A stretch of DNA of 58,134 nt, filler included, from Fonticula-like sp. SCN 57-25 (lineage: Eukaryota), in the NCBI GenBank assembly GCA_001724245.1. It is 5 parts of 5 records of this genome, joined end to end, with 100 filler letters (N's around TTAATTAATTAA, not from the genome) between each part and the next. Parts side by side here need not be neighbours in the genome. Positions count along the whole stretch, not along the records: positions 46,629 to 58,134 come from MEDX01000199.1; 4 more parts are not named here. One strand, given 5' to 3'. The stretch's first letter is position 1; every line of letters begins with the position of its first letter. Below, one piece after another: positions 1-58,134 of this stretch. The translations under genes were made by a program, and so were the position numbers. The notes beneath the pieces were generated by a model. The model was given only the letters and a program-made list of their open reading frames with translations, was not told the origin of the DNA and did no database searches.

Positions 1-3000
1 ACACCAATAAAGGCGATCAGGCGCCCCCACTTTGTTTCCATGAAACTCTCCTTCTTTTTCACAACCGCCTGGTTGCTCGCCGACGCCGCCAGGAGCGTGC
101 TGAGCTGCGCCTCGAGCGCGTCCGCGCGCAGTTTGAGCGCCGCGAGCTGCGCCGCCACGTCCGCCGGCGCCTCGACCAGCCCGTACGACGACGAGTCCGC
201 CAGCCCAGTCGCAGCCACGTGGCCACCCGACGCGCTCTTCGCCACGTTCGTCTCTACTTGGCCCGCCTGCACCTCCTCCTGCCACTCTGCGACCGGCTTG
301 TTGTTGACGACGACGAGCTGCCCGACGGGCCGCTGCGCCGCCGACGGCGCGACGGTAAAGTTGACCTGCATGCCGGCCTTGGCGTGCACGGCCACGTAGA
401 TGGCGCGCTTCGTCTTGTCATACGTGACGGTGGCGTCGGCGGGCGCGAGCGTGATGGTGGCGCCCTTGCCGTACCGGCGAAGCGGCAGCGCAATGACCGT
501 GAACGGGAACTCTTCCGTCGGGCGGCTCGTAAACGAGAGCGAAAAATGGCTCGTCGACGGCTTAAAGTCGGGCCGCGCCGTGTACGTGCCCGCCAGCTGC
601 TGAATGTGCGGCGGCGCGCCGTTCTCGCGCGCAAAGGTCTCAGAGTAGCGAACGGCCTGCGGCACCTGCTGCGCAACGAGGCGGATCACGGCGTCGGGGA
701 TCCAGCCGTTCAGCGTCGTGAGCGTAATGTCTGTGGCCACATGGGTGAGAAAGAGGAAAAGGGAGGCGAAGCAGAAATGATGGCGAGTCAGCAGAGAAAC
801 GGAGATGGAAAATTAAAGGTAATGGCAAGAAAAGATATGATGTAGCTACAAAATGATAGAGTGTCACGGAAGACGTACATGTGGCCTCGACGCGGGGGGC
901 GTCGGGGGTGCCCGCCGGGCGGAGGTGCCAGCAGATGAGCTCGTTGTTGGAGCGGACGGCCTTGGTGGGCGGGCCGACGGGGTCCTCGATCGTGCACGCG
1001 ACCAGCCACAGCGAGCCGTCGGCATCCTCGTCCCACGACTCGAGAAGAAGAGTGTCGCGGGGGGAGGCGGGGAACTGGGCAAAAAAGGAGGTTAAAAATG
1101 GGATGAAAAGGAAATGACATCACGACAACTATGACAAAATTCCAGGAAACAACACGCAAAAGTAGGAAGAACAAGACATACAAAGCACAACTCAAGCCAT
1201 AAACCAATGATGCACAACATCACCACGTACGCGGCCCTTGAACAGCGCGTAGACGATGTTTGTGCGGACAGAGAGCGTCTCCTTGAGCGCCGCATAGTCA
1301 AACAGCTCGTGCTCCCACAGCGACCGGCACGCCGAGCTCATAAGCGTCGCAAACACCTCATACGGGGTAATGTCCTGCAGAGTTCTCCTGCCCATCAGCA
1401 TGCCCATCGGATGCCCCTCGACGTCCTTTTGGTACAGCTACAATGCACAGTCAGCATTGATTATGAAAGGCGTGCCGGTCGCACCTTGGTGCCCTTGTAC
1501 TCGTCGAGCGCCTTCCAAAGCGACACATCTTCCGCAGCAAGAGCCCGCGCGCGCTTCCATAGGCGCTCCTCGGTCGCCGTGTGGCGGTGCTTGACAGTGG
1601 TCACCTGGCAGTTGGCGCGGCCGCGGGCGAGGCTGGGACGCGTCGACGCCTTGGCAGCGGCGGGATTGGCGGCAGCGGCAGCAGGTGCAGGTACTGTTGC
1701 GGGTGCAGTCGTATCCACTGAGGTCGCAGCCACTGAACCAGATGCAGACACAGCAGCAGACACCGACGCAGAAACTGCGCCGGATGCGGCAGCGGCCTCC
1801 AGGTCCTCCTTGTTGACCGTCAAAGCTACAGAAAAAAAATGGCCTTATTAGTACCATTTCAACTCATCACCGCCCCATTTGCGTACGCGCCACGTTGACC
1901 GCCGCCCCATTAACAACGACCTTGCCTGCCCCTCCCCTGCCGACCTGCGGCGCGATGACGAGGACGACCTTTGTCCCCCGCTGAAGCGCCGCGCCGCCCT
2001 CGAGGCGGATGACGTAGCCGTCGACGCCGTGCCCCGCGTAGCTCCACGCGGACGCCTCGTAGGCGGTGGCGGGCGAGACCGTGACGGTGACGCCCTGCTG
2101 GTACCGCCGCGTCGGCACAAAGATCTCGGTCGTCGTGGCGGTCGCCATCGGGTCGGCGTGGCGCCACGCGAGCATGTACTCGGAGGCGTCGTTGTCAAAC
2201 GCGTTGTCGCAGAGGACACCGGCAATGCGCGTCGAAAAGGGGAGCGGACCGTACTTGTGGATAAAGTCGCGGATCCCGACGAGGCAGAGGGGGGACTGCG
2301 AGGCAGCGTACTGGATGATCGCAGTGGGGGTCCAGCCCTTGAGGTCCAGCGTCGCAACGTACGTGCCCTAAGGGAAAAGGTTAGGAAGGCGACCAGGGGG
2401 CACAAGTTGACAGGACATGAGAATAATGTGCAACACCAAACCAGTCATAATACAAGGACGCTCACGATAAATTACCATTAATACCACGATTTCCCACAAA
2501 AACATGGCAATTAACGCCATTTAACGCATCCCGCCACTTTTCACTAAAATTAAACAACTGCACAAATACGCACCTTGCACTTGAAGGCGTCGCCGTGCAG
2601 CACCGCCTCCAGCGACATGCCGCTGGCCTGCAACTCGGCCCTCACCCTGCCGCTCGTCTCGGGCGCCGCCGGGTGCACGACCGACTTGGCGGCCTGCAGG
2701 ATGCGCCCATCGTCCTCAAACTCAATGCGCGACACGACCGCCATGTCGCGGCTCGAGAACGTCAGCTTGCTCTTGGTGATCATGTGCCCGATATTCGTCA
2801 CGGGATCGATCGACCTAAGAGAAAAGCGACGATTTAGTGCCATTGGAAGCACGGGGCACGTGCTATGGCAGCGCGCGCTTCATTAATAAAAAGCGGATGC
2901 GTACTGGAGGAGCGAGCCAGAGTCCATGTTGGGATCCCACACCTTGCGGGCGCCGAATGGGAGCGACGCGGCGAGCACGTACGCCGGGTGGACGTCCAGC

Positions 3001-3316
3001 ACGATGTCGCCGCGGCACGACGCCGCCGAGCCGCCGTGAAGCTTGACCCAGGTGCGCATACCGTTCACCTCCTTGTAATCGCCGAGATCGCTCGTCATCA
3101 GGGCCTATGGGCGCGGATCAGCGCACTGCGGGGCCATGGCGACCAACAAAAGCATACCGATACGGCAGAGATGGCCTCGCGCGTTTCGCGCATGTAGGGG
3201 CGGTCGCTGGGAAAATCGTTAAAGCGCTGCTTGCGCATCTTTAGCGCCGCCAGCTGAGCCGGGTGGACATTCTTGACGAGAGGGACGAGAAAGTCGGGCA
3301 CAATCTCGGGCTCCAT
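1..3316 (-). CDS. Multi-exon tandem START-domain (StARkin) lipid-transfer protein: two [START + beta-rich domain] modules, coiled coil, probable C-terminal membrane anchor; 3' end runs off the window
   Basis: Spliced translation gives two START-like segments (RKVWDPNM...FSSRDMAVVSRIEFEDDGRILQAAKSVVHP...GRVRAEL...LDLKGWTP; RSLWEHEL...RDTLLLESWDEDADGSLWLVACTIEDP...LNGWIP). A 61-bp intron at 1826-1886 (GTACGC...TACTAAT...TGTAG) joins the halves in frame. Ends ...KWGRLIAFIG at the window edge. Confidence 0.75.
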
Positions 3317-3348
3317 GGTGAGGTGGTCCGGGGCGCGTGTCAGGCCGG

Positions 3349-3379
3349 TCACGTGATAAAGTGATGTTTAGTCACGTGA
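3349..3379. promoter_or_regulatory. Bidirectional promoter with two TCACGTGA E-boxes, and CCAAT nearby
   Basis: GTCACGTGAT occurs twice (cores 3349-3356 and 3372-3379) in the ~130-bp gap between divergent ATGs at 3316 and 3449. Confidence 0.55.
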
Positions 3380-3448
3380 TATTAAACTGTTGTTCTAGCC
3401 AATCACGAAGCGATTCTCTCTCCGGATTGGGAACGACCGTCGGGGGCG

Positions 3449-4518
3449 ATGATGGCGGCGTTGCGGTGGGCAGCGCTCGCGCTCGTACTATTTTCGCCGC
3501 TTGTTTGGGCAGAAAGGGGAGAACAAGTCTTTATTACTGAATACTATCAGTGCGCATGCAGCGTATTGTTTTTCTTGCCTCTGATCCATTTGTTTGTGCA
3601 GGGATTGCAGCCTGCGCCCTGGTATGCCCGGCTATGATCGAAAACTGAACGAGGTCCACGTCTCGATCGTTTTCGTTCTCGATGCGTTTGTTGAACTGGC
3701 CGGCATATTTATGCTTACTATTACCGACCCAGAATCGACTGTTGTGCGTCTCTTTTGATTACTTGCTCATTTGTTAAACATTCGCGTTTTGCTCGCCCTA
3801 CAGGAATACGAAAATACCGTCGACCAGGGCGGCGTTGGCGAGAACGGCTCGGAGCTTCGCCAGTTCACGTACCTTTTCTATAATACTGTCAACACCGAAT
3901 CGGTGTCGGGTAACTACGTACTCCATTACGAGACAGCGTGCAAGGTCCCGGACACCTGCTCCGGTATCGACGTCGGCCCGGGCCTCTTCTCTTTTGACAT
4001 TGCCGCGTCCGTCTGCCCGACCGCGATCAGCGCGACCACGGTGCGCCGATCTGATCCCCTTTAACACATTTTTCATGTTTCATTGCTGATCTGTGAGATA
4101 ACGCCAGACGTGCTCCGCCAATGTCCAGTATGGCGTCGACGATGGTGCTGAAGGCGAGTACCTCGTGAGCGCCCTCGCCTCGACGGAGACGGCGGCGATC
4201 CGCCCGAACATTATCTGCGAAAACATTGGGGTCATGGACGCTTCGGTTATTGACTTCTCCTTCAAGACGGCGGGAGGTACGCCGGTCGAGATCGTCTCCG
4301 ACGGAATAACGCTTGACCCCCACGACTCGGTGGGTGGGGAGCACATTGATGTCGGCGCTGTCGTCGACGAGTTTGCCTTGCAAATGTACGTTGCTCTCTC
4401 GATATGCGCGAATGCACTGACTGACGGGTTGTGTGTCAGGAGTCCCGAGACAACCTACGACTATGATGTGGAAGTCGCGGCTATGATCGACATTTCCCTC
4501 CCTCAGGGCCCAGAATAG
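3449..4518 (+). CDS. Secreted, acidic, beta-rich, Cys-containing protein of unknown function (multi-exon)
   Basis: Signal peptide MAALRWAALALVLFSPLVWA. Exons join through short GTGCG...CAG introns to the stop at 4516-4518 (PQGPE*). No family recognised. Confidence 0.6.
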
Positions 4519-4966
4519 GGGCGCATGGATGCGAACAAAGTACCTTGTGCGTGTGCATTTTCATAGTTCTTTGCTGCAACTGGTTATGTTTATTTGTCGG
4601 TTCCTGTTTGCAGGTTTGAGGTTTATTCGTCTCGTTGTGTTTCTTTCTGTCCATTTCCGTCGTTCATATGTCGTATGTTGTACATTTGCCGCAAACAGTT
4701 GCACAATAATGCATTTGGTTTATATTCGTCCTCATTAGAATACGCCAAGAGCCGCGCGCTTGCTTCTCGTTCTTTGCGCAAACCATATACCCCACAATAG
4801 CCTTCTATTTGGTAGGTCATGAGGAATCAGTTTCAATCACGAATTATGACCGATTCCTCTCGCACAAATGCCTACGCTAAATCGGTGTATTTACAACAAT
4901 GATACAACGCGCCTAAAAACATATTTACCAGGATAAAGTACAACACTAAAGTACAACACACCGTCG

Positions 4967-6894
4967 TCACTCGTCTTCATCCTTTTTAGGGACCGCCCTT
5001 GGCGGCTCCTTCCACTTGTTCTGCACCCTGAGCACGCTCTGCAGCTCGCTCATGAGCGCCGTCGCGTAATCGTTCGCCTCCTCCTCCTCCGCTTCGCGCT
5101 GCCGCTTCTCCTTCATCAGCCGGATGCGCTCCTCGCGCGGCAGCAGCGGCCCACGCGTACGCCGCCAGTCCTCTGCCTCGACCGCGCCCTCAAACACCTG
5201 CTCTTCGCCCGCCGGGTCGGCTTCTTCTTGGTCTTCAGGGAGAAGAGCGGCGCCGTCGCCGTCCTCAAGCACAGGCGCCGTATCGCGTGGCTCGTTAACG
5301 TGCAAAGACGCGCGTGCGTCATTGGCTGCCTCGCGCCGCCTCTGTGCCGCTCCGACGCCCGACGCCTCTTCCTCCTCTGCTGCGGCGCACGCAAGCTCGA
5401 GCTGCTCGCATACGCGCAGAATGTCTGCAACGGCCTCGCGCACGTTCGACGCCTGGTCGCGTAACGCCGTCGGGCGCGCAGCGGGCGTCTCGTCGGCGAA
5501 TGTCTGGTAGCGCCATGCGGCTGACAAAAGCGCGGCGTTGAGTGCGCGGTGCTGCGCGGCGAGGCGGCGCGCGGCGGGCGGGGCGGAAGGCGCAGTAGGC
5601 GCGGCGGGAGCGGCGGCCGCGCGCGTGCAGCCATCAAGGCGGCGGCGGCGAGCGGACGCGGCGGCGCGGGCGTCGCTCATGAAAAGCGTGAGCGAGGCGA
5701 GGCGAAAGAGGGAGAGGCCGGCGGGCAGCGGGAGCGACTGCAGCGCATGAGCGAGAGTGGCGCGCTGGGAGGTGGCAAGAAGGAGCGCGCTGCGAAGGGA
5801 AAGGAGCGAAAGGGCGTCCGGGGAGGCATCGGGGTCGTCGCCGGAAAGTGAACGGATGGCGTGCTCGAGTCCAACTTTTATCTTGGTATTGCTGGAACTG
5901 ATGCTGAAAGAGAAAAGGGTGGTGAAAAAGGTAAAATATGTAAAAATGTTGTTGGTATTATCGTTGCCACTGTTGCTGTTAATGCCATTCGTGCTACTGT
6001 CACTTCCATCGAGCTTGTCTACCATTCCAGCGTGACTGTCACCACAGCCCCAAAGAATGGAAAATAGCCTACTAAGGCTGTAAAAGCTCCCGCCGCCAAA
6101 GGGCCCCGCGCTAGCATCCACAATGGATGCCACCGTGACCACATGGTCACTGAGTGCGCTGATGCTAGATCTGAGCGCTTCGCGGAGGACGACGAGTCGC
6201 CTTTGGCGGTCGCGGCGGTCAACCCGCGCGATGCTCGCGACCGACGCACCGACAAAGAAGCCGTGCGACGCAAGCTCACTCTCCGAGACAAGTCGCAGCG
6301 CGCGGCTGCATGCGTGCTCGTCGAGCCCGTGCTGTAGCGCGTGGAGCTCGGCCGCATCAACGAGCGCCTCGACCAGCAGGCGACGGAGGCGGGCGTACTG
6401 CGCGGCAGGTTAGCCAACGGCGTCAGCGCGCGGTGGCGGCGGCGTACGAGGTATGCAGCAAGCAGGCAGAAAAGTAGGGCGGATAGGGCGGGCGATGAGG
6501 TGGCCATGGCGGCGGCAAACAGCGCAACCAGGGCGTGGCAGTCTGCCGTGGACCACACTATAGCGCAATCGCGGGCGGCGATTGAAAGGGCGAGGGACCG
6601 ACAGCGGCGCTTCATCGCCCGCGCATTCGTCACGCGCTCGCTTTCCATGTCAAATCCCGAGGCGGATACTCGGTCAAAGTACTCGTTAATGACGCTGCGA
6701 GGGGTGGGCACCTGCGGCGGCAATTCGACGACCGGCTCCGGGCGATGATCGCCGACGGCCGCAAGGACCGGCGCGTTTTCGCCCATCGCCTCTGGTGACA
6801 TCGTTAGCACACAACGTGTTCGGTCAAAAGGACGGCGCGCACCCAGCAGGTAGTCGCCGAGGGGCGTCCCGGCAAACACCAGGACATCGGCCAT
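4967..6894 (-). CDS. VEZT: Vezatin homolog
   Basis: N-terminus MADVLVFAGTPLGDYL resembles vezatin EVVFENSPLYQYL. A hydrophobic TM region follows. After a 50-bp intron comes SRALRLVSESELASHGF (vezatin RKALRLIQETEVISRGF). The C-terminal PREERIRLMKEKR...LMSELQSVL resembles fungal vezatin tails. Confidence 0.75.
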
Positions 6895-6993
6895 GCCCGC
6901 TCAGCAGCCACAATGGGGTGTCACTGTCTAATCACGTGATGCTGACATGCAAACTAGTCAGATTGCATATCGTCCACGCGGTGGTGGTGAAGG
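6895..6993. promoter_or_regulatory. 99-bp bidirectional promoter (vezatin / UTP20) with palindromic E-box ATCACGTGAT
   Basis: Divergent ATGs at 6894 and 6994; ATCACGTGAT at 6931-6940. Confidence 0.55.
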
Positions 6994-9900
6994 ATGTCGG
7001 CCGTGGGGTCGCGTCCAAAGGACCTCAACTACGATGACGAGGTAGAGAACCAACGGTTCAAGGTGCGTGCTCTGCCATTCATGGTGTATGTACCATGCTC
7101 ACTGCGTATCTCCAGTATATACCGTTCTCTGCTCGTATCACCAAGATCAATGTGGGCAATGTCGTGCGCTCGGCGCAGTTGACAGACGACTTGAGCGAGC
7201 GTGACTGCTTCCTGCGCATCAAGCTGAATGACTGGCGCGAGTTGAACCTGACGGCGCCGTTTGTCCGCTTTGCGGACGAACTGAGCCCGCTTGTCCAGAC
7301 GCTTCCTCTCTTGGTGTTTCACCGGGAAGCCGTGGTCGACATTTTTGTAAAGGCCATCGACGCCAAGGAGATGCTTGCCGTCCAGCCCCTCCTTGATCTC
7401 GTCGGCGTCCTTGCGCAGGACCTTCAGGACGAAGCCTATGCGGTGATGCCGCGGCTAATGCGCTCCATCTTTCCTCTCCTTAATCTCCCCGACACTGAGG
7501 TCATTGAGGTATGCGCCGCACCACTGTTTTCACAGACCGGAGCTAACCCTTGCGCGACTCTCAGTATGTATTTTTTTGCTTGACGCTTTGTTTCAAGTTT
7601 CTTTCTCGTCACTTTGGCGCGCATATCATTGAGACCTTTGATCTTGTCCTCCCTCTCCTGGGCTCCTCCTACAAGGACTATGTGCGCCACTTTGCGGCCG
7701 AGAGCTTTGCGTACCTCGTGCGCAAGGTGCGGGTCGCCGACCTTTCTCCCCTCGCGTCGCACATGCTGGACGCCGCGCGCGTGGGCGACGCGACGGTCCG
7801 CACATCGGTCGCCTTTGTGTGGTTTGAGACGATGAAGGGCGTGCAGGGCGCGTTTCACTCGCGCGCGGCCGACGTGGCCGCCGCCTTCCAGTCGGAGAGC
7901 CTGAACGCCGTCGGCCGCGACGGTGACGATGACACCCCGTCGGCCGCCGCGCTTGTGCTGCGCGACTGCATGACGCTGTGTGCTGCGCATGCTGCCGCGG
8001 GCGTAGCGACGCCCGTGCCGCTGTCGCTCGTTCTGGACGAAGTTGTGCGCACGCACTGGACTCCCGCGCAGATGAACGCGCTGCTCGGCGCGCTTGCCGC
8101 GTGGACGAACAGCCGCCACGCGAGCCGCATCCCGGCGCCCGACGCCGTTTGGCAGCGCCTCGATGAGCGCTTTGCGGCCGCCGACCATTCGTGCGACGAC
8201 GCGCTTGCTTTTGTACTGGTAGGGCTGCTTCGCGCCCACGCAGAGAGCCTGCCTGCCGACCTGCCGCTGCTTACTGCGATGGCGGGGCGGTCGCCGCGCG
8301 CGGCGATGTCGCTCGTCGGCGCGCTGCTGGTGGACACCAAGCCGGCTGCGATGGCGCGCGTAACGCCAGTCACTGTTGCACTCGTGCGCGCGGGGCTCGC
8401 AAGCGGAGACGAGGAGAGCGTACGCCGCGCGACGCTTTTTCTCCGTGACGTTGTCTGCTCTGGCGAGTGGAGCAGCACCATCGTCGCTCAGCTCTTTGAC
8501 ACGGTGGAATCATCAACGACTGCCACGACGCAGAAGAAGAAGCACCGCCGCGCTGGCAGCACTGCAGCTGCGCCTCAGGTGCAGTCAAATCAGCAGGCGG
8601 CTCTCCCCGCCGTGTGGATCAAGGCGCTCAAGGGTGCGGCGGCCGCTGCTGGCGGCGACGAATCCGACGCCGCGTCGCTCGTAGCCTCGTCTGCGTTTGC
8701 GTCGGCCGTTCTGCGCTGTATGCTTGCTGTGGACTCTTCTCTTTTGGTCGGCGATGGCAGCAAGGCGCTGGTAGCCCTGGCTGACGCGCTTGTGTTTGCC
8801 GAGTCGTCGTTCCCCACTGGGGCGGCGTTGCTAGACACGCGCCGCACCGTGACGGGCCCGCAGCGTACGCGCCGCGGCCTGCTCGTGCAAGTGTTTGCGG
8901 TGCTGCGGCGGGTGCATAGCGCCGGTGGGTTGAACAGCCCCGTCGCCCCGTTGTCGCTGCTTGACACGCCGCTCGCGACCGACGCGGGCGTGCTGGAGGC
9001 CGTCAACGCCGATCTGTCGGCCGACGCCGCCGTCACACTGACCGACGCTCGGATGGATGCGCTGCTCAAGAGTGCGCTGTCGTATGAGGCGCCGCTTCGC
9101 GAGGCGGCCCTGCGGCTGCTGACGCGGTGCGATACGCCGCTGCGCGCCGTCGCCGAGGCGGCCCTCGACATGGAAGGCATGCCGTGCACGCTCGACACGT
9201 ACCGCGAAAAGATTATTCGGCTGACGCGCGTCGAGCCGCTCCTCTCGGCGGCGACCGACGGCTCGGCATCGTCTGAGCAGATTGCGCGGCTTGGCATCAG
9301 GCTTCTGATCAGCAACCTTACCATCAACTTTAGGCCTTTGTGGTCTGACTTTGTGCGCGCACTCGCCGCTCAGGCCGCGCTGCACACGGGCGTCTTTTGG
9401 GAGACGTTCCTCGCGGTGCTTAATGAGATGCGCGCAGCTCAGTTTGCGGGCGCGCGCGACGACAGCGAATTCCGGTCGCTTGTCTCGGTCAATGACGACG
9501 AGTCGAGCGAAGAGGATGATAGGAATAATGGGCTGGTCCCCGCCGCCGCCAAGAAGGAGAACGAGCGGCCGCACCAGCGCCGCGCGCGACTCATGTTTTC
9601 CATCGAGGACACGTCGTACCGGCGATTCTTCGAGGAGATGCGCGCGCGCCAGCGCCGCTACGGCGACGCGGCGCGCTACCTAGTTTCGGCGCTCGGTGAC
9701 GAAGTTGACTTTGCCGACGAGCCGCTCGATCACCACCACGTAGAGATCCAGCTGTGGCGCGCGCTAGAGTCGACGCCCGCGGTCGCCGAGAGGCACACGC
9801 GGCACGTCCTGCCGTTCTTTTACGACTACATGCAACGCGTCTTTGAGCTCGACGAAGGCGGCGCGCACGACGAAGAGGCTGAAAAGGACGACGCCGACGC

Positions 9901-11664
9901 CGAAGCGGGCGACGATGAAGCCGACGAGAACGACGCGGAGGCAGAGGACAAGTCTGCTGCTACGACGTCAGGAAGCGGGGTCGGCCCCGGCCGCCTTGTC
10001 ATCCTGAACAAGGCGCTCGCGATGCTGGCCGTCATTGGCAAGCTGCGCAACCCGCGCGCCGCGTACCGCGCGGACCTGCTGCAGGGTCTCCTGCTGCGCC
10101 TGTTGTGCAATGGCGATGTGCGCCTTCAGACAGCGTCCCTGGAAGGGTTGCTTGCGTGGCGCGACTCGCACGTTGTCCCGTACGAAGCAGCTCTTATGAC
10201 CATTGTCAACGACCGCCACACGCGCAACGAGATTGCCGTTTTGCTGTCGCTGCTGGCGTCGGCAGAAGAAGACGCTGCGGCGGGCGTGAGCGAGGCCGAC
10301 GAGGCGTCGCGCAACACGCTCTCGATGCGCCGCATGCAGCAACAGCAGCAGCAGCAGCGCAAGGCCGGGAAGCACGGCAAGGAGCTTGCTCGCGGAGCGC
10401 GCGACGACCGCAAGGACGACCATCGCGATAAGGAGGCGTTCTCGTTCAGCGCCACCGGCCTCCGCCGCGACGACCGCTCGGCCGTCATGTCGCTCGTGCT
10501 GCGCATTTTGTTTGGAAAGATGCACGGCCGCGTCGCCAAGGCGTCACGCTGGCCGCTCGCTTCGCGCCGCTCGACCATCGCCGCGGTCCTATACTCGTGC
10601 AACGACGACGAGCGGGCGCTTTTCTTCTCGCTCCTTCTGCGCCCGATTCTTGTTGAATCGGCCGCCGCGCCGCTCTTTGCGCCGCCGCTCTACCGGCCGA
10701 GCTCGGTGGACATGCTCGTACCGACGCTCGCGCTCGGGTCAGGTGTGCCGTCGGCTGTTCAGCGCGGTTTCCTTGCCGTGTTCGACGACGTGGTGCGGCA
10801 CACGGGCGCGCGGTGCATCCCCGTGCTCCCGCTGCTCCTCTCGGTGCTCGCGCACATTGCCCTTGGCCGCGCGTATGGACCGCAGGACACACCGTCCGAG
10901 GACCGCCTGCGTGCGATGCGGCAGAGCGGCTTGCGCCGCCTCGCGGCCGCCGTGCGCGCGTGCCCGTCATTTGACTTTGAGGAGGCACTCGCGCGCGTCG
11001 ACATTGCGTCGGGCCTCGTGGCGCCGCGCCTGGCGCTGTTCGCCACCGAGCAGACGCAGAGCACGGCCGGTCTCCTTGAGGTGCTGCTCGCCGCTGCGGC
11101 GGAGCGCTCCACGACGCTGTCTCTACTCGTGTCGGGCGCTCTGCCGGCCGAAACGCTCCCAAGCGTTCTCGCCGCGCTTTCGGCGCGCAACGTGTCGCCT
11201 GTCGTGTTTGGCGGCCTATTGACGCTCATCGAGTCGCTGCTGATACTCGTGGAGGCAGAGCAAGAGTCGGCGGATGATGAGCCGGAAGAGCAGCTGATTG
11301 GTCCGTTTGTCGCCCGCGCGGTCGTTCCTGCCATGTTGGACCACATGGTGATTGTGCTCCGCGAGCGGCTTCAGAACGGCGGCAGCGGCGTCAAGAGCAC
11401 CGAGTCCGCAAGCGTGACGCCGCTGCCCGGCGACGCCATCCCGCGCATGCTGTCTATTCTCGCGCAAGTGAGCCGCTTTGCCGTTGACCAGCACCAGGCC
11501 GTGCAGCTTGTTGAGCTGCTTGTGCCGATGATTCACGTTCGCCGCAGCGTCCCGGAACGTCTCAAGACGAGCGCTCTTCGCGTGATGGAGCGTCTCATCC
11601 CGCTGCTGCCGCTCCCTGTGGGCCAGCAGGTGCCGCCGCTCATGGCTTCGCTGGCGCCGCTTCT
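6994..11664 (+). CDS. UTP20: U3 snoRNP / SSU processome component UTP20 (HEAT repeats), 5' part; truncated at contig end
   Basis: N-terminal F..RITKINV...WRELNLTAPFVRF...QTLPLLVFHRE...PLLDLVGVLAQDL, YVRHFAAESFAYLVRK and INFRPLWS are UTP20 motifs. Two short introns lie near the 5' end. Confidence 0.9.
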
Positions 11665-11764
11665 NNNNNNNNNNNNNNNNNNNNNNNNNNNNNNNNNNNN
11701 NNNNNNNNTTAATTAATTAANNNNNNNNNNNNNNNNNNNNNNNNNNNNNNNNNNNNNNNNNNNN
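11665..11764. other. Artificial contig-joining spacer
   Basis: 44 N + TTAATTAATTAA (stops in all six frames) + 44 N. Confidence 0.97.
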
Positions 11765-13009
11765 ATTGTCCACATCCTCCTTCCAAATGTCCACCTTGCT
11801 CGAGCGGCCCTTGCTCTTTTCGCGCGAGGACGCGGCCGGCTGCGCGCTAACCGGCGCCGACAGAAGCGATGTGGAACCGTACAGGTGGTGGTGCCGGTGC
11901 CCGCCAGACTGCGGAAAGCCCGCGCGGCGCGGCGGCTGGTGGGCAGCAGGTGCTATTGTCGGTGGTAGCGGTGCAGGGGCGGCGAGCGGAGCAGGCGCGG
12001 GGGGAAACGCGGCGTCGGGGGCGGACGGCGCGACGGCCTTGGCGCTCGAGCGGCCAGATACAGTGTCCGATGCGGAGCGCAACGCTTCTGAAACGGCAGC
12101 CGGGGGTGCGCTGGATGACCAGCGGGACGGCTCGGCCGAGGCGTCGGGGATCTCCATCAGCGCCTGCGCGCCAATCATAATATTGAGCGCGGCGTTTTCC
12201 GTCGTCGAGAGGATTGCAGAAGCGGCGGCAGCCGACGGCGCAACGGCAGTCAGCGGCTTGACGGCAGAAGAGTCTTCCTTGAAAGCGGCAAGGCTCACAG
12301 ACACCGTCTCCGTCTTACGTGGTGACGACAGCAGCGGCAGCGGCACCTCGATGCCGACGGCGGCGGTCATCGGCGGCCCCATCTTGGGATCGGACAACAG
12401 CGCGGGTGCCGATGGCTGCAAAAGCATGAGCTGCTGCTGCCGCGTGCGCAGCGCCTGCGCGGCGGCAGCACCAGCGGACGCGGCAGCGGCAACGGCTTCT
12501 ATCGAGTTGAGACTCACCTGCGTCGGCAGCTGCGCCACACCCATCGCCTGCACTGAAAGCGCCCCTTCAAGAGATGCCGTGTGCCTCAATAAATGTGTCT
12601 GGAAGCCGAGCGGTGGGAAATCAGCGCCCGTGCCATCCGCATTGACCGACTCGTCGAATTCGTCGCCCGGCGCATCGGCATCGCCCGGCGAATCCTTCTT
12701 CTTGGCCTTGCGCTTCTTCTTCTTCTTGTCCGCATTCGACGACGCCTCGTTCGCTGACTCAGCCAGCGGCTCCACCGCAGCCATCCCTACATTCTCGCTT
12801 TCAACAACGACCACTGGCAGGGTGCCCGCCATGGACTCCATCTGAGCGACGTCGAGCGCCCGCTGCATTGCGGCAGCGAGATCGCCCATGAGCCTCGCTC
12901 GCTCATCGGCAAGCGATGGCACGTCCGCCTGTATTCGAAGACGGCCGTGTAGCTTTGGAGGTGGAAGTAGGTGGTCCTCCACAAACTCGACGTCGGCAGG
13001 CTGCTGCAT
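11765..13009 (-). CDS. 5' part of a low-complexity Ala/Pro/Ser-rich protein, possibly NST1-like; truncated at contig end, start uncertain
   Basis: Open frame of >400 codons with KKKKKRKAKKK and a His-rich patch, ending KVDIWKEDVDN. This order resembles the region before the NST1 'IW...EE' domain, but the diagnostic part is lost in the gap. Confidence 0.45.
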
Positions 13010-14065
13010 TCCCCAGCCCAGCTCAGCTGCCCGGTCGTCAGCTATCAAGTTCCAGACGTCGGCCGTATGAAAGCAGTTGATTTCAACTCGGTCATAGATG
13101 TTTGGGGGACTAGCTCACATGGTAGAGCACTCGCTTCGCATGCGAGGGGTACAGGGATCGATACCCTGGTCCTCCACAATTTTTTTTTTGATTTTTTGTC
13201 CACGTCATATGATTACGCAAGCACGTTTCTAACCACAGCAGCCATGCATGCTTCTGTATGCCGTGCCAGCACGCCCACCCAATCCAATACGCACTGAGGC
13301 GGTGCCTTTTTGCAACGATTTCCATTCACTTCGATCCCCTCTGTAACTACCCTCGTGCCACGCTCGCTGCTATGGCGACGGGCCCTGGTCAAAGGTATTC
13401 TTCCGATATCGAGATCAGGGGTGTACACCCCACGCGTAAATCAAATCACCCTCCATTGGCCCATTCCGAGAATAGCCGCTTTTGATTGGTCGGCTATTTT
13501 GTAACGGTCCTCGCCGATCCCCCCGAGCTTCCCTACCCCCAAATTGCAATTTTTCCTTTACCCATTTTTCCCTTTCGAAGGTTATTCGTCTTTTCGTGCC
13601 TTGTGCCCCGTTCTACCCGTGGTCCCAGCACTTTTTTTTCGCAAACTTGACTATCGCTGCTCACACTCTTCCTGTGTGCACGCGACAAGCTCATTTTGCG
13701 AGGTAAAAAGCAGCTACTCGGATTAGACTCAGAGGACCGCTTCTAGCTCGTACTCGGTACACCCGTACCCGAGTTGTGCGAAGGTATGTTCGAGGGGATG
13801 GCGGAGGGAAGGGATGTGCGTAAAACAGTGTGGCGAAGCGACAGGGCTCGGAAAATGCCGGAATTGCAACCGGCGTCGTGTTTTACGTTGGGATCGACCC
13901 TGTCGCTCTCCCGTAGATTGTGTAGGACTATGGTTGACTTGGTCAACGGGGAAACCCGATGTGCCTGGTCGTCGGCCGCCCTGATTTTGTTGTGGTTGTT
14001 CCCGCTTTTGTGTTTTGCTCGTGTGCTGACGTTGTGCCTGCGATTTATTTCAGCCGACACTCAGC

Positions 14066-17000
14066 ATGGCAGGCGGTGAGTTAGATGAGCGTTTCAAGAA
14101 GGGACGTTCCGAGCGCGAGAATGTCCAGCGCAAGACCTTCACCAAGTGGGTGAATGCCCAGCTTGGCAAGGTCGGCCTGAAGGTCGAGGACATTATGGTT
14201 GACCTCGCCGACGGCCACAGCCTTTTGCGTCTTTTGGAGCTTATTACCGGCGAGTCTCTTCCTCGCGCGGATAAGGGTAACCTCCGTGTCATCAAGGTCG
14301 GTAACGTGGCCAAGGTGATCAAGTTTGTCCGCACCAAGGTCAAGCTCGAGAACATTGGTCCTGAGGATATTGTCGACGGCAACCCGACCTCGATTCTCGG
14401 TCTTCTCTGGACCATCATTCTTCGTTTCCAGATTCAGGACATTTCCGTCGACGAGCTGTCGGCCAAGGATGCCCTGCTCCTCTGGGTCAAGAAGAAGACG
14501 AAGGGCTACCGCGATGTCCAGGTGGACAACTTCCACCGCAGCTTCAACGACGGTATGGCCTTTGCCGCGCTCATCCACGCGCACCGCCCCGACCTCATCA
14601 ACTACGATGACCTCAAGAAGGAGAACGCCGTCCACAACCTCGGCCTCGCCTTTGATGCCGCGGAGACGCTCCCGGTTCCCTCCCTGCTCGACCCCGTTGA
14701 CGTTGCCGTCGACCGCCCCGACGAGCGCTCGATCATGACCTACGTCGCCGAGCTTTACCACTACTTTGCCACGCAGCGCGATGCCGACGTTGCTGGCCGC
14801 CGTGTCGCCAACGTCGTTGGTGAGTTTGCCAAGGTGCAGGAGATGCTCGAGGAGTACATGCGCCTCTCGTCCGAGCTCATGAAGTGGATTGAGAACAAGA
14901 CCACCGACCTCGATGACCGCAACTTCCCCGACACCGTCGAGGCCCTCCAGGGTCTCCAGGCCGACTTTGTCGAGTATCGCGGTGTTGAAAAGGCGGACAA
15001 GCTCAACGAGCGTGCCGACCTCGAGGCCCTCCTCTTCGATATCCAGACCAAGCTGCGCGCCCAGAACCGCCCGGCTTTCCGCCCCCCGGAGGGTCGCATG
15101 ATCAGCGATGTCAACAAGGCTTGGGTCGTCCTTGAGGACGCCGAGAATGCCCGCGACAAGGCCCTCGCTGAGGAGATTGCTCGCCTCACCAAGCAGGAGC
15201 AGATTGCGGCTCGTTTCGACCGCAAGGCCGGCATCCAGGAGAAGTGGCTCGACGACATTTCCGAGATCATCGAGGGCGATGGCGAGGCCGAGTCTGCCGC
15301 GGATCTCATTGCCCTCAAGGCGGCCATCCTCAAGCAGGATGCCATCAACAACGACATTGAGGCCCACACGGACCGCATCACGAACGTTGCCGTCCTCGGT
15401 GGCACCCTCGAGCAGGGCAAGTACCGCAAGGCCGAGGAGGTCAAGAAGCGCGAGGAAGAACTCATCAACCGCTGGACTGGCCTCGAGGACAAGCTCAACA
15501 ACCGCCGTACCGGCCTCGCCGACGAGATGGCCATCCGCTATTTCAACAAGGAGGCTGACTACTGCCTCGCGTACATCCGCGACCACAAGTCCCAGGCCAA
15601 GTCGTCCGACTACGGCCAGGATCTCGACGAGGCCAACAAGCTTATCCGCTCTTTCCGCCCGATTGAGACCGAGCTTGAGAACCTTAAGGACCGCGTTGAG
15701 CACGCCGACGAGCTCTACAAGAACCTGACCCCTTCGCCGCTTGTCGAGGAGGCTGGCAAGAAGAACGATGAGCTCCAGGCCGCGTTCACCGAGTTTGAGG
15801 GCGACGTGAAGAACCGCAGCGAAGCCCTGCGTGCCTCGCGCAAGGCCAAGAAGGTCATTGGCGATCTCGACCGCGAGATTGACTACCTCAACGACCAGGC
15901 CCCGAACGCCAACTCGACCGACTATGGCCGCGACCTCGTTTCGTCGCACAAGCAGCTCAAGAAGCACGAGGGCCTTGTTGCCGCGCTTGCTGCCCGCGAG
16001 CACGATGTCACCGGCGCCCTTAACGGCGCCTCCGCCCACATCAAGGAGGGCGGTGCCGACGCCGAGGTTGTCCAGAGCAAGCACGACGAGCTCGAGAAGC
16101 TCTATGCCGATGTGAACAAGGACGCTGCCGAGCGCACCCGCCGCCTCACTGACGCCGTCAGCGCCGCTCAGTTCTACTCCAACGCCGATGAGGTTGAGCA
16201 GTTCATCGTCGACACCGAGCCCAAGGTGTCCGAGACCGACCTCGGCTCTGACGAGGAGTCGTCGCGCGGTCTGCTCAAGCAGATCGAGGCTGCCTTTGCC
16301 GAGATTGAGTCGTACGAGTTCAACGTGGAGGCTCTCCGCGATGAGGCTGCGGCTCTTGTCAAGGCCGAGCACAACGACTCTGCCAACATTGAGGCTCGCG
16401 CTGCCGAGATTAACACTCGCTGGGAGGAGCTCAAGAAGCGCGGCTCTGCTTCGCGCGACAGCCTCGAGGCCGCCACCAAGGGCCACGAGTTCAACCGCGA
16501 GGCCGACGAGCTCGCCGCCTGGATTGGCGACAAGAAGGCTGCCGTCGACGATGCCGAGTTTGGCAAGGACCCCGATACCAACGCTGCCCTTCAGCGCAAG
16601 CTCGATGCCCTCAACAAGGAGATTGAGGACAACAAGGTCCGCCTCAAGGAGGTTAACGACCTTGCCGACAAGCTTATCGGCGACGAGCACCCCGACAAGG
16701 ATGCCATTGCCGCCAAGCGCGACGCCCTCAACGCGTCGTACGCCGAGCTCGAGGAGGCTGCCAAGAAGCGCTCCTCGGCCCTCGAGGGCGCCGGTGACCT
16801 CCACCGCCTGGCCCAGACCGTCGATGACGTCAACAGCCAGATCAAGAACCTCGAGCCGGCTGCCTCCAGCAAGGACTATGGCCGCGACCTCCCCACCGTC
16901 CAGGCTCTCCAGAAGAAGCACGATGGTCTCGAGCGCGACCTTGCCAGCGTGGCCGAGACCGTCAAGGTCGTCGACGCCAAGTGCGAGAAGGCCATCAAGG

Positions 17001-20000
17001 AGAACCCCGATAGCGCCGATATCGTCGAGAAGAAGCGCGAGGAGATGAACGAGAACCTCAAGCGCGTCCAGGAGCTTGCCGACGACCGCAAGCAGAAGCT
17101 CGCTGACGCCGAGAAGCTCCAGCGCTTCAACAACGATGCCGCCGAGGTCAAGCAGTGGCTTCAGGATCGCCTTGCCGAGATCCACAACGCCGAGCTCCCG
17201 AAGGATGCTGCCGGCTCCGAGGCCGCTCTCCGCAAGAACGACGAGCTCCGCGCCGCCGTTGAGGTCCACGACGAGAAGATCAAGGCCCTCAACGAGCAGG
17301 GCCAGAAGCTGATTGGCGCCGGCCACTCTGGCGCGGACGAGATCAAGGAGAAGCTCGACGAGGTCGACGGCCTCCGCAAGGAGCTCGGCGATGCCCTTGT
17401 TGACCGCAAGAAGCAGCTCGAGGATTCTCACGACTTCCAGAAGTTTGGTGAGGACCAGGAGAACCTTACGAACTGGCTCGCTGACAAGGCCAAGGCCATC
17501 GAGGCCGCCCCGCTGCCGACCGACCGCAAGGCGTCGGAGAAGCTCATCAAGAAGCACAACGAGGAGAAGGCCGCCATTGAGGTCAACGATCAGAAGATCA
17601 AGAACCACAACGAGCACGGTAACAACATGATTGCCGCCGGCCACCCCAACAGCGACGGCATCCGCAGCCAGCTCGACGAGGTTGACCAGGCTCGCGCCGC
17701 CCTCGGCACCAAGTGGGATGACCGCAAGAAGGCCCTCGATGATGCCCACGAGCTCCTCAAGTTCAACGAGGATGTCAAGGATGTCTCCGCCTGGGTCGTC
17801 GAGAAGAAGGACCAGGTGAACGCTGCCGACACGCCCGACACCATCCCGGCCGTCGAGAGCGCCCTCGTGAAGCTCGCTGAGCAGCGCAAGGCCGCCGGCG
17901 TCCACGACGACAAGATCAACACCGTCAAGGCCGCTGGTGCCGCCCTTATCGCCAAGGAGCACCCGGCTTCGGAGGAGATCCAGAACAAGCTCGACAACCT
18001 CGACACTGAGCGCGGTGCCCTCGACGAGGCCTTTGCCGAGCGCCAGAAGAAGCTTGAGGACGCCCTTGCGCTCCACAAGTTCAACGCTGCTCACCTCGAC
18101 GCCAGCCACTTTATTCGCGAGAAGAAGGACCAGATCAACAACACTGATCTGCCCCGCGATCTGGCCCAGGCTGAGGCCGTCGAGCGCGAGCTTGACAACC
18201 TCGAGAAGGACATTGTCGCTCACGATGAGAACGTTGCCGCCGTCGTTTCGTCGGGCCAGGCCCTCATCGGTGCCGGTCACCCGGCGTCGGAGGACGTCCA
18301 GGGCAAGATTGACAGCCTTGATGCCGACAACAAGGCTCTCCATGACCTCCTTGCCGAGCGCCGCAAGGCCGTGCACGATGCTGCCGCCAAGCTCCGCTTT
18401 GATAACGATGCCTCGGATGCCTCTGACTTCCTTGCCGCCAAGCTCAGCGAGACCAACGCTGTCGAGGCGCCCAAGACCAAGGCCGACGCTGCCGCCCAGC
18501 TGCGCGCCCTTGACCAGATCCAGACCGACGTCAACGCGCACGATGATGCCATCAAGCACGTCAACAAGGATGGCCAGGCCCTCATTGATGCCGACCACCC
18601 CGACAAGGACGATGTCGCTGAGCAGCTCGCCAAGCTCGCCGCCGACCGCGCCAACGTTGACGCTGCCCTCAAGGAGAAGCGCAGCAGCGTTGAGAAGGCC
18701 GTCTCGCTCCTCGACTTTAACCGCGATGCCGAGGCTCTCGAGGACGAGCTCAGCCGCCAGGAGGCTGCTCTCCAGAACGCCCCCGCCGCCGAGGGCTCCG
18801 TCCCCGCCATCGAGGCGCTCATGAAGAAGAACGATGCTCTTCTCGACGAGATTGCCCTCGAGGAGGAGAAGTTCAAGGATCTCGACAAGCAGGCCAACAA
18901 GCTCATTGAGGAGGATCACCCCGACAAGGAGGCGATCGCCGCTCGCCGCGACAAGATCCGCGGCCGCCTCGATGACCTCAAGGAGGCTGCCCAGAAGCGC
19001 GACAACGAGCTCGAGGATGCCCTCAAGCTCGCCAAGTTCCTCGAGCACGCTGACGATACCAAGGACTGGATCCAGTCCAAGCTTCCCGAGGCCTCGGACG
19101 AGTCGTACCGCGACCCGTCCAACATTTCGGAGAAGCAGAAGAAGCACGAGAAGTTCATGGCCGAGCTCGCCGCGAACAAGCCCAAGCTCGATGCTCTTCA
19201 CGAGGAGGGTAACGCCCTCATCGCCGCTGGCCACCCCGACTCGGACAAGATCCGCTCGGTGCTCGCTGAGATTGACAGCGAGATCGCCGCCCTCAACGAG
19301 AAGGCCAAGGAGAAGGGCAACCACCTCAACGAGGCCGACGAGATCTCGCAGTCGTTCGGTGGCTTTGACGATCTCGACCTCTGGTTCAAGGAGGTCGAGG
19401 CTGCCCTCGCCAACGAGGATGTCGGCAAGGACCTCCCCTCGGTCCAGGCTCTCCTCAAGAAACACACTGCCATCGAGAAGGACATTTCGTCGCACTCGAA
19501 GCACGTCAACAAGTCGGTCACGGCCGCCCAGGCCCTGATTGCCCGCGAGCACTTTGCCTCTGCAGAGCTCGCCGAGAAGAGCAAGGCCATCGAGGCCCGC
19601 TACGCCGCCCTCCAGGAGCTCGCCAAGGAGCGCCGCGCCAAGCTCGAGGCCTCGCTCAGCGTGCAGCAGTTCCTGCGCGCCTGCGACCACGAGGACAACT
19701 TCATCTCCCAGAAGGAGAAGGTTGTTGCCGCCATGGAGCCTTGCAAGGATGCCAGCCACGCCAAGAAGCAGCAGAAGAAGGCTGATGCTCTTGACGCCGA
19801 GCTCGACACCCACGAGAAGGCTGTCCTCGACCCGCTCAGCAGCAAGGGCCAGGGCCTCGTCGCCGATGGCATCTCGTCGGCCGAAGTTGTTGGCTCGCGC
19901 CTTTCCTCGATCGACGAGCGCTGGAAGAACCTCAAGCTCAGCCTCAACGCCCGCAGCGTCGAGATTGAGGGCGCCTTTGCCTACTTTGAGTTTGAGGATG

Positions 20001-23000
20001 ACGCCTCGGAGGAGCAGTCGTTCATTGACAAGAACATTGCCAACATGCAGAACAGCGCTATTGCCGATAGCGCCAACGCGCTCAAGTCGCAGACCAAGAA
20101 GCACGACGACTTCCTTGTCGACCTCGATGTGCACAAGGAGCGCGTTGCCGACGTCACCACCGCCGGCAACCAGCTTGTCAAGGACGACCACCCGCGCAAG
20201 GCCGATATCGAGGCCACCATTGCCGCCCTTGAGACTGGCATGTCGACCCTCGAGTCGCTCTCGCAGGAGCGCAAGGAGAAGATCGACTACGCCCTCAAGA
20301 ACCTCCAGTTCAACAAGGAGGCCGACGGCGTGGACCGCTCGGTCGAGGATAGCGAGAAGCAGCTTGCTGCCGCCAGCATCAAGGCCTCGAGCCTTGCCGA
20401 CATTGACACTGCCCTTAAGCGCCTTGACGAGCTCGACAACGAGTCCAAGGGCGTGGACATGGCCGTCGATGAGCTGTGCGCCAAGGCCGACACCCTCGTG
20501 CAGGGTGGCCACCCCGACAAGGAGAAGATTGCTGAGCGCGCCGACTCGGCCAAGGGCCGCTGGCAGCTCATCAAGAAGCAGGCTGCCGATCTCCGCGACG
20601 AGCTCCTCGAGGCCCAGAAGGGCTTTGGCGAGGCCGACAAGCTCTGCGTCGACTTTGCCGAGGCTGCCGCCAAGCTCAACAGCTGGATCGACAACGCCTC
20701 TGAGGATCTTGCCGAGCCCGTCCGCGTCGACTCGATCGAGGAGGCCGAGTCGCAGCAGGCCGCTCACGTCACCTTCCAGGACCAGCAGCTCGCCGAGCAG
20801 ACTGGCTTCTACAACGACATTGTGCGCCTCGACGGCGAGATCAAGAAGCGCCACGTTACGCGCAACCCCTACACGCCGTACACCCTCGACGCCATCAAGG
20901 CCAAGTGGGAGCACGTGCTCGACGGCATCCAGGAGCGCACCGAGCTCCTCGCCAAGGAGGTTGACCGCCAGGTGAGCAACGACGAGCTGCGCAAGCAGTT
21001 TGCCGAGCAGGCCAACGAGCTTCACGCGTGGATCGAGGCCACTCGCTCGATCTTTGTCGAGTCGTCGCAGGGCACCCTCGAGGAGCAGCTGCAGGCGCTC
21101 AAGACCAAGACCAAGGAGGTCAGCGCCCGCAAGCCCGAGCTCAAGAAGCTCGATGAGCTGTCGTCCAAGCTCGAGAAGGAGCTCATCACGGACAACCAGT
21201 ACACGGTGCACACCGCCATCGGCCTCTCGATGCAGATGTCGTCGCTCGAGCAGCTCGGCAAGCGCATGGAGAACAACCTCCAGAACCAGATTGATGCCAA
21301 GAACCACTCTGACATCAAGGACTCTGAGATGCAGGAGTGGAGCGAGACCTTCAACCACTTTGACCGCGACCGCTCGAGCTTCCTCGACTACCGCGAGTTC
21401 AAGGCGTGCCTCACCTCCCTCGGCTACGACTTTAAGTCCGAGGCCGAGTTTGACGAGGTGCTCCGCCGCTGCGACCCCGACAACAACGGCCGCATCAGCA
21501 AGGAGGAGTTTGTGCGCTTCATGATTGACCAGCGCACCGAGAAGGTCGAGTCGGCCGACAAGATCGACAACGCCTTTGCTCAGCTCGCCGGCGACCAGCC
21601 CTACGTCACCAAGGAGCAGCTCGCGACCGTGCTCGCGCCCGAGCAGCTCGAGTACACGACCGCGCACATGAAGCCGTACCCCGGTGTCGCCGACGCGTAC
21701 GACTACAAGTCGTTCTCGGCCAACATGTTCCAGGCCCCCCCGGCCGCCAAGGAGAACGCTGCGCCGTCGGTCACCGCCGAGGCCATCTCGGACGCGCACA
21801 AGCAGCGCCTCGACGAGGCCGCCAAGAACAAGGTTGGCCCCGTCGATGTCGAGGCCGTCCGCCGCGACGTTGACGAGCGCCTCGACGACATCAAGTCGCG
21901 CAAGGCCGCCGACCGCGCCGCCGCCTCGAACAAGATCAAGGCGCAGGAGGCTGCCCTGAGCGCCCGCGAGGCCGAACGTGCCGCCCGCGAGGAGGCCCTC
22001 CGTGCCAAGCGCCAGGAGGCTTCCGCCCGCCGCCGCGAGGAGGACCAGCAGCGCGAGTCCGCCAAGGTCCAGGCCCGCGCCGCCGAGGCCGAGGCCCGCC
22101 GCGCCAATGCTGCCGAGGAGCGCAAGAAGCGCGCCGCCGGCCTCGAGGCCGTCAAGGCCAAGGAGCGCTTTGCCAAGCTCGAGCGCGCCCAGAGCCGCAA
22201 GTCGATCAAGGATCTCTCGTCGGTCGAGGCTGAGGCCAAGGCCAAGAAGGAGGCTGAGGCCAAGGCCAAGGCTGAGAAGGAGGCTGAGATTAAGGCCCAG
22301 AAGGAGGCCGAGGCTCAGGCCAAGAAGGACGCCGAGGAGGCCAAGGCCAAGCAGGAGGCCGAGGCCAAGGCCCAGAAGGAGGCTGAGGAGAAGGCCAAGA
22401 AGGAGGCCGCCGAGGAGGAGGAGAAGTCCAAGGCTGCCGCTGCCGCCGCCGCCGTCGCCGCCACCGCCGCTGCCGCCACGGCCGTTGCCGCCGCCGCCGC
22501 CGAGTCGTCGTCCGAGGAGGACTCTGACGATTCCGAGGACGAGTCCGACGATGAGGACGAGGAGGAGGAGGAGGCCAAGCCCGCCGCCGCCGCCGCCGCC
22601 GCCGAGGCCGAGGCTCCCAAGGAGGAGGCCAAGGAGGAGGAGAAGCCCAAGGAGGAGGAGAAGCCCAAGGAGGAGGAGAAGCCGCTCAAGCAGCTCTCTG
22701 AGAGCGAGATTGTCGGCCTTTCGTGCACCGCCGTCGGCGACAACCTTGCCCAGAACTCGACCGAGCTCATGTTCCTTGACGGCGACACTGTCAAGATCCT
22801 TGCCGTGCTCGGCGACAACCGCTTCCGCGGCGAGTGCCAGCAGGTGTCTGGCATCCTGCCCGGCGACAAGGTCCGCACGCCCGACAACCACCTCTTGAGC
22901 GCCGTCTCTGTCGACGCTTCGGCCGCCGCCGCTGCCCGCGCCGCGTCCGCCGCCGCCGAGCCGACGACGCCCCACGAGGACAAGGAGGAAGGTGTCCGCC

Positions 23001-23293
23001 GCCGCAGCGTTGGTGGCTCGATCTTCCGCAAGAAGGGCGCCGACGACAAGGCCGCCACCGACAAGGCCGCCGCCAAGGAGGCCGAGAAGGCTGCCAAGGA
23101 GGCCGAGAAGGCCGCCAAGGAGGCTGCCAAGGAGGAGGAGAAGCGCAAGAAGGAGGAGGAGAAGCAGCGCAAGAAGAAGGAGGAGGCCGACCGCAAGGAG
23201 GCCGAGCGCGTTGCCAAGGAGGAGGAGAAGCGCAAGAAGGCCGAGGAGGCTGAGCGCAAGAAGGAGGAGAAGAAGAAGAAGGGCGGCAAGTAA
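14066..23293 (+). CDS. Giant single-chain spectrin/alpha-actinin-family protein (3075 aa): 2 CH domains, ~20 spectrin repeats, EF hands, charged helical tail, degenerate SH3
   Basis: Uninterrupted ORF. QRKTFTKWVN...ILGLLWTIILRFQIQDI...LLLWV (beta-spectrin/actinin actin-binding domain); 106-aa repeats; FNHFDRDRSSFLDYREFKACLTSLGYD and DPDNNGRISKEEF EF hands; AVGDN...ELMFLDGDTV...GILPGDKV SH3-like. Strong codon bias. Confidence 0.95.
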   Translation: MAGGELDERFKKGRSERENVQRKTFTKWVNAQLGKVGLKVEDIMVDLADGHSLLRLLELITGESLPRADKGNLRVIKVGNVAKVIKFVRTKVKLENIGPEDIVDGNPTSILGLLWTIILRFQIQDISVDELSAKDALLLWVKKKTKGYRDVQVDNFHRSFNDGMAFAALIHAHRPDLINYDDLKKENAVHNLGLAFDAAETLPVPSLLDPVDVAVDRPDERSIMTYVAELYHYFATQRDADVAGRRVANVVGEFAKVQEMLEEYMRLSSELMKWIENKTTDLDDRNFPDTVEALQGLQADFVEYRGVEKADKLNERADLEALLFDIQTKLRAQNRPAFRPPEGRMISDVNKAWVVLEDAENARDKALAEEIARLTKQEQIAARFDRKAGIQEKWLDDISEIIEGDGEAESAADLIALKAAILKQDAINNDIEAHTDRITNVAVLGGTLEQGKYRKAEEVKKREEELINRWTGLEDKLNNRRTGLADEMAIRYFNKEADYCLAYIRDHKSQAKSSDYGQDLDEANKLIRSFRPIETELENLKDRVEHADELYKNLTPSPLVEEAGKKNDELQAAFTEFEGDVKNRSEALRASRKAKKVIGDLDREIDYLNDQAPNANSTDYGRDLVSSHKQLKKHEGLVAALAAREHDVTGALNGASAHIKEGGADAEVVQSKHDELEKLYADVNKDAAERTRRLTDAVSAAQFYSNADEVEQFIVDTEPKVSETDLGSDEESSRGLLKQIEAAFAEIESYEFNVEALRDEAAALVKAEHNDSANIEARAAEINTRWEELKKRGSASRDSLEAATKGHEFNREADELAAWIGDKKAAVDDAEFGKDPDTNAALQRKLDALNKEIEDNKVRLKEVNDLADKLIGDEHPDKDAIAAKRDALNASYAELEEAAKKRSSALEGAGDLHRLAQTVDDVNSQIKNLEPAASSKDYGRDLPTVQALQKKHDGLERDLASVAETVKVVDAKCEKAIKENPDSADIVEKKREEMNENLKRVQELADDRKQKLADAEKLQRFNNDAAEVKQWLQDRLAEIHNAELPKDAAGSEAALRKNDELRAAVEVHDEKIKALNEQGQKLIGAGHSGADEIKEKLDEVDGLRKELGDALVDRKKQLEDSHDFQKFGEDQENLTNWLADKAKAIEAAPLPTDRKASEKLIKKHNEEKAAIEVNDQKIKNHNEHGNNMIAAGHPNSDGIRSQLDEVDQARAALGTKWDDRKKALDDAHELLKFNEDVKDVSAWVVEKKDQVNAADTPDTIPAVESALVKLAEQRKAAGVHDDKINTVKAAGAALIAKEHPASEEIQNKLDNLDTERGALDEAFAERQKKLEDALALHKFNAAHLDASHFIREKKDQINNTDLPRDLAQAEAVERELDNLEKDIVAHDENVAAVVSSGQALIGAGHPASEDVQGKIDSLDADNKALHDLLAERRKAVHDAAAKLRFDNDASDASDFLAAKLSETNAVEAPKTKADAAAQLRALDQIQTDVNAHDDAIKHVNKDGQALIDADHPDKDDVAEQLAKLAADRANVDAALKEKRSSVEKAVSLLDFNRDAEALEDELSRQEAALQNAPAAEGSVPAIEALMKKNDALLDEIALEEEKFKDLDKQANKLIEEDHPDKEAIAARRDKIRGRLDDLKEAAQKRDNELEDALKLAKFLEHADDTKDWIQSKLPEASDESYRDPSNISEKQKKHEKFMAELAANKPKLDALHEEGNALIAAGHPDSDKIRSVLAEIDSEIAALNEKAKEKGNHLNEADEISQSFGGFDDLDLWFKEVEAALANEDVGKDLPSVQALLKKHTAIEKDISSHSKHVNKSVTAAQALIAREHFASAELAEKSKAIEARYAALQELAKERRAKLEASLSVQQFLRACDHEDNFISQKEKVVAAMEPCKDASHAKKQQKKADALDAELDTHEKAVLDPLSSKGQGLVADGISSAEVVGSRLSSIDERWKNLKLSLNARSVEIEGAFAYFEFEDDASEEQSFIDKNIANMQNSAIADSANALKSQTKKHDDFLVDLDVHKERVADVTTAGNQLVKDDHPRKADIEATIAALETGMSTLESLSQERKEKIDYALKNLQFNKEADGVDRSVEDSEKQLAAASIKASSLADIDTALKRLDELDNESKGVDMAVDELCAKADTLVQGGHPDKEKIAERADSAKGRWQLIKKQAADLRDELLEAQKGFGEADKLCVDFAEAAAKLNSWIDNASEDLAEPVRVDSIEEAESQQAAHVTFQDQQLAEQTGFYNDIVRLDGEIKKRHVTRNPYTPYTLDAIKAKWEHVLDGIQERTELLAKEVDRQVSNDELRKQFAEQANELHAWIEATRSIFVESSQGTLEEQLQALKTKTKEVSARKPELKKLDELSSKLEKELITDNQYTVHTAIGLSMQMSSLEQLGKRMENNLQNQIDAKNHSDIKDSEMQEWSETFNHFDRDRSSFLDYREFKACLTSLGYDFKSEAEFDEVLRRCDPDNNGRISKEEFVRFMIDQRTEKVESADKIDNAFAQLAGDQPYVTKEQLATVLAPEQLEYTTAHMKPYPGVADAYDYKSFSANMFQAPPAAKENAAPSVTAEAISDAHKQRLDEAAKNKVGPVDVEAVRRDVDERLDDIKSRKAADRAAASNKIKAQEAALSAREAERAAREEALRAKRQEASARRREEDQQRESAKVQARAAEAEARRANAAEERKKRAAGLEAVKAKERFAKLERAQSRKSIKDLSSVEAEAKAKKEAEAKAKAEKEAEIKAQKEAEAQAKKDAEEAKAKQEAEAKAQKEAEEKAKKEAAEEEEKSKAAAAAAAVAATAAAATAVAAAAAESSSEEDSDDSEDESDDEDEEEEEAKPAAAAAAAEAEAPKEEAKEEEKPKEEEKPKEEEKPLKQLSESEIVGLSCTAVGDNLAQNSTELMFLDGDTVKILAVLGDNRFRGECQQVSGILPGDKVRTPDNHLLSAVSVDASAAAAARAASAAAEPTTPHEDKEEGVRRRSVGGSIFRKKGADDKAATDKAAAKEAEKAAKEAEKAAKEAAKEEEKRKKEEEKQRKKKEEADRKEAERVAKEEEKRKKAEEAERKKEEKKKKGGK
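22631..22684 (+). repeat. 18-bp coding tandem repeat x3 (KEEEKP) in the spectrin tail
   Basis: aaggaggaggagaagccc repeated three times (last copy ends g). Confidence 0.85.
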
Positions 23294-23319
23294 GTAGACG
23301 TTTTTGAGGGGGGCGTGCT

Positions 23320-23419
23320 NNNNNNNNNNNNNNNNNNNNNNNNNNNNNNNNNNNNNNNNNNNNTTAATTAATTAANNNNNNNNNNNNNNNNNNNNNNNNN
23401 NNNNNNNNNNNNNNNNNNN
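23320..23419. other. Artificial contig-joining spacer
   Basis: N run + TTAATTAATTAA + N run, 100 bp. Confidence 0.97.
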
Positions 23420-23639
23420 ATTCCAAGGAGCGAAACAAAAGATGCGTGACAACTGTCAATGTAATGCGGAATCATAGATTGCAGACTTTTAATGCAGGCG
23501 TTAGATGTGGATAAATCGTAGTAACAGGCGACTCGCCCAACCACTCGTGTGTCATACGAACCAAAAATAGATAAAAAAGACATAAAAAAAATGCTCGCGA
23601 CCACCTCACAGCAGCCCACTCGCCCTACTGACTGCGCGC

Positions 23640-26600
23640 TCAACTACGGCGGAGCACATTCTGCAGCTTGACGATCAGGTTGACGCGGACATTGTACATC
23701 TCTGACAGCTGCTGCGGGTCGCCGTTCACGATATCATCGCTGATCAAGTTGTTCATCTTGAACGGCTCGGGGTCCATGCCGAGGTTCCTCGCGATCTCAG
23801 CGAGCCTCTCAACCTCGCGCGCGCGGTCCGCCTCCGAGTAGATGCGCACGCCGCCGCCGACATCCTCGTCGCGCTTGTACCTCTCCTGCTTCTTGGCCTC
23901 GTCCTCCTCCTGGCGCAGCTTGTCCTCGCGCTCGAAGCGGTCGAGCACGCGCTTGACGTCGCGGCGGATGCCCTCGAGCTCCTCGTCGCGCTCCTCCTTG
24001 CCCTCGGTGAGCGTGATCGAGCGGCTGATCGGGATCCAGTCGGTGCCAAAGAGGTCGTGCTTGCGCAGCGTGCTCACGTGGTGCTCAATGGAAGTGTACA
24101 TGGTCTGGCTCTTGTCGGCGAGGTGCAGCGTGAAGAAGAGGTAGTTCCACATGCGGTGCTCGCGGCGGCAGTGGTGCTGGAAGCCGCCCTTGCCGTGGCT
24201 GTCAAAGTCGTACGAGCGGAGAGAGCAGACAAAGCACTTTTCGCGCATGTCTTGGAGAATGTCGTTTTGCTCGTCACGGAGCTGAGAGAAGGTGTCGACA
24301 ATCAAGGCAAAGACAATGTTGAGGCCAATGACGTTGATCATGAGGAAGTAGCCGAGATCGTAGAAGAAGCGGCCCCAGACGTACGAGGTCCAGCCGTCAA
24401 CGGGAGTGCCGAGACGTTCACCAACACCACCACCTAGAGGGGAAAAGTGCAGAAAAGATGACAGAAACAAAGGAAAATGTACCGAAAATGTACAGAAAAT
24501 ACATCAAAATACAGCAAAATGCACCGAAAAGCAACAAAAATGCACCAAAAATGCAAAAAAATGCGACAAAAATACCAAAAAAAATCGTTCGTTAGCGTCA
24601 ATTTTCCACATTTGTCGCTGCGCACCGTGAAGCAAACCGGCGAGAATGTTGGTCATGAAGCACTGCCAGAGCGTCTCGCAGTACATTCCGTCGTTAATCT
24701 CAAACGACACGCGCAGCCACGTGAACGAAATCATGCTAAAGCAGTAGATGACAATCAAGCCGAGCAGACCGACCAACAGCAGCGAGCGGCCATTGTACGT
24801 GATCGAGCGCGTCACGTGCTTGAGAATCTTTGTGTTCATGACAAGATGCAGCAGGTGGAAGGCGTAGCACTGCGGCCGGAAGAAACCGCCAATGGAAAAG
24901 CCAATGATCATCAGGTAGTACATGTTGAGCAAAATTCCGCTTCGCTTTCGCATGGACGTCGGGTCAGATAAGACGTTTTTCACAAAGTGGTCAACAAAGA
25001 TGAACGCCGCGCAGATCACGTGGAAGGCGCCGAGGGCGTACAGCACGCTCGGCATCCAGAACGGCTCCTGTAGCACATCAAGGCATGCGTCAGAGGAAAA
25101 TACATGCAATAAAATGGCCACGTACGATGGGGGTGGTCTCATCGACGCTCATCGGGTCGCCCTGCCACGTGACAAGCATAAACATCTGCATGATAAAGGT
25201 GACGAAGACGATGCCCATGTTCCAGACCTTGGTGTACCTTGCAATGAAGTCGAGAAGGACGTTTTGGCGGAAGCGCGACTCGTTCACCATTTTGACGCGC
25301 ATCGACTGCAGGCCATAAATTGGTCAGCAAAAGGGCATCAAAATGGCGCAAAAAAGGCATCGAAAAACAACAAAAGACGCACCTCGCAGCGACGCAAAAA
25401 GTCCTGAATCTTGTCGGTCGGCGACGACGTGCGCGTGACATTGTTCTGGATATCCTCCTTCATCCAGCCACGGAGCGCGTTGCCGTCGCGCACAGGGAAG
25501 TAGACCTTTTCAAGCTCATTGCCGTGAATGACCTCGATCGAGTTCATCGAGCCCTTGAACAGCTCGAGCGCCGTCTGCGTCCGGTGCTAAAAAAGCAGAC
25601 ATTTTGTGTGAGCCATCATGGTATTAGGCATAAAAAAACACAAAGAAAACGCTGCGTACCGCCTTCTTGCGCTCCTTGAGCGCCTTGCGCGCCTTCCTGG
25701 ACGTGTCGTAAGCGAGCGCGCCGCGGCTGAGGTCGGCGGTCATGTCGGTCTCGACGATGGGCGCCTCGAGGCCGAGGTCAGTGAAGCGCGCGAGCACCGA
25801 GTAGAAGAGCGCGCCGGCGTCGAGCGTCGTCACCTTGCACGCCTCGTACTGCTCGCGGTTCTTCTGGAACTCTTCAATGACCTTGGGGTGAGCGGCGATG
25901 AGGTCCTTGCGGTGGAGCAGTGCGAGCGTCTGCGGGTGCTCGGCGTAAAAGATCATGTTTGCCTCGAGCAGCTGCTTGTCGACGACAGCGTGCACCTGCG
26001 GGGCGAGGATGGTCTTGGTCTTGGCGTCATTGTGCTCGACCATGGTGAAGAGCAGGCCGGCGCTCTGCACCTTGAGCTCGAGCAGCTCGGTGAACGTGCA
26101 GTGCGGGTACGGCTCCTTTTGGCGGAAGACAGTGTTGAACACTTCCATGATCTTGGCGTCAAAGGCAATCTGCTGGTTGTCGCTGTGGCCAGAGCACAGG
26201 CTGCGCAGCGTGGCGACGAGCTGCGTCACGAGCGGCAGTGTCGGCAGCGAGATCGAAGAGTAGAGGCTCTGAAGGTACGTCGCGACTTCCTTGACAAGGT
26301 CGACAGAGCGGCCGACATTGTCCTCCTGAGCGCGCAGGAAACCCTGCAGCTCCTTGTTGTGGCCCTGCGCCATGTTCTGCATGATCTGCAAAAGAAGCTG
26401 GATCGACACCGACTCTTCATCGGCGAGCTTGACAGACTCTTCAATGTGCTTCATCTTGATGTTGGACGACGAGGGGCGCGGCGCCTGCACGGGCGCCTCG
26501 CCCTTCTTCTTCTTGCCGCCGGCGTACGGCGGCGGCGTAATCGGCATGAGCGGGATGGCGGACGACGACTGGTCGATGCCCAATTCGGTCGACACGCTGG

Positions 26601-29600
26601 CGCGCTTGTCAAACATGGCAGAGATGGTGCCAATCGTGCCCTTCCTCTTATCGTCGCCGATCATGATCGAGTTGCGGTTGCGGACCGTCGAGCCGGCCAT
26701 CGAGCTGCGGTCGTCGTTGATCTCGAACTGGATGAACGACTTGAGGCGGTCCGAAAAGTGAATGGACCCCTTGCGGTGCGAGGCGCCGCCGACATAGGTC
26801 GACCTGCCCTGCGACGCCGTCTGCATGCGCGTGCGCTTCTCGTCCTCAATCAGCTGGCTCTTCATCGAGCGCAGCTCCTTGAACACAATCATGCGCTGCG
26901 TAAGGCGGTGGCGCATGTCCTCAAAGAAGGACTCTTCGGACGTGCTGCGGAAGAACTGAAGCAGTGCGAGCTGCGACTTTTCGTTGCCGCCGTTGAGGAG
27001 GTCGCGCAGCAGCAGCAGCGACGCGTTGCTCACGTCGTCGCCGCGCGCGCGCCGGGCCGACACAAAGTTGACCGCGACCGAGGCAACGCCGGCGGTGCAC
27101 ATGTGATCCTGGATGAGGAGCGTCGTCTTTTCTTCGAGTGCGCGCGGGTCCTTGGCGTGCGGGAAGCGCGGCATCCGAATGAGCGCAGTCAGCAGCTTGA
27201 GCAGGGCCTCGTCCGTCTCAACGTAGCGCTGCTTGTCGGCCTTGTCTTCTTTGCCGGAATACTTGAACGACTCGTTCATCTTGTGCACAATATCGCGGAC
27301 GCGCTGCACGTTGAGCTTGTAGCGCCTGTAGGGCTGGACGCGCAACGTCTCATCCTGCAAGACTGCGTTGATAAAGGTGTGGAACTCTTCGCCGCCAGTA
27401 ATACCAGCCGCCTTCATGTCGGGGGTGCTCGTCTCCTCCTCGTACGTCGTGCGAAGGCTTTTGACGGCCTTTTGGAGCGAGGCGTTCACAGCCAGGTCCT
27501 GCTGGTGGTTCTTTTCATAGTCCTTGACAACTTCGTTCTTGACTACCACGGCCGCAGTCTTGCCGCCGTCGCTGATGGCCGCCTGGAATTCCGTGACGGC
27601 AGCGTAGTTATCAATGATGTGGAAGTCGGAGATGTACATGTGGTCGTCCACCTTGCTGGTCACCGCATCGTACATGGCCGAAAGGGCGGTCGAGAAGAGC
27701 GTCTTGTGATGGTAGGTGAAGCGGTCGGTATGCTCCATCATCTTGGTCAAAAAGTTGAGGAACGCCTTGCTGATGTGGTCAATGTGCGCCTTGAAATTGG
27801 GCACCTTCTCCTTGAGCTGCTCCGACATGTGGAAGTACTGCGAGAAGAACTTGCGCGGGACAGTCGCGCCAGCCTCAAAGGCAAAGAACGAGTCGTGGCG
27901 CTCGAGCGGCTTGGAAAAGTCCTTGGCCGCAATCGTGTTGAGCGTGTCGGCAATCATGTCCAGGACGAGCCAGAACTGCGGGTTGAACTGAATCTCGGCG
28001 ATGGCAGAGTCGCTATCGCGCGAGTTGGAGTTGAGGTACACCCACAAAAAGTAGCGCAGGTAGGGGCGCTTCAAGTCGACGTGGATTTGCGGGTGGAGAA
28101 TGACATCGTACAGCTCGGGAAGGTCGAAAATGTTTTGAAGAATCGACTCGCTGTAGCGGTTGCCGCCTTCCGCGCACGACGAAAGGAAGCGCACGAGGCG
28201 CCAGTGGTACTCGTGCTCGTCGGGCTCCTTGGCGCCACCATTCTTCGAGGTCACCCAGTACTTTTGAGAGCACTCAACGAGCAGCTACAGCACCAAAAAG
28301 AACGTCAGTAAATGAGAGCACCAGCCAGCGCCGTACGTTGATGCGCCTCTCGTTGTCGTTGTTCTCGACGAGCAGCAGCGTGTCTGAGCGGCGCTGCAGC
28401 ATGTTGGACAGCACAAAGTTCTGGTTGCGCTTGAGCGGCAAGTCGATGGAGTCGATCTTGACGATAAAGTTGAGCAGCTCGAGCATGTTGGGAATTTTAG
28501 TGTTGTAATCGGCCAGCATGCGGACGAGCTTGGCGATCTGCGACTCCTTGATGGCCATGCAGAGGCGCTGGTTGTCGCGGAAAAGCGACGTCAGCGAGCG
28601 GATCATGTCGGGACGGCACAGCGGGAAGTCCAGGAACCAGTCGAGGCGGTCAAAGACCTGCTTCTGCAGCAGCGCGTGGCCGCGGATGAAGCCTACAAGG
28701 AAAGGGCGGTCAGCGGCGGCGGCGGCGGCCAGGAAAAAGGTCACGTACTCTGGAGGAACTTGAACAGGTTCGTGTAGAGCGTGTTCCAGGCCTTTTCATT
28801 CGTGACCATGTCGGCGTTGATCGGGCGGCTCATGAACGCAATGACAATGTCGAGCAGGCCAACGGTGTACAGGAGATCCTGGTTCACGACGTGGCGCGTG
28901 TCCGCGTCATTTTTAAGGTGGCAGCGCAGCTTCAGTTCGGCAAAGATCGCGGCGACCTTTGCGAGCTCGGGGGTTGTAAGGTTGGCCGCCCGCGAGAGCG
29001 AGCGCAGCACGGGGAGGTGCTCAGTGCGCAGCGTGCGGTAAAATTCCGACGTGGCAGTGCTGACAGAAATGTAAGTGTCATCGATCGTGTCCAGCAGGCG
29101 GTGCGTCGGCGAATGCAGCTTCTGGATGATGGAGAAGCACAGGTGCGTCATGCGCCAGTCGTCAAACCGCGAGCATTTCTGACCAGCAAACAGCGTCAGT
29201 TTGGCCAGCCTCAATCCACAAAACAGCGTACGAAAAGATCGCCGATGAAATCAGCCTCATCTTCAGCAGCCGCGTCAACCTCGTCGTTAAGGAAGCCAAC
29301 GAGATCCTTCCTGAGGCGCGCGTCAAGCGGGCGCTCTTCATTGCCGGTGTTCTCGTTCAAGGAGACGATGAGATCCGTAATCGACCTGTTGTGGTTCGCA
29401 AGGCGACTAGAGGATCCAGGGAAACGATAAGCGACTGGGCACACACACCAAAAGGAACTCAGGGAAATCAAACCACGTACACTGTCTTGCGGGACACCTT
29501 CTGGTCTGGCTGGATGCCGCGCGACGCGTTGACAAAGGTCGCGAGGAAAGAGAAGAGGCGGCGGCGCGACTCGATATCAATGAGGCTGTCAATGATCTTG

Positions 29601-32600
29601 AGAGCCGTGCGCGTCACGGCCAGCGCCGACTTGTTCTTCTTGCTCAGCGCAACGTAGTCGATCTTTTTCTCCTCCGCGTCAACATCAAGGGCCTCGAAGA
29701 AGTTGTCAGTCTCATTCTTGGGCTTTGCGACGACCATGTCGGACTTGGTCTGGTTATCGAGCGTGAAGAGCTTTTCCTCCGTGGTATCGTTCGCCGAAGG
29801 GTTCACCGTCTTCTTGGCGGTCAGGATGAGCTGGTGCTTGACAATCTTCTTCAGCTGCTCCATCAGAGTCGCTCCTTTGGCGCCCGGGTCCTTGATGTAG
29901 TACCCGGCTTCCACGAGCACGTGGACCATCTAAGAACGGCGGTTAGAACGCAGTGCGGGCCTGCAGCAAGCATACCTCAAGGATGGTGGTCAGTACTTCG
30001 TTGTGAGCAACGCCAATGTCGGTGCCGGACGTGTCGGGCTGGACGGTCGGCAGGAAATCAGAAATCCAAGTCAGCAATGTGGCAAAGTCGCCAGCGTCGA
30101 GCGTTGAGCCATTCAGACCCTCACGGTTCTCAAACCGCTTCTTGGCATCGTCGTTGTATGTGCTGACGAGCTACGCAAAGGGCGGTTAGCGCGACACGAC
30201 AGTGACCAGGAGGGCGTTCGTACCAGGGTCTCCTCGAGGATGCGGGGCGAGTCGACGTCGACAAAGGCAGACGAAAGCAGCGACACAAACTGCTTGCGAA
30301 GACGGGAGGCATTCTTAATGGACCCGCTTGGCACGGCGTTGGATTCTGCCCTCATTGCGGCAGCGATATCCTTGCTCACCATGTTGAAGCAAATGGCAAA
30401 GTCAACAAACTTGAGCTTCTTGAGCTCCTCGATGACGGGCTTGTTGCCTCCCTGGCACAGGTTGGAGATCAGCTTCACGCTGTTAATGACGTACTCCTGG
30501 TGCTCGGGGCTCATATCGCCAAACTTCTTGGGCGACTTGGGCTCAGAAGGGTGGATAAAGTACAACCCTTCCTCCTCCTTCACGACCCACTTGGCAATGA
30601 CCTACAGCAGCAGACATCGTCAGGCAACCAAACACTAAAAGCAAGGTGCGTTCGTACCGGCTTTGTCTGACGCTCGACGATTAGTTTGTCCAGAATGTAC
30701 TTTTGGATGTGCGCGAGGCCGCGCTTGCGCGAGACGGCGCAGGCCGACAGGAACCCGAGGTACGACGACGTCTGCTCATTGGCGAGGTTATCGATAAAGT
30801 TCTGGATGAACGGCAGCTCAATGCGGTTGAGAATCTCGTCCTCGTCCTTGACAAGGCCCATGAGCATGACCTCTGCGTGGATCCTGTGCGGCGCCTGCCA
30901 CTGGAAGAAGGGGATGTTGTACGCGACGGTGAGCAGGTTCTTGCGCGAGCCTCCCGTGATATACTCGCCAAAGACGTCGTACACGAGGCGGAGCACGCCC
31001 ATCAGCGCGGGGTAGCGACCCAGGCGCTTGATGTCGATACCGTAGGCGGGGTTAAAGTCGTCCTCGTAGAACTCGGGGACCGGCTTGAACGGCGCCTGGA
31101 GCATCTGCAGGCAAATGTTGACAAGGCCGAGGTGGCGGAAAATACGCTGATTGATGCGCTTCTTCTCGGCCTGAGACAGGAAATCCTTGAAGCGCATGAG
31201 CGTGTCCATGACAGCCTTGGACTCGGCCGCCTTGACTTCCCACGACTCTGCCTGCTTGCGCCTGTAGATGAACTCAAGAAGGACGGGGATCAGGCCCATA
31301 ACCGTGTTGCAGATCAGGAGCTGCTCCTGCGAGACAAGCTCGACCGTGAACGCGTCATCGTAGTTGACGATCGGGCTGCTCGTCAGGTCGTACTTTTCGT
31401 CCTGCTTGTCATAGATGTTAAGGTAGTCCACCTGCGAGTTGGGGGACAGCGAGCGCTTGTCCGTGTTGCGGCGCCCCGCCGGGCCCTTGGAGCTCTTGTC
31501 GCCGTGCAGCGACGACGACGTCATCAGGTGCTCGATGCGGCCATAGACCTCGGTCGTGACGTAGCCCGTCGAGCGGTTGAACGACTGCATCTTGAACGCA
31601 ACGTTCCTGTCAATGGTGGACGTGAGCGCGGCCGGAAGCGCAAGCGGCTCCTTCTTCAGGGTCCCGAGCTTGGAAATGCCCTTGTCATCCAAGACGAGGT
31701 ACTTGCGAGAAGCCACGTGCTTCAAGCGGATGAGCTTGCCCCACGAGACCAGCTCGCCAGAGGTCGGCTCGTCGTGGCTCTCAATCTGGAAATAGGAAAG
31801 GATCGACTCCTTCTCTTCCTGGTTGTTGAGGCGAATGCGGAGATACGGAGGGGCTGGGTCGACCTCGTCCTCGAAAAAGACATCCTCGGCCTGGATGTGC
31901 GCGTCAAGTTCGCGATGGTGCAGGCACACCGTGTCGCCAAAGTGAATCGCCTTCTTTTCAACGCCAACCGGCTCCGGCTGGTAGCGGCGGTGCGAAACGA
32001 CAACGAAGGGGGACCCGGGCACAGCCAGGGAGGCCTCGTACAGGTACGGGTCGGGCAACTGCGTGTCCGACGCAAGATGGTGACCTGCAGCGCGTCAGCA
32101 AGGGGCTGCAAAAACATGGCATGTGCGAGCGTACCGGGGCGCTTCACGCTCTGAAGCAAAATGGTGTCGTTCGGCATGATTTCATCACCCTCCGAGCGCA
32201 GCTTGAAGCGCGGCAGGATCATGAAAAAGCTCGACTTGTCGCTGTTGTCGCGCAGGTCGACGCGGATGTTTTGCACGTTCGTAGCCGGCTCGTTGGTGCG
32301 AATAGAGAGAAACTTGTTGGTGTAGTCGTGCTGCAGCTGCACGATCTCGCCGTACTTGATCGCCTTGCCCGACTGGCGGCGCTGCTCGTTGGCATTCTCG
32401 CGGGCGTCGGCCTCGGCCTGGCGGACAAGGTTCTGATGATCCTTGTCGTTCTCCAAATCTGAAGCGCAAAATGGTCAGAAAAAGGCGAAACAGGCGGCGC
32501 GAGATCGCGCACAGTTTGTGGCCTTCTTCTTGGCCAGGCGCTGCTTCAGCGCGGTCAAGCGGCGTGTGGCCTTGTACTTGAACGGGACGACCAGCTTGAA

Positions 32601-32893
32601 GACGGCCATCTGCGCAGGCGGGAATGTGAGCAAAGGCCCTTTTCTCTTTTCCCTTCGAGCGCACCTTAAAGTTCTCCAGCTGCGGATCCTTCTTGTCGCA
32701 TTTCTTGACAACAACACTTCCTTTGACGGCATCCCAGGCCGAGAGGTAACCCTTGCTGTTCTATTGGTCCGCGCGGTCAGCCGAGCAAAAGATCTTTCCT
32801 TCCACGCACCATCTCATCGCAGTACAGCGCTATGGAGTCGCCAAAGCACACGGGCTTTGGCTTATCCCCCACCGGCTCCTCGACCAGCGACAT
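23640..32893 (-). CDS. ITPR: Inositol 1,4,5-trisphosphate receptor family Ca2+-release channel (apparently complete, multi-exon)
   Basis: Spliced N-terminus MSLVEEPVGDKPKPVCFGDSIALYCDEM-NSKGYLSAW (suppressor domain); IKYGEIVQLQH and PRFKLRSEGD; MIR segment LIRLKHVASRKYL; SCAEGGNRYSESILQ; LLNGGNEKSQ; six TM segments; pore GLLHGGGVGE; LNIVFALIVDTFSQLRDE; KCFVC...HCRREHRMWNY zinc finger. Confidence 0.93.
24470..24590. repeat. Degenerate ~10-11-bp A-tract tandem repeat inside an IP3R intron (intron 24434-24625)
   Basis: aaaatgtaccg aaaatgtacag aaaatacatc aaaatacagc aaaatgcaccg aaaagcaac aaaaatgcacc aaaaatgc... Confidence 0.75.
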
Positions 32894-34104
32894 GGCAGCC
32901 ACGCAGAAAGGGGAAGGAAAGTGCCTTACCTCCCTTTCCCAGGCCAGAAAAAGTATGCTCTCTTAAAGTCGCCATTGGTCGCACCAAATTAACCGGCCAA
33001 TCATTGTAAACAATACTTTCTTTTTTAGGGGACACGATTACTTTCCCGGAAAATCAGTGGAAAATCAGTGGAGCTTCGGGTAAAACGTCGGGAGGCGCCG
33101 AGGATGAGCGGCGCGACTTTAAAGAAAGAGAAAAAAACGAGAAAAAAAGAAAGCGAAAAGTGTAGTCGGCCGTTCCGCAGTCAACGTGGGTCATTCGCGG
33201 GCCTTTTTCAAGCATTCCAAAGGGAAAAACGGTAGCAAAACAGGGGAAGCGACCGCGCGGAGCGGTGTTGGACCGCGTTGCTTCGTTGGAAGGCCGCTTG
33301 GTGGCCAATCTCACGCCAAACACATGTTTCGCCTGTCGGAAAGAGCGCTCGGGCGCGGCGGAATACGGAGACCCCGCGGCCGGAATGCCAGGGGAGATCA
33401 GGGAGCGATGACCTTTAAGCGTGCTACATAGCGTGCATCATGCACAAATCATGCACAAAAACAGAGCAAAAGACAGTTGGGAATACATATGTATTAAAGC
33501 GCAGCTGTGAAAGAGCCAGAGTGACGCAAATAAGGCTAGGGAAATGTCGAAAATGACTCCTAATGTAGGTGGATGTCACGTGATCATTGTGATTTTTGCA
33601 CCTTTTTTCGCCTTTTTAGCGTCCTTCAGCACTTCTAGTCATTAAAATAAAGCGCGTTAGTTAACATAATTGTGTAAACCATAAAAGGCGTATCTTTTGA
33701 CATGGTAAAAGCTATTCCTTTGTAAAAAAAATTTTAAGGCGTAAAAAATCGTTCTTTGCAAATCACAAGTCCAACTGATTCCAAAGTAAACATACATGCT
33801 AGTTCGTTTCAGAAAAGGGACATTTTGACGCCTTTTTAGCATGCGGTACTGTAGTTTAACCTCAAATAAGCTTCAATATGTGTCACGCCCTCTCTTTACA
33901 ATACCAAAACTGATTTTTGACTTTACCGCGCTCCCACCAGGTCGACCCAAAGTCAACTTTCTTTTTCTCCACAACGTCACATGCCCATGATCTACAAACA
34001 AACCTTGCATTCCCAGGCCTTTTAACCTATTCTGCGTGCCACACCACTGGTCCGAGCAAATTATTGTATTCCATATATTATACGTTGTCTATTTACAGTC
34101 TATG

Positions 34105-34932
34105 TTACATATCCGCGACGGACAAAAAGTACCTCTCCATTGCCTGCCTGAACCTCGCCTTGTACAGCTGCGGCGACAGCACCGTCGGCGCCTTACCGCC
34201 GCCACCCAGCAGCCCGCTCTCCTTCACCCAGTTCTCGAGCCTCTTGTCCCACGTGTACGTCCTGACGTAATCAACAATACCGACAACGAGCTCTGCCCTT
34301 TCCTTGTCGATGCCCGCAACGAGCGAGTAGTCGATGACGTTGCAGTCGGCCAGTAGGCGCGTGTCGCGCTTGACGGCCTCCATGAGCGCCGCCTTGGCGT
34401 GCGGGTACACATATAGAGGCGAAGAGTGAAGCGTTTCAATAAGGTTTTCGTCGAGAAGGACGTCGCCTTCTTGGCCGGTGGTTTGCGCGTAGCGGCTGCG
34501 GACACTGCCTTTAAGGTCGAATATGCGAGACACTTTGCGGTCGTAAAAGAGGTTTTCAATGACGAGGACGTCTTGCTTAAAGGTCTTGCCGGTGATGGCG
34601 TGGCGGTACGAAAGGCGGAAGACGCCGAGAATCTTGGCAAGAAGCGTACGTTGCTGGAGATGGACAGAGGAAAGTTAGCAGGAAATATGGAAAAGTGACC
34701 CAATGTAACAAAGCACGCGGTTAAAAAACGACCAACTTGCATACAAAACTGACTGATTTGCACCAAAAAACAACCAGTTTTTCAATCTTAATTTCACCCC
34801 ACACAACCACTTTCCCCCATTTTCCCACTCTCGCACCTTTTGCGTGATTGCCTTGTGCAGGTACCGAAAGTAAGTCGGCGCCGTCTTGAAGAAACTAAGC
34901 GCCTCCGAGTGCGACATTTGCTTGATAATGAA
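34105..34932 (-). CDS. PIKFYVE: PIKfyve/Fab1 PI3P 5-kinase, C-terminal kinase domain only (5' truncated by gap)
   Basis: LAKILGVF...ENLFY...IFDLKGSVRSR...VLLDENL...VIDYSL...VGIVDYVRTYTWDKRLENWVKESG...PTVLSPQLYKARFRQAMERYF. Confidence 0.93.
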
Positions 34933-35032
34933 NNNNNNNNNNNNNNNNNNNNNNNNNNNNNNNNNNNNNNNNNNNNTTAATTAATTAANNNNNNNNNNNN
35001 NNNNNNNNNNNNNNNNNNNNNNNNNNNNNNNN
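34933..35032. other. Artificial contig-joining spacer
   Basis: N run + TTAATTAATTAA + N run, 100 bp. Confidence 0.97.
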
Positions 35033-35321
35033 AACCTCCACCTCAAAGTAAAAAACTGCGCATGAAGAAGGAATGGGCGCGTTCGCGCGGATGGACGAGG
35101 CGTCCTTCTCGTCCTTGCCGCTTCCTGCCGAGCGAGTCAGCCAACGAACGCCGGCATCGCAGCGCCGCACCTTTGTACGCCACCTCCATATTGCTTCTGT
35201 CAACATCTACAAACGTCCCCTTATCCTTTGGGTTCCACGCCGTCGGGACAACGACGTTTGCGCCGAGATACGACAGGTACGACGGTCGCCGCGCCGCCGG
35301 CGCCTTGCTTGCCGCTGTCAT
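35033..35321 (-). CDS. RANBP9: RanBP9/RanBP10 (GID1, CTLH complex) SPRY-domain protein, 5' fragment
   Basis: PTAWNPKDK...VAYKG|SGKDEKDASSIRANAPIPSSCAVFYFEVEV matches the start of the RanBPM SPRY domain; one short intron. Confidence 0.8.
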
Positions 35322-35452
35322 CGCTGCACCTGTCACAGGCCTGCCGCAGTACGATACATCAGCACCCCGCTTCTGGCGACAAATCAGCGCGTTCCAGCAT
35401 AACTGCATAACCACTGTTTGCAGGCGCACGAACCGCGCGGCAGGACGGCGCC

Positions 35453-36565
35453 ATGTCTGTCGTCCTTTTGTTGGTCGTCTTTGTGGTGAGCCTCATTGGG
35501 TTTATTATTTTTGACAAGTCGCGCAGAGCGCCGCTTGTTAGGAGCATCGGGCCGATTCGGACGCGCAATGCCATCGGCGACAATTTTAAGACGGTAGAGG
35601 AAGTGAGCGAGGCGCTGCGCCAGGCGGGCCTCGAGTCGAGCAACCTCGTCATCGGCATCGACTATACAAAGTCGAACGAGCACAATGGGCGCCGGACTTT
35701 TGGCGGAAAGTGCCTCCACACCATTGACCACGAGAGCAATAAGCTCAACCCCTACGAGCGCGTCATCAATGTTATCGGCCGCACCCTCGAGCCCTTTGAC
35801 GACGACAAGCTCATCCACGTTTTTGGCTTTGGCGACTCCGCGACGACCAACCGGACGTGCGTTTTTTATTTGGTTTATCAATTGCTTACCTTTTTGGCCA
35901 GCGTGTTTCCCTTTTACGCCGACCGCCTCTGCTACCGCTTCACCGAGGTACACGAGCGGTACCGCGAGATCACCCCGCTGCTGACGCTCTCTGGTACGTA
36001 TTATGCCGCTTTATTTTATGTTGTATATTGTTTTATGTTGTTGGCTTACGCCGCTGCCCTTTCTCTCTTTGGCTGCTAACCGTTAATTTGCAGGGCCGAC
36101 CAATTTTGCACCGCTCATCCGCGAGGTCATCGGCATTGTCCGCGAGTCCAACAACGTGCGCCGCTGCTCTTACTTATGTTCATGCTAACGCTCTTGACTT
36201 CTAGACTGACTACCACATTCTTGTTATTATTGCGGACGGCCAGGTGACACAGGAGACTGACACGATTAACGCGATCGTGGAGGCGTCCAATTACCCGATT
36301 AGTATTATCATGGTTGGCGTCGGCGACGGCCCGTGGGACCTCATGAAGCAATTTGTGCGCTACATTTTCTTATTTTCCTCATTCCTGACTGGTTGGCGTG
36401 TAGGATGACAACATCCCTCAGCGGCGCTTTGACAATTTCCAATTTGTAAACTTCCATGAGGTGTACGACAGGTCTCTTCACCCGGATGCCGCGTTTGCGC
36501 TCCAGGCGCTCATGGAGATCCCCGAGCAGTTCCGCTCCATGCGGTCCTTGCGTCTCTTTGGCTGA
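35453..36565 (+). CDS. Copine-type vWA domain protein (RGLG-like clade) with N-terminal TM anchor; no C2 or RING domain
   Basis: [70 protein letters not shown]...[27 protein letters not shown]. Hydrophobic [20 protein letters not shown] start. Confidence 0.88.
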
Positions 36566-36940
36566 GCCTCGCTTTCATTGCATCGGCATTCTGCATCACC
36601 CGCGTTCCAGCATGTCCCACAACATCATTCCATTATATGTGTTCTATATGCGCGTCTTTATTTATAAGGCTGTCGCTTTATTTTTATCGTACCAGTGATA
36701 TAGACGTCATTCTGTCTGCAGCGAATAAACACTCTAGTTTAGCATTGATTTTTGTTATCGCCTTCGAGTTTGAAACTTGAAAATCACACTTGGAAATGAA
36801 CCGTCCATTCATAGAGAAATCAACTAGGATTCGGTAGAGTCAAAAACGCCGTTAAATCCGCAAATCCGCTCAACCCGCCCACCGCATCCCTCGCCTGCCT
36901 CGCGTGTCCCCTCGTGCGACGAGAGAGTGACCGAGAAAGC

Positions 36941-39900
36941 ATGGCCTTTGTTGCAGGCAGCGAGCGGAGCATACAGGCTCTCCATGACCTGATATACGTG
37001 GTTCAGCGGGGCGACGACCCGCATGCGCTGCGCTCCCTCGAGTCATCCTTGGCGCGCTGGCGGGGCCGCTTCGGCTCCCTCCTCGACCACGCGCCGCCCA
37101 AGGCCGAGCACCGCGCGGAAATCCAAAAGGGTATGGCCAAGATCGACAGCGACGATCCCAGCAGCATTAACGCGACTGCCATCGAGTGGACTATCATGAT
37201 TAGTGACCAGCTCGCTCTCGATGAGCACGAGGCCGCCGGGTTGCTGACCCGCGCGCTGCAGACGACGGACGGGTGCGCCATGGGCCCATTTTCAGCACGG
37301 TACTAACATACGAGCTCTCAGTGACGACCACCAGTCGACGATTGCCCAGGCGGTGCGGTTCTTCTTTGACGACCGCAAGTATTTGCTCGCTGCTCTGCTG
37401 GAATTGCTGCAGCTCGCCGGATCGTCAGCCTCTGAGCTCTCCGACATTGCCGAGCGGTACAGCCTGATCGCGCCTCGAATTACCCCATACTTACCCGCCG
37501 CCAGCTTTGTTGACAGTCTTTTCTCGGGGTTGAGAAGGCCGGGCGCGCCCGCCGGAGCGACCCTTTCGGCTGTTCTCTTGAAGACGTACACCCAGCTGAG
37601 CTCGATGATCAGCGGGCCGGCGCAGGACACGCGAGGCGCCCCGGTGCTGAACACGTACGCAGTTGTCTTTTGACGGTATTTTTGCTTATGGTTGCTACCT
37701 TAGGCGAATTACGTGTGTCCCTGTGGAGGAGCTCCTTGAATACTACAGCCAGGAGCGTGACGCCACGGCCCAGTGCATTTTCCACCTGTCTCGCATGCGC
37801 GGCCTTGAGCGCGCCGAGGTTGTGGAGCTTGCTGGTCTGTTGTCCACGATGAACTCGCAGCACCCCACCGACGGCACCGCCACCGTGACCCTCTTTATGG
37901 CCGCGGCTGCTTCGCTCGACAACTTTCACCCGCCGCCGGAGACCGAAACTGCGCTTCAGCTCACCGAGTTCTTTGGCAAGATGGAGGCAGTGCTGTCGCG
38001 GCAATGGCTTGACCCTTCCCTGCAGGCGGCGGTCCACTTTGTGCGGTATCTCTATCAGGTCGTTCTCGAGTCAAAGTCTGGCCGCGAAATCCTCAGCGAC
38101 CAGGTGCTCCAGTCCATTTCGCGCGGCGTCTTCCAGTTCTTTGTGCGCACCTTGACCAGCTATATTTACCTTGCTGACTGTTTTTCCAGGCCAATTCTGC
38201 GCTGAAGCCGCTGACAAACACGACGCTCGCGACGTACTTTCAGCACCAGGTCGACGAGCTAATGACCAACTTTTTGCGCTGCATGCACCGCACCGTCCTC
38301 AAGCTCCGGGACAGCGAGATGCAGTCGTTTGCGCTCCACCAGCTGGACCCCGTTCGGATGGCGTCGCGGCCGGTGCGCAACGATTTTGAGACGCTGCTCG
38401 TTGTGCTTTGCAAGGTGTACTCCAACCGCCCCGAAAGCGGGCTAAAGTTCTGGGAGCGCCCCGAAGGCCCGCACGAGAGCCTGCACCTCTTCCCGCTGTA
38501 CTCTTTCCTGCTCGAGTGCATCATCACGACGATCCCGTCGGTTGTCGTCGCCTTTTACCGGCTCGTGGCCGTTCTCGCGCATGGCCCGATCTGCGCGCAA
38601 AAGGCGTACGAATTCATGTCGGACAACCAGATGTCGACCATCAAGCCGATTACGTGGGGCATCCTGTTCCACGCCATGAACGCCTTTTACTCGCAGAACG
38701 CCCCCGAGCAGCCGTCGCTCGAGCCGGCCATGGACCTGGACGAGCTGGACCGCTACCTGGCGGTGCTCTCGGTGCTCGAGGTGATTGTCACCGACGACGA
38801 GGTCATCAGGACAGGCCTCTTTACGGACCCGTCAATCCCCGTGGTCCTCACCCTGTTCCGCTTCTTTGTCTGCCGCATCCCGACGTCGCTCAAGGCCGCC
38901 GTCCTGCGCGTCCTCTCGGGCTTTGCGCTCTCGCCAGAGTGCGCGCCGTTCATTTGGCACTGCCTCAACACTATCCCTCTGCTCTCCAACAACAATGGTA
39001 CGGGGCCTCATATGATGCCGCGCAATGCTCACTCTTGTCCAGCCACGATCGAGGTTGACCTGAATGAGGCCGAGGCGCGCGCCGGCGAGTACAAGCAGAC
39101 GATTGCCTTCCTCCGCCTTATCGACAATCTGACGGCGGCCAGCGGCCCTTCCGTCGATCTCACGTACTATATGAACTTTATCCGCGAGACCGTCTTTGTG
39201 CGCAGCTTTACGCGCAACTACAATGACCCCGCAGAGCTGCCGCTCATCCTTTCGCTCTGCACGTCCATCTTTCACCGCCTGCTCGGCCTTGTCCCGGCCG
39301 ACGGCGAGTTTAAGAACGTCGATGCCGCCACGGATCTCGTCATGCGGCTGCTCTCCAAGGAATCAGTGCTGTCATCGGTGCGTTTTTAGTGTCTTTATGC
39401 TTTTGTACCAGTCTGCTAACCCGTGAAATGATAGCTGTTTGACATCATTGATAATGCGGTAGAGCAGCTTGCCAAGCCCGGCTCCACGTACGGCCCCGCC
39501 GTCGCCAACACGCTGCGCATCTTTATCAAGTTGATGAGCGTCCAGGCGCGCGTGCTCGCCCGCTTTAACCAGCGCGGGTTTGAGATTGAGCAGTACCGCG
39601 CGTCGCGCCCGTGCGAGTTTGAGCGCCGTCTCTTGGAGCACAGCTCGGTCATCCTCCAGGCTGCGCTCTTGGTGAACGCCACCGACGCCCCTGTGGTTGG
39701 CCAGCTGGCGGTCGAGTTTATCTCGTGCCTCGCGCAGTCGCCGCACATGACGGCCGGCCAGGTTCGCGGTAACCGCTTGGTTGATATCTTTTCGGATGCG
39801 CAGTATCGGTCACACGTCATGAACGCGTTCATTGTGTGCCTCCAGAATGACGCCTTCCTCGAGGACAATGTCGACATTCGCATTGCTGTTGTTGACCTGA

Positions 39901-42635
39901 TGCTCAAGACGGTCCATCAGCCTCACCCCAATCTCGCCACCATGCTGCTTGGCTTTGACATTCTCAAGCCCGCGCGCATGACCAAGCTCCACGACCCGCG
40001 CTCGCCTATCGCGCGCCACTCGTGCCTTCCTGTCGTGCTGCGCATTGTCGACAGCCAGATTGACGACCACAGCGGGTCCATCTGGGTAACCAACCCCGAG
40101 CTCGCGTGGCGCTGCTACAGCCTCGTGTACGCGCTCTGCGAGGACCCGCAGACGTACCCGCCGATCATGACGTTCCTGCGGTCAATCGACGGCAGCTTCA
40201 TCGCCAAGCACGTGCGCCACATGCCGCTCTGGTCGGTCGCCTCGATTGAGTCGTCCTTTGCCGACGCGTCGGCGCGGATCAACGCTTACAACGCGGGTGT
40301 TTCGTACCTGCTGCGGACGGCGGCGCTCGAGCTCCGCCTTTCGCAGCCGTCGGGGCTTCGCGAGCCGGCGCGGCGCCTTCTTGACGTGTTGTTTGCCAAC
40401 CCGGATGTGCTCGGCGAGCAGGGCGACCTGAACGCTGACCAGCCGCGGATGCGCATGCTCGAGCTGTTCCACCTGCTCGACTTTGGCCGCCAGGACACGC
40501 TCGAGTCGACGATTCGCGTGCTGGACGCGTGGAAGCAGGTCGTGATTGTCGCGCTGGAGAGCGACCAGATCGAGTATGGAAATCTGCTGCAGCTCGTGAC
40601 GCAGGAGCTTCTGTCCGCGATCCTCCCGCGGCTCGTTGCGCCATGCAAGTACCCGCACGTCTTGGAGTCGCTCGCACAGGTTGCGCTCGCGCTGATGACG
40701 AGCCTGCGTGAGCGCCGCGACGGCCTCGGCCTGTCGACCGTCGTGCTGCCCAATGACCAGCTGCACACCTTTTTGCGCGACATTGTTGCCGCGTGCGTGC
40801 TGCCCGGCACGTCGCAGTCGTTCCGCGGCCGCATCTATGGCACGCTGCTGCACTACCTCCACTACACGGCGTCGCAGGTCGACTTTGGTGAGCTGAGCGC
40901 GGTTGAGCAGGCGCAGCAGGAGGAGCGCGACATTGGCAACCTCGAGCACATTGTGCGCGACGGGCGGCGCCTGACAGAGTCGGTGTGCCGCGACGCGCTC
41001 GGTGCCGCGGGCATGTGGAAGTGCGTCTCGCTCGCGGCGCTCGACGGCCTCGTCGTGCTTTCGCAGCGTCGCGGCCGCGAGGGTGACGGCGGCATGAGCC
41101 CGCTCCGCTTCCTCCTCGACAGCGACTTTATCCGCGCCGTCGTCGCCGTCATCCGCACAGAGGACAACGCCGTCCGCCGCGCGCTCCTCCCGCGCGCCGA
41201 CCACCGCATCCCGCTCTACGAGTTTGAGGCGCGCGTCTCGCTCCTCCTGCGCGTCGCCCAGACAGAGGCTGGCGCGCGCGCCGTGCTCGAGGCTGGCGTC
41301 GTTGAGGCGTTTGCCGAGAGCGGTGTTCTTCAGATCTGGCTCCAGGTGTCGGACGCTGGCGGCGTAGACATGGACGCCGGCGGCGAATCGCCGCTCGCGC
41401 GCTTCCACAACATTCTCCAGTCAATGCTGCGCCTCCAGATTGCGCTGCTGTCGGTGCGCCAGCCGCTCCGTGACGCGCCGCGGCGCATCGTCGCGTTCGT
41501 CATGGCGCACGGCGACCTCCTCGGCGCCATCCTGCGCGACGGCCTCGTTGGCGGCGGCGTCGGTGGCGGCAGCGGCGTGCTGCTCGATACGCTTCACCTG
41601 CTGTATTTGCTTGCGTCGGCGAGCGCGCTCGGCGGGACGGCGCTCGAGACGCCACTGCTGCGCTTCCAGGAGCCGATTGTACAGCTTCTCAAGCAGCTCT
41701 GCGACGGCGGCAGCACCAATGCCGCCGCGCCTGTGTGGCCGCCGCGCGCCTCGTTTGGCGCGTCGGCCGTGCCCGTTTCCAGCGAGGACGAGGCCGCGCA
41801 GCTTGCCGTGCGTCGTCTCGTGCTCGCGTACGTGCGCGCCGTCAGCTGCGACGCACTTACAAGCGACGCGCGCGTTGTGTTTGTGCCGTTCTTTGACTGC
41901 CGGCTGTCGGACGCGGCCGTCCAGCCCGCGGCACAGAGCGGGGCGAGCGGGGCCCCTGGGACATCACTTGCTGTGGTCGTACAGGCACTCAAGGCGGCGC
42001 TCGAGGCGCTCCCGAGGAGCCTCAAGGCCCATGGCGATCTCGTTTTCAAGCTCGAGAACTTTAAGGATCTCGCCTACGACCAGCTTAGCGAGGTACGTTT
42101 TAATAGATGGTGTATGTGTTGCTGACTGTATGAGTAGTTTGCACCCGAAGAGGCTGCGCCCGATATGAAGAGGGGGCTCGCCGCAAAGGGGCTGCGCGTC
42201 GCGCTCGGCCTTCAGGCCGCCGCTATTTCGACGCACGTCTGTACGAGAACAAAACTTGGCTTACTTGTTGTGCTAACGTGTGTCTGCAGATATTGTAGAG
42301 TCGTCGTTGCTCATTCTGTGGCGCCACATTGAGCACTTTTTGCTTGTGGACGCGCAGCGCGTCGACCGCGCTCAGTTCCGCGTCACTGGTACGTCTTTAA
42401 TATTGCCTTCTTTATGTTTCCTAACGTTTGACTAGGCCGCCCGAATGCCGCGGCACAGCTTCGCAGCGATGTATTGATTCAGCTGCACCCGCTGCTGGAC
42501 ATTTCGCAGGACCTTGTGGAGAAGGGCGAGATGAAGGTGTCCGAGTGGTCGTCGCACGGCACGTTCATCAAGATGGTCTGCCGCCGCATCAAGAGCGTCG
42601 TCGCGGCCGCCGGGCGCTCGTTGAGCAACAACTAG
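36941..42635 (+). CDS. NUP205: Nucleoporin NUP205/Nup192 (multi-exon)
   Basis: ISDQLALDEHEAAGLL...RFFFDDRKYLL, IPTSLKAAVLRVL, IEVDLNEAEARAGEYKQTIAFLRL, PNLATMLLGFD...SCLPVVL, C-terminal FIKMVCRRIK. Confidence 0.85.
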
Positions 42636-42886
42636 GAAGGGCACAATTTGTAAAGGCATCGCGCACGTTTTTCGTAGCTAGAGCGACAAACAAACACAAT
42701 AACACGATATTACAATTTATTTTTTCCTGTTTATGCATAAAAGCAGCGTCTATTCACTGTGCTTGCACATGTTGTTCATAGCAAATGCTTTTTGATTTAT
42801 GTATTCATTCATTATGACTGTGTGTATCCTACACCCGGCCGACCAAGCGGGGCCGCCTCCTATATACAACCAATATTTGGACATGT

Positions 42887-45800
42887 TTAATAGTCCTCGA
42901 GCTCGAGCCTTGGCACAATATTCATCGACTGCAGCTCCTGGAACAGCAGCTTGCACGCGTACGGCAGCCGCAGCGTGCACACATCCACCGCCGACTTGCA
43001 CAGATTGCACCACCCAGCGTAGCCCAACATGCCGCAGCGCTTGCAAATGTGCACCTCGAACGCGTCGGACGAGATCATGAGCCGCTCGAGCAGCAGCATT
43101 GACGCGCCGTAGCCAATCAGGCAGTCGCGCTCCATCTCGCCGAGACGCAGACCACCGTCACGTGAGCGACCTTCCGTCGGCTGCCGCGTGAGCACCGCGC
43201 GCGGCCCGCGCGAGCGCGCGTGCATCTTGTCCATGACCATGTGCTTGAGCTTTTGGTAGTAGACCGGCCCGAAAAAGACGTACGCGCTGAGCGGCTCGCC
43301 CGTCACGCCCGACGTGACGTAATCCTTTCCAAAGTAATTGTACCCGTTCGCGACGAGGATCTTGCCCATGTCGTCCACCTTGTCGCCGCCAAACGCCGTG
43401 CCGTACTTTAGCGCGCCCGTGAGCACGCCGGCCTTGCCGGCCAGCAGCTCAATCATCTTGCCGACCGTCATGCGCGACGGGAAGCCGTGGGGGTTCATGA
43501 TGATGTCGGGGCAGATGCCATTGTCCGTGAACGGCATGTCCTCCTGGTTGACAATGATGCCGCACACGCCTTTCTGGCCGTGACGGGAGCTAAACTTGTC
43601 GCCAATCTCGGGGCGGCGCGTGCTGCGCATCAGAACCTTGACAAGGAACTGGTTCTCGCCGTTGGATGTCAAAAGGACCTTGTCGACGTAGCCAAAGCAG
43701 GGCGCCTTGTACGTCATGGGGGTCGACTTGTACGCGCCGTCGGCGACCGCGGTCGTGTCGGTGATCGTGTTGGTCGTGTTTGTGGGGGTCTGCTTGTTGA
43801 TGTAGACTTGGCCGGGGTGCACGCGCTCGCCGACGCCGCAGATGCCGTCCTGCTCAAGAATCTCAAACTTGGTGCCGGACTGGTCGCCAGGCGGCGGGCC
43901 AACAATGCGGTCAAAGCTGCAAAACGCACGAAAAATGACAAGAAAAAAGGCACAAAACCCGTTAGCATCGCAAAAATCACACATCTTCTGCGTGCGCACC
44001 TCTGGTTGGGGTACTTTTTGATGACAGCCGTGTACTTTCTGAGCACCTGGCACCGCCCAAACCCTCTATCGAGAGACGCCTTGTTGATGACGAGCGCGTC
44101 CTCAATATCATATCCAGTATAACTCATGACTGCGACGACGGCGTTCTGCCCCGACGGGATCTTGTCAAACTTTATGAGCTCGATCGTCTTTGTCTTGACC
44201 ATGGGCTGCTGCGGGTACACCATGAGGTACAGCAGCGTGTCGAACCGCATGTACTGATTGTAGCCAATCGTGCCAATGGACTGCTTGCCCATGGCGCACT
44301 GGTACGTGTTGCGCGGCGACTGGTTGTGGTGCGGGTACGGAATGATGCCAGCGCACACGCCGAGAATAGTGAACGGCTCAATTTCAAGATGCGTCGTGCC
44401 GGACGTAATGTCGCGCTCGTACAGCGCAATGCAAGAGTCGTTTTCTTCGTTCACGTCGAGGTACTCTACGAGGCCGTCGCTGAGGCAGTCCTGGAACGAG
44501 CGCAGGCCGTCGGCGATCTCGCGCATGTGGCCGGCGTGCACGCGCGGGACGCCGCCTTCGACCACGATCAGCGGGCGGCACACGCGGCCGCCGTCGGAAG
44601 CGATAAAGACGCAGCGCTGCGCGGGGTTGCTGTACGTCGACACAAACTCGCTCAGGTAGCCGGCGCGGCGGAGACGGCGGAAATTTTCGACAAAGCGCGT
44701 CGGGTCGCGCACAACGCCGAGCATCGTGCCGTTGAGGAAGACCAAAAAGGTGTCGCTGGCGCTCAGCTCTTCACCGGAAAACATCTCGGCGTCTTCCACG
44801 CCGAGCGAAAAGGCGAGCCGCGCGATGGGCTCCTCCTCGTCGTCCGTCGTAATGTGCGTCATGAGAGCAAGGTTCTTTACGAGACCGCACGCCTCGCCTT
44901 CGGGCGTGTCGGACGGGCACAGCATGCCAAACTGCGACGGCTGGAGCGAGCGCGGGCCGCTCACCTTGCGCGTCTTTTCAAACTGCGACGAGATGCGCGT
45001 CATCATGCCGAGCGCGGAAATGTACGACAGGCGCGAGAGGACCTGCGTCACGCCGGCGCGCTCCATCTTGAAGCGCTTCACAGTCCAGTTGCCGGTCGAG
45101 ATGGCGTGCACGAGGCCGTTCGTGATCGTGTCCTGGCGCAGCGACAGCAGGCGAATCACATCAAAGGGCTGCGCGCGGTGCTGCTTGGAAAGCACCTGGT
45201 CAATGTTGCGCTTCAGCTCGGCATTGAACCGCTTGAAAAGATCTTCAAACAAGAGGGCGAGAAGCTGGCCGGCGAGCTCGAGGCGCTTGTTGCCGTAATA
45301 GTCGCGGTCGTCGATGGCCGACGGGTCGTGCATCGCAATGATCATGCGGCGCACCATCAGCGCCACAAAGAGACACTTTGGCCGGTAGTAAAAGTTGACC
45401 ACGGGCACGTGCGCAAGGATGACGCCGGCAAGCACCTCGCGCGCCTCGTCCACCTTGGGCTTGCGCGACGTCCACCCGCGCTTGACAGTCTTGACGCGCG
45501 TGCCAATGTACTCGAGCGCCTGCGTCTGCGTAAAGATGCGCAGACCGGAACACTCTTGAAGCGACAGGGCAAAGGCGTCGGTGAAGGACTGCTCCGAACC
45601 GATAAGCTGCACAATCTCCTGGTCAGACTCCATGCCCATCGCCTTGAGGACAACGACAATGGGAATGTCCTCGGAAAGCGAGTTGTGCTTGAGGTAAAAC
45701 TTGTTGGACTTGATAACGACATTCGTCTTACTCTTGCGCTCGTGCGTCGAACTCGTCACCGACGCAGTGACAAGGCCCTTGCGGTCCAGCTCGACAATGA

Positions 45801-46522
45801 TGCGGTTCTTGGAGAGCTGCTCCTGGATCAAGATCACCTTTTCAACACCCTTGACAACGAAATAGCCTCCTAAACATAACAGTGAGCAAAATGTACACAA
45901 AAGGCAATATGACGAACCAGGATCAATGGGGCACTCGTTCATCTTGATGACCTCCTCCTCGGACTTGTTGTTGAGCACGCAGTGCGAGCTGCGCAGCATC
46001 ACGGGCATGCGGCCAATGAGCACATTGCGACGCGCGACAATCTGCTTTCCGCGCGTAAACTCCACGTCAACATACTGTATCACAAGTTAGTATGCAATAA
46101 TAAGAGAAAAACACCGCGAACCATGGGCGCCGAATAGTTCATCTCGCGGAGGCGGCACTCCTGCGGCGTGATCTCGTGCACCACGGCGTTCTCCTCAAAG
46201 CTCGGCTGGCCCACTGTGATATTCGTGTAGCGCAGGAAAAACATCGGGTCGACATCGCTCGTAACCTTTTCGTTGGCCTGGACAATTTTCTTGAGATCAA
46301 CGTCGGCGAAATAGTTGAACGAGTCAATGTGCTGCTTCACGAGGCCGCGCACGCGGAGGAAGGCTGGCAGCAATCGCCATTTCTCCTAAAAACGCACAGA
46401 ATTAGCACGGCATTGTCCCATTCGCCACCACGGCGCTATTGCCAACGAACCTCGACTGTGGCGATGGGCGTGTGCAGATCTCCCGGGTCCACATCGACCT
46501 GCTCACTCTTGACCTCGTGCAT
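42887..46522 (-). CDS. POLR3B: RNA polymerase III second-largest subunit (RPC2)
   Basis: [110 protein letters not shown]. Confidence 0.97.
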
Positions 46523-46528
46523 GGCCGC

Positions 46529-46628
46529 NNNNNNNNNNNNNNNNNNNNNNNNNNNNNNNNNNNNNNNNNNNNTTAATTAATTAANNNNNNNNNNNNNNNN
46601 NNNNNNNNNNNNNNNNNNNNNNNNNNNN
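46529..46628. other. Artificial contig-joining spacer
   Basis: N run + TTAATTAATTAA + N run, 100 bp. Confidence 0.97.
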
Positions 46629-47225
46629 GCCCCTGCGGTGCGTGATTTGAGGCGATTTGAGGCTTTGGAAACGCTGACAGATCGTTACGGTAAACATTTA
46701 CCGGAAAGGTCGGTTTGAGCCCTGTTACACAGAGTTTGAATCCTGAAAATCGCATGCGATTTTTGGAAACGATCTGATTGGTCAGTTTGATCTTCCTTTC
46801 GAGTGGGATCCCACAATTTGAGAGGGTCATTTTCGCAACGACCTCGAATCTGCGCGCGGCTCCATTGGTTCTTTACATCTTCAGGATTTTCCTGATTGCA
46901 ACAAATTAGTGTATCGTATTTCCGCGGATGACGATTCGGTTCTTATTAGGCGCCTGCCTGACACGCCCCAGATAGCTGACGCGGACCCCCTTTTATAAAT
47001 ATCCAAAGCAAAAGAAGAGAGAGTAAGTGAGCAGAGGCGTTGCTTTTTGCACGATGTACGCAAACTTTGCGAGTTGGACCTACGGAATGGAACCTTTGCT
47101 ATGGTACTTTATTAGACAAATTCATTCCGCAACACATATAGCAAAACAGAAGAGCAAAAGGTACTGGCAAATATCACAGTTCGACAAGAAAGAAGAGGTT
47201 CTATGGTACAAATGGCGCGCAAACT

Positions 47226-48683
47226 TTAGCGCGTGGAGGGCATTTTAGAGGCGAGCGTGTTGGCCCGCGTGAAGGGGTAAGACAAAAAGTCAAAGATTGC
47301 GGCCAGGCCGCCTGAAACCGGGTCGGCCGGCATGTCGGCCACGTCTTCTTGGCTGTGGTAGTCATTGTCGTCGTCTTGGCTGTGGTAGTCATTGTCGTCC
47401 TCCTCCTTTGTGGGCAGCGAGTGGTCCAGCGGGAAAGGCTCGAGTACCACCTCCTGCTCATCGTCGTCCATGAACGCGTCGTCGGCGACGACGTCATCGA
47501 GGTGGTCCAGCTCGCCGGGAATGGCGCTGTCAAACTCGAGCGCGCGCCCATGGCTCTCATCGGCGTCGTCTTGCGCGTACGTCTCCTGGTCAGCGCCGGG
47601 GCCCATGACCTCGAGGAGCGAGCCGAGTACCGCGCGGTACATGTGCGGCGGCTCGTTCGCGACCAGCGGGGCGAGGCCGAGGTTACCGGTGGGGGGCGCG
47701 GGGGCGATCGGTGGCTGCTCGTCGGAAGCCGCCACCGACGCATCCACAAACGGCGCAAGCGACGAGTCGCCATTGAGCAGCCGCTTGACTTTAAGCTTTT
47801 CTACTTTGCCTTCCCAGAATTCCTGCAGGAAACAGTGAGCGCGAGCGGGGGAGAAGGGCTGGTGCGTACAGTGCGATTTTGAAACTTTTTCGGTGTCGTG
47901 TCCGACGGCGAGATGGCTCGGCACACGCGCCACCCGCGAAACACATGCACGACATCAAGGCGATAGCGCAGCGCGCAGTCTGCCTTGGACGACAGCTCCC
48001 GTAGGTAAATCGTGATCTCGGCTGGGCAAAGAAGGTCAGGAAAGAGAAAGGAGGCAAGAAAAAGGGAAACGCACTGGCGCCATCAACGTAAAATTCGGCC
48101 TTGGAGGCCACTTTAAGCGCCGCGTCGCGCGGAAGCCTTCCGGGCAAACATTAGGCTCGAGAAACGAGAATGCACTAGCGTACTTGTTATGCATGATGCG
48201 GAGCTGGTTGTTTTTCGTCAAGATGGGGCGGAGCGAAGAGTCCAACAACACAAAACTACGGATACCTGTTCACAAAAACGTTAATAATTGCCCGATGCAT
48301 CGAGAGGAGAGAATGGGGGCGCGCACGGCGGTCTCCGCTCTGGACAGCGTGGTGCAAATTTCTCCACTTGTCCTTTAGGTCGGTCGCCGTGCGGCCAGGC
48401 GAAAATGACGCTGCCCGATGCTTGAGAATCATTGACCACGCCCCCTCGCCATATCGTCTAACACCTTCCTCGAGAGCCCTACGGGATGCGCGCAGTGAGC
48501 ATGAGTTTTGCAGGGAGGAGGATGGGGGAGGAAGCGGAGGAAAAAAAAGGGCACGCACTCTACCTCGCCGTCGTTCCAAAGAACGCGCTGGCGCCTTCTC
48601 TTGGTTGGCGAGCCTTCCACAGAAGAAGACTCGGAATACCTCCCATATTCGTCATCGTCGCTCGATCGCTTGGGCGATGACAT
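47226..48683 (-). CDS. Telobox (TRF-like) single-Myb protein fused to an MC1-like chromatin domain and an acidic tail (6 exons)
   Basis: RRRQRVLWNDGEVE|ALEEGVRRYGEGAWSMILK...RTATDLKDKWRNL (telobox). In-frame splicing of four further GT-AG introns gives RSFVLLD...NKLPRDAALKVASK...ITIYLREL...VVHVFRGWR...EFWEGKVEKLKVKRL. Confidence 0.8.
47347..47399. repeat. 27-bp tandem duplication encoding DDNDYHSQ(D/E) twice
   Basis: tcttggctgtggtagtcattgtcgtc occurs twice in tandem. Confidence 0.9.
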
Positions 48684-49062
48684 GCTAAGCCTCGACTACC
48701 TCGGCCACGATTCCAGGGGTGCTCGGGACGAAAGGAAAGAAATGCAAACCCCACCCGGATTTCTCACTACCTTTGCCAATATCCCCGATATACGTCTCCC
48801 CCGGCGACTTGGAGAAATAGGTAGAGGTGTCTTTAATGTGCTGGGCCGCCCACCCTCTCGGGATCTTGCGGGGAGGGGAGGAGGGTTCAGCCTCTTCCAA
48901 TAGAACACAAGAAAGAAAAAATTGTTCTCGATGCACGCCATTGGCGGATAATTTGGCGGGAAAAATTGACAGATTGAGGGTCTCGAATGCCATTGGCCAG
49001 CTCGGATTGCAGCCCACTCATTGGCCGTGAAGTGCACACTACCTAGCCGTGGCGGTGCAGGG

Positions 49063-50430
49063 ATGGGCGAGCGGTTGCCGGTTGTGTCGTTGCGCGAGCT
49101 GCTCGATAGCACACGGCGGCCTGTTCCCACGCGTAGTTTGGCCGCGCAGCTTGGGTTGCAGTCTTCATCGAATTCGCAGCCGGTTGCGCCACCATCTGTC
49201 GACGATGCGCCTCCGGCCACTGCCGCGCCCCAAAAGCCGCCGAAGAGGAGTCTTCGCCAGATATTGAGCGGCAGCAGTAGCAGCCAGGTCTCTGAGCCTG
49301 AAGAGCGGGATCCCGATGCTTTGGTCGCGGAGGCTTTGACGCGGATCGCCACGCAGAATGTGGCTGCCTTCAAGGATGCTATTGCCGACAAAGAAGCGGT
49401 GGCAATTAGAGAAGTGGTTGCCGTCAAGAAAGTAAACGACACCAGTGATCAAGCCGAATCAGAAAAAGAAGAAGAGCACGATATATATTTTCTTCCGCCG
49501 AAAACGAAGCGCCGCAGGACTATACGCGAAACGGCGGTGCGCTGCGGATCGCTCTCAACCTCGCGCGATGCTGACCGGTTCATTTCCGCAGAGATTCAAC
49601 GCGCGGGTAGAACGTGCGCTGAACCAGCGAATGTACCTTATTGACAGACAGGTTGTTACTCCGCTTGAGAAGGAGGAGTTCAAGGTGCTCGGCTCGACGG
49701 GCAATGTGTACAAGGTGACCGTGGAGCAGTCCCCCTCGTGCTCGTGCCCCGACAGCAGAAAGGACAACCGCTGCAAGCATATCGTACGCCCTCGCACCGC
49801 CTTTCTGCGTCTTGTTTACCCTCTGCGCAGCTGTTTGTATTGATTCGCGTGCTTCGACTGCCGGAGGATTCGCCTCTACTATGGGAGACGTTTTTTCAGC
49901 ATGATGAACTGGAAGACATGCTTTCTCAGGCGCCACCGCAGACCCTCCTCTCTGTCCTTGTACGCCTTTGCCTTTCACCGACGTGTGCTGAATCGCCGAT
50001 GCCATTGCAGGCGAGCGAGCGAGTGCGCGACGCGTACGAGGCCCTTGTGAGCGGCAAGGGCGCCAAGGTGGAGCGCAAGTCGCTCGACTGCGAGTGCCCC
50101 ATCTGCATGGAGGACATGGCCGAGTCGCCGGTCGAGCTGGTCGCGTACTGCGCTGTGTGCGGCAACAACATTCACAAGGACTGCCTTACGCGGTGGCTTT
50201 CGCAAAGTGTGGGCCGCACGTGCGTCTATTGCCGGCAACCGTGGACGGACGGTGGCTCGCCCCTCGCCGCGGCCGGCGAGGCAAACACAAACGAGGGTTA
50301 CGTCAACCTGTCGCACGAGGCCGACATGTCAAGAGAGCGCCGTACGAGGAAAAACGGGTATAATGATATACTTGTAATTAACATGCTTTTAGATTATTAT
50401 AGCCGCACTCGTCGATGGGGCTACAACTAA
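49063..50430 (+). CDS. SWIM zinc finger + RING finger protein (MEKK1 N-terminus/ZSWIM2-like putative E3 ligase)
   Basis: RALNQRMYLI...FKVLGSTGNVYKV...SCSCPD...CKHI|LFVL (SWIM); CPICMEDM...CAVCGNNIHKDCLTRW...CVYCRQPW (RING). Confidence 0.88.
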
Positions 50431-50478
50431 CCACGAGATATTGTGTCGTGTATATTACATCATTGTACAAATGTCATT

Positions 50479-51823
50479 CTATTGCATCGAATTTATGTTT
50501 TGCAGGGCGATGAGCAGCAAATGCGTGACGTCCCCTTTCCTCTCCTCATACGAGTTGAGGAACGCAAAGGCGGGTGCATAGAGCGCACCGAGGCGCACCG
50601 CTCGATCCACCGCGTCGCGGGGGACGGCCATGAGAAGCTCGCGCAGCCGTGGGACGTCCCGCAGATCCACACGCACGGCCATGTGGTCCCAGGGGACAAG
50701 CTCATGGAAGGGCGGCACGACGTCGTCCCCGATGATCACAGGAACGCAGCCGTAAAAGAGGGACTCGACCGGCCGCGGCGTCCACAAATAAAACCCGGGT
50801 GGGCACAGGCAGAACGTCGCACCAAGGGCCTAAACGCCTAAAAGTCAACAAAAGGGGGGCAAAAACGACGTACATACGCGCTCAAAGTCGCTGTCGCGGT
50901 CATTTTCTATGAGAATGTCGCCCGACTGGCCGTATAGTTCAAAGAGGAGCTGCCGCACGCCAAAGCTGTGGTGCCAGTACGGCCGGATGACACCCTTGAA
51001 CGCCGCTAGAAGCGGCCGCATTGGCGACGCGCGCGCTCCAAGCGCCTGACGTGCGTGTCCCGTCAGCGAGGGCGGGATGATAATGTGCCGGCGGGGCTGC
51101 GCTCGCGTCAGCGTGGATGACGCAAGAAAGGGACGCGCACATTATACCCAAGGCGCCGGTTTCCGTGCGACAGCAAGAGGACGGGGTCGCCGGGCGGTAG
51201 CACGTTGCCTTCCAGGGCCTCGTAGGCAAACCCATGCGTAATGGCAAATATGTGGTCGCGGCCGCCGCGGCGGCGCCACAAGTTCTTATCGAGATGCCGA
51301 GCGGCTGTGCGAGATCAGCAAGTGCGCGCAGGAGGGGATCTTGCCGAGGGATCTCGCACCTATAGAGAATGCCTCTCGGTACATAGAGAGGCTGTACGGC
51401 TCGCCCGTGGCTATTGTCCTCGAGCATGCGTATTTGTTGGCGTACACGGGAATGTAGATAAAGTCGGCCTGCCGGTTCCATTAGCGTACGATCGCCGTCG
51501 CCGAATGGTACCTTTTCGGGCGTGTCAACACGCGCGCTGCTCCGGAGCAACAGCTCGTGTAAATGAACCTCCATGTCAAACAAGTGGTTCATTGGGCCCA
51601 TTTTGCAGGCGGCCACCGAGACGTTGAGGACGCTCGACGTGACATCGGGCACCGCTTCGGCGACGAATCTGATGCGCATGAGTATCGTAAACATCTCGTA
51701 TTCTGCGCACATGGAAACCGACGGGCGGTCCGCAAACAGTTGACTAAACTGCGCGTGCTCGTCGCGTGCGGCTGCCTGCACGGCCAGGCACGCGATGATC
51801 ACCGCCGTTGCGATGGTCAGCAT
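50479..51823 (-). CDS. Exostosin-family (GT47) glycosyltransferase, multi-exon
   Basis: Signal/anchor; EVHLHELLLRS...TPEKADFIYIPVY; WRRRGGRDHIF; FCLCPPG...WTPRPVESLFYGCVPVIIGD...PPFHELVPW. Confidence 0.88.
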
Positions 51824-51968
51824 TTCAAAGTGTCAATCCGTCATCGAGGCGCTCACCTTGCGCTTCCTATTGGTCGATTCTGGGTCGAATGCCCAACACG
51901 ATGGTCACAGCTGTGTCTCTGCGATGGAGCAAATATGGTAAAGTGTTCTATTGAATACATCATTTAAA

Positions 51969-53114
51969 TCATGCGGGCATGTTGGCAAGAGGCAGCGGGC
52001 GAATAAAATGCACGCTCTCGTCCCATGATGCCGTTGCCATCTGGCCCGGCACGAACAAGTTAAAGTCGATGCCGCACGCGAATCCTGCGTGCCGATCGTA
52101 CACATCGAGAAGCGGCGCTGGCTACAGAATGACACAGGTACTTCAGCATCGCCGCAAGCGGCCAAAAGTGCAATAGGGCGTACCTGCGAGTAGTCCCATA
52201 ACCTCACCGTGGTGTCGTAAGACGCAGTGGCGATGATGTTTCCGTGGTGCGGATCGCACTTGACGCGCCGTACGGCGTTCGTGTGCCCCTCGAGCCTCGC
52301 AAGCGGCTGAAGCGGGCTCCTCAGGTCCCACACGCACGCCGTGCGGTCCGCCGACGCCGTGACAATTGTATTATTCTTGTACTTGTTCCAGTCGAGGCTG
52401 AGCACCTCGTGGTTGTGTGCGCGGAGCGTGAACGGCGCCCCGCCGCCCCGCGTGTCCCACACCTTTACGGTCGTGTCTCCCGACGCGGACGCCATCACAG
52501 CCGCGTCCGACGGCGACCATTGCACCGTGTACACACACCCGGTGTGCTCGCCGAAGGACGCCAGCGCGGTCGGGCGAAGCGGATCCCACTACATGGGGAT
52601 GCAAAGGTCAGCTAAAAGCGGACGATCGCAGGAAAAGCGCACCAGTTTGACAGTGAGATCCCACGATGAAGACGCAAACGTGTCTTTTGAGATAAAGTTC
52701 CAGGCGACGCCAAACACCTCCCGCGTATGCCCCGCAAACTGCTGCACCGGGTGCTCGGGCACGGTCACATCCCACAGGCGGATGTTGCCGTCGCCGCCAC
52801 CAGTCACCACGTGGCGCTCATTCGACTCGCTCCAGCAGCAGTCAAACGTGCCGTCCTGCGTCATGTACGTCTTCTCTACGAGCACGCCGGCCGGCCCAAC
52901 GCGCCCAACCAGCAGCTGGCCATTGCCCACAATGCCAAAGTGCTGCGCGGCACTCACCGCAAATAGGCCTTCATCAAACGGGCTAAATTGTACCTGGTCG
53001 CAATTTAACGTCAATAATGCATTCAACACGAGGGAGACAACCGCGCAGGCCGCAACGCACAGAATTGGGCGCAAAAGGAGCCGTCCGCAGCACCGCACCC
53101 GCCGGCACCGACAT
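51969..53114 (-). CDS. PEX7: Peroxisomal targeting signal 2 receptor (WD40)
   Basis: QFSPF...SAAQHFGIVGNGQL, TQDGTFDCCWSESNE, SSSWDLTVKLW, AHNHEVLSLDWNKY, GHTNAVRRVKCDPH, ASYDTTVRLW. Confidence 0.93.
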
Positions 53115-53130
53115 GGCGCGCAATGACAAG

Positions 53131-53138
53131 TCACGTGA
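53131..53138. promoter_or_regulatory. TCACGTGA E-box immediately upstream of PEX7, followed by CCAAT
   Basis: GTCACGTGAT lies ~17 bp from the PEX7 ATG. Confidence 0.5.
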
Positions 53139-53793
53139 TTTCCATGGGCTCAGCCAATAAGAATGCGCCATTTGTGTATCGCGCATTCCCGGACCATTTT
53201 GGGTGCTTTTTCGGCCAGTCTGCCCCGTTCTATTCAATATCTGACACTTTCCGCTGGGTATATGTAACGCATCGTTCGCGCCTTGGGGCGTTTCCCTCGG
53301 CCGTCCCTCGACACTGCCTTCAGCTGGAGCCTGTCCCTGATCTCGCGATCTGATTGGTCCACATCACCCACATGGCCAGAGGGTCCCGTACGCCCCCCCC
53401 CGAACCGGTTTGCTAGCTGTTCCAAACATAGCGAGGGGACCCAAAACAACACCCCCCGAAGCAATGTCAGTACCAATTTTTTTCTCGTTCCTTTTCTTGT
53501 TTGGACCTTCCTCGCAGGTGAAGTTTCTGTGAACCGGTGCTGCTTTTTTCTAGCGTCGCCGTTGCCACAGTTTACTTCCAAACCTGTACGCCCTTTTTTT
53601 TATTATGCCAGCTGGTTTATTTGGGCGAGCGCCTATTTTTGCATATTTTCGCCTCGCCTTCTTCGGTATTAACACCCCCTTTCTTAGTTTTGTGCCTTTT
53701 CCCTTTCGTCTCCATTTCGACGAAGAGTAAAGTTTAGACGTACGTCGGGCCACCCTTTTTTCTTTGCCATTCCATTTGTTGTAGCGGCGTTGA

Positions 53794-54524
<731 letters not shown>

Positions 54525-54832
54525 ACGCGAGAAAAGAAAGAAGGAGGTCCTGCTGTAAGCGAGCAGTGATTATGCTTTTTGTTCATTTGTATTCCCGTCT
54601 TTCGATTCCACGAGTCGCTCTTTACTTTTCTTTTTACATCCATATGCTGTCGTTTTGTGACCGTGCTTTGTCGCTCTCTGCCTTTGCTATTCTTCAAAAC
54701 CCGTCTGCAAACAAAACATCAATGGACGAGCACCTGGCACAACTTGCGTATCCTGGTCCACATTATAGATTAAAAGTATCTACAAAAAGAGGATATAACC
54801 CTAGCGGGTAGAAAGGAGGAATATATTTATGA

Positions 54833-57124
54833 TCAGTGGTACTTGCCGGCAAAGTTGGCCGACGCGTCCGAGAGGCGCTTGTTGAACCAATGGTTGGCGA
54901 GGTCGTCCTCGTCCGCGCGCAAAAAGTCCAGCAGGTCGAGGCTCTCCCGCATGCCCTGGTGCTGCAGGATGCCCTTGAGGTACACGTTGAGGTTCTCCAT
55001 GCGCTCCTTGGACACCTTTTGTATGTGGCTGCGCCCAATGAAAATTTTGGGCGGGAAGGGTGGCAGAAGCGTGTTGGGGTATCTCATCTTGAGCGTCGTA
55101 TGCAGCTCGAGAAACTGCCTGTGAAAAGAGAGGCGCGGGTGTTAGGCGTCAGAGCAGCGAGAGAGCGAGCTGCGCACTTGTAGCGGCGGAACACTGGAAT
55201 TGGGTCCTCGACGGGCTGCGTCGAGTTGGGCGCCAGGCGCATGACGCGCAGCTCGTACGCATAGTACTTTTCGGGATCGTGGCGCTTTTCAAAATTGACG
55301 ACGGAAATGTCGTGAATCGTCGTGAGTTCTGTTTCGGCGCTTGGCACGCGCGGCTTGCCCTCATCAACGTCCTTGCGCACATGGTCGGCCCCTGCATCGC
55401 GGTGAGCACAGCGAGAAAGCAAAAAGTAAAACTGGGGATACGCACCGATCTGCTTGGACGTGGCCGGCGCGGGCCCGAGCTCGTTCAGGTACTTTTGCCC
55501 CACGGCGCTGTAGAAGAAGCGCGGGAAGACGTCGTTCTGCAGCTGCTGGTAGACGAGCGCCTGCGCTTCGTCAAACATGTTGAGGCTGATGCTCAGCGAT
55601 TCCAAGCGCGCAGCCAGAGCGCGCTTCATCTCACGCGGAACGTCGACGGCCAACTCGGCGTCGTCGGAAAGGTACTTTTGGTACAGGCTCTTGGCGTACC
55701 CAATGGCGTCAGTCGTGGTTGCTGCGCGGCACATTTTTTAGTTCGCTGCAATGCCGGTCGAGCGACGCACCTTTGACATGCTGGAACTGGCGCACGTCGA
55801 GCCAAAACAGCATCTTTTCGACGGTATAATCGTCCACCGAAAAGGCGCACAGGTAGTCGACGCCCTTGTCGGTCGCGAGGACGCCGTCGAGCGACCGCGG
55901 GTCATTCGCGCGCGGCATCGGCTCCTCCTCCGACACTGCGAATCACAACACGCTAAGCATTGGGCATTCGCGTATTCACAGCAAGACGTACTTTCCATCG
56001 AAAGCATGAGGCCATCAAGCATGCTCTGGCGCGCCTCGGCCTTGGCGGGCTTGCTTTCCGTGGCCGGCGGCAGCGCCGGTGGGGCTTCCACGGGCTTTGG
56101 TGGCGCGGCGACGAGAGGCGCAGGCAGAGGAACGTCGGCGGCCGACATGCTAAAGGTCAGCGGCGGCGGAAGAGGTGGCGAAGGCATAGAGGGCGTGGGC
56201 CGAGGCGGCGGGGGAACAGACGGTGGCGAATAGTTTGTGGCGAGCAGTTTGGCGATGTTTGGCAGCTCGCGCCGGAAGAGGACAGAGTCGCGCGAGACGC
56301 ACGACGAGCACACGGGCGCCTCATTGCGCTGGTAGGAGCGCGTCGCGCCCTGAATGACGCGCTGGCAGTGCTGGCACTTGAAGCACGCCGCGTGGAAATG
56401 CCGCCCAAACTGGGCGAGGCCGTCGGCAACAATGGGCAGTGAGCAGGTGTGGCACTTTGGCGAGCCTAGCAGCATTGTCAGCAAGTGCACATGAACCTAT
56501 ATCATGTACGAACAAGAAAGGCAAATGGGGCGGCCGTCGGGGCCGAGGCCAAACTGCTGGCCGTTCACGGCCGCGTCGCACGTGGCGCATCGCATGCAGC
56601 TGATGTGGTAGCAGCGGTCGTTGTAGCGCACAAAGAGGGACGTCGGATCAAGCTCCTCGTGGCAGCTTGCGCACTGTTCCACCTTGACCACGGGCGGCTT
56701 GCTCTGCTCCATGGCCTGCAACACATTCTTGCAAAGCAGCGCGATGCCCTGCAGCATACTGATGAGCGCGGCCTTGCGGCGGCGATCCTCGGTCGAATCT
56801 ACACTCGGGCTCGCAACAAGCCCGCGCGCATCCTGTAGGCAAATGCGCAGAGCAGTCGAGAGGGCGTCGACGTGCCGCAGGATTGGTGTGCGGGCTGAGG
56901 GCGGTCGAGGCGGTCGGTCAGCTCCATTTACACTAGCCAAAGCACGTACCCGCCTTGTCGCTGGGCGCAGTCCTTAGCGTTTCCTCCATTAAGCTTTTCA
57001 CAGCAGCGGCGAATTCGGTAAGTTTAGTAATATACACCGACGCCTCAGAAAGGCTCGCCTTGGAGAGCGCCACCATGCTCGCCACCACGCGGCGCTGCTC
57101 TTCGGCCAGCGCACCGGTGTCCAT
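54833..57124 (-). CDS. Multidomain scaffold: FAT-like helical bundle, 2 LIM, Pro-rich linker, LD-like motif, RGS, PX (7 exons)
   Basis: Six short introns join all parts in frame. LIM: CASC...YHISCMRCATC...ICLSC and CHTC...FHAACFKCQHC...CSSC. RGS: VEKMLFWLDVRQF...LYQKYL...MFDEAQALVYQQLQNDVFPRFFYS. PX: FEKRHDPEKYYAY...FRRYKQFLELH...PPFPPK...RSHIQKVSKER...DFL. Confidence 0.85.
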
Positions 57125-57556
57125 GGCGAAGCTGTTGTTGTTTTGAGTTGCCCACAATGCTGCGACAGGTATGGCTATTGTCACCCCCAACTGTACCCTG
57201 GACGAATCTTGTTGTTCATTTGGTCAGGGGTGAGCCAATGGGAATGAGTCACATCGGTGTTGGATCTTGCGCATGTGATTGGCTGTCCAACTGGCTTTGC
57301 AATTTTCCTTTCGTCTCACCGAAAATGGCGCGGACTGACGTTGGCCATATTGCGCCATGTTAACAATCGAGTAATTAGGGGGGGTTCTTGGTCGAATCTG
57401 CCAAATAGTTGTTATTGGGTCTATTGTAACCGTGAGGACGGTTGGTCCAAAAAGCGGAACGATTGAAAGATGCAGGCCCCCTTAGGAATCACCATATTGG
57501 GCCATGTGTTTGAAATCGTGCCGAAAAAAGGGCCTCTGAGCTCACATTGGGGTGGT

Positions 57557-57595
57557 CCAATATGCAATCCCCCAAACTGGTGACAAGGTATAAAA
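57557..57595 (+). promoter_or_regulatory. CCAAT + TATA core promoter of the YABBY/HMG-like gene
   Basis: CCAAT at 57557 and TATAAAA at 57589-57595, about 75 bp before the ATG at 57670. Confidence 0.55.
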
Positions 57596-57669
57596 GCCAG
57601 TGTAACTTGCAGGGCCACACTTTTTAGCACTACCTCTCGTCCCCGACCAGATCGTTTGCACACAACAAC

Positions 57670-57979
57670 ATGCCTAAGGCTAAGACTACCAAGAAGGCCG
57701 CCGGTGAGGGTGCGTGCTCCAGATCGCTTCCTCGAGCGATGCAGGTTTCTAACTGCGGTGCTTTTTGATATAGGTGGCAAGCGCCCCCTCACTGCCTACA
57801 ACAAGTTCATGCAGGAGGAGCTCGCCCGCATGAAGGCCGCCAACCAGTCGCTCGACCACAAGGCCGCCTTCAAGGCCGCCGCCGCCAACGTACGCCCCCG
57901 CTGCTCTTGCACCCTTGATAGATCGCCAAACGCTGACACACACTCGCAGTGGCAGAAGCACAAGGAGAGCCAGAAGTGA
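57670..57979 (+). CDS. Small basic YABBY/HMG-box-like DNA-binding protein (~60 aa, 3 exons)
   Basis: MPKAKTTKKAAGE|GGKRPLTAYNKFMQEELARMKAANQSLDHKAAFKAAAAN|WQKHKESQK* fits the YABBY motif AYN.F.KEE..R.K...P...H..AF..AA.NW. Confidence 0.85.
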
Positions 57980-58134
57980 GCGATGTCGCCATGCGGCCTT
58001 TGCTCCTTTGTTGCCTCTTCCTGTTCCATTCGTCGTTGTGTTCCGGTCCGTTTTAACGCACGGGGACGCGTCGATGGGCGCAGTCCCCTGCCGTGTTTGT
58101 AGTATGCAATAGTATTTCGCAAAACATTTATGGT

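Follow-up and report, generated by a model that had tools for sequence, protein, structure and literature searches.

MC1 has been described as an archaeal protein that has spread horizontally among archaea (PMC7613761), and it is occasionally reported from bacteria (PMC5499826). In a survey of fold superfamilies (PMC5671483) it is assigned to viruses of eukaryotes 'but not in eukaryotic proteomes', and its absence there is also stated in the preprint on gp275 (bioRxiv 10.1101/2024.02.22.580433). Mimivirus gp275, a protein of the MC1 type, is described as binding, bending and condensing DNA (bioRxiv 10.1101/2024.02.22.580433; also cited in PMC12550674). According to its authors it still bends DNA with a Lys replacing the key Arg, and they report no algal BLASTp matches, yet propose an algal intermediate (bioRxiv 10.1101/2024.02.22.580433). 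The plant SMH/TRB proteins, described as a plant-specific family, link an N-terminal telobox Myb domain to a central globular domain of the H1/H5 type, and one of them, TRB1, also occupies promoter telo-boxes (PMC4924339). In TRF1/TRF2/Tbf1-type proteins the Myb domain is C-terminal. The HMGB1-type proteins, finally, carry a basic DNA-bending domain followed by a long acidic regulatory tail.

The locus described here lies on the minus strand of a window of 58,134 nucleotides (the whole stretch of DNA that was analysed, filler included) from Fonticula-like sp. SCN 57-25. Read from 48683 to 47226, it resolves into six predicted exons and five short introns, which together yield an open frame of 389 codons (1170 nt of spliced coding sequence, with no internal stop). 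The sequence supports an architecture in which a telobox/TRF-type Myb domain is followed by an MC1-type domain and then by an acidic tail. The predicted elements of the gene are as follows.

47226..48683, minus strand: predicted coding span, 389 codons plus stop (stop codon 47228-47226)
48559..48683, minus strand: exon 1, with the start codon, a Ser/Asp-rich N-terminus, the basic patch PTKRRRQR and the first Myb helix as far as WNDGEV
48479..48558, minus strand: intron 1, 80 nt, GTGCGT..GTAG, phase 2
48327..48478, minus strand: exon 2, remainder of the Myb domain, with the third helix TDLKDKWRNL
48266..48326, minus strand: intron 2, 61 nt, GTGCGC..ACAG, phase 1, connecting the Myb to the MC1 part
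48184..48265, minus strand: exon 3, MC1 strands beta1 and beta2, with a 7-residue hairpin insertion
48137..48183, minus strand: intron 3, 47 nt, GTACGC..GAAG, phase 2
48075..48136, minus strand: exon 4, MC1 helix LPRDAALKVASK
48022..48074, minus strand: intron 4, 53 nt, GTGCGT..CCAG, phase 1
47870..48021, minus strand: exon 5, MC1 beta3 (IYLRE), a 10-residue loop insertion, beta4 (VVHVFRGW) and the arm
47823..47869, minus strand: intron 5, 47 nt, GTACGC..GCAG, phase 0
47226..47822, minus strand: exon 6, beginning with MC1 beta5 EFWEGKVEKLKVKRL at 47778..47822 and continuing into the acidic tail

The first-pass annotation of this DNA had proposed a Myb-MC1 fusion at this locus; the sequence is present there, with the open six-exon frame listed above. 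The four introns that it placed after the Myb are introns 2-5, and the 80-nt intron 1 is an addition to its model. The peptides that it quoted are all encoded: exon 2 has LKDKWRNL, exon 3 IRSFVLLD, exon 4 LPRDAALKVASK, exon 5 both EITIYLREL and VVHVFRGWR, and exon 6 EFWEGKVEKLKVKRL. The MC1 domain as obtained here spans 48263-47778, close to the approximately 48265-47775 first given.

The splice model has a regularity of its own. The donors of all five introns fit the pattern GT(A/G)CG(C/T), and all acceptors end in AG. Intron 1 splits the first Myb helix, and its removal restores the W-x8-L-x2-GV spacing of that helix (WNDGEVEALEEGV). The Rpb2-family/Pol III subunit gene of the same window has an intron with a donor of the type GTGCGC and a ..GCAG acceptor, like those of the fusion gene; homology of that gene to its closest archaeal loci starts at query residue 50-52, the inferred position of the acceptor. 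For each intron, we listed as alternatives every single-intron GT..AG pair of approximately 30-250 nt that preserves the open frame, and found 46, 9, 9, 14 and 39 of them for introns 1 to 5, respectively, with the model itself counted in. Among these, only the donor positions of the model fit the consensus, and at each consensus donor the model acceptor is the closest one that preserves the open frame; for intron 3, the model is the sole open-frame option with a consensus donor. Two alternatives with non-consensus splice sites score slightly higher than the model on an MC1 profile (37.1 and 36.9 versus 36.2 bits), and thus the splice model was not chosen by its MC1 score.

These counts bear on the possibility that the gene model is partly wrong and that Myb and MC1 are separate products, arising through retention of intron 2, an internal start or another upstream exon. 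The many GT..AG pairs that keep the frame open leave room for such an arrangement, and retention of intron 2 would give a Myb-only protein whose frame stops 31 codons later. Against this stand the local donor consensus, fitted by no donors other than those of the model, and the sequence around exon 3 itself. A stop at 48270-48272 closes the exon 3 frame two codons upstream of beta1, and the sole Met in exon 3 sits after beta1. Translation of an entire MC1 domain therefore requires splicing to the Myb exons, and a separately made MC1 protein, having no usable ATG, would lack both beta1 and beta2. We consider separate products quite unlikely for this gene. The Myb, MC1 and acidic tail architecture put forward in the first-pass annotation is supported by the profile statistics given below and by the dependence of a complete MC1 domain on the fusion.

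Exon 2 alone passes the Pfam model Myb_DNA-binding (PF00249) with 26.1 bits, the cut-off being 24.4. When the Myb domain was compared with all PDB chains, 31 distinct sequences matched at E <=1, and the best 21 of these 31 are all telomeric Mybs, including TRF1 (8e-7), TRF2 (1e-4), plant TBP1 (1e-4), zebrafish Terfa and plant proteins of the TBP1/TRP type; c-Myb, B-Myb and MYB21 rank below these 21. The third helix in exon 2, TDLKDKWRNL, is of the LKDKWRN type, which we take to be the telobox motif. By these matches, exons 1 and 2 encode a Myb domain of the TRF/telobox type at the N-terminus, as first annotated. The basic patch PTKRRRQR that precedes it in exon 1 is a possible nuclear signal.

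The identification of the middle region required profiles built for this work. To sample archaeal MC1, we searched 201 genomes of one archaeal phylum, reached via archaeal rpoB loci, with PF05854; the model is present in 81 of them and also in the controls Haloferax volcanii and Methanosarcina acetivorans. Fifty MC1 loci were fetched, and their 49 distinct sequences make up the first, archaeal profile. A second, broader profile holds 191 sequences (142 library matches in addition to the 49 archaeal ones), none of them from the window. The archaeal profile matches the spliced protein with 23.8 bits (E 2.3e-9 for one target), aligning HMM positions 19-93 with residues 116-206; the broader profile does so with 36.2 bits (E 2.6e-13 for one target), aligning positions 7-90 of 97 with residues 94-206. 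Scaled to 1.8 billion sequences, the latter E value becomes approximately 5e-4. The MC1 region taken alone reaches 28.1 bits on the archaeal profile and 39.9 bits on the broader one; the highest scores among 2000 shuffles were 11.5 and 8.9 bits, respectively. In profile-profile comparison, hhalign assigns MC1 probabilities of 96.9-97.7 % over 88-96 aligned columns (97.7 % with the broader profile; E 1.6e-10 at 96.9 %). In global mode all of the template is covered by 96 aligned columns; a Methanosarcina-type sequence, which itself matches PDB 1t23 at 1.6e-46, shares 32 % identity with the domain. These spliced-protein scores come from the profiles built here; Pfam's own MC1 model, PF05854, has a gathering cut-off of 23 bits and gives no match in single exons or unspliced ORFs, where the exon-wise scan returns the Myb only, because the single exons are too short for the model.

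Residues 94-206 are, by these comparisons, an MC1-type domain, the likeness lying far beyond chance. The initial proposal of an MC1 domain dispersed over four exons is thereby upheld by two profiles of our own (23.8 and 36.2 bits), by hhalign (96.9-97.7 %) and by shuffling, in which none of 2000 sequences came near; the five Methanosarcina MC1 strings given in its support are all present, in the order given, in the solved chain 1t23_A. It could be held that the resemblance is nevertheless due to chance or convergence and that the middle region has another fold. Pairwise identity of the domain to MC1 is only 26-32 %, and an MC1 profile can cross-match unrelated Flg_new repeats. Exon 5 alone is also without a PDB match, the only sequence returned being a Fic protein at E 0.53, and its ESM Atlas score of 0.77 led to nothing useful. 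Such an explanation is nonetheless hardly credible in view of the full-length, collinear matches from two independent profiles with the per-target E values above, the scaled E value, the shuffles and the scan of exons and unspliced ORFs, which yielded no Pfam family competing with MC1 for the region.

The alignment behind the MC1 assignment is collinear through exons 3, 4, 5 and 6, and it keeps the element order beta1-beta2-helix-beta3-beta4-arm-beta5. Two insertions set the domain apart from archaeal MC1, one of 7 residues in the beta1-beta2 hairpin and one of 10 in the beta3-beta4 loop. Of the columns that are invariant across the 49 archaeal sequences, 13/17 are retained, as are 17/26 of those at >=90 %. 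The helix in exon 4 retains P24, R25, A27, A28, L29, K30 and A32 of MC1, and beta5 in exon 6 retains V84 and K86, with the conservative replacements I89V and K91R. The domain thus has in common with archaeal MC1 (PF05854; PDB 1t23, 2khl, 2nbj) the helix pattern PR.AALK.A, the LRE of beta3, the VHVF.GW of beta4, Pro68, Pro72 and V84/K86, and the profile match identifies it as that domain along its full extent. Both are basic: the domain has a pI of 10.24 with 24 K+R versus 12 D+E, and the archaeal median pI is 9.84. In archaea, MC1 is a stand-alone protein of approximately 93 residues, whereas in the spliced eukaryotic protein, which has 389 residues, it forms an internal domain, and it differs further in its two hairpin insertions, in lacking Trp74 and in its DNA contacts.

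For the solved MC1-DNA complex, 14 DNA-contact positions are named, and Arg25 is described as essential for bending (PMC6776556). In the fusion protein, R4, K22, R25, H56, P72 and K86 are identical (six of the 14), I89V and K91R are conservative replacements, and the remaining six are changed (Q23L, Q26D, K54V, R71T, W74K, K81E). The intercalating Trp74 aligns to a Lys, with a Phe one position later. The alignment is least secure in the arm. The loss of Trp74 would be the chief ground for doubting MC1-like bending, and because of it, together with the six changed contacts, such bending is a property that we infer for the domain. A different reading accepts the fusion and holds that its MC1-derived domain no longer bends DNA, serving instead as a protein- or RNA-binding or purely electrostatic module; the protein would in that case work as a telobox transcription factor, and the tail would be the activation domain. 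The changed contacts, Trp74 among them, and the two hairpin insertions are what such a loss of bending might look like; the tail combines acidity with bulky hydrophobic residues, as an activation domain might do, and plant TRB1 is also reported at promoter telo-boxes (PMC4924339). Weighing on the other side are the retention of R4, K22, R25, H56, P72 and K86, the still strongly basic character of the domain and the description of Mimivirus gp275 as binding and bending DNA despite a Lys for the key Arg (bioRxiv 10.1101/2024.02.22.580433). We regard this reading as unlikely, and a DNA-bending role for the domain remains the one that we favor.

The remainder of exon 6 encodes the acidic tail.

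47229..47771, minus strand: predicted acidic tail, residues 209-389 (181 residues), pI 4.05, 41 D+E versus 6 K+R

Its net charge is approximately -35, and besides the bulky hydrophobic residues it has a hydrophobic patch at the C-terminus. Two copies of the 8-residue unit DDNDYHSQ start at residues 333 and 342, 9 residues apart. No Pfam family and no known motif matched the tail, and the sole match of exon 6 in a library of 5.8 billion sequences is an ORF call of the same DNA.

None of the searches made recovered a relative of the Myb-MC1 fusion. The archaeal MC1 profile, run against longer proteins, gave 28 matches, in which MC1 stands alone or together with an IS66 transposase, AMMECR1 or PF12773, and never with a Myb. 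A further profile, combining five archaeal rows with the four exon rows of the fusion gene, gave 493 matches at E <=0.001 among 1.84 billion representatives. The best 150 of these 493 all score at least 70 bits, and no Myb is found in the nine matches of at least 186 residues among those 150, six of which were scanned here while three had precomputed Pfam domains. One of these nine, P0056, is an Flg_new repeat protein that cross-matches the profile. Exon 5 alone yielded four candidates for longer proteins in a word search of the 5.8-billion library, none of which scored, 600 pattern matches and no relatives in genome contigs, and 27 pattern matches and no relatives in viral contigs. The single match of a metagenome scan, L127, is a contig of 75 % GC without MC1 signal and was rejected as a chance match. 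The giant-virus MC1-like protein L125 scores 25.5 bits on the archaeal profile, and this one example shows no pairwise similarity to the MC1 domain of the fusion; no relatives of L125 or P0121 were found in viral contigs. The suggestion that the gene represents a protein family is therefore not borne out, no second member having come to light in any search, including the best 150 of 493 matches to the combined profile. In the literature, a full-text search for MC1 together with Myb and archaea returned nothing, and the sole full-text match for MC1 with telobox was, by its title, on a TRF2 regulatory axis in colon cancer.

The gene lies in a eukaryotic setting. The window is nuclear eukaryotic DNA of approximately 58 % GC, and its ORFs include UTP20, Nup192 and an Rpb2-family polymerase subunit with a Pol III-like motif, as well as the RIH and MIR domains of an IP3/ryanodine-receptor-like gene, a SWIM and RING protein and WD40 repeats. 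The fusion gene shares the N-free stretch 46629-58134 with the SWIM+RING and WD40 genes. A second MC1-like match in the window, at 29130-29657 on the plus strand with 14 bits, is an antisense frame of the RIH-domain gene and was rejected as chance. The composition of the fusion gene appears native to the host, with a GC3 of 0.74 in frame versus 0.72-0.87 in neighbouring genes, and its introns have a GC content of 0.55. The ATG at 48683 has an in-frame stop immediately before it, and at least 216 nt upstream contain no other ATG. Two further features flank the coding span.

47108..47113, minus strand: AATAAA, candidate polyadenylation signal, 113 nt past the stop codon and the sole AATAAA in 46900-47226 on this strand
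48940..49024, minus strand: three CCAAT boxes, candidate promoter, 257-341 nt upstream of the ATG

The density of these boxes, three in 85 nt, compares with 0.67 per kb per strand across the window. This setting bears on the thought that the locus goes back to a gene transferred from an archaeon or a giant virus and is now a relic, unexpressed or decaying, whose frame by chance is still open. The failure of all searches to return a relative, with an ORF call of the same DNA as the only library match, is what a relic might show. A relic would not be expected to retain intact splice signals across six exons, an open frame of 389 codons and host-like GC3, to have AATAAA and CCAAT boxes where they are expected, or to be flanked by housekeeping genes, and we give the idea little weight. 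The same features are compatible with a real nuclear gene, the reading on which the following proposal builds.

We consider it probable, from the predicted domains, that this gene encodes a repeat-targeted architectural DNA-bending protein, in which the Myb acts as reader and the MC1 domain as bender, with an acidic tail attached. Its expression, DNA specificity and bending, and the role of its tail, are what we infer for such a protein. The N-terminal Myb would read duplex repeats of the telomere type; its sites may be chromosome ends, interstitial or promoter teloboxes, or both. The basic MC1-fold domain (pI 10.2) would add a strong, largely non-specific contact and bend or compact the adjoining DNA, providing a second DNA contact that would replace the dimerisation used by other single-Myb telomere proteins. 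The 181-residue acidic tail may gate binding by folding onto the basic domains, much as in HMGB1-type proteins, or it may recruit histones or other partners. Likewise hypothetical are the archaeal or viral origin of the MC1 domain and a role of the tail as DNA mimic or histone chaperone, both put forward in the first-pass annotation.

Each of the known systems resembles this predicted protein in part. The likeness to SMH/TRB lies in an N-terminal telobox Myb followed by a central globular domain that binds DNA or chromatin in general, and the comparison with these plant proteins drawn in the first-pass annotation is apt as an analogy (PMC4924339). Their central domain is an H1/H5 winged helix, whereas that of the fusion is MC1 and is followed by an acidic tail; the Pfam scan found no linker-histone match in any exon of the gene, and on its domain content the protein is not an SMH/TRB member. 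Our reading is that the two would be convergent. The closest Mybs to that of the fusion belong to TRF1/TRF2/Tbf1-type proteins, from which it is distinguished by its N-terminal Myb; neither a TRFH nor another dimerisation domain was detected in it by the Pfam scan. HMGB1-type proteins differ in that the HMG box fold is unrelated to MC1 and in having no sequence-specific Myb. As far as they have been described, gp275 and the giant-virus MC1-like proteins are like the fusion in placing an MC1-type domain between long non-globular extensions and in coming from a eukaryote-associated genome. Unlike the fusion, these proteins are viral, lack a Myb and are packaged in virions, L125 being the only one of them compared by sequence. 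The predicted protein joins features of two known kinds, MC1 fusions and proteins combining a Myb with an architectural domain.

MC1 is treated as an archaeal nucleoid protein whose only eukaryote-associated relatives are those of giant viruses. We raise, tentatively and as something short of probable, the possibility that, with the protein predicted here, a cellular eukaryote is for the first time seen to have a chromatin protein of the MC1 fold. It would be a bender of archaeal type, captured and intron-bearing, set behind a telomere-repeat Myb independently of plants, and it would provide, on the side of the eukaryotic host, the link that is missing between archaeal MC1 and the MC1-like proteins with which giant viruses package their genomes. 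An intron-bearing nuclear MC1 would show the entry of this fold into a eukaryotic lineage. The fusion would also offer a simple test system for whether a monomeric bender replaces dimerisation in telomere-repeat binding. The joining of Myb and MC1 would, moreover, be an independent second answer to the problem for which plants use Myb and H1/H5.

Several library proteins matched in the MC1 profile searches combine the domain with other modules: among those listed (P0006-P0026, P0147, P0045, P0027, P0081 and P0121), its fusion partners include an IS66 transposase, AMMECR1, a ParB-like N-terminal region and a Lys/Ala-rich H1-like tail. The ParB-like assignment is our own reading of the sequence; Pfam reports no family other than MC1 there. 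Two library proteins, P0079 and P0121, carry a β3-β4 loop insertion at the same position as that in the window's MC1 domain. On a giant-virus metagenome contig (locus L125, 970-1815, plus strand), a protein of 282 residues matches MC1 in its N-terminal half at 25.5 bits and carries an acidic linker rich in Ser and Asp. The Pfam model also has a likely false-positive class in Flg_new (Listeria-Bacteroides) repeat proteins such as the 1681-residue P0056, which reaches 44.5 bits against a cut-off of 23 bits through short repeats aligned to model positions 39-66.

Beyond the Myb-MC1 gene, the window contains the following features:

14030-23293, plus strand: intron-less ORF of 3087 codons
14081-23371, minus strand: opposite strand of this ORF, also open, over 3096 codons
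28277-32094, minus strand: IP3/ryanodine-receptor-like gene with RIH and MIR domains
42890-46086, minus strand: gene for the second-largest RNA polymerase subunit, Pol III type
49439-50430, plus strand: SWIM zinc finger, slightly below the Pfam cut-off, then a RING finger

A 14-bit match to the MC1 helix at 29130-29657 (plus strand) lies in an antisense frame of the IP3/ryanodine-receptor-like gene and was rejected as a chance match. On our own reading of its first 500 residues in translation, the plus-strand long ORF seems to start with a calponin-homology region, after which comes a long helical stretch resembling spectrin; tandem repeats were looked for here and none turned up. Four pairs of 44-N runs, with 12 bases between members, recur with a period of about 11.6 kb (11665-11764, 23320-23419, 34933-35032 and 46529-46628), a pattern more suggestive of masking or of an artefact of joining than of the usual gaps in a scaffold.

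The Pol III-type subunit gene has an intron of about 90 nt (GTGCGC..GCAG) near 43990-43900. The SWIM/RING gene is oriented divergently from the Myb-MC1 gene across a spacer of about 750 bp holding three CCAAT boxes; given this arrangement, the spacer may serve both genes as a shared promoter.

Follow-up and report, generated by a model that had tools for sequence, protein, structure and literature searches.

The window, which is the whole stretch of DNA analysed (58,134 nucleotides from Fonticula-like sp. SCN 57-25), contains one gene at 54833..57124 on its minus strand. Its features are as follows.

57124-54833, minus strand: whole coding region, 7 exons, 656 amino acids
57124-56950, 56894-56514, 56465-55992, 55935-55771, 55721-55446, 55391-55178 and 55118-54833, minus strand: exons 1 to 7, the last including the TGA
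56949-56895, 56513-56466, 55770-55722 and 55177-55119, minus strand: introns 1, 2, 4 and 6
55392..55445, minus strand: intron 5, 54 nt, in frame and stop-free
56701..57124, minus strand: helical head, residues 1-123, with intron 1 inside
56464..56673, minus strand: LIM domain 1, residues 133-186, its last codon spanning intron 2
56293..56454, minus strand: LIM domain 2, residues 190-243
56029..56238, minus strand: proline-rich linker, residues 262-331, 25 Pro in 70
55993..56022, minus strand: LD-like motif MLDGLMLSME, residues 334-343, end of exon 3
55483..55897, minus strand: RGS domain, residues 357-478, with intron 4 inside
54929..55320, minus strand: PX domain, residues 515-625, with intron 6 inside
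54836..54928, minus strand: conserved C-terminal tail, ...NHWFNKRLSDASANFAGKYH, kept to the last residue in the relatives P0001 and P0002 and the fragment P0005

On the minus strand, the coding sequence (1971 nt, 656 amino acids) runs from an ATG at 57124-57122 to a TGA at 54835-54833. The six introns measure 55, 48, 56, 49, 54, and 59 nt in order, all six have GT..AG ends, and the reading frame is unbroken only with this exon set. Intron 2 has the donor GTTCGT at 56513; an adjoining alternative donor, GTACAT, was rejected because it breaks the frame. Splicing of intron 2 makes a C-x2-C-S-P-K-C junction that is kept in all nine aligned family members. The 656-residue product is collinear with P0001 and P0002 from LIM1 to the C-terminus, and two of the collinear relatives are transcript-derived. 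The splicing was deduced from the splice signals, the continuous frame, and the collinear relatives, and the observation of one real gene is confirmed. The seven-exon gene of the initial annotation was exact in its coordinates, with six GT..AG introns and one frame. If intron 5 were retained, 18 residues would be added between RGS and PX with the frame intact.

Pfam was run on in-frame exon pieces and found two LIM domains, one RGS domain, and one PX domain. These matches and the 25 prolines in the 70-residue linker bear out the order originally proposed, which was LIM-LIM, Pro-rich linker, RGS, PX. LIM1 (PF00412, exon 2) was matched with an E-value of 4.3e-9 (36.9 bits against a cut-off of 22.9) and LIM2 (PF00412, exon 3) with an E-value of 2.9e-8 (34.3 bits, cut-off 22.9). 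The eight zinc ligands of LIM1 are C133, C136, H155, C158, C161, C164, C183, and C186, and a matching set of eight is readable in LIM2. The closest solved structures were the Lhx4 LIM for LIM1 (E 6.5e-10) and the PINCH-1 LIM for LIM2 (E 1.4e-4), and the spacer between the two domains is three residues, Ser-Pro-Lys. The pair is thus closest to the LHX/LMO and PINCH types, with no specific paxillin or zyxin kinship. Strain sensing has been shown for LIM arrays of three or more domains. With only two domains of these types and a three-residue junction, nothing here points to the reading of actin strain that had been suggested.

For the RGS domain, exon 5 matched PF00615 with an E-value of 4.2e-10 (40.5 bits against a gathering score of 23.9), and the start of the domain in exon 4, which covers the first 39 profile positions, gave E 0.12 and is under the cut-off when taken alone. 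Searched alone against the PDB, exon 4 returned light-harvesting proteins, which are chance matches, and the family fragment P0010 was used in its place for this comparison. The closest solved structures of the RGS domain were RGS1 (E 6e-5) and RGS18, with no SNX-type RGS among the matches, and the nearest proteins by sequence were the classical R4 and R12 members (RGS1, 18, 14, 4). A D-x-F-P-R-F stretch in the window lines up with D-S-Y-P-R-F of RGS1. Both positions at which classical members contact G-alpha through Asn (Asn88 and Asn128 in RGS4 numbering) are replaced in the window, so the domain lacks the residues of a classical GAP. SEEN of RGS4 is aligned to SVEK in the family and to TVEK in the window, which places K384 at the first position; QINID of RGS1 and EVNLD of RGS18 are aligned to the window's AVDVP, which places D425 at the second. 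VEK keeps its Glu, and the D..PRF stretch is retained too. The second Asn is kept only in P0002 among nine aligned family members, and classical-type GAP function appears not to be conserved across the family. Since both contact residues are lost, GAP activity of the RGS domain is doubtful, and so is the G-alpha inactivation initially assigned to it.

The PX domain (PF00787, exon 7) was matched with an E-value of 2.6e-14 (54 bits, cut-off 21.6). It had been called a PX of the TKS/PI3K-C2 type. The second half of that assignment held, as the closest solved structure is PI3K-C2alpha (2ar5, E 1e-6), but no TKS-type PX was among the solved-structure matches at E<=0.001. Four residues coordinate PtdIns3P according to an excerpt of PMC6449406, namely an Arg-Tyr pair, the Lys of PsiPxxPxK, and an Arg in alpha2, and a secondary site is described there as well. 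All four are present in the window (R560, Y561, K586 in LPPFPPK, and R601), as predicted for a canonical PtdIns3P binder, and so is His568 of the secondary site. The nearest solved PX, that of PI3K-C2alpha, binds di- and tri-phosphorylated lipids (PMC6449406, same excerpt), and the PtdIns3P specificity of the window PX is therefore only putative. Of the eight members whose PX was aligned, three (the window, P0002, and P0015) have a complete canonical pocket, so PtdIns3P binding would be no constant of the family. Four aphelid-type members miss at least two of the four pocket residues. No transmembrane segment was detected in the protein by a crude test, in which the best 19-residue Kyte-Doolittle mean was 1.39, in helix 4 of the head.

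The linker between LIM and RGS is unalignable among relatives. At the end of exon 3 the motif MLDGLMLSME lies exactly where it was first reported, at 55993-56022. Paxillin-type LD motifs follow the consensus LDxLLxxL and form an amphipathic helix. The window's LDGLMLSM fits the relaxed pattern LD.L[LMIV]..[LMIV], which arises in 420 of 20,000 shuffles of the protein (2.1%). None of 17 relatives has such a motif by strict or loose patterns alike, and even a bare LDxL in the LIM-RGS linker was found in only three of them (P0006, P0007, and P0023). Conservation across orthologues, as in a paxillin-type LD motif, is thus missing. Autoinhibition by a FAT-LD contact, which had been proposed for this protein, is therefore no family feature. 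A complex prediction of exon 1 plus helical exon 2 with the last 30 residues of exon 3 returned 0.00 and 0.00 and is neutral on binding.

No Pfam family matched the window head (exons 1 and 2) at E<=1. A helical head is also found in P0002, P0003, P0007, P0019, and P0024, and exons 1 and 2 are collinear with one continuous P0002 N-terminus, starting 8-9 residues after both Met. In Smith-Waterman comparisons, the window head gave z 4.6 with the P0002 head, a score reached in 1 of 1000 shuffles; z was 3.95 with P0019, 1.4 with P0003, -0.3 with P0007, and -0.8 with P0024. Against a profile of the five relatives' heads it scored 5.2 bits, and 45 of 2000 shuffles reached the same. The window head is thus weakly tied to the heads that were modelled, which are those of P0002 and P0003. 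Each of these models consists of four long helices (pLDDT 76 and 88), and the window's spliced head, which is linked to them by sequence only, is about 25 residues shorter.

In fold searches, the relatives' head models superposed on FAK FAT with TM 0.75/0.84 and rmsd 2.2, and on Pyk2 FAT with Z 14.8 and rmsd 2.0 over 128 residues. The vinculin tail (Z 14.7), p130Cas (Z 14.3), and talin bundles were matched too, and the top 16 rows of the fold search with a relative's head were all adhesion-plaque bundles. De novo designed bundles scored nearly as high (Z 11-12.6), and the fold-search tool itself cautions that helical bundles often give Z values below about 13. Foldseek gave no matches at E<=0.001 for the modelled relatives' heads. 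By sequence profile, the P0002 head reached 9.0 bits for Focal_AT (PF03623; cut-off 23.3, E 1.7) and 14.7 bits for PDC10_C (cut-off 27.3, E 0.033), and the head belongs to none of the FAT-class families Focal_AT, GIT1_C, PDC10_C, and CAS_C on these grounds. A language-model atlas scored the head 0.81 for Focal_AT and 0.80 and 0.77 for GIT1_C, all under 0.9 and leads only. The five-head profile found no FAT-class chains among PDB sequences at E<=10. Its best PDB sequence match was 8t8u, titled 'Kinase' (E 0.008), which covers one helix only and was dismissed as chance; this entry is a giant-virus inositol phosphate kinase (PMC10897400). Also, the profile revealed no other architectures that carry the head, as it retrieved only four of its five inputs, and a word-index search found no longer proteins that match exon 2. 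The models support a FAT/vinculin-tail fold class for the head of the relatives, but not homology. Of the FAT-like head in the initial annotation, the four-helix bundle therefore stands in the models of two relatives and FAT membership by sequence does not.

The collinear relatives come from Fonticula alba, two aphelids, one choanoflagellate, and environmental eukaryotes, and all are unnamed or 'hypothetical'. P0001 is H696_02712 of F. alba, annotated as 'hypothetical protein' or 'PX domain-containing protein'. Its identity to the window protein is 37% for the RGS-to-PX query piece and 40% for the RGS-PX core, and it shares the LIM-LIM-RGS-PX order and the C-terminal KYH. P0002, which has the head, reaches 41% identity for the core; as they are annotated, the orthologues from Fonticula and Savillea are without the head. 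Further public members are Amoeboaphelidium KAI3644707.1 and Trinity-type transcripts from Paraphelidium and from Savillea, of which the Savillea one bears the label 'type:complete'. Collinearity over the LIM-to-RGS region that they share holds for eight relatives and extends to PX in most of them. The domain scan covered the best 50 of 150 listed relatives (423 matches in all) at E<=0.001. Among these best 50 of 423 matches, LIM+RGS+PX occurred in 5, LIM+RGS in 9, and RGS+PX in 3, one protein (P0036) had LIM+RhoGAP, and none had PXA or Nexin_C at the same threshold. RGS-PX-only forms were seen in Salpingoeca urceolata, Diaphanoeca, and a cluster that includes Pleurobrachia. No Dikarya or vertebrate members were among the matches listed and examined.

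The searched literature describes no LIM-RGS or LIM-RGS-PX protein; supplementary figure S6 of PMC3971589, on RGS architectures, may show one. The initial annotation did not recognise the domain combination, and it named an architecture already catalogued as a refutation. Collinear proteins already exist in public sets (H696_02712, KAI3644707.1, and the transcripts), so this refutation applies, and what remains of the claim is that the family is undescribed. It is a small, rare opisthokont family with no description in the literature searched, and its architecture is not unique to the window.

From the domains and residue states we infer a lipid target, a partner GTPase, and a role for the head. 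The reading that we prefer, to which we give an even chance, is that of a soluble RGS scaffold targeted by its PX domain in amoeboid or phagotrophic opisthokonts, with an RGS that is a weak GAP or a binder. The protein would be laid out as a four-helix head, a rigid LIM pair, a disordered Pro-rich linker, RGS, and PX. The PX domain, with its complete predicted PtdIns3P pocket and a His/basic secondary site, would bring the protein to phosphoinositide-marked membranes, such as those of the endosome, phagosome, or macropinosome, and possibly the plasma membrane. At the membrane, RGS would make contact with a G protein in its GTP-bound state, and docking sites for other proteins would be offered by the head, by the LIM pair, and by the PxxP-rich linker. 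Since Lys and Asp stand in place of the Asn residues that contact the switch regions, a weak GAP, or a domain that simply binds the active GTPase, is likelier than a strong GAP.

A possible but less probable explanation is that the RGS domain is not a G-alpha module and binds another GTPase, for example a Rab, so that PX and RGS form a coincidence anchor for a trafficking or cytoskeletal adaptor on the endosome or phagosome. Substitution of both Asn positions, and their variability across the family, fit this explanation. In SNX13 and SNX14, the RGS domains are reported to bind GTP-Rab5 and GTP-Rab11, and a dual PX-plus-RGS anchor has been proposed with D-AKAP2 as the cited precedent (excerpt of 10.64898/2026.09.15.751902); GAP activity has been lost in some RGS domains, which serve as scaffolds (excerpt of PMC3971589). 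However, the window RGS is closest to R4/R12 and matched no SNX-type RGS, and the retained VEK Glu and D..PRF stretch also speak against a Rab-type binder.

Two further readings concern a FAT-type head. In the first, which we consider improbable, the family would be an ancestral opisthokont device that links adhesion or phagocytic-cup machinery to heterotrimeric G-protein signalling. A true FAT head would dock LD proteins such as paxillin or, in this species, a helix of its own linker that serves as an autoinhibitory latch, the LIM pair would bind cytoskeletal partners, and an RGS placed by PX would quench G-alpha on new phosphoinositide membranes. The device would have been lost when fungi abandoned amoeboid feeding and with the rebuilding of the animal adhesome. 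The second, which is very improbable, is an adhesion scaffold in which a FAT-like head binds the LD motif of paxillin or, in autoinhibition, its own, LIM reads strain, and RGS quenches G-alpha at adhesions. It is consistent with the FAT-class fold of the relatives' modelled heads, with the LDxL[LM]xx[LM] fit of the window motif, and with the weak PDC10_C, Focal_AT, and GIT1_C leads, all of which lie under trust levels. The best-resembling structures also include FAT, p130Cas, and GIT1 bundles that were crystallised with paxillin or leupaxin LD peptides, as their entry titles state. Against this, the LD-like motif is absent from all 17 relatives, the Fonticula and Savillea orthologues are headless as annotated, the two LIM domains are of LHX/LMO and PINCH types, and the RGS Asn residues are lost. 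That the gene model fused two adjacent genes (head-LIM-LIM and RGS-PX), or took in a foreign N-terminal exon, is scarcely credible. In its favour are the lack of conservation in the LIM-RGS linker, the choanoflagellate relatives with RGS-PX only (P0008 and P0042), and the public protein set, in which just 84 residues, matching the C-terminus identically, are present (P0017). Against it, the parts have neither an in-frame stop nor promoter room between them, six consensus introns all restore one frame, eight relatives including the Paraphelidium and Savillea transcripts are collinear from LIM to RGS, and exons 1 and 2 follow a continuous P0002 N-terminus.

Fonticula, aphelids, and choanoflagellates belong to lineages related to fungi and animals that live as amoebae or phagotrophs. 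LIM, RGS, and PX are each well known, and no described member with their combination was found in the literature searched. If the head were truly of the FAT type and bound LD motifs, the FAT module would have in this family a second use, one without a kinase, and the family would show how the cytoskeleton was coupled to G-protein signalling before the animal-fungus split. It also offers a concrete case for the fate of RGS domains after loss of the catalytic Asn, the same question that recent work on SNX13 and SNX14 raises. For the present it is a protist protein built by domain shuffling, uncharacterised, that will not surprise specialists.

The closest likeness is within the family. P0001, P0002, P0003, P0006, and P0007 have the LIM-LIM-RGS-PX order, the C-x2-C-SPK-C junction, and the ...FNKRLS...KYH tail of the window protein, although Fonticula P0001 as annotated is without the helical head. 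The aphelid-type members differ in that their head is longer and starts with LLTPFSxxEW, their PX pocket is degenerate, and their linker carries a PPxR[KR]xS site. Among known bundles, we compared the FAT-class set of FAK/Pyk2 FAT, the p130Cas C-terminal bundle, the GIT1 paxillin-binding domain, the CCM3 FAT-homology domain, the vinculin tail, the talin rod, and TLNRD1. Like these, the heads of two relatives are modelled as up-down four-helix bundles of about 130-150 residues; unlike them, the family carries its head at the N-terminus rather than the C-terminus and has no significant Pfam or PDB sequence match. FAT-class domains take up LD motifs on their helix 1/4 and 2/3 faces, and LD binding by the family's head is putative. 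Fungal Lrg1 is a LIM-RhoGAP protein. Proteins of this type likewise place LIM upstream of a regulator of GTP-bound G proteins, but the window protein has RGS instead of RhoGAP, two LIM domains with a three-residue junction, and an added PX.

SNX13, SNX14, and SNX25 (yeast Mdm1) share with the window protein an RGS domain that is directly followed by PX (residues 357-478 and 515-625 in the window). In contrast to these sorting nexins, which have PXA upstream of RGS and Nexin_C (PXC) downstream of PX, the window protein is without PXA and Nexin_C (E<=1, all exon pieces) and without an N-terminal transmembrane anchor, and the initial view that it is not of the SNX13/14/25 type was correct. Its RGS is nearest R4/R12, its PX is nearest PI3K-C2alpha, and the LIM pair and head are extra. 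An R4/R12-like RGS next to a PI3K-C2alpha-like PX suggests that the RGS-PX pairing was assembled independently. The logic presumed for the SNX-RGS proteins, which is to bring a GTPase-facing domain to a phosphoinositide membrane (excerpts of PMC7956473 and 10.64898/2026.09.15.751902), is presumed for the window protein as well.

Both strands of the region were read, and the minus strand was found to be the coding strand. The exon set below was obtained with a donor scan for GT[AG][CA]G[TC] and a reading of the intron contexts, and Pfam was run on the in-frame exon sequences. All six introns (55, 48, 56, 49, 54 and 59 nt, in order) are GT..AG.

Exons of the LIM-RGS-PX gene, with Pfam matches
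57124-56950, minus strand: exon 1
56894-56514, minus strand: exon 2, LIM (E 4.3e-9)
56465-55992, minus strand: exon 3, LIM (E 2.9e-8)
55935-55771, minus strand: exon 4, first helices of RGS (E 0.12)
55721-55446, minus strand: exon 5, RGS (E 4.2e-10)
55391-55178, minus strand: exon 6
55118-54833, minus strand: exon 7, PX (E 2.6e-14)

The CDS of 1971 nt encodes 656 residues, and the initial annotation had the start, the stop and an LD-like motif (55993-56022) exactly right. GTACAT was rejected as the donor of intron 2 because the frame is lost; GTTCGT, four bases upstream, restores it. The latter donor produces the LIM1-LIM2 junction CLSC-SPK-CHTC, which is kept in 9/9 aligned family members, and judged from these sequences a three-residue junction typifies the family. 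Exon 1 and the helical half of exon 2 gave no Pfam matches at E<=1, and no transmembrane segment was predicted in the protein. Since the protein is spliced, folding and large searches were run with individual exons, a single unspliced stretch or related proteins as queries.

A two-exon ARF GTPase gene (53899-54524, plus strand) is convergent with the LIM-RGS-PX gene, with about 300 bases between the 3' ends; PF00025 is matched by both of its halves (E 1.8e-39 and 1.6e-34). On the other side, a small divergent gene (57670-57979, plus strand), apparently of three exons and about 70 aa, has a product that matches the YABBY C-terminal (HMG-like) domain (PF04690, E 4.2e-9, 37.1 bits vs a cut-off of 28.6). 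YABBY is usually considered a plant family and, therefore, what looks like a tiny YABBY-like protein is odd in an opisthokont protist. Elsewhere in the window, overlapping open frames of 3087 aa (plus) and 3096 aa (minus) occupy the same ~9.3 kb at 14030-23371, which has a strong AT skew and is probably a single giant gene of compositionally biased or repetitive sequence.

The unspliced exon5-intron5-exon6 query matched a single longer protein, H696_02712 of Fonticula alba (P0001; 627 aa, 37% identity), in which LIM, RGS and PX are present. By exon-wise BLASTP, it is collinear with the window protein from LIM1 through to the C-terminal end; the tails are 45% identical and both end in KYH. An exhaustive HMMER search of 1.84 billion cluster representatives with P0001 found 423 proteins at E<=0.001; 36 of these also passed 1e-10, and 3 passed 1e-30. 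The top match was P0002, an environmental protein of 709 aa with an RGS-PX core 41% identical to that of the window protein. The relatives also include transcripts from Paraphelidium tribonemae (P0003) and Savillea parva (P0015, labelled complete), Amoeboaphelidium protococcarum KAI3644707.1 (P0007), and RGS-PX forms without LIM from Salpingoeca urceolata, Diaphanoeca grandis and a cluster with a Pleurobrachia bachei entry.

Pfam architectures (E<=0.001) in the best 50 of 150 listed matches (423 in total)
LIM, RGS and PX: 5 (P0001, P0002, P0003, P0006, P0015)
LIM and RGS, PX uncalled: 9 (P0007, P0013, P0014, P0018, P0019, P0023, P0024, P0032, P0050)
RGS and PX without LIM: 3 (P0008, P0042, P0047)
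One family only, or other contents: 33 (among them a LIM+RhoGAP protein and a PI3K-C2-type kinase)

The PX of P0003 scores under the Pfam cut-off, and P0007 and P0019 can be aligned across the PX region despite having no PX call. PXA and Nexin_C were found in none of these 50. The domain combination, which the initial annotation did not recognise, is thus already on record from relatives, in every case under a "hypothetical" or automatic name, while the window protein itself is not. The public set holds only an 84-residue piece of it (P0017) with the identical C-terminus, an ORF at 54836-55087 that begins at an internal Met. Gene calling in this genome apparently used no intron models, which would leave the genome's multi-exon proteins out of protein databases. 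In the literature searched, no description of the combination was found, though it is present in public protein sets.

A MAFFT alignment of the spliced window protein with eight relatives showed a helical region before LIM1 (the head) in the window protein, P0002, P0003, P0007, P0019 and P0024, and partially in P0006; it is missing in the Fonticula and Savillea proteins as annotated. The window head aligned to that of P0002 with a Smith-Waterman z of 4.6 (reached by 1/1000 shuffles), to that of P0019 with 3.95 (10/1000), and to those of P0003, P0007 and P0024 with 1.4, -0.3 and -0.8. A profile of the five relatives' heads scored 5.2 bits on the window head, which 45/2000 shuffles reach. The P0002 and P0007 heads gave a z of 5.3, and the four aphelid-type heads are clearly interrelated (z 9-34). 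These comparisons moderately support homology of the window head to the others.

AlphaFold2 models of two heads were built from the five-sequence alignment.

Head models
P0002: helices 2-21, 27-62, 67-102, 114-142 (pLDDT 76.4, pTM 0.63)
Paraphelidium: helices 12-31, 43-71, 76-105, 112-146 (pLDDT 88.1, pTM 0.82)

Foldseek gave no PDB matches at E<=0.001 for either model, and adhesion-plaque bundles were at the top of both lists. FAK FAT 5f28 was the first row for P0002 (E 0.037, TM 0.56/0.63); the highest TM for Paraphelidium was with FAK FAT 7w8i (0.75/0.84, rmsd 2.2, 145 columns), and Pyk2 FAT 4r32 gave 0.74/0.83. With a second, independent structural aligner, for which helical bundles commonly give Z < ~13, the Paraphelidium head matched sponge vinculin (Z 15.2), Pyk2 FAT (14.8, rmsd 2.0, 128 aligned), vinculin tail (14.7) and p130Cas (14.3). 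Its rows 1-16 were exclusively vinculin, catenin, talin, TLNRD1, FAT, Cas or GIT1 bundles; the earliest designed bundle came 17th (Z 12.6), and Z had fallen to 10.3 by rank 50. The P0002 head matched vinculin tail (13.6), p130Cas (12.3), Pyk2 FAT (11.3), GIT1 (10.8), CCM3 (10.2) and FAK FAT (9.0); designed bundles fell among these at Z 11.0-11.5. These models suggest that the head probably folds as a four-helix bundle in the FAT/vinculin-tail class.

The likeness to FAT noted in the initial annotation stands as a fold class in models of relatives, but sequence-level tests fail. Focal_AT scored 9.0 bits on the P0002 head vs a cut-off of 23.3, PDC10_C (E 0.033) and SOG2 (E 0.0029) were also under cut-off, and a head-profile search of PDB sequences returned no FAT-class chains at E<=10. 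The language-model neighbours (Focal_AT, 0.81; GIT1_C, 0.80 and 0.77) were all under the trust level of 0.9. Membership in the FAT family is not demonstrable, and true FAT homology or putative LD binding of the head is doubtful.

The LD-like motif is real in the window sequence, where LDGLMLSM matches LD.L[LMIV]..[LMIV], a pattern reached by chance in 420/20000 whole-protein shuffles and 34/20000 linker shuffles. It is not a family feature, since 0/17 relatives have a strict or loose match; a bare LDxL is in the equivalent linker of P0006, P0007 and P0023. As a separate observation, aphelid-type P0003, P0006, P0007, P0019 and P0024 have a common basic PPxR[KR]xS / KRTVS site in an otherwise unconserved LIM-RGS linker, followed in P0003, P0006, P0007 and P0019 by a short [PS]xL[DQK]xL[SEK]K element. 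The basic site, which is missing from the window protein, may be one for a kinase or for 14-3-3.

LIM1 and LIM2 each have eight zinc ligands. The nearest matches were LIM domains from Lhx4, Lhx3, abLIM and LMO for LIM1 (best E 6.5e-10), and those from PINCH-1 and TRIP6 for LIM2 (E 1.4e-4); no specifically paxillin- or zyxin-like features were seen in this nearest-match comparison.

The solved chain nearest to the window PX is that of PI3K-C2alpha (E 1e-6). According to PMC6449406, the PtdIns3P pocket consists of a pair of Arg and Tyr, the PsiPxxPxK Lys and a helix alpha2 Arg, and a secondary site centres on a His or Tyr of helix alpha1. R560, Y561, K586 and R601, together with H568, are all present in the window PX. 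All four pocket residues are retained in P0002 and Savillea, two positions are Phe and Arg in Fonticula, and at least two are missing in the aphelid-type domains.

The nearest solved chains were RGS1 (E 6e-5) and RGS18 for the exon 5 RGS, and RGS14 and RGS4 for the family fragment P0010. In classical RGS domains, two Asn contact the G-alpha switch regions. RGS4 "SEEN" aligned opposite the family's "SVEK", and RGS1 "QINID" and RGS18 "EVNLD" opposite "AVDVP" of the window protein. The classical pair is therefore Lys384 and Asp425 here, at the G-alpha-contacting positions that are Asn88 and Asn128 in RGS4. Among nine aligned members, the first position is Lys in five and Asn in one, and the second is Asn in P0002 only. 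Both the "VEK" Glu and the D-x-F-P-R-F stretch are retained. A serious rival explanation is that the RGS partner is something other than G-alpha, since a 2026 preprint (10.64898/2026.09.15.751902) reports for the RGS domains in SNX13 and SNX14 that they bind GTP-Rab5 as well as GTP-Rab11 and act together with PX in membrane anchoring.

The best-supported reading is a PX-recruited soluble RGS scaffold. PX would recruit the protein to membranes carrying a presumed phosphoinositide, where RGS would meet an active G protein, the GTPase being putative; the LIM pair, the Pro-rich linker and the head, with its presumptive ligand, may hold further partners. The adhesion-plus-autoinhibition model of the initial annotation draws on the fold class of the head but has little support otherwise. 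The contrast that it drew with SNX13/14/25 holds: the window protein is not of that type because their PXA, PXC and transmembrane segment are absent, and it belongs to the RGS, PX and LIM superfamilies.
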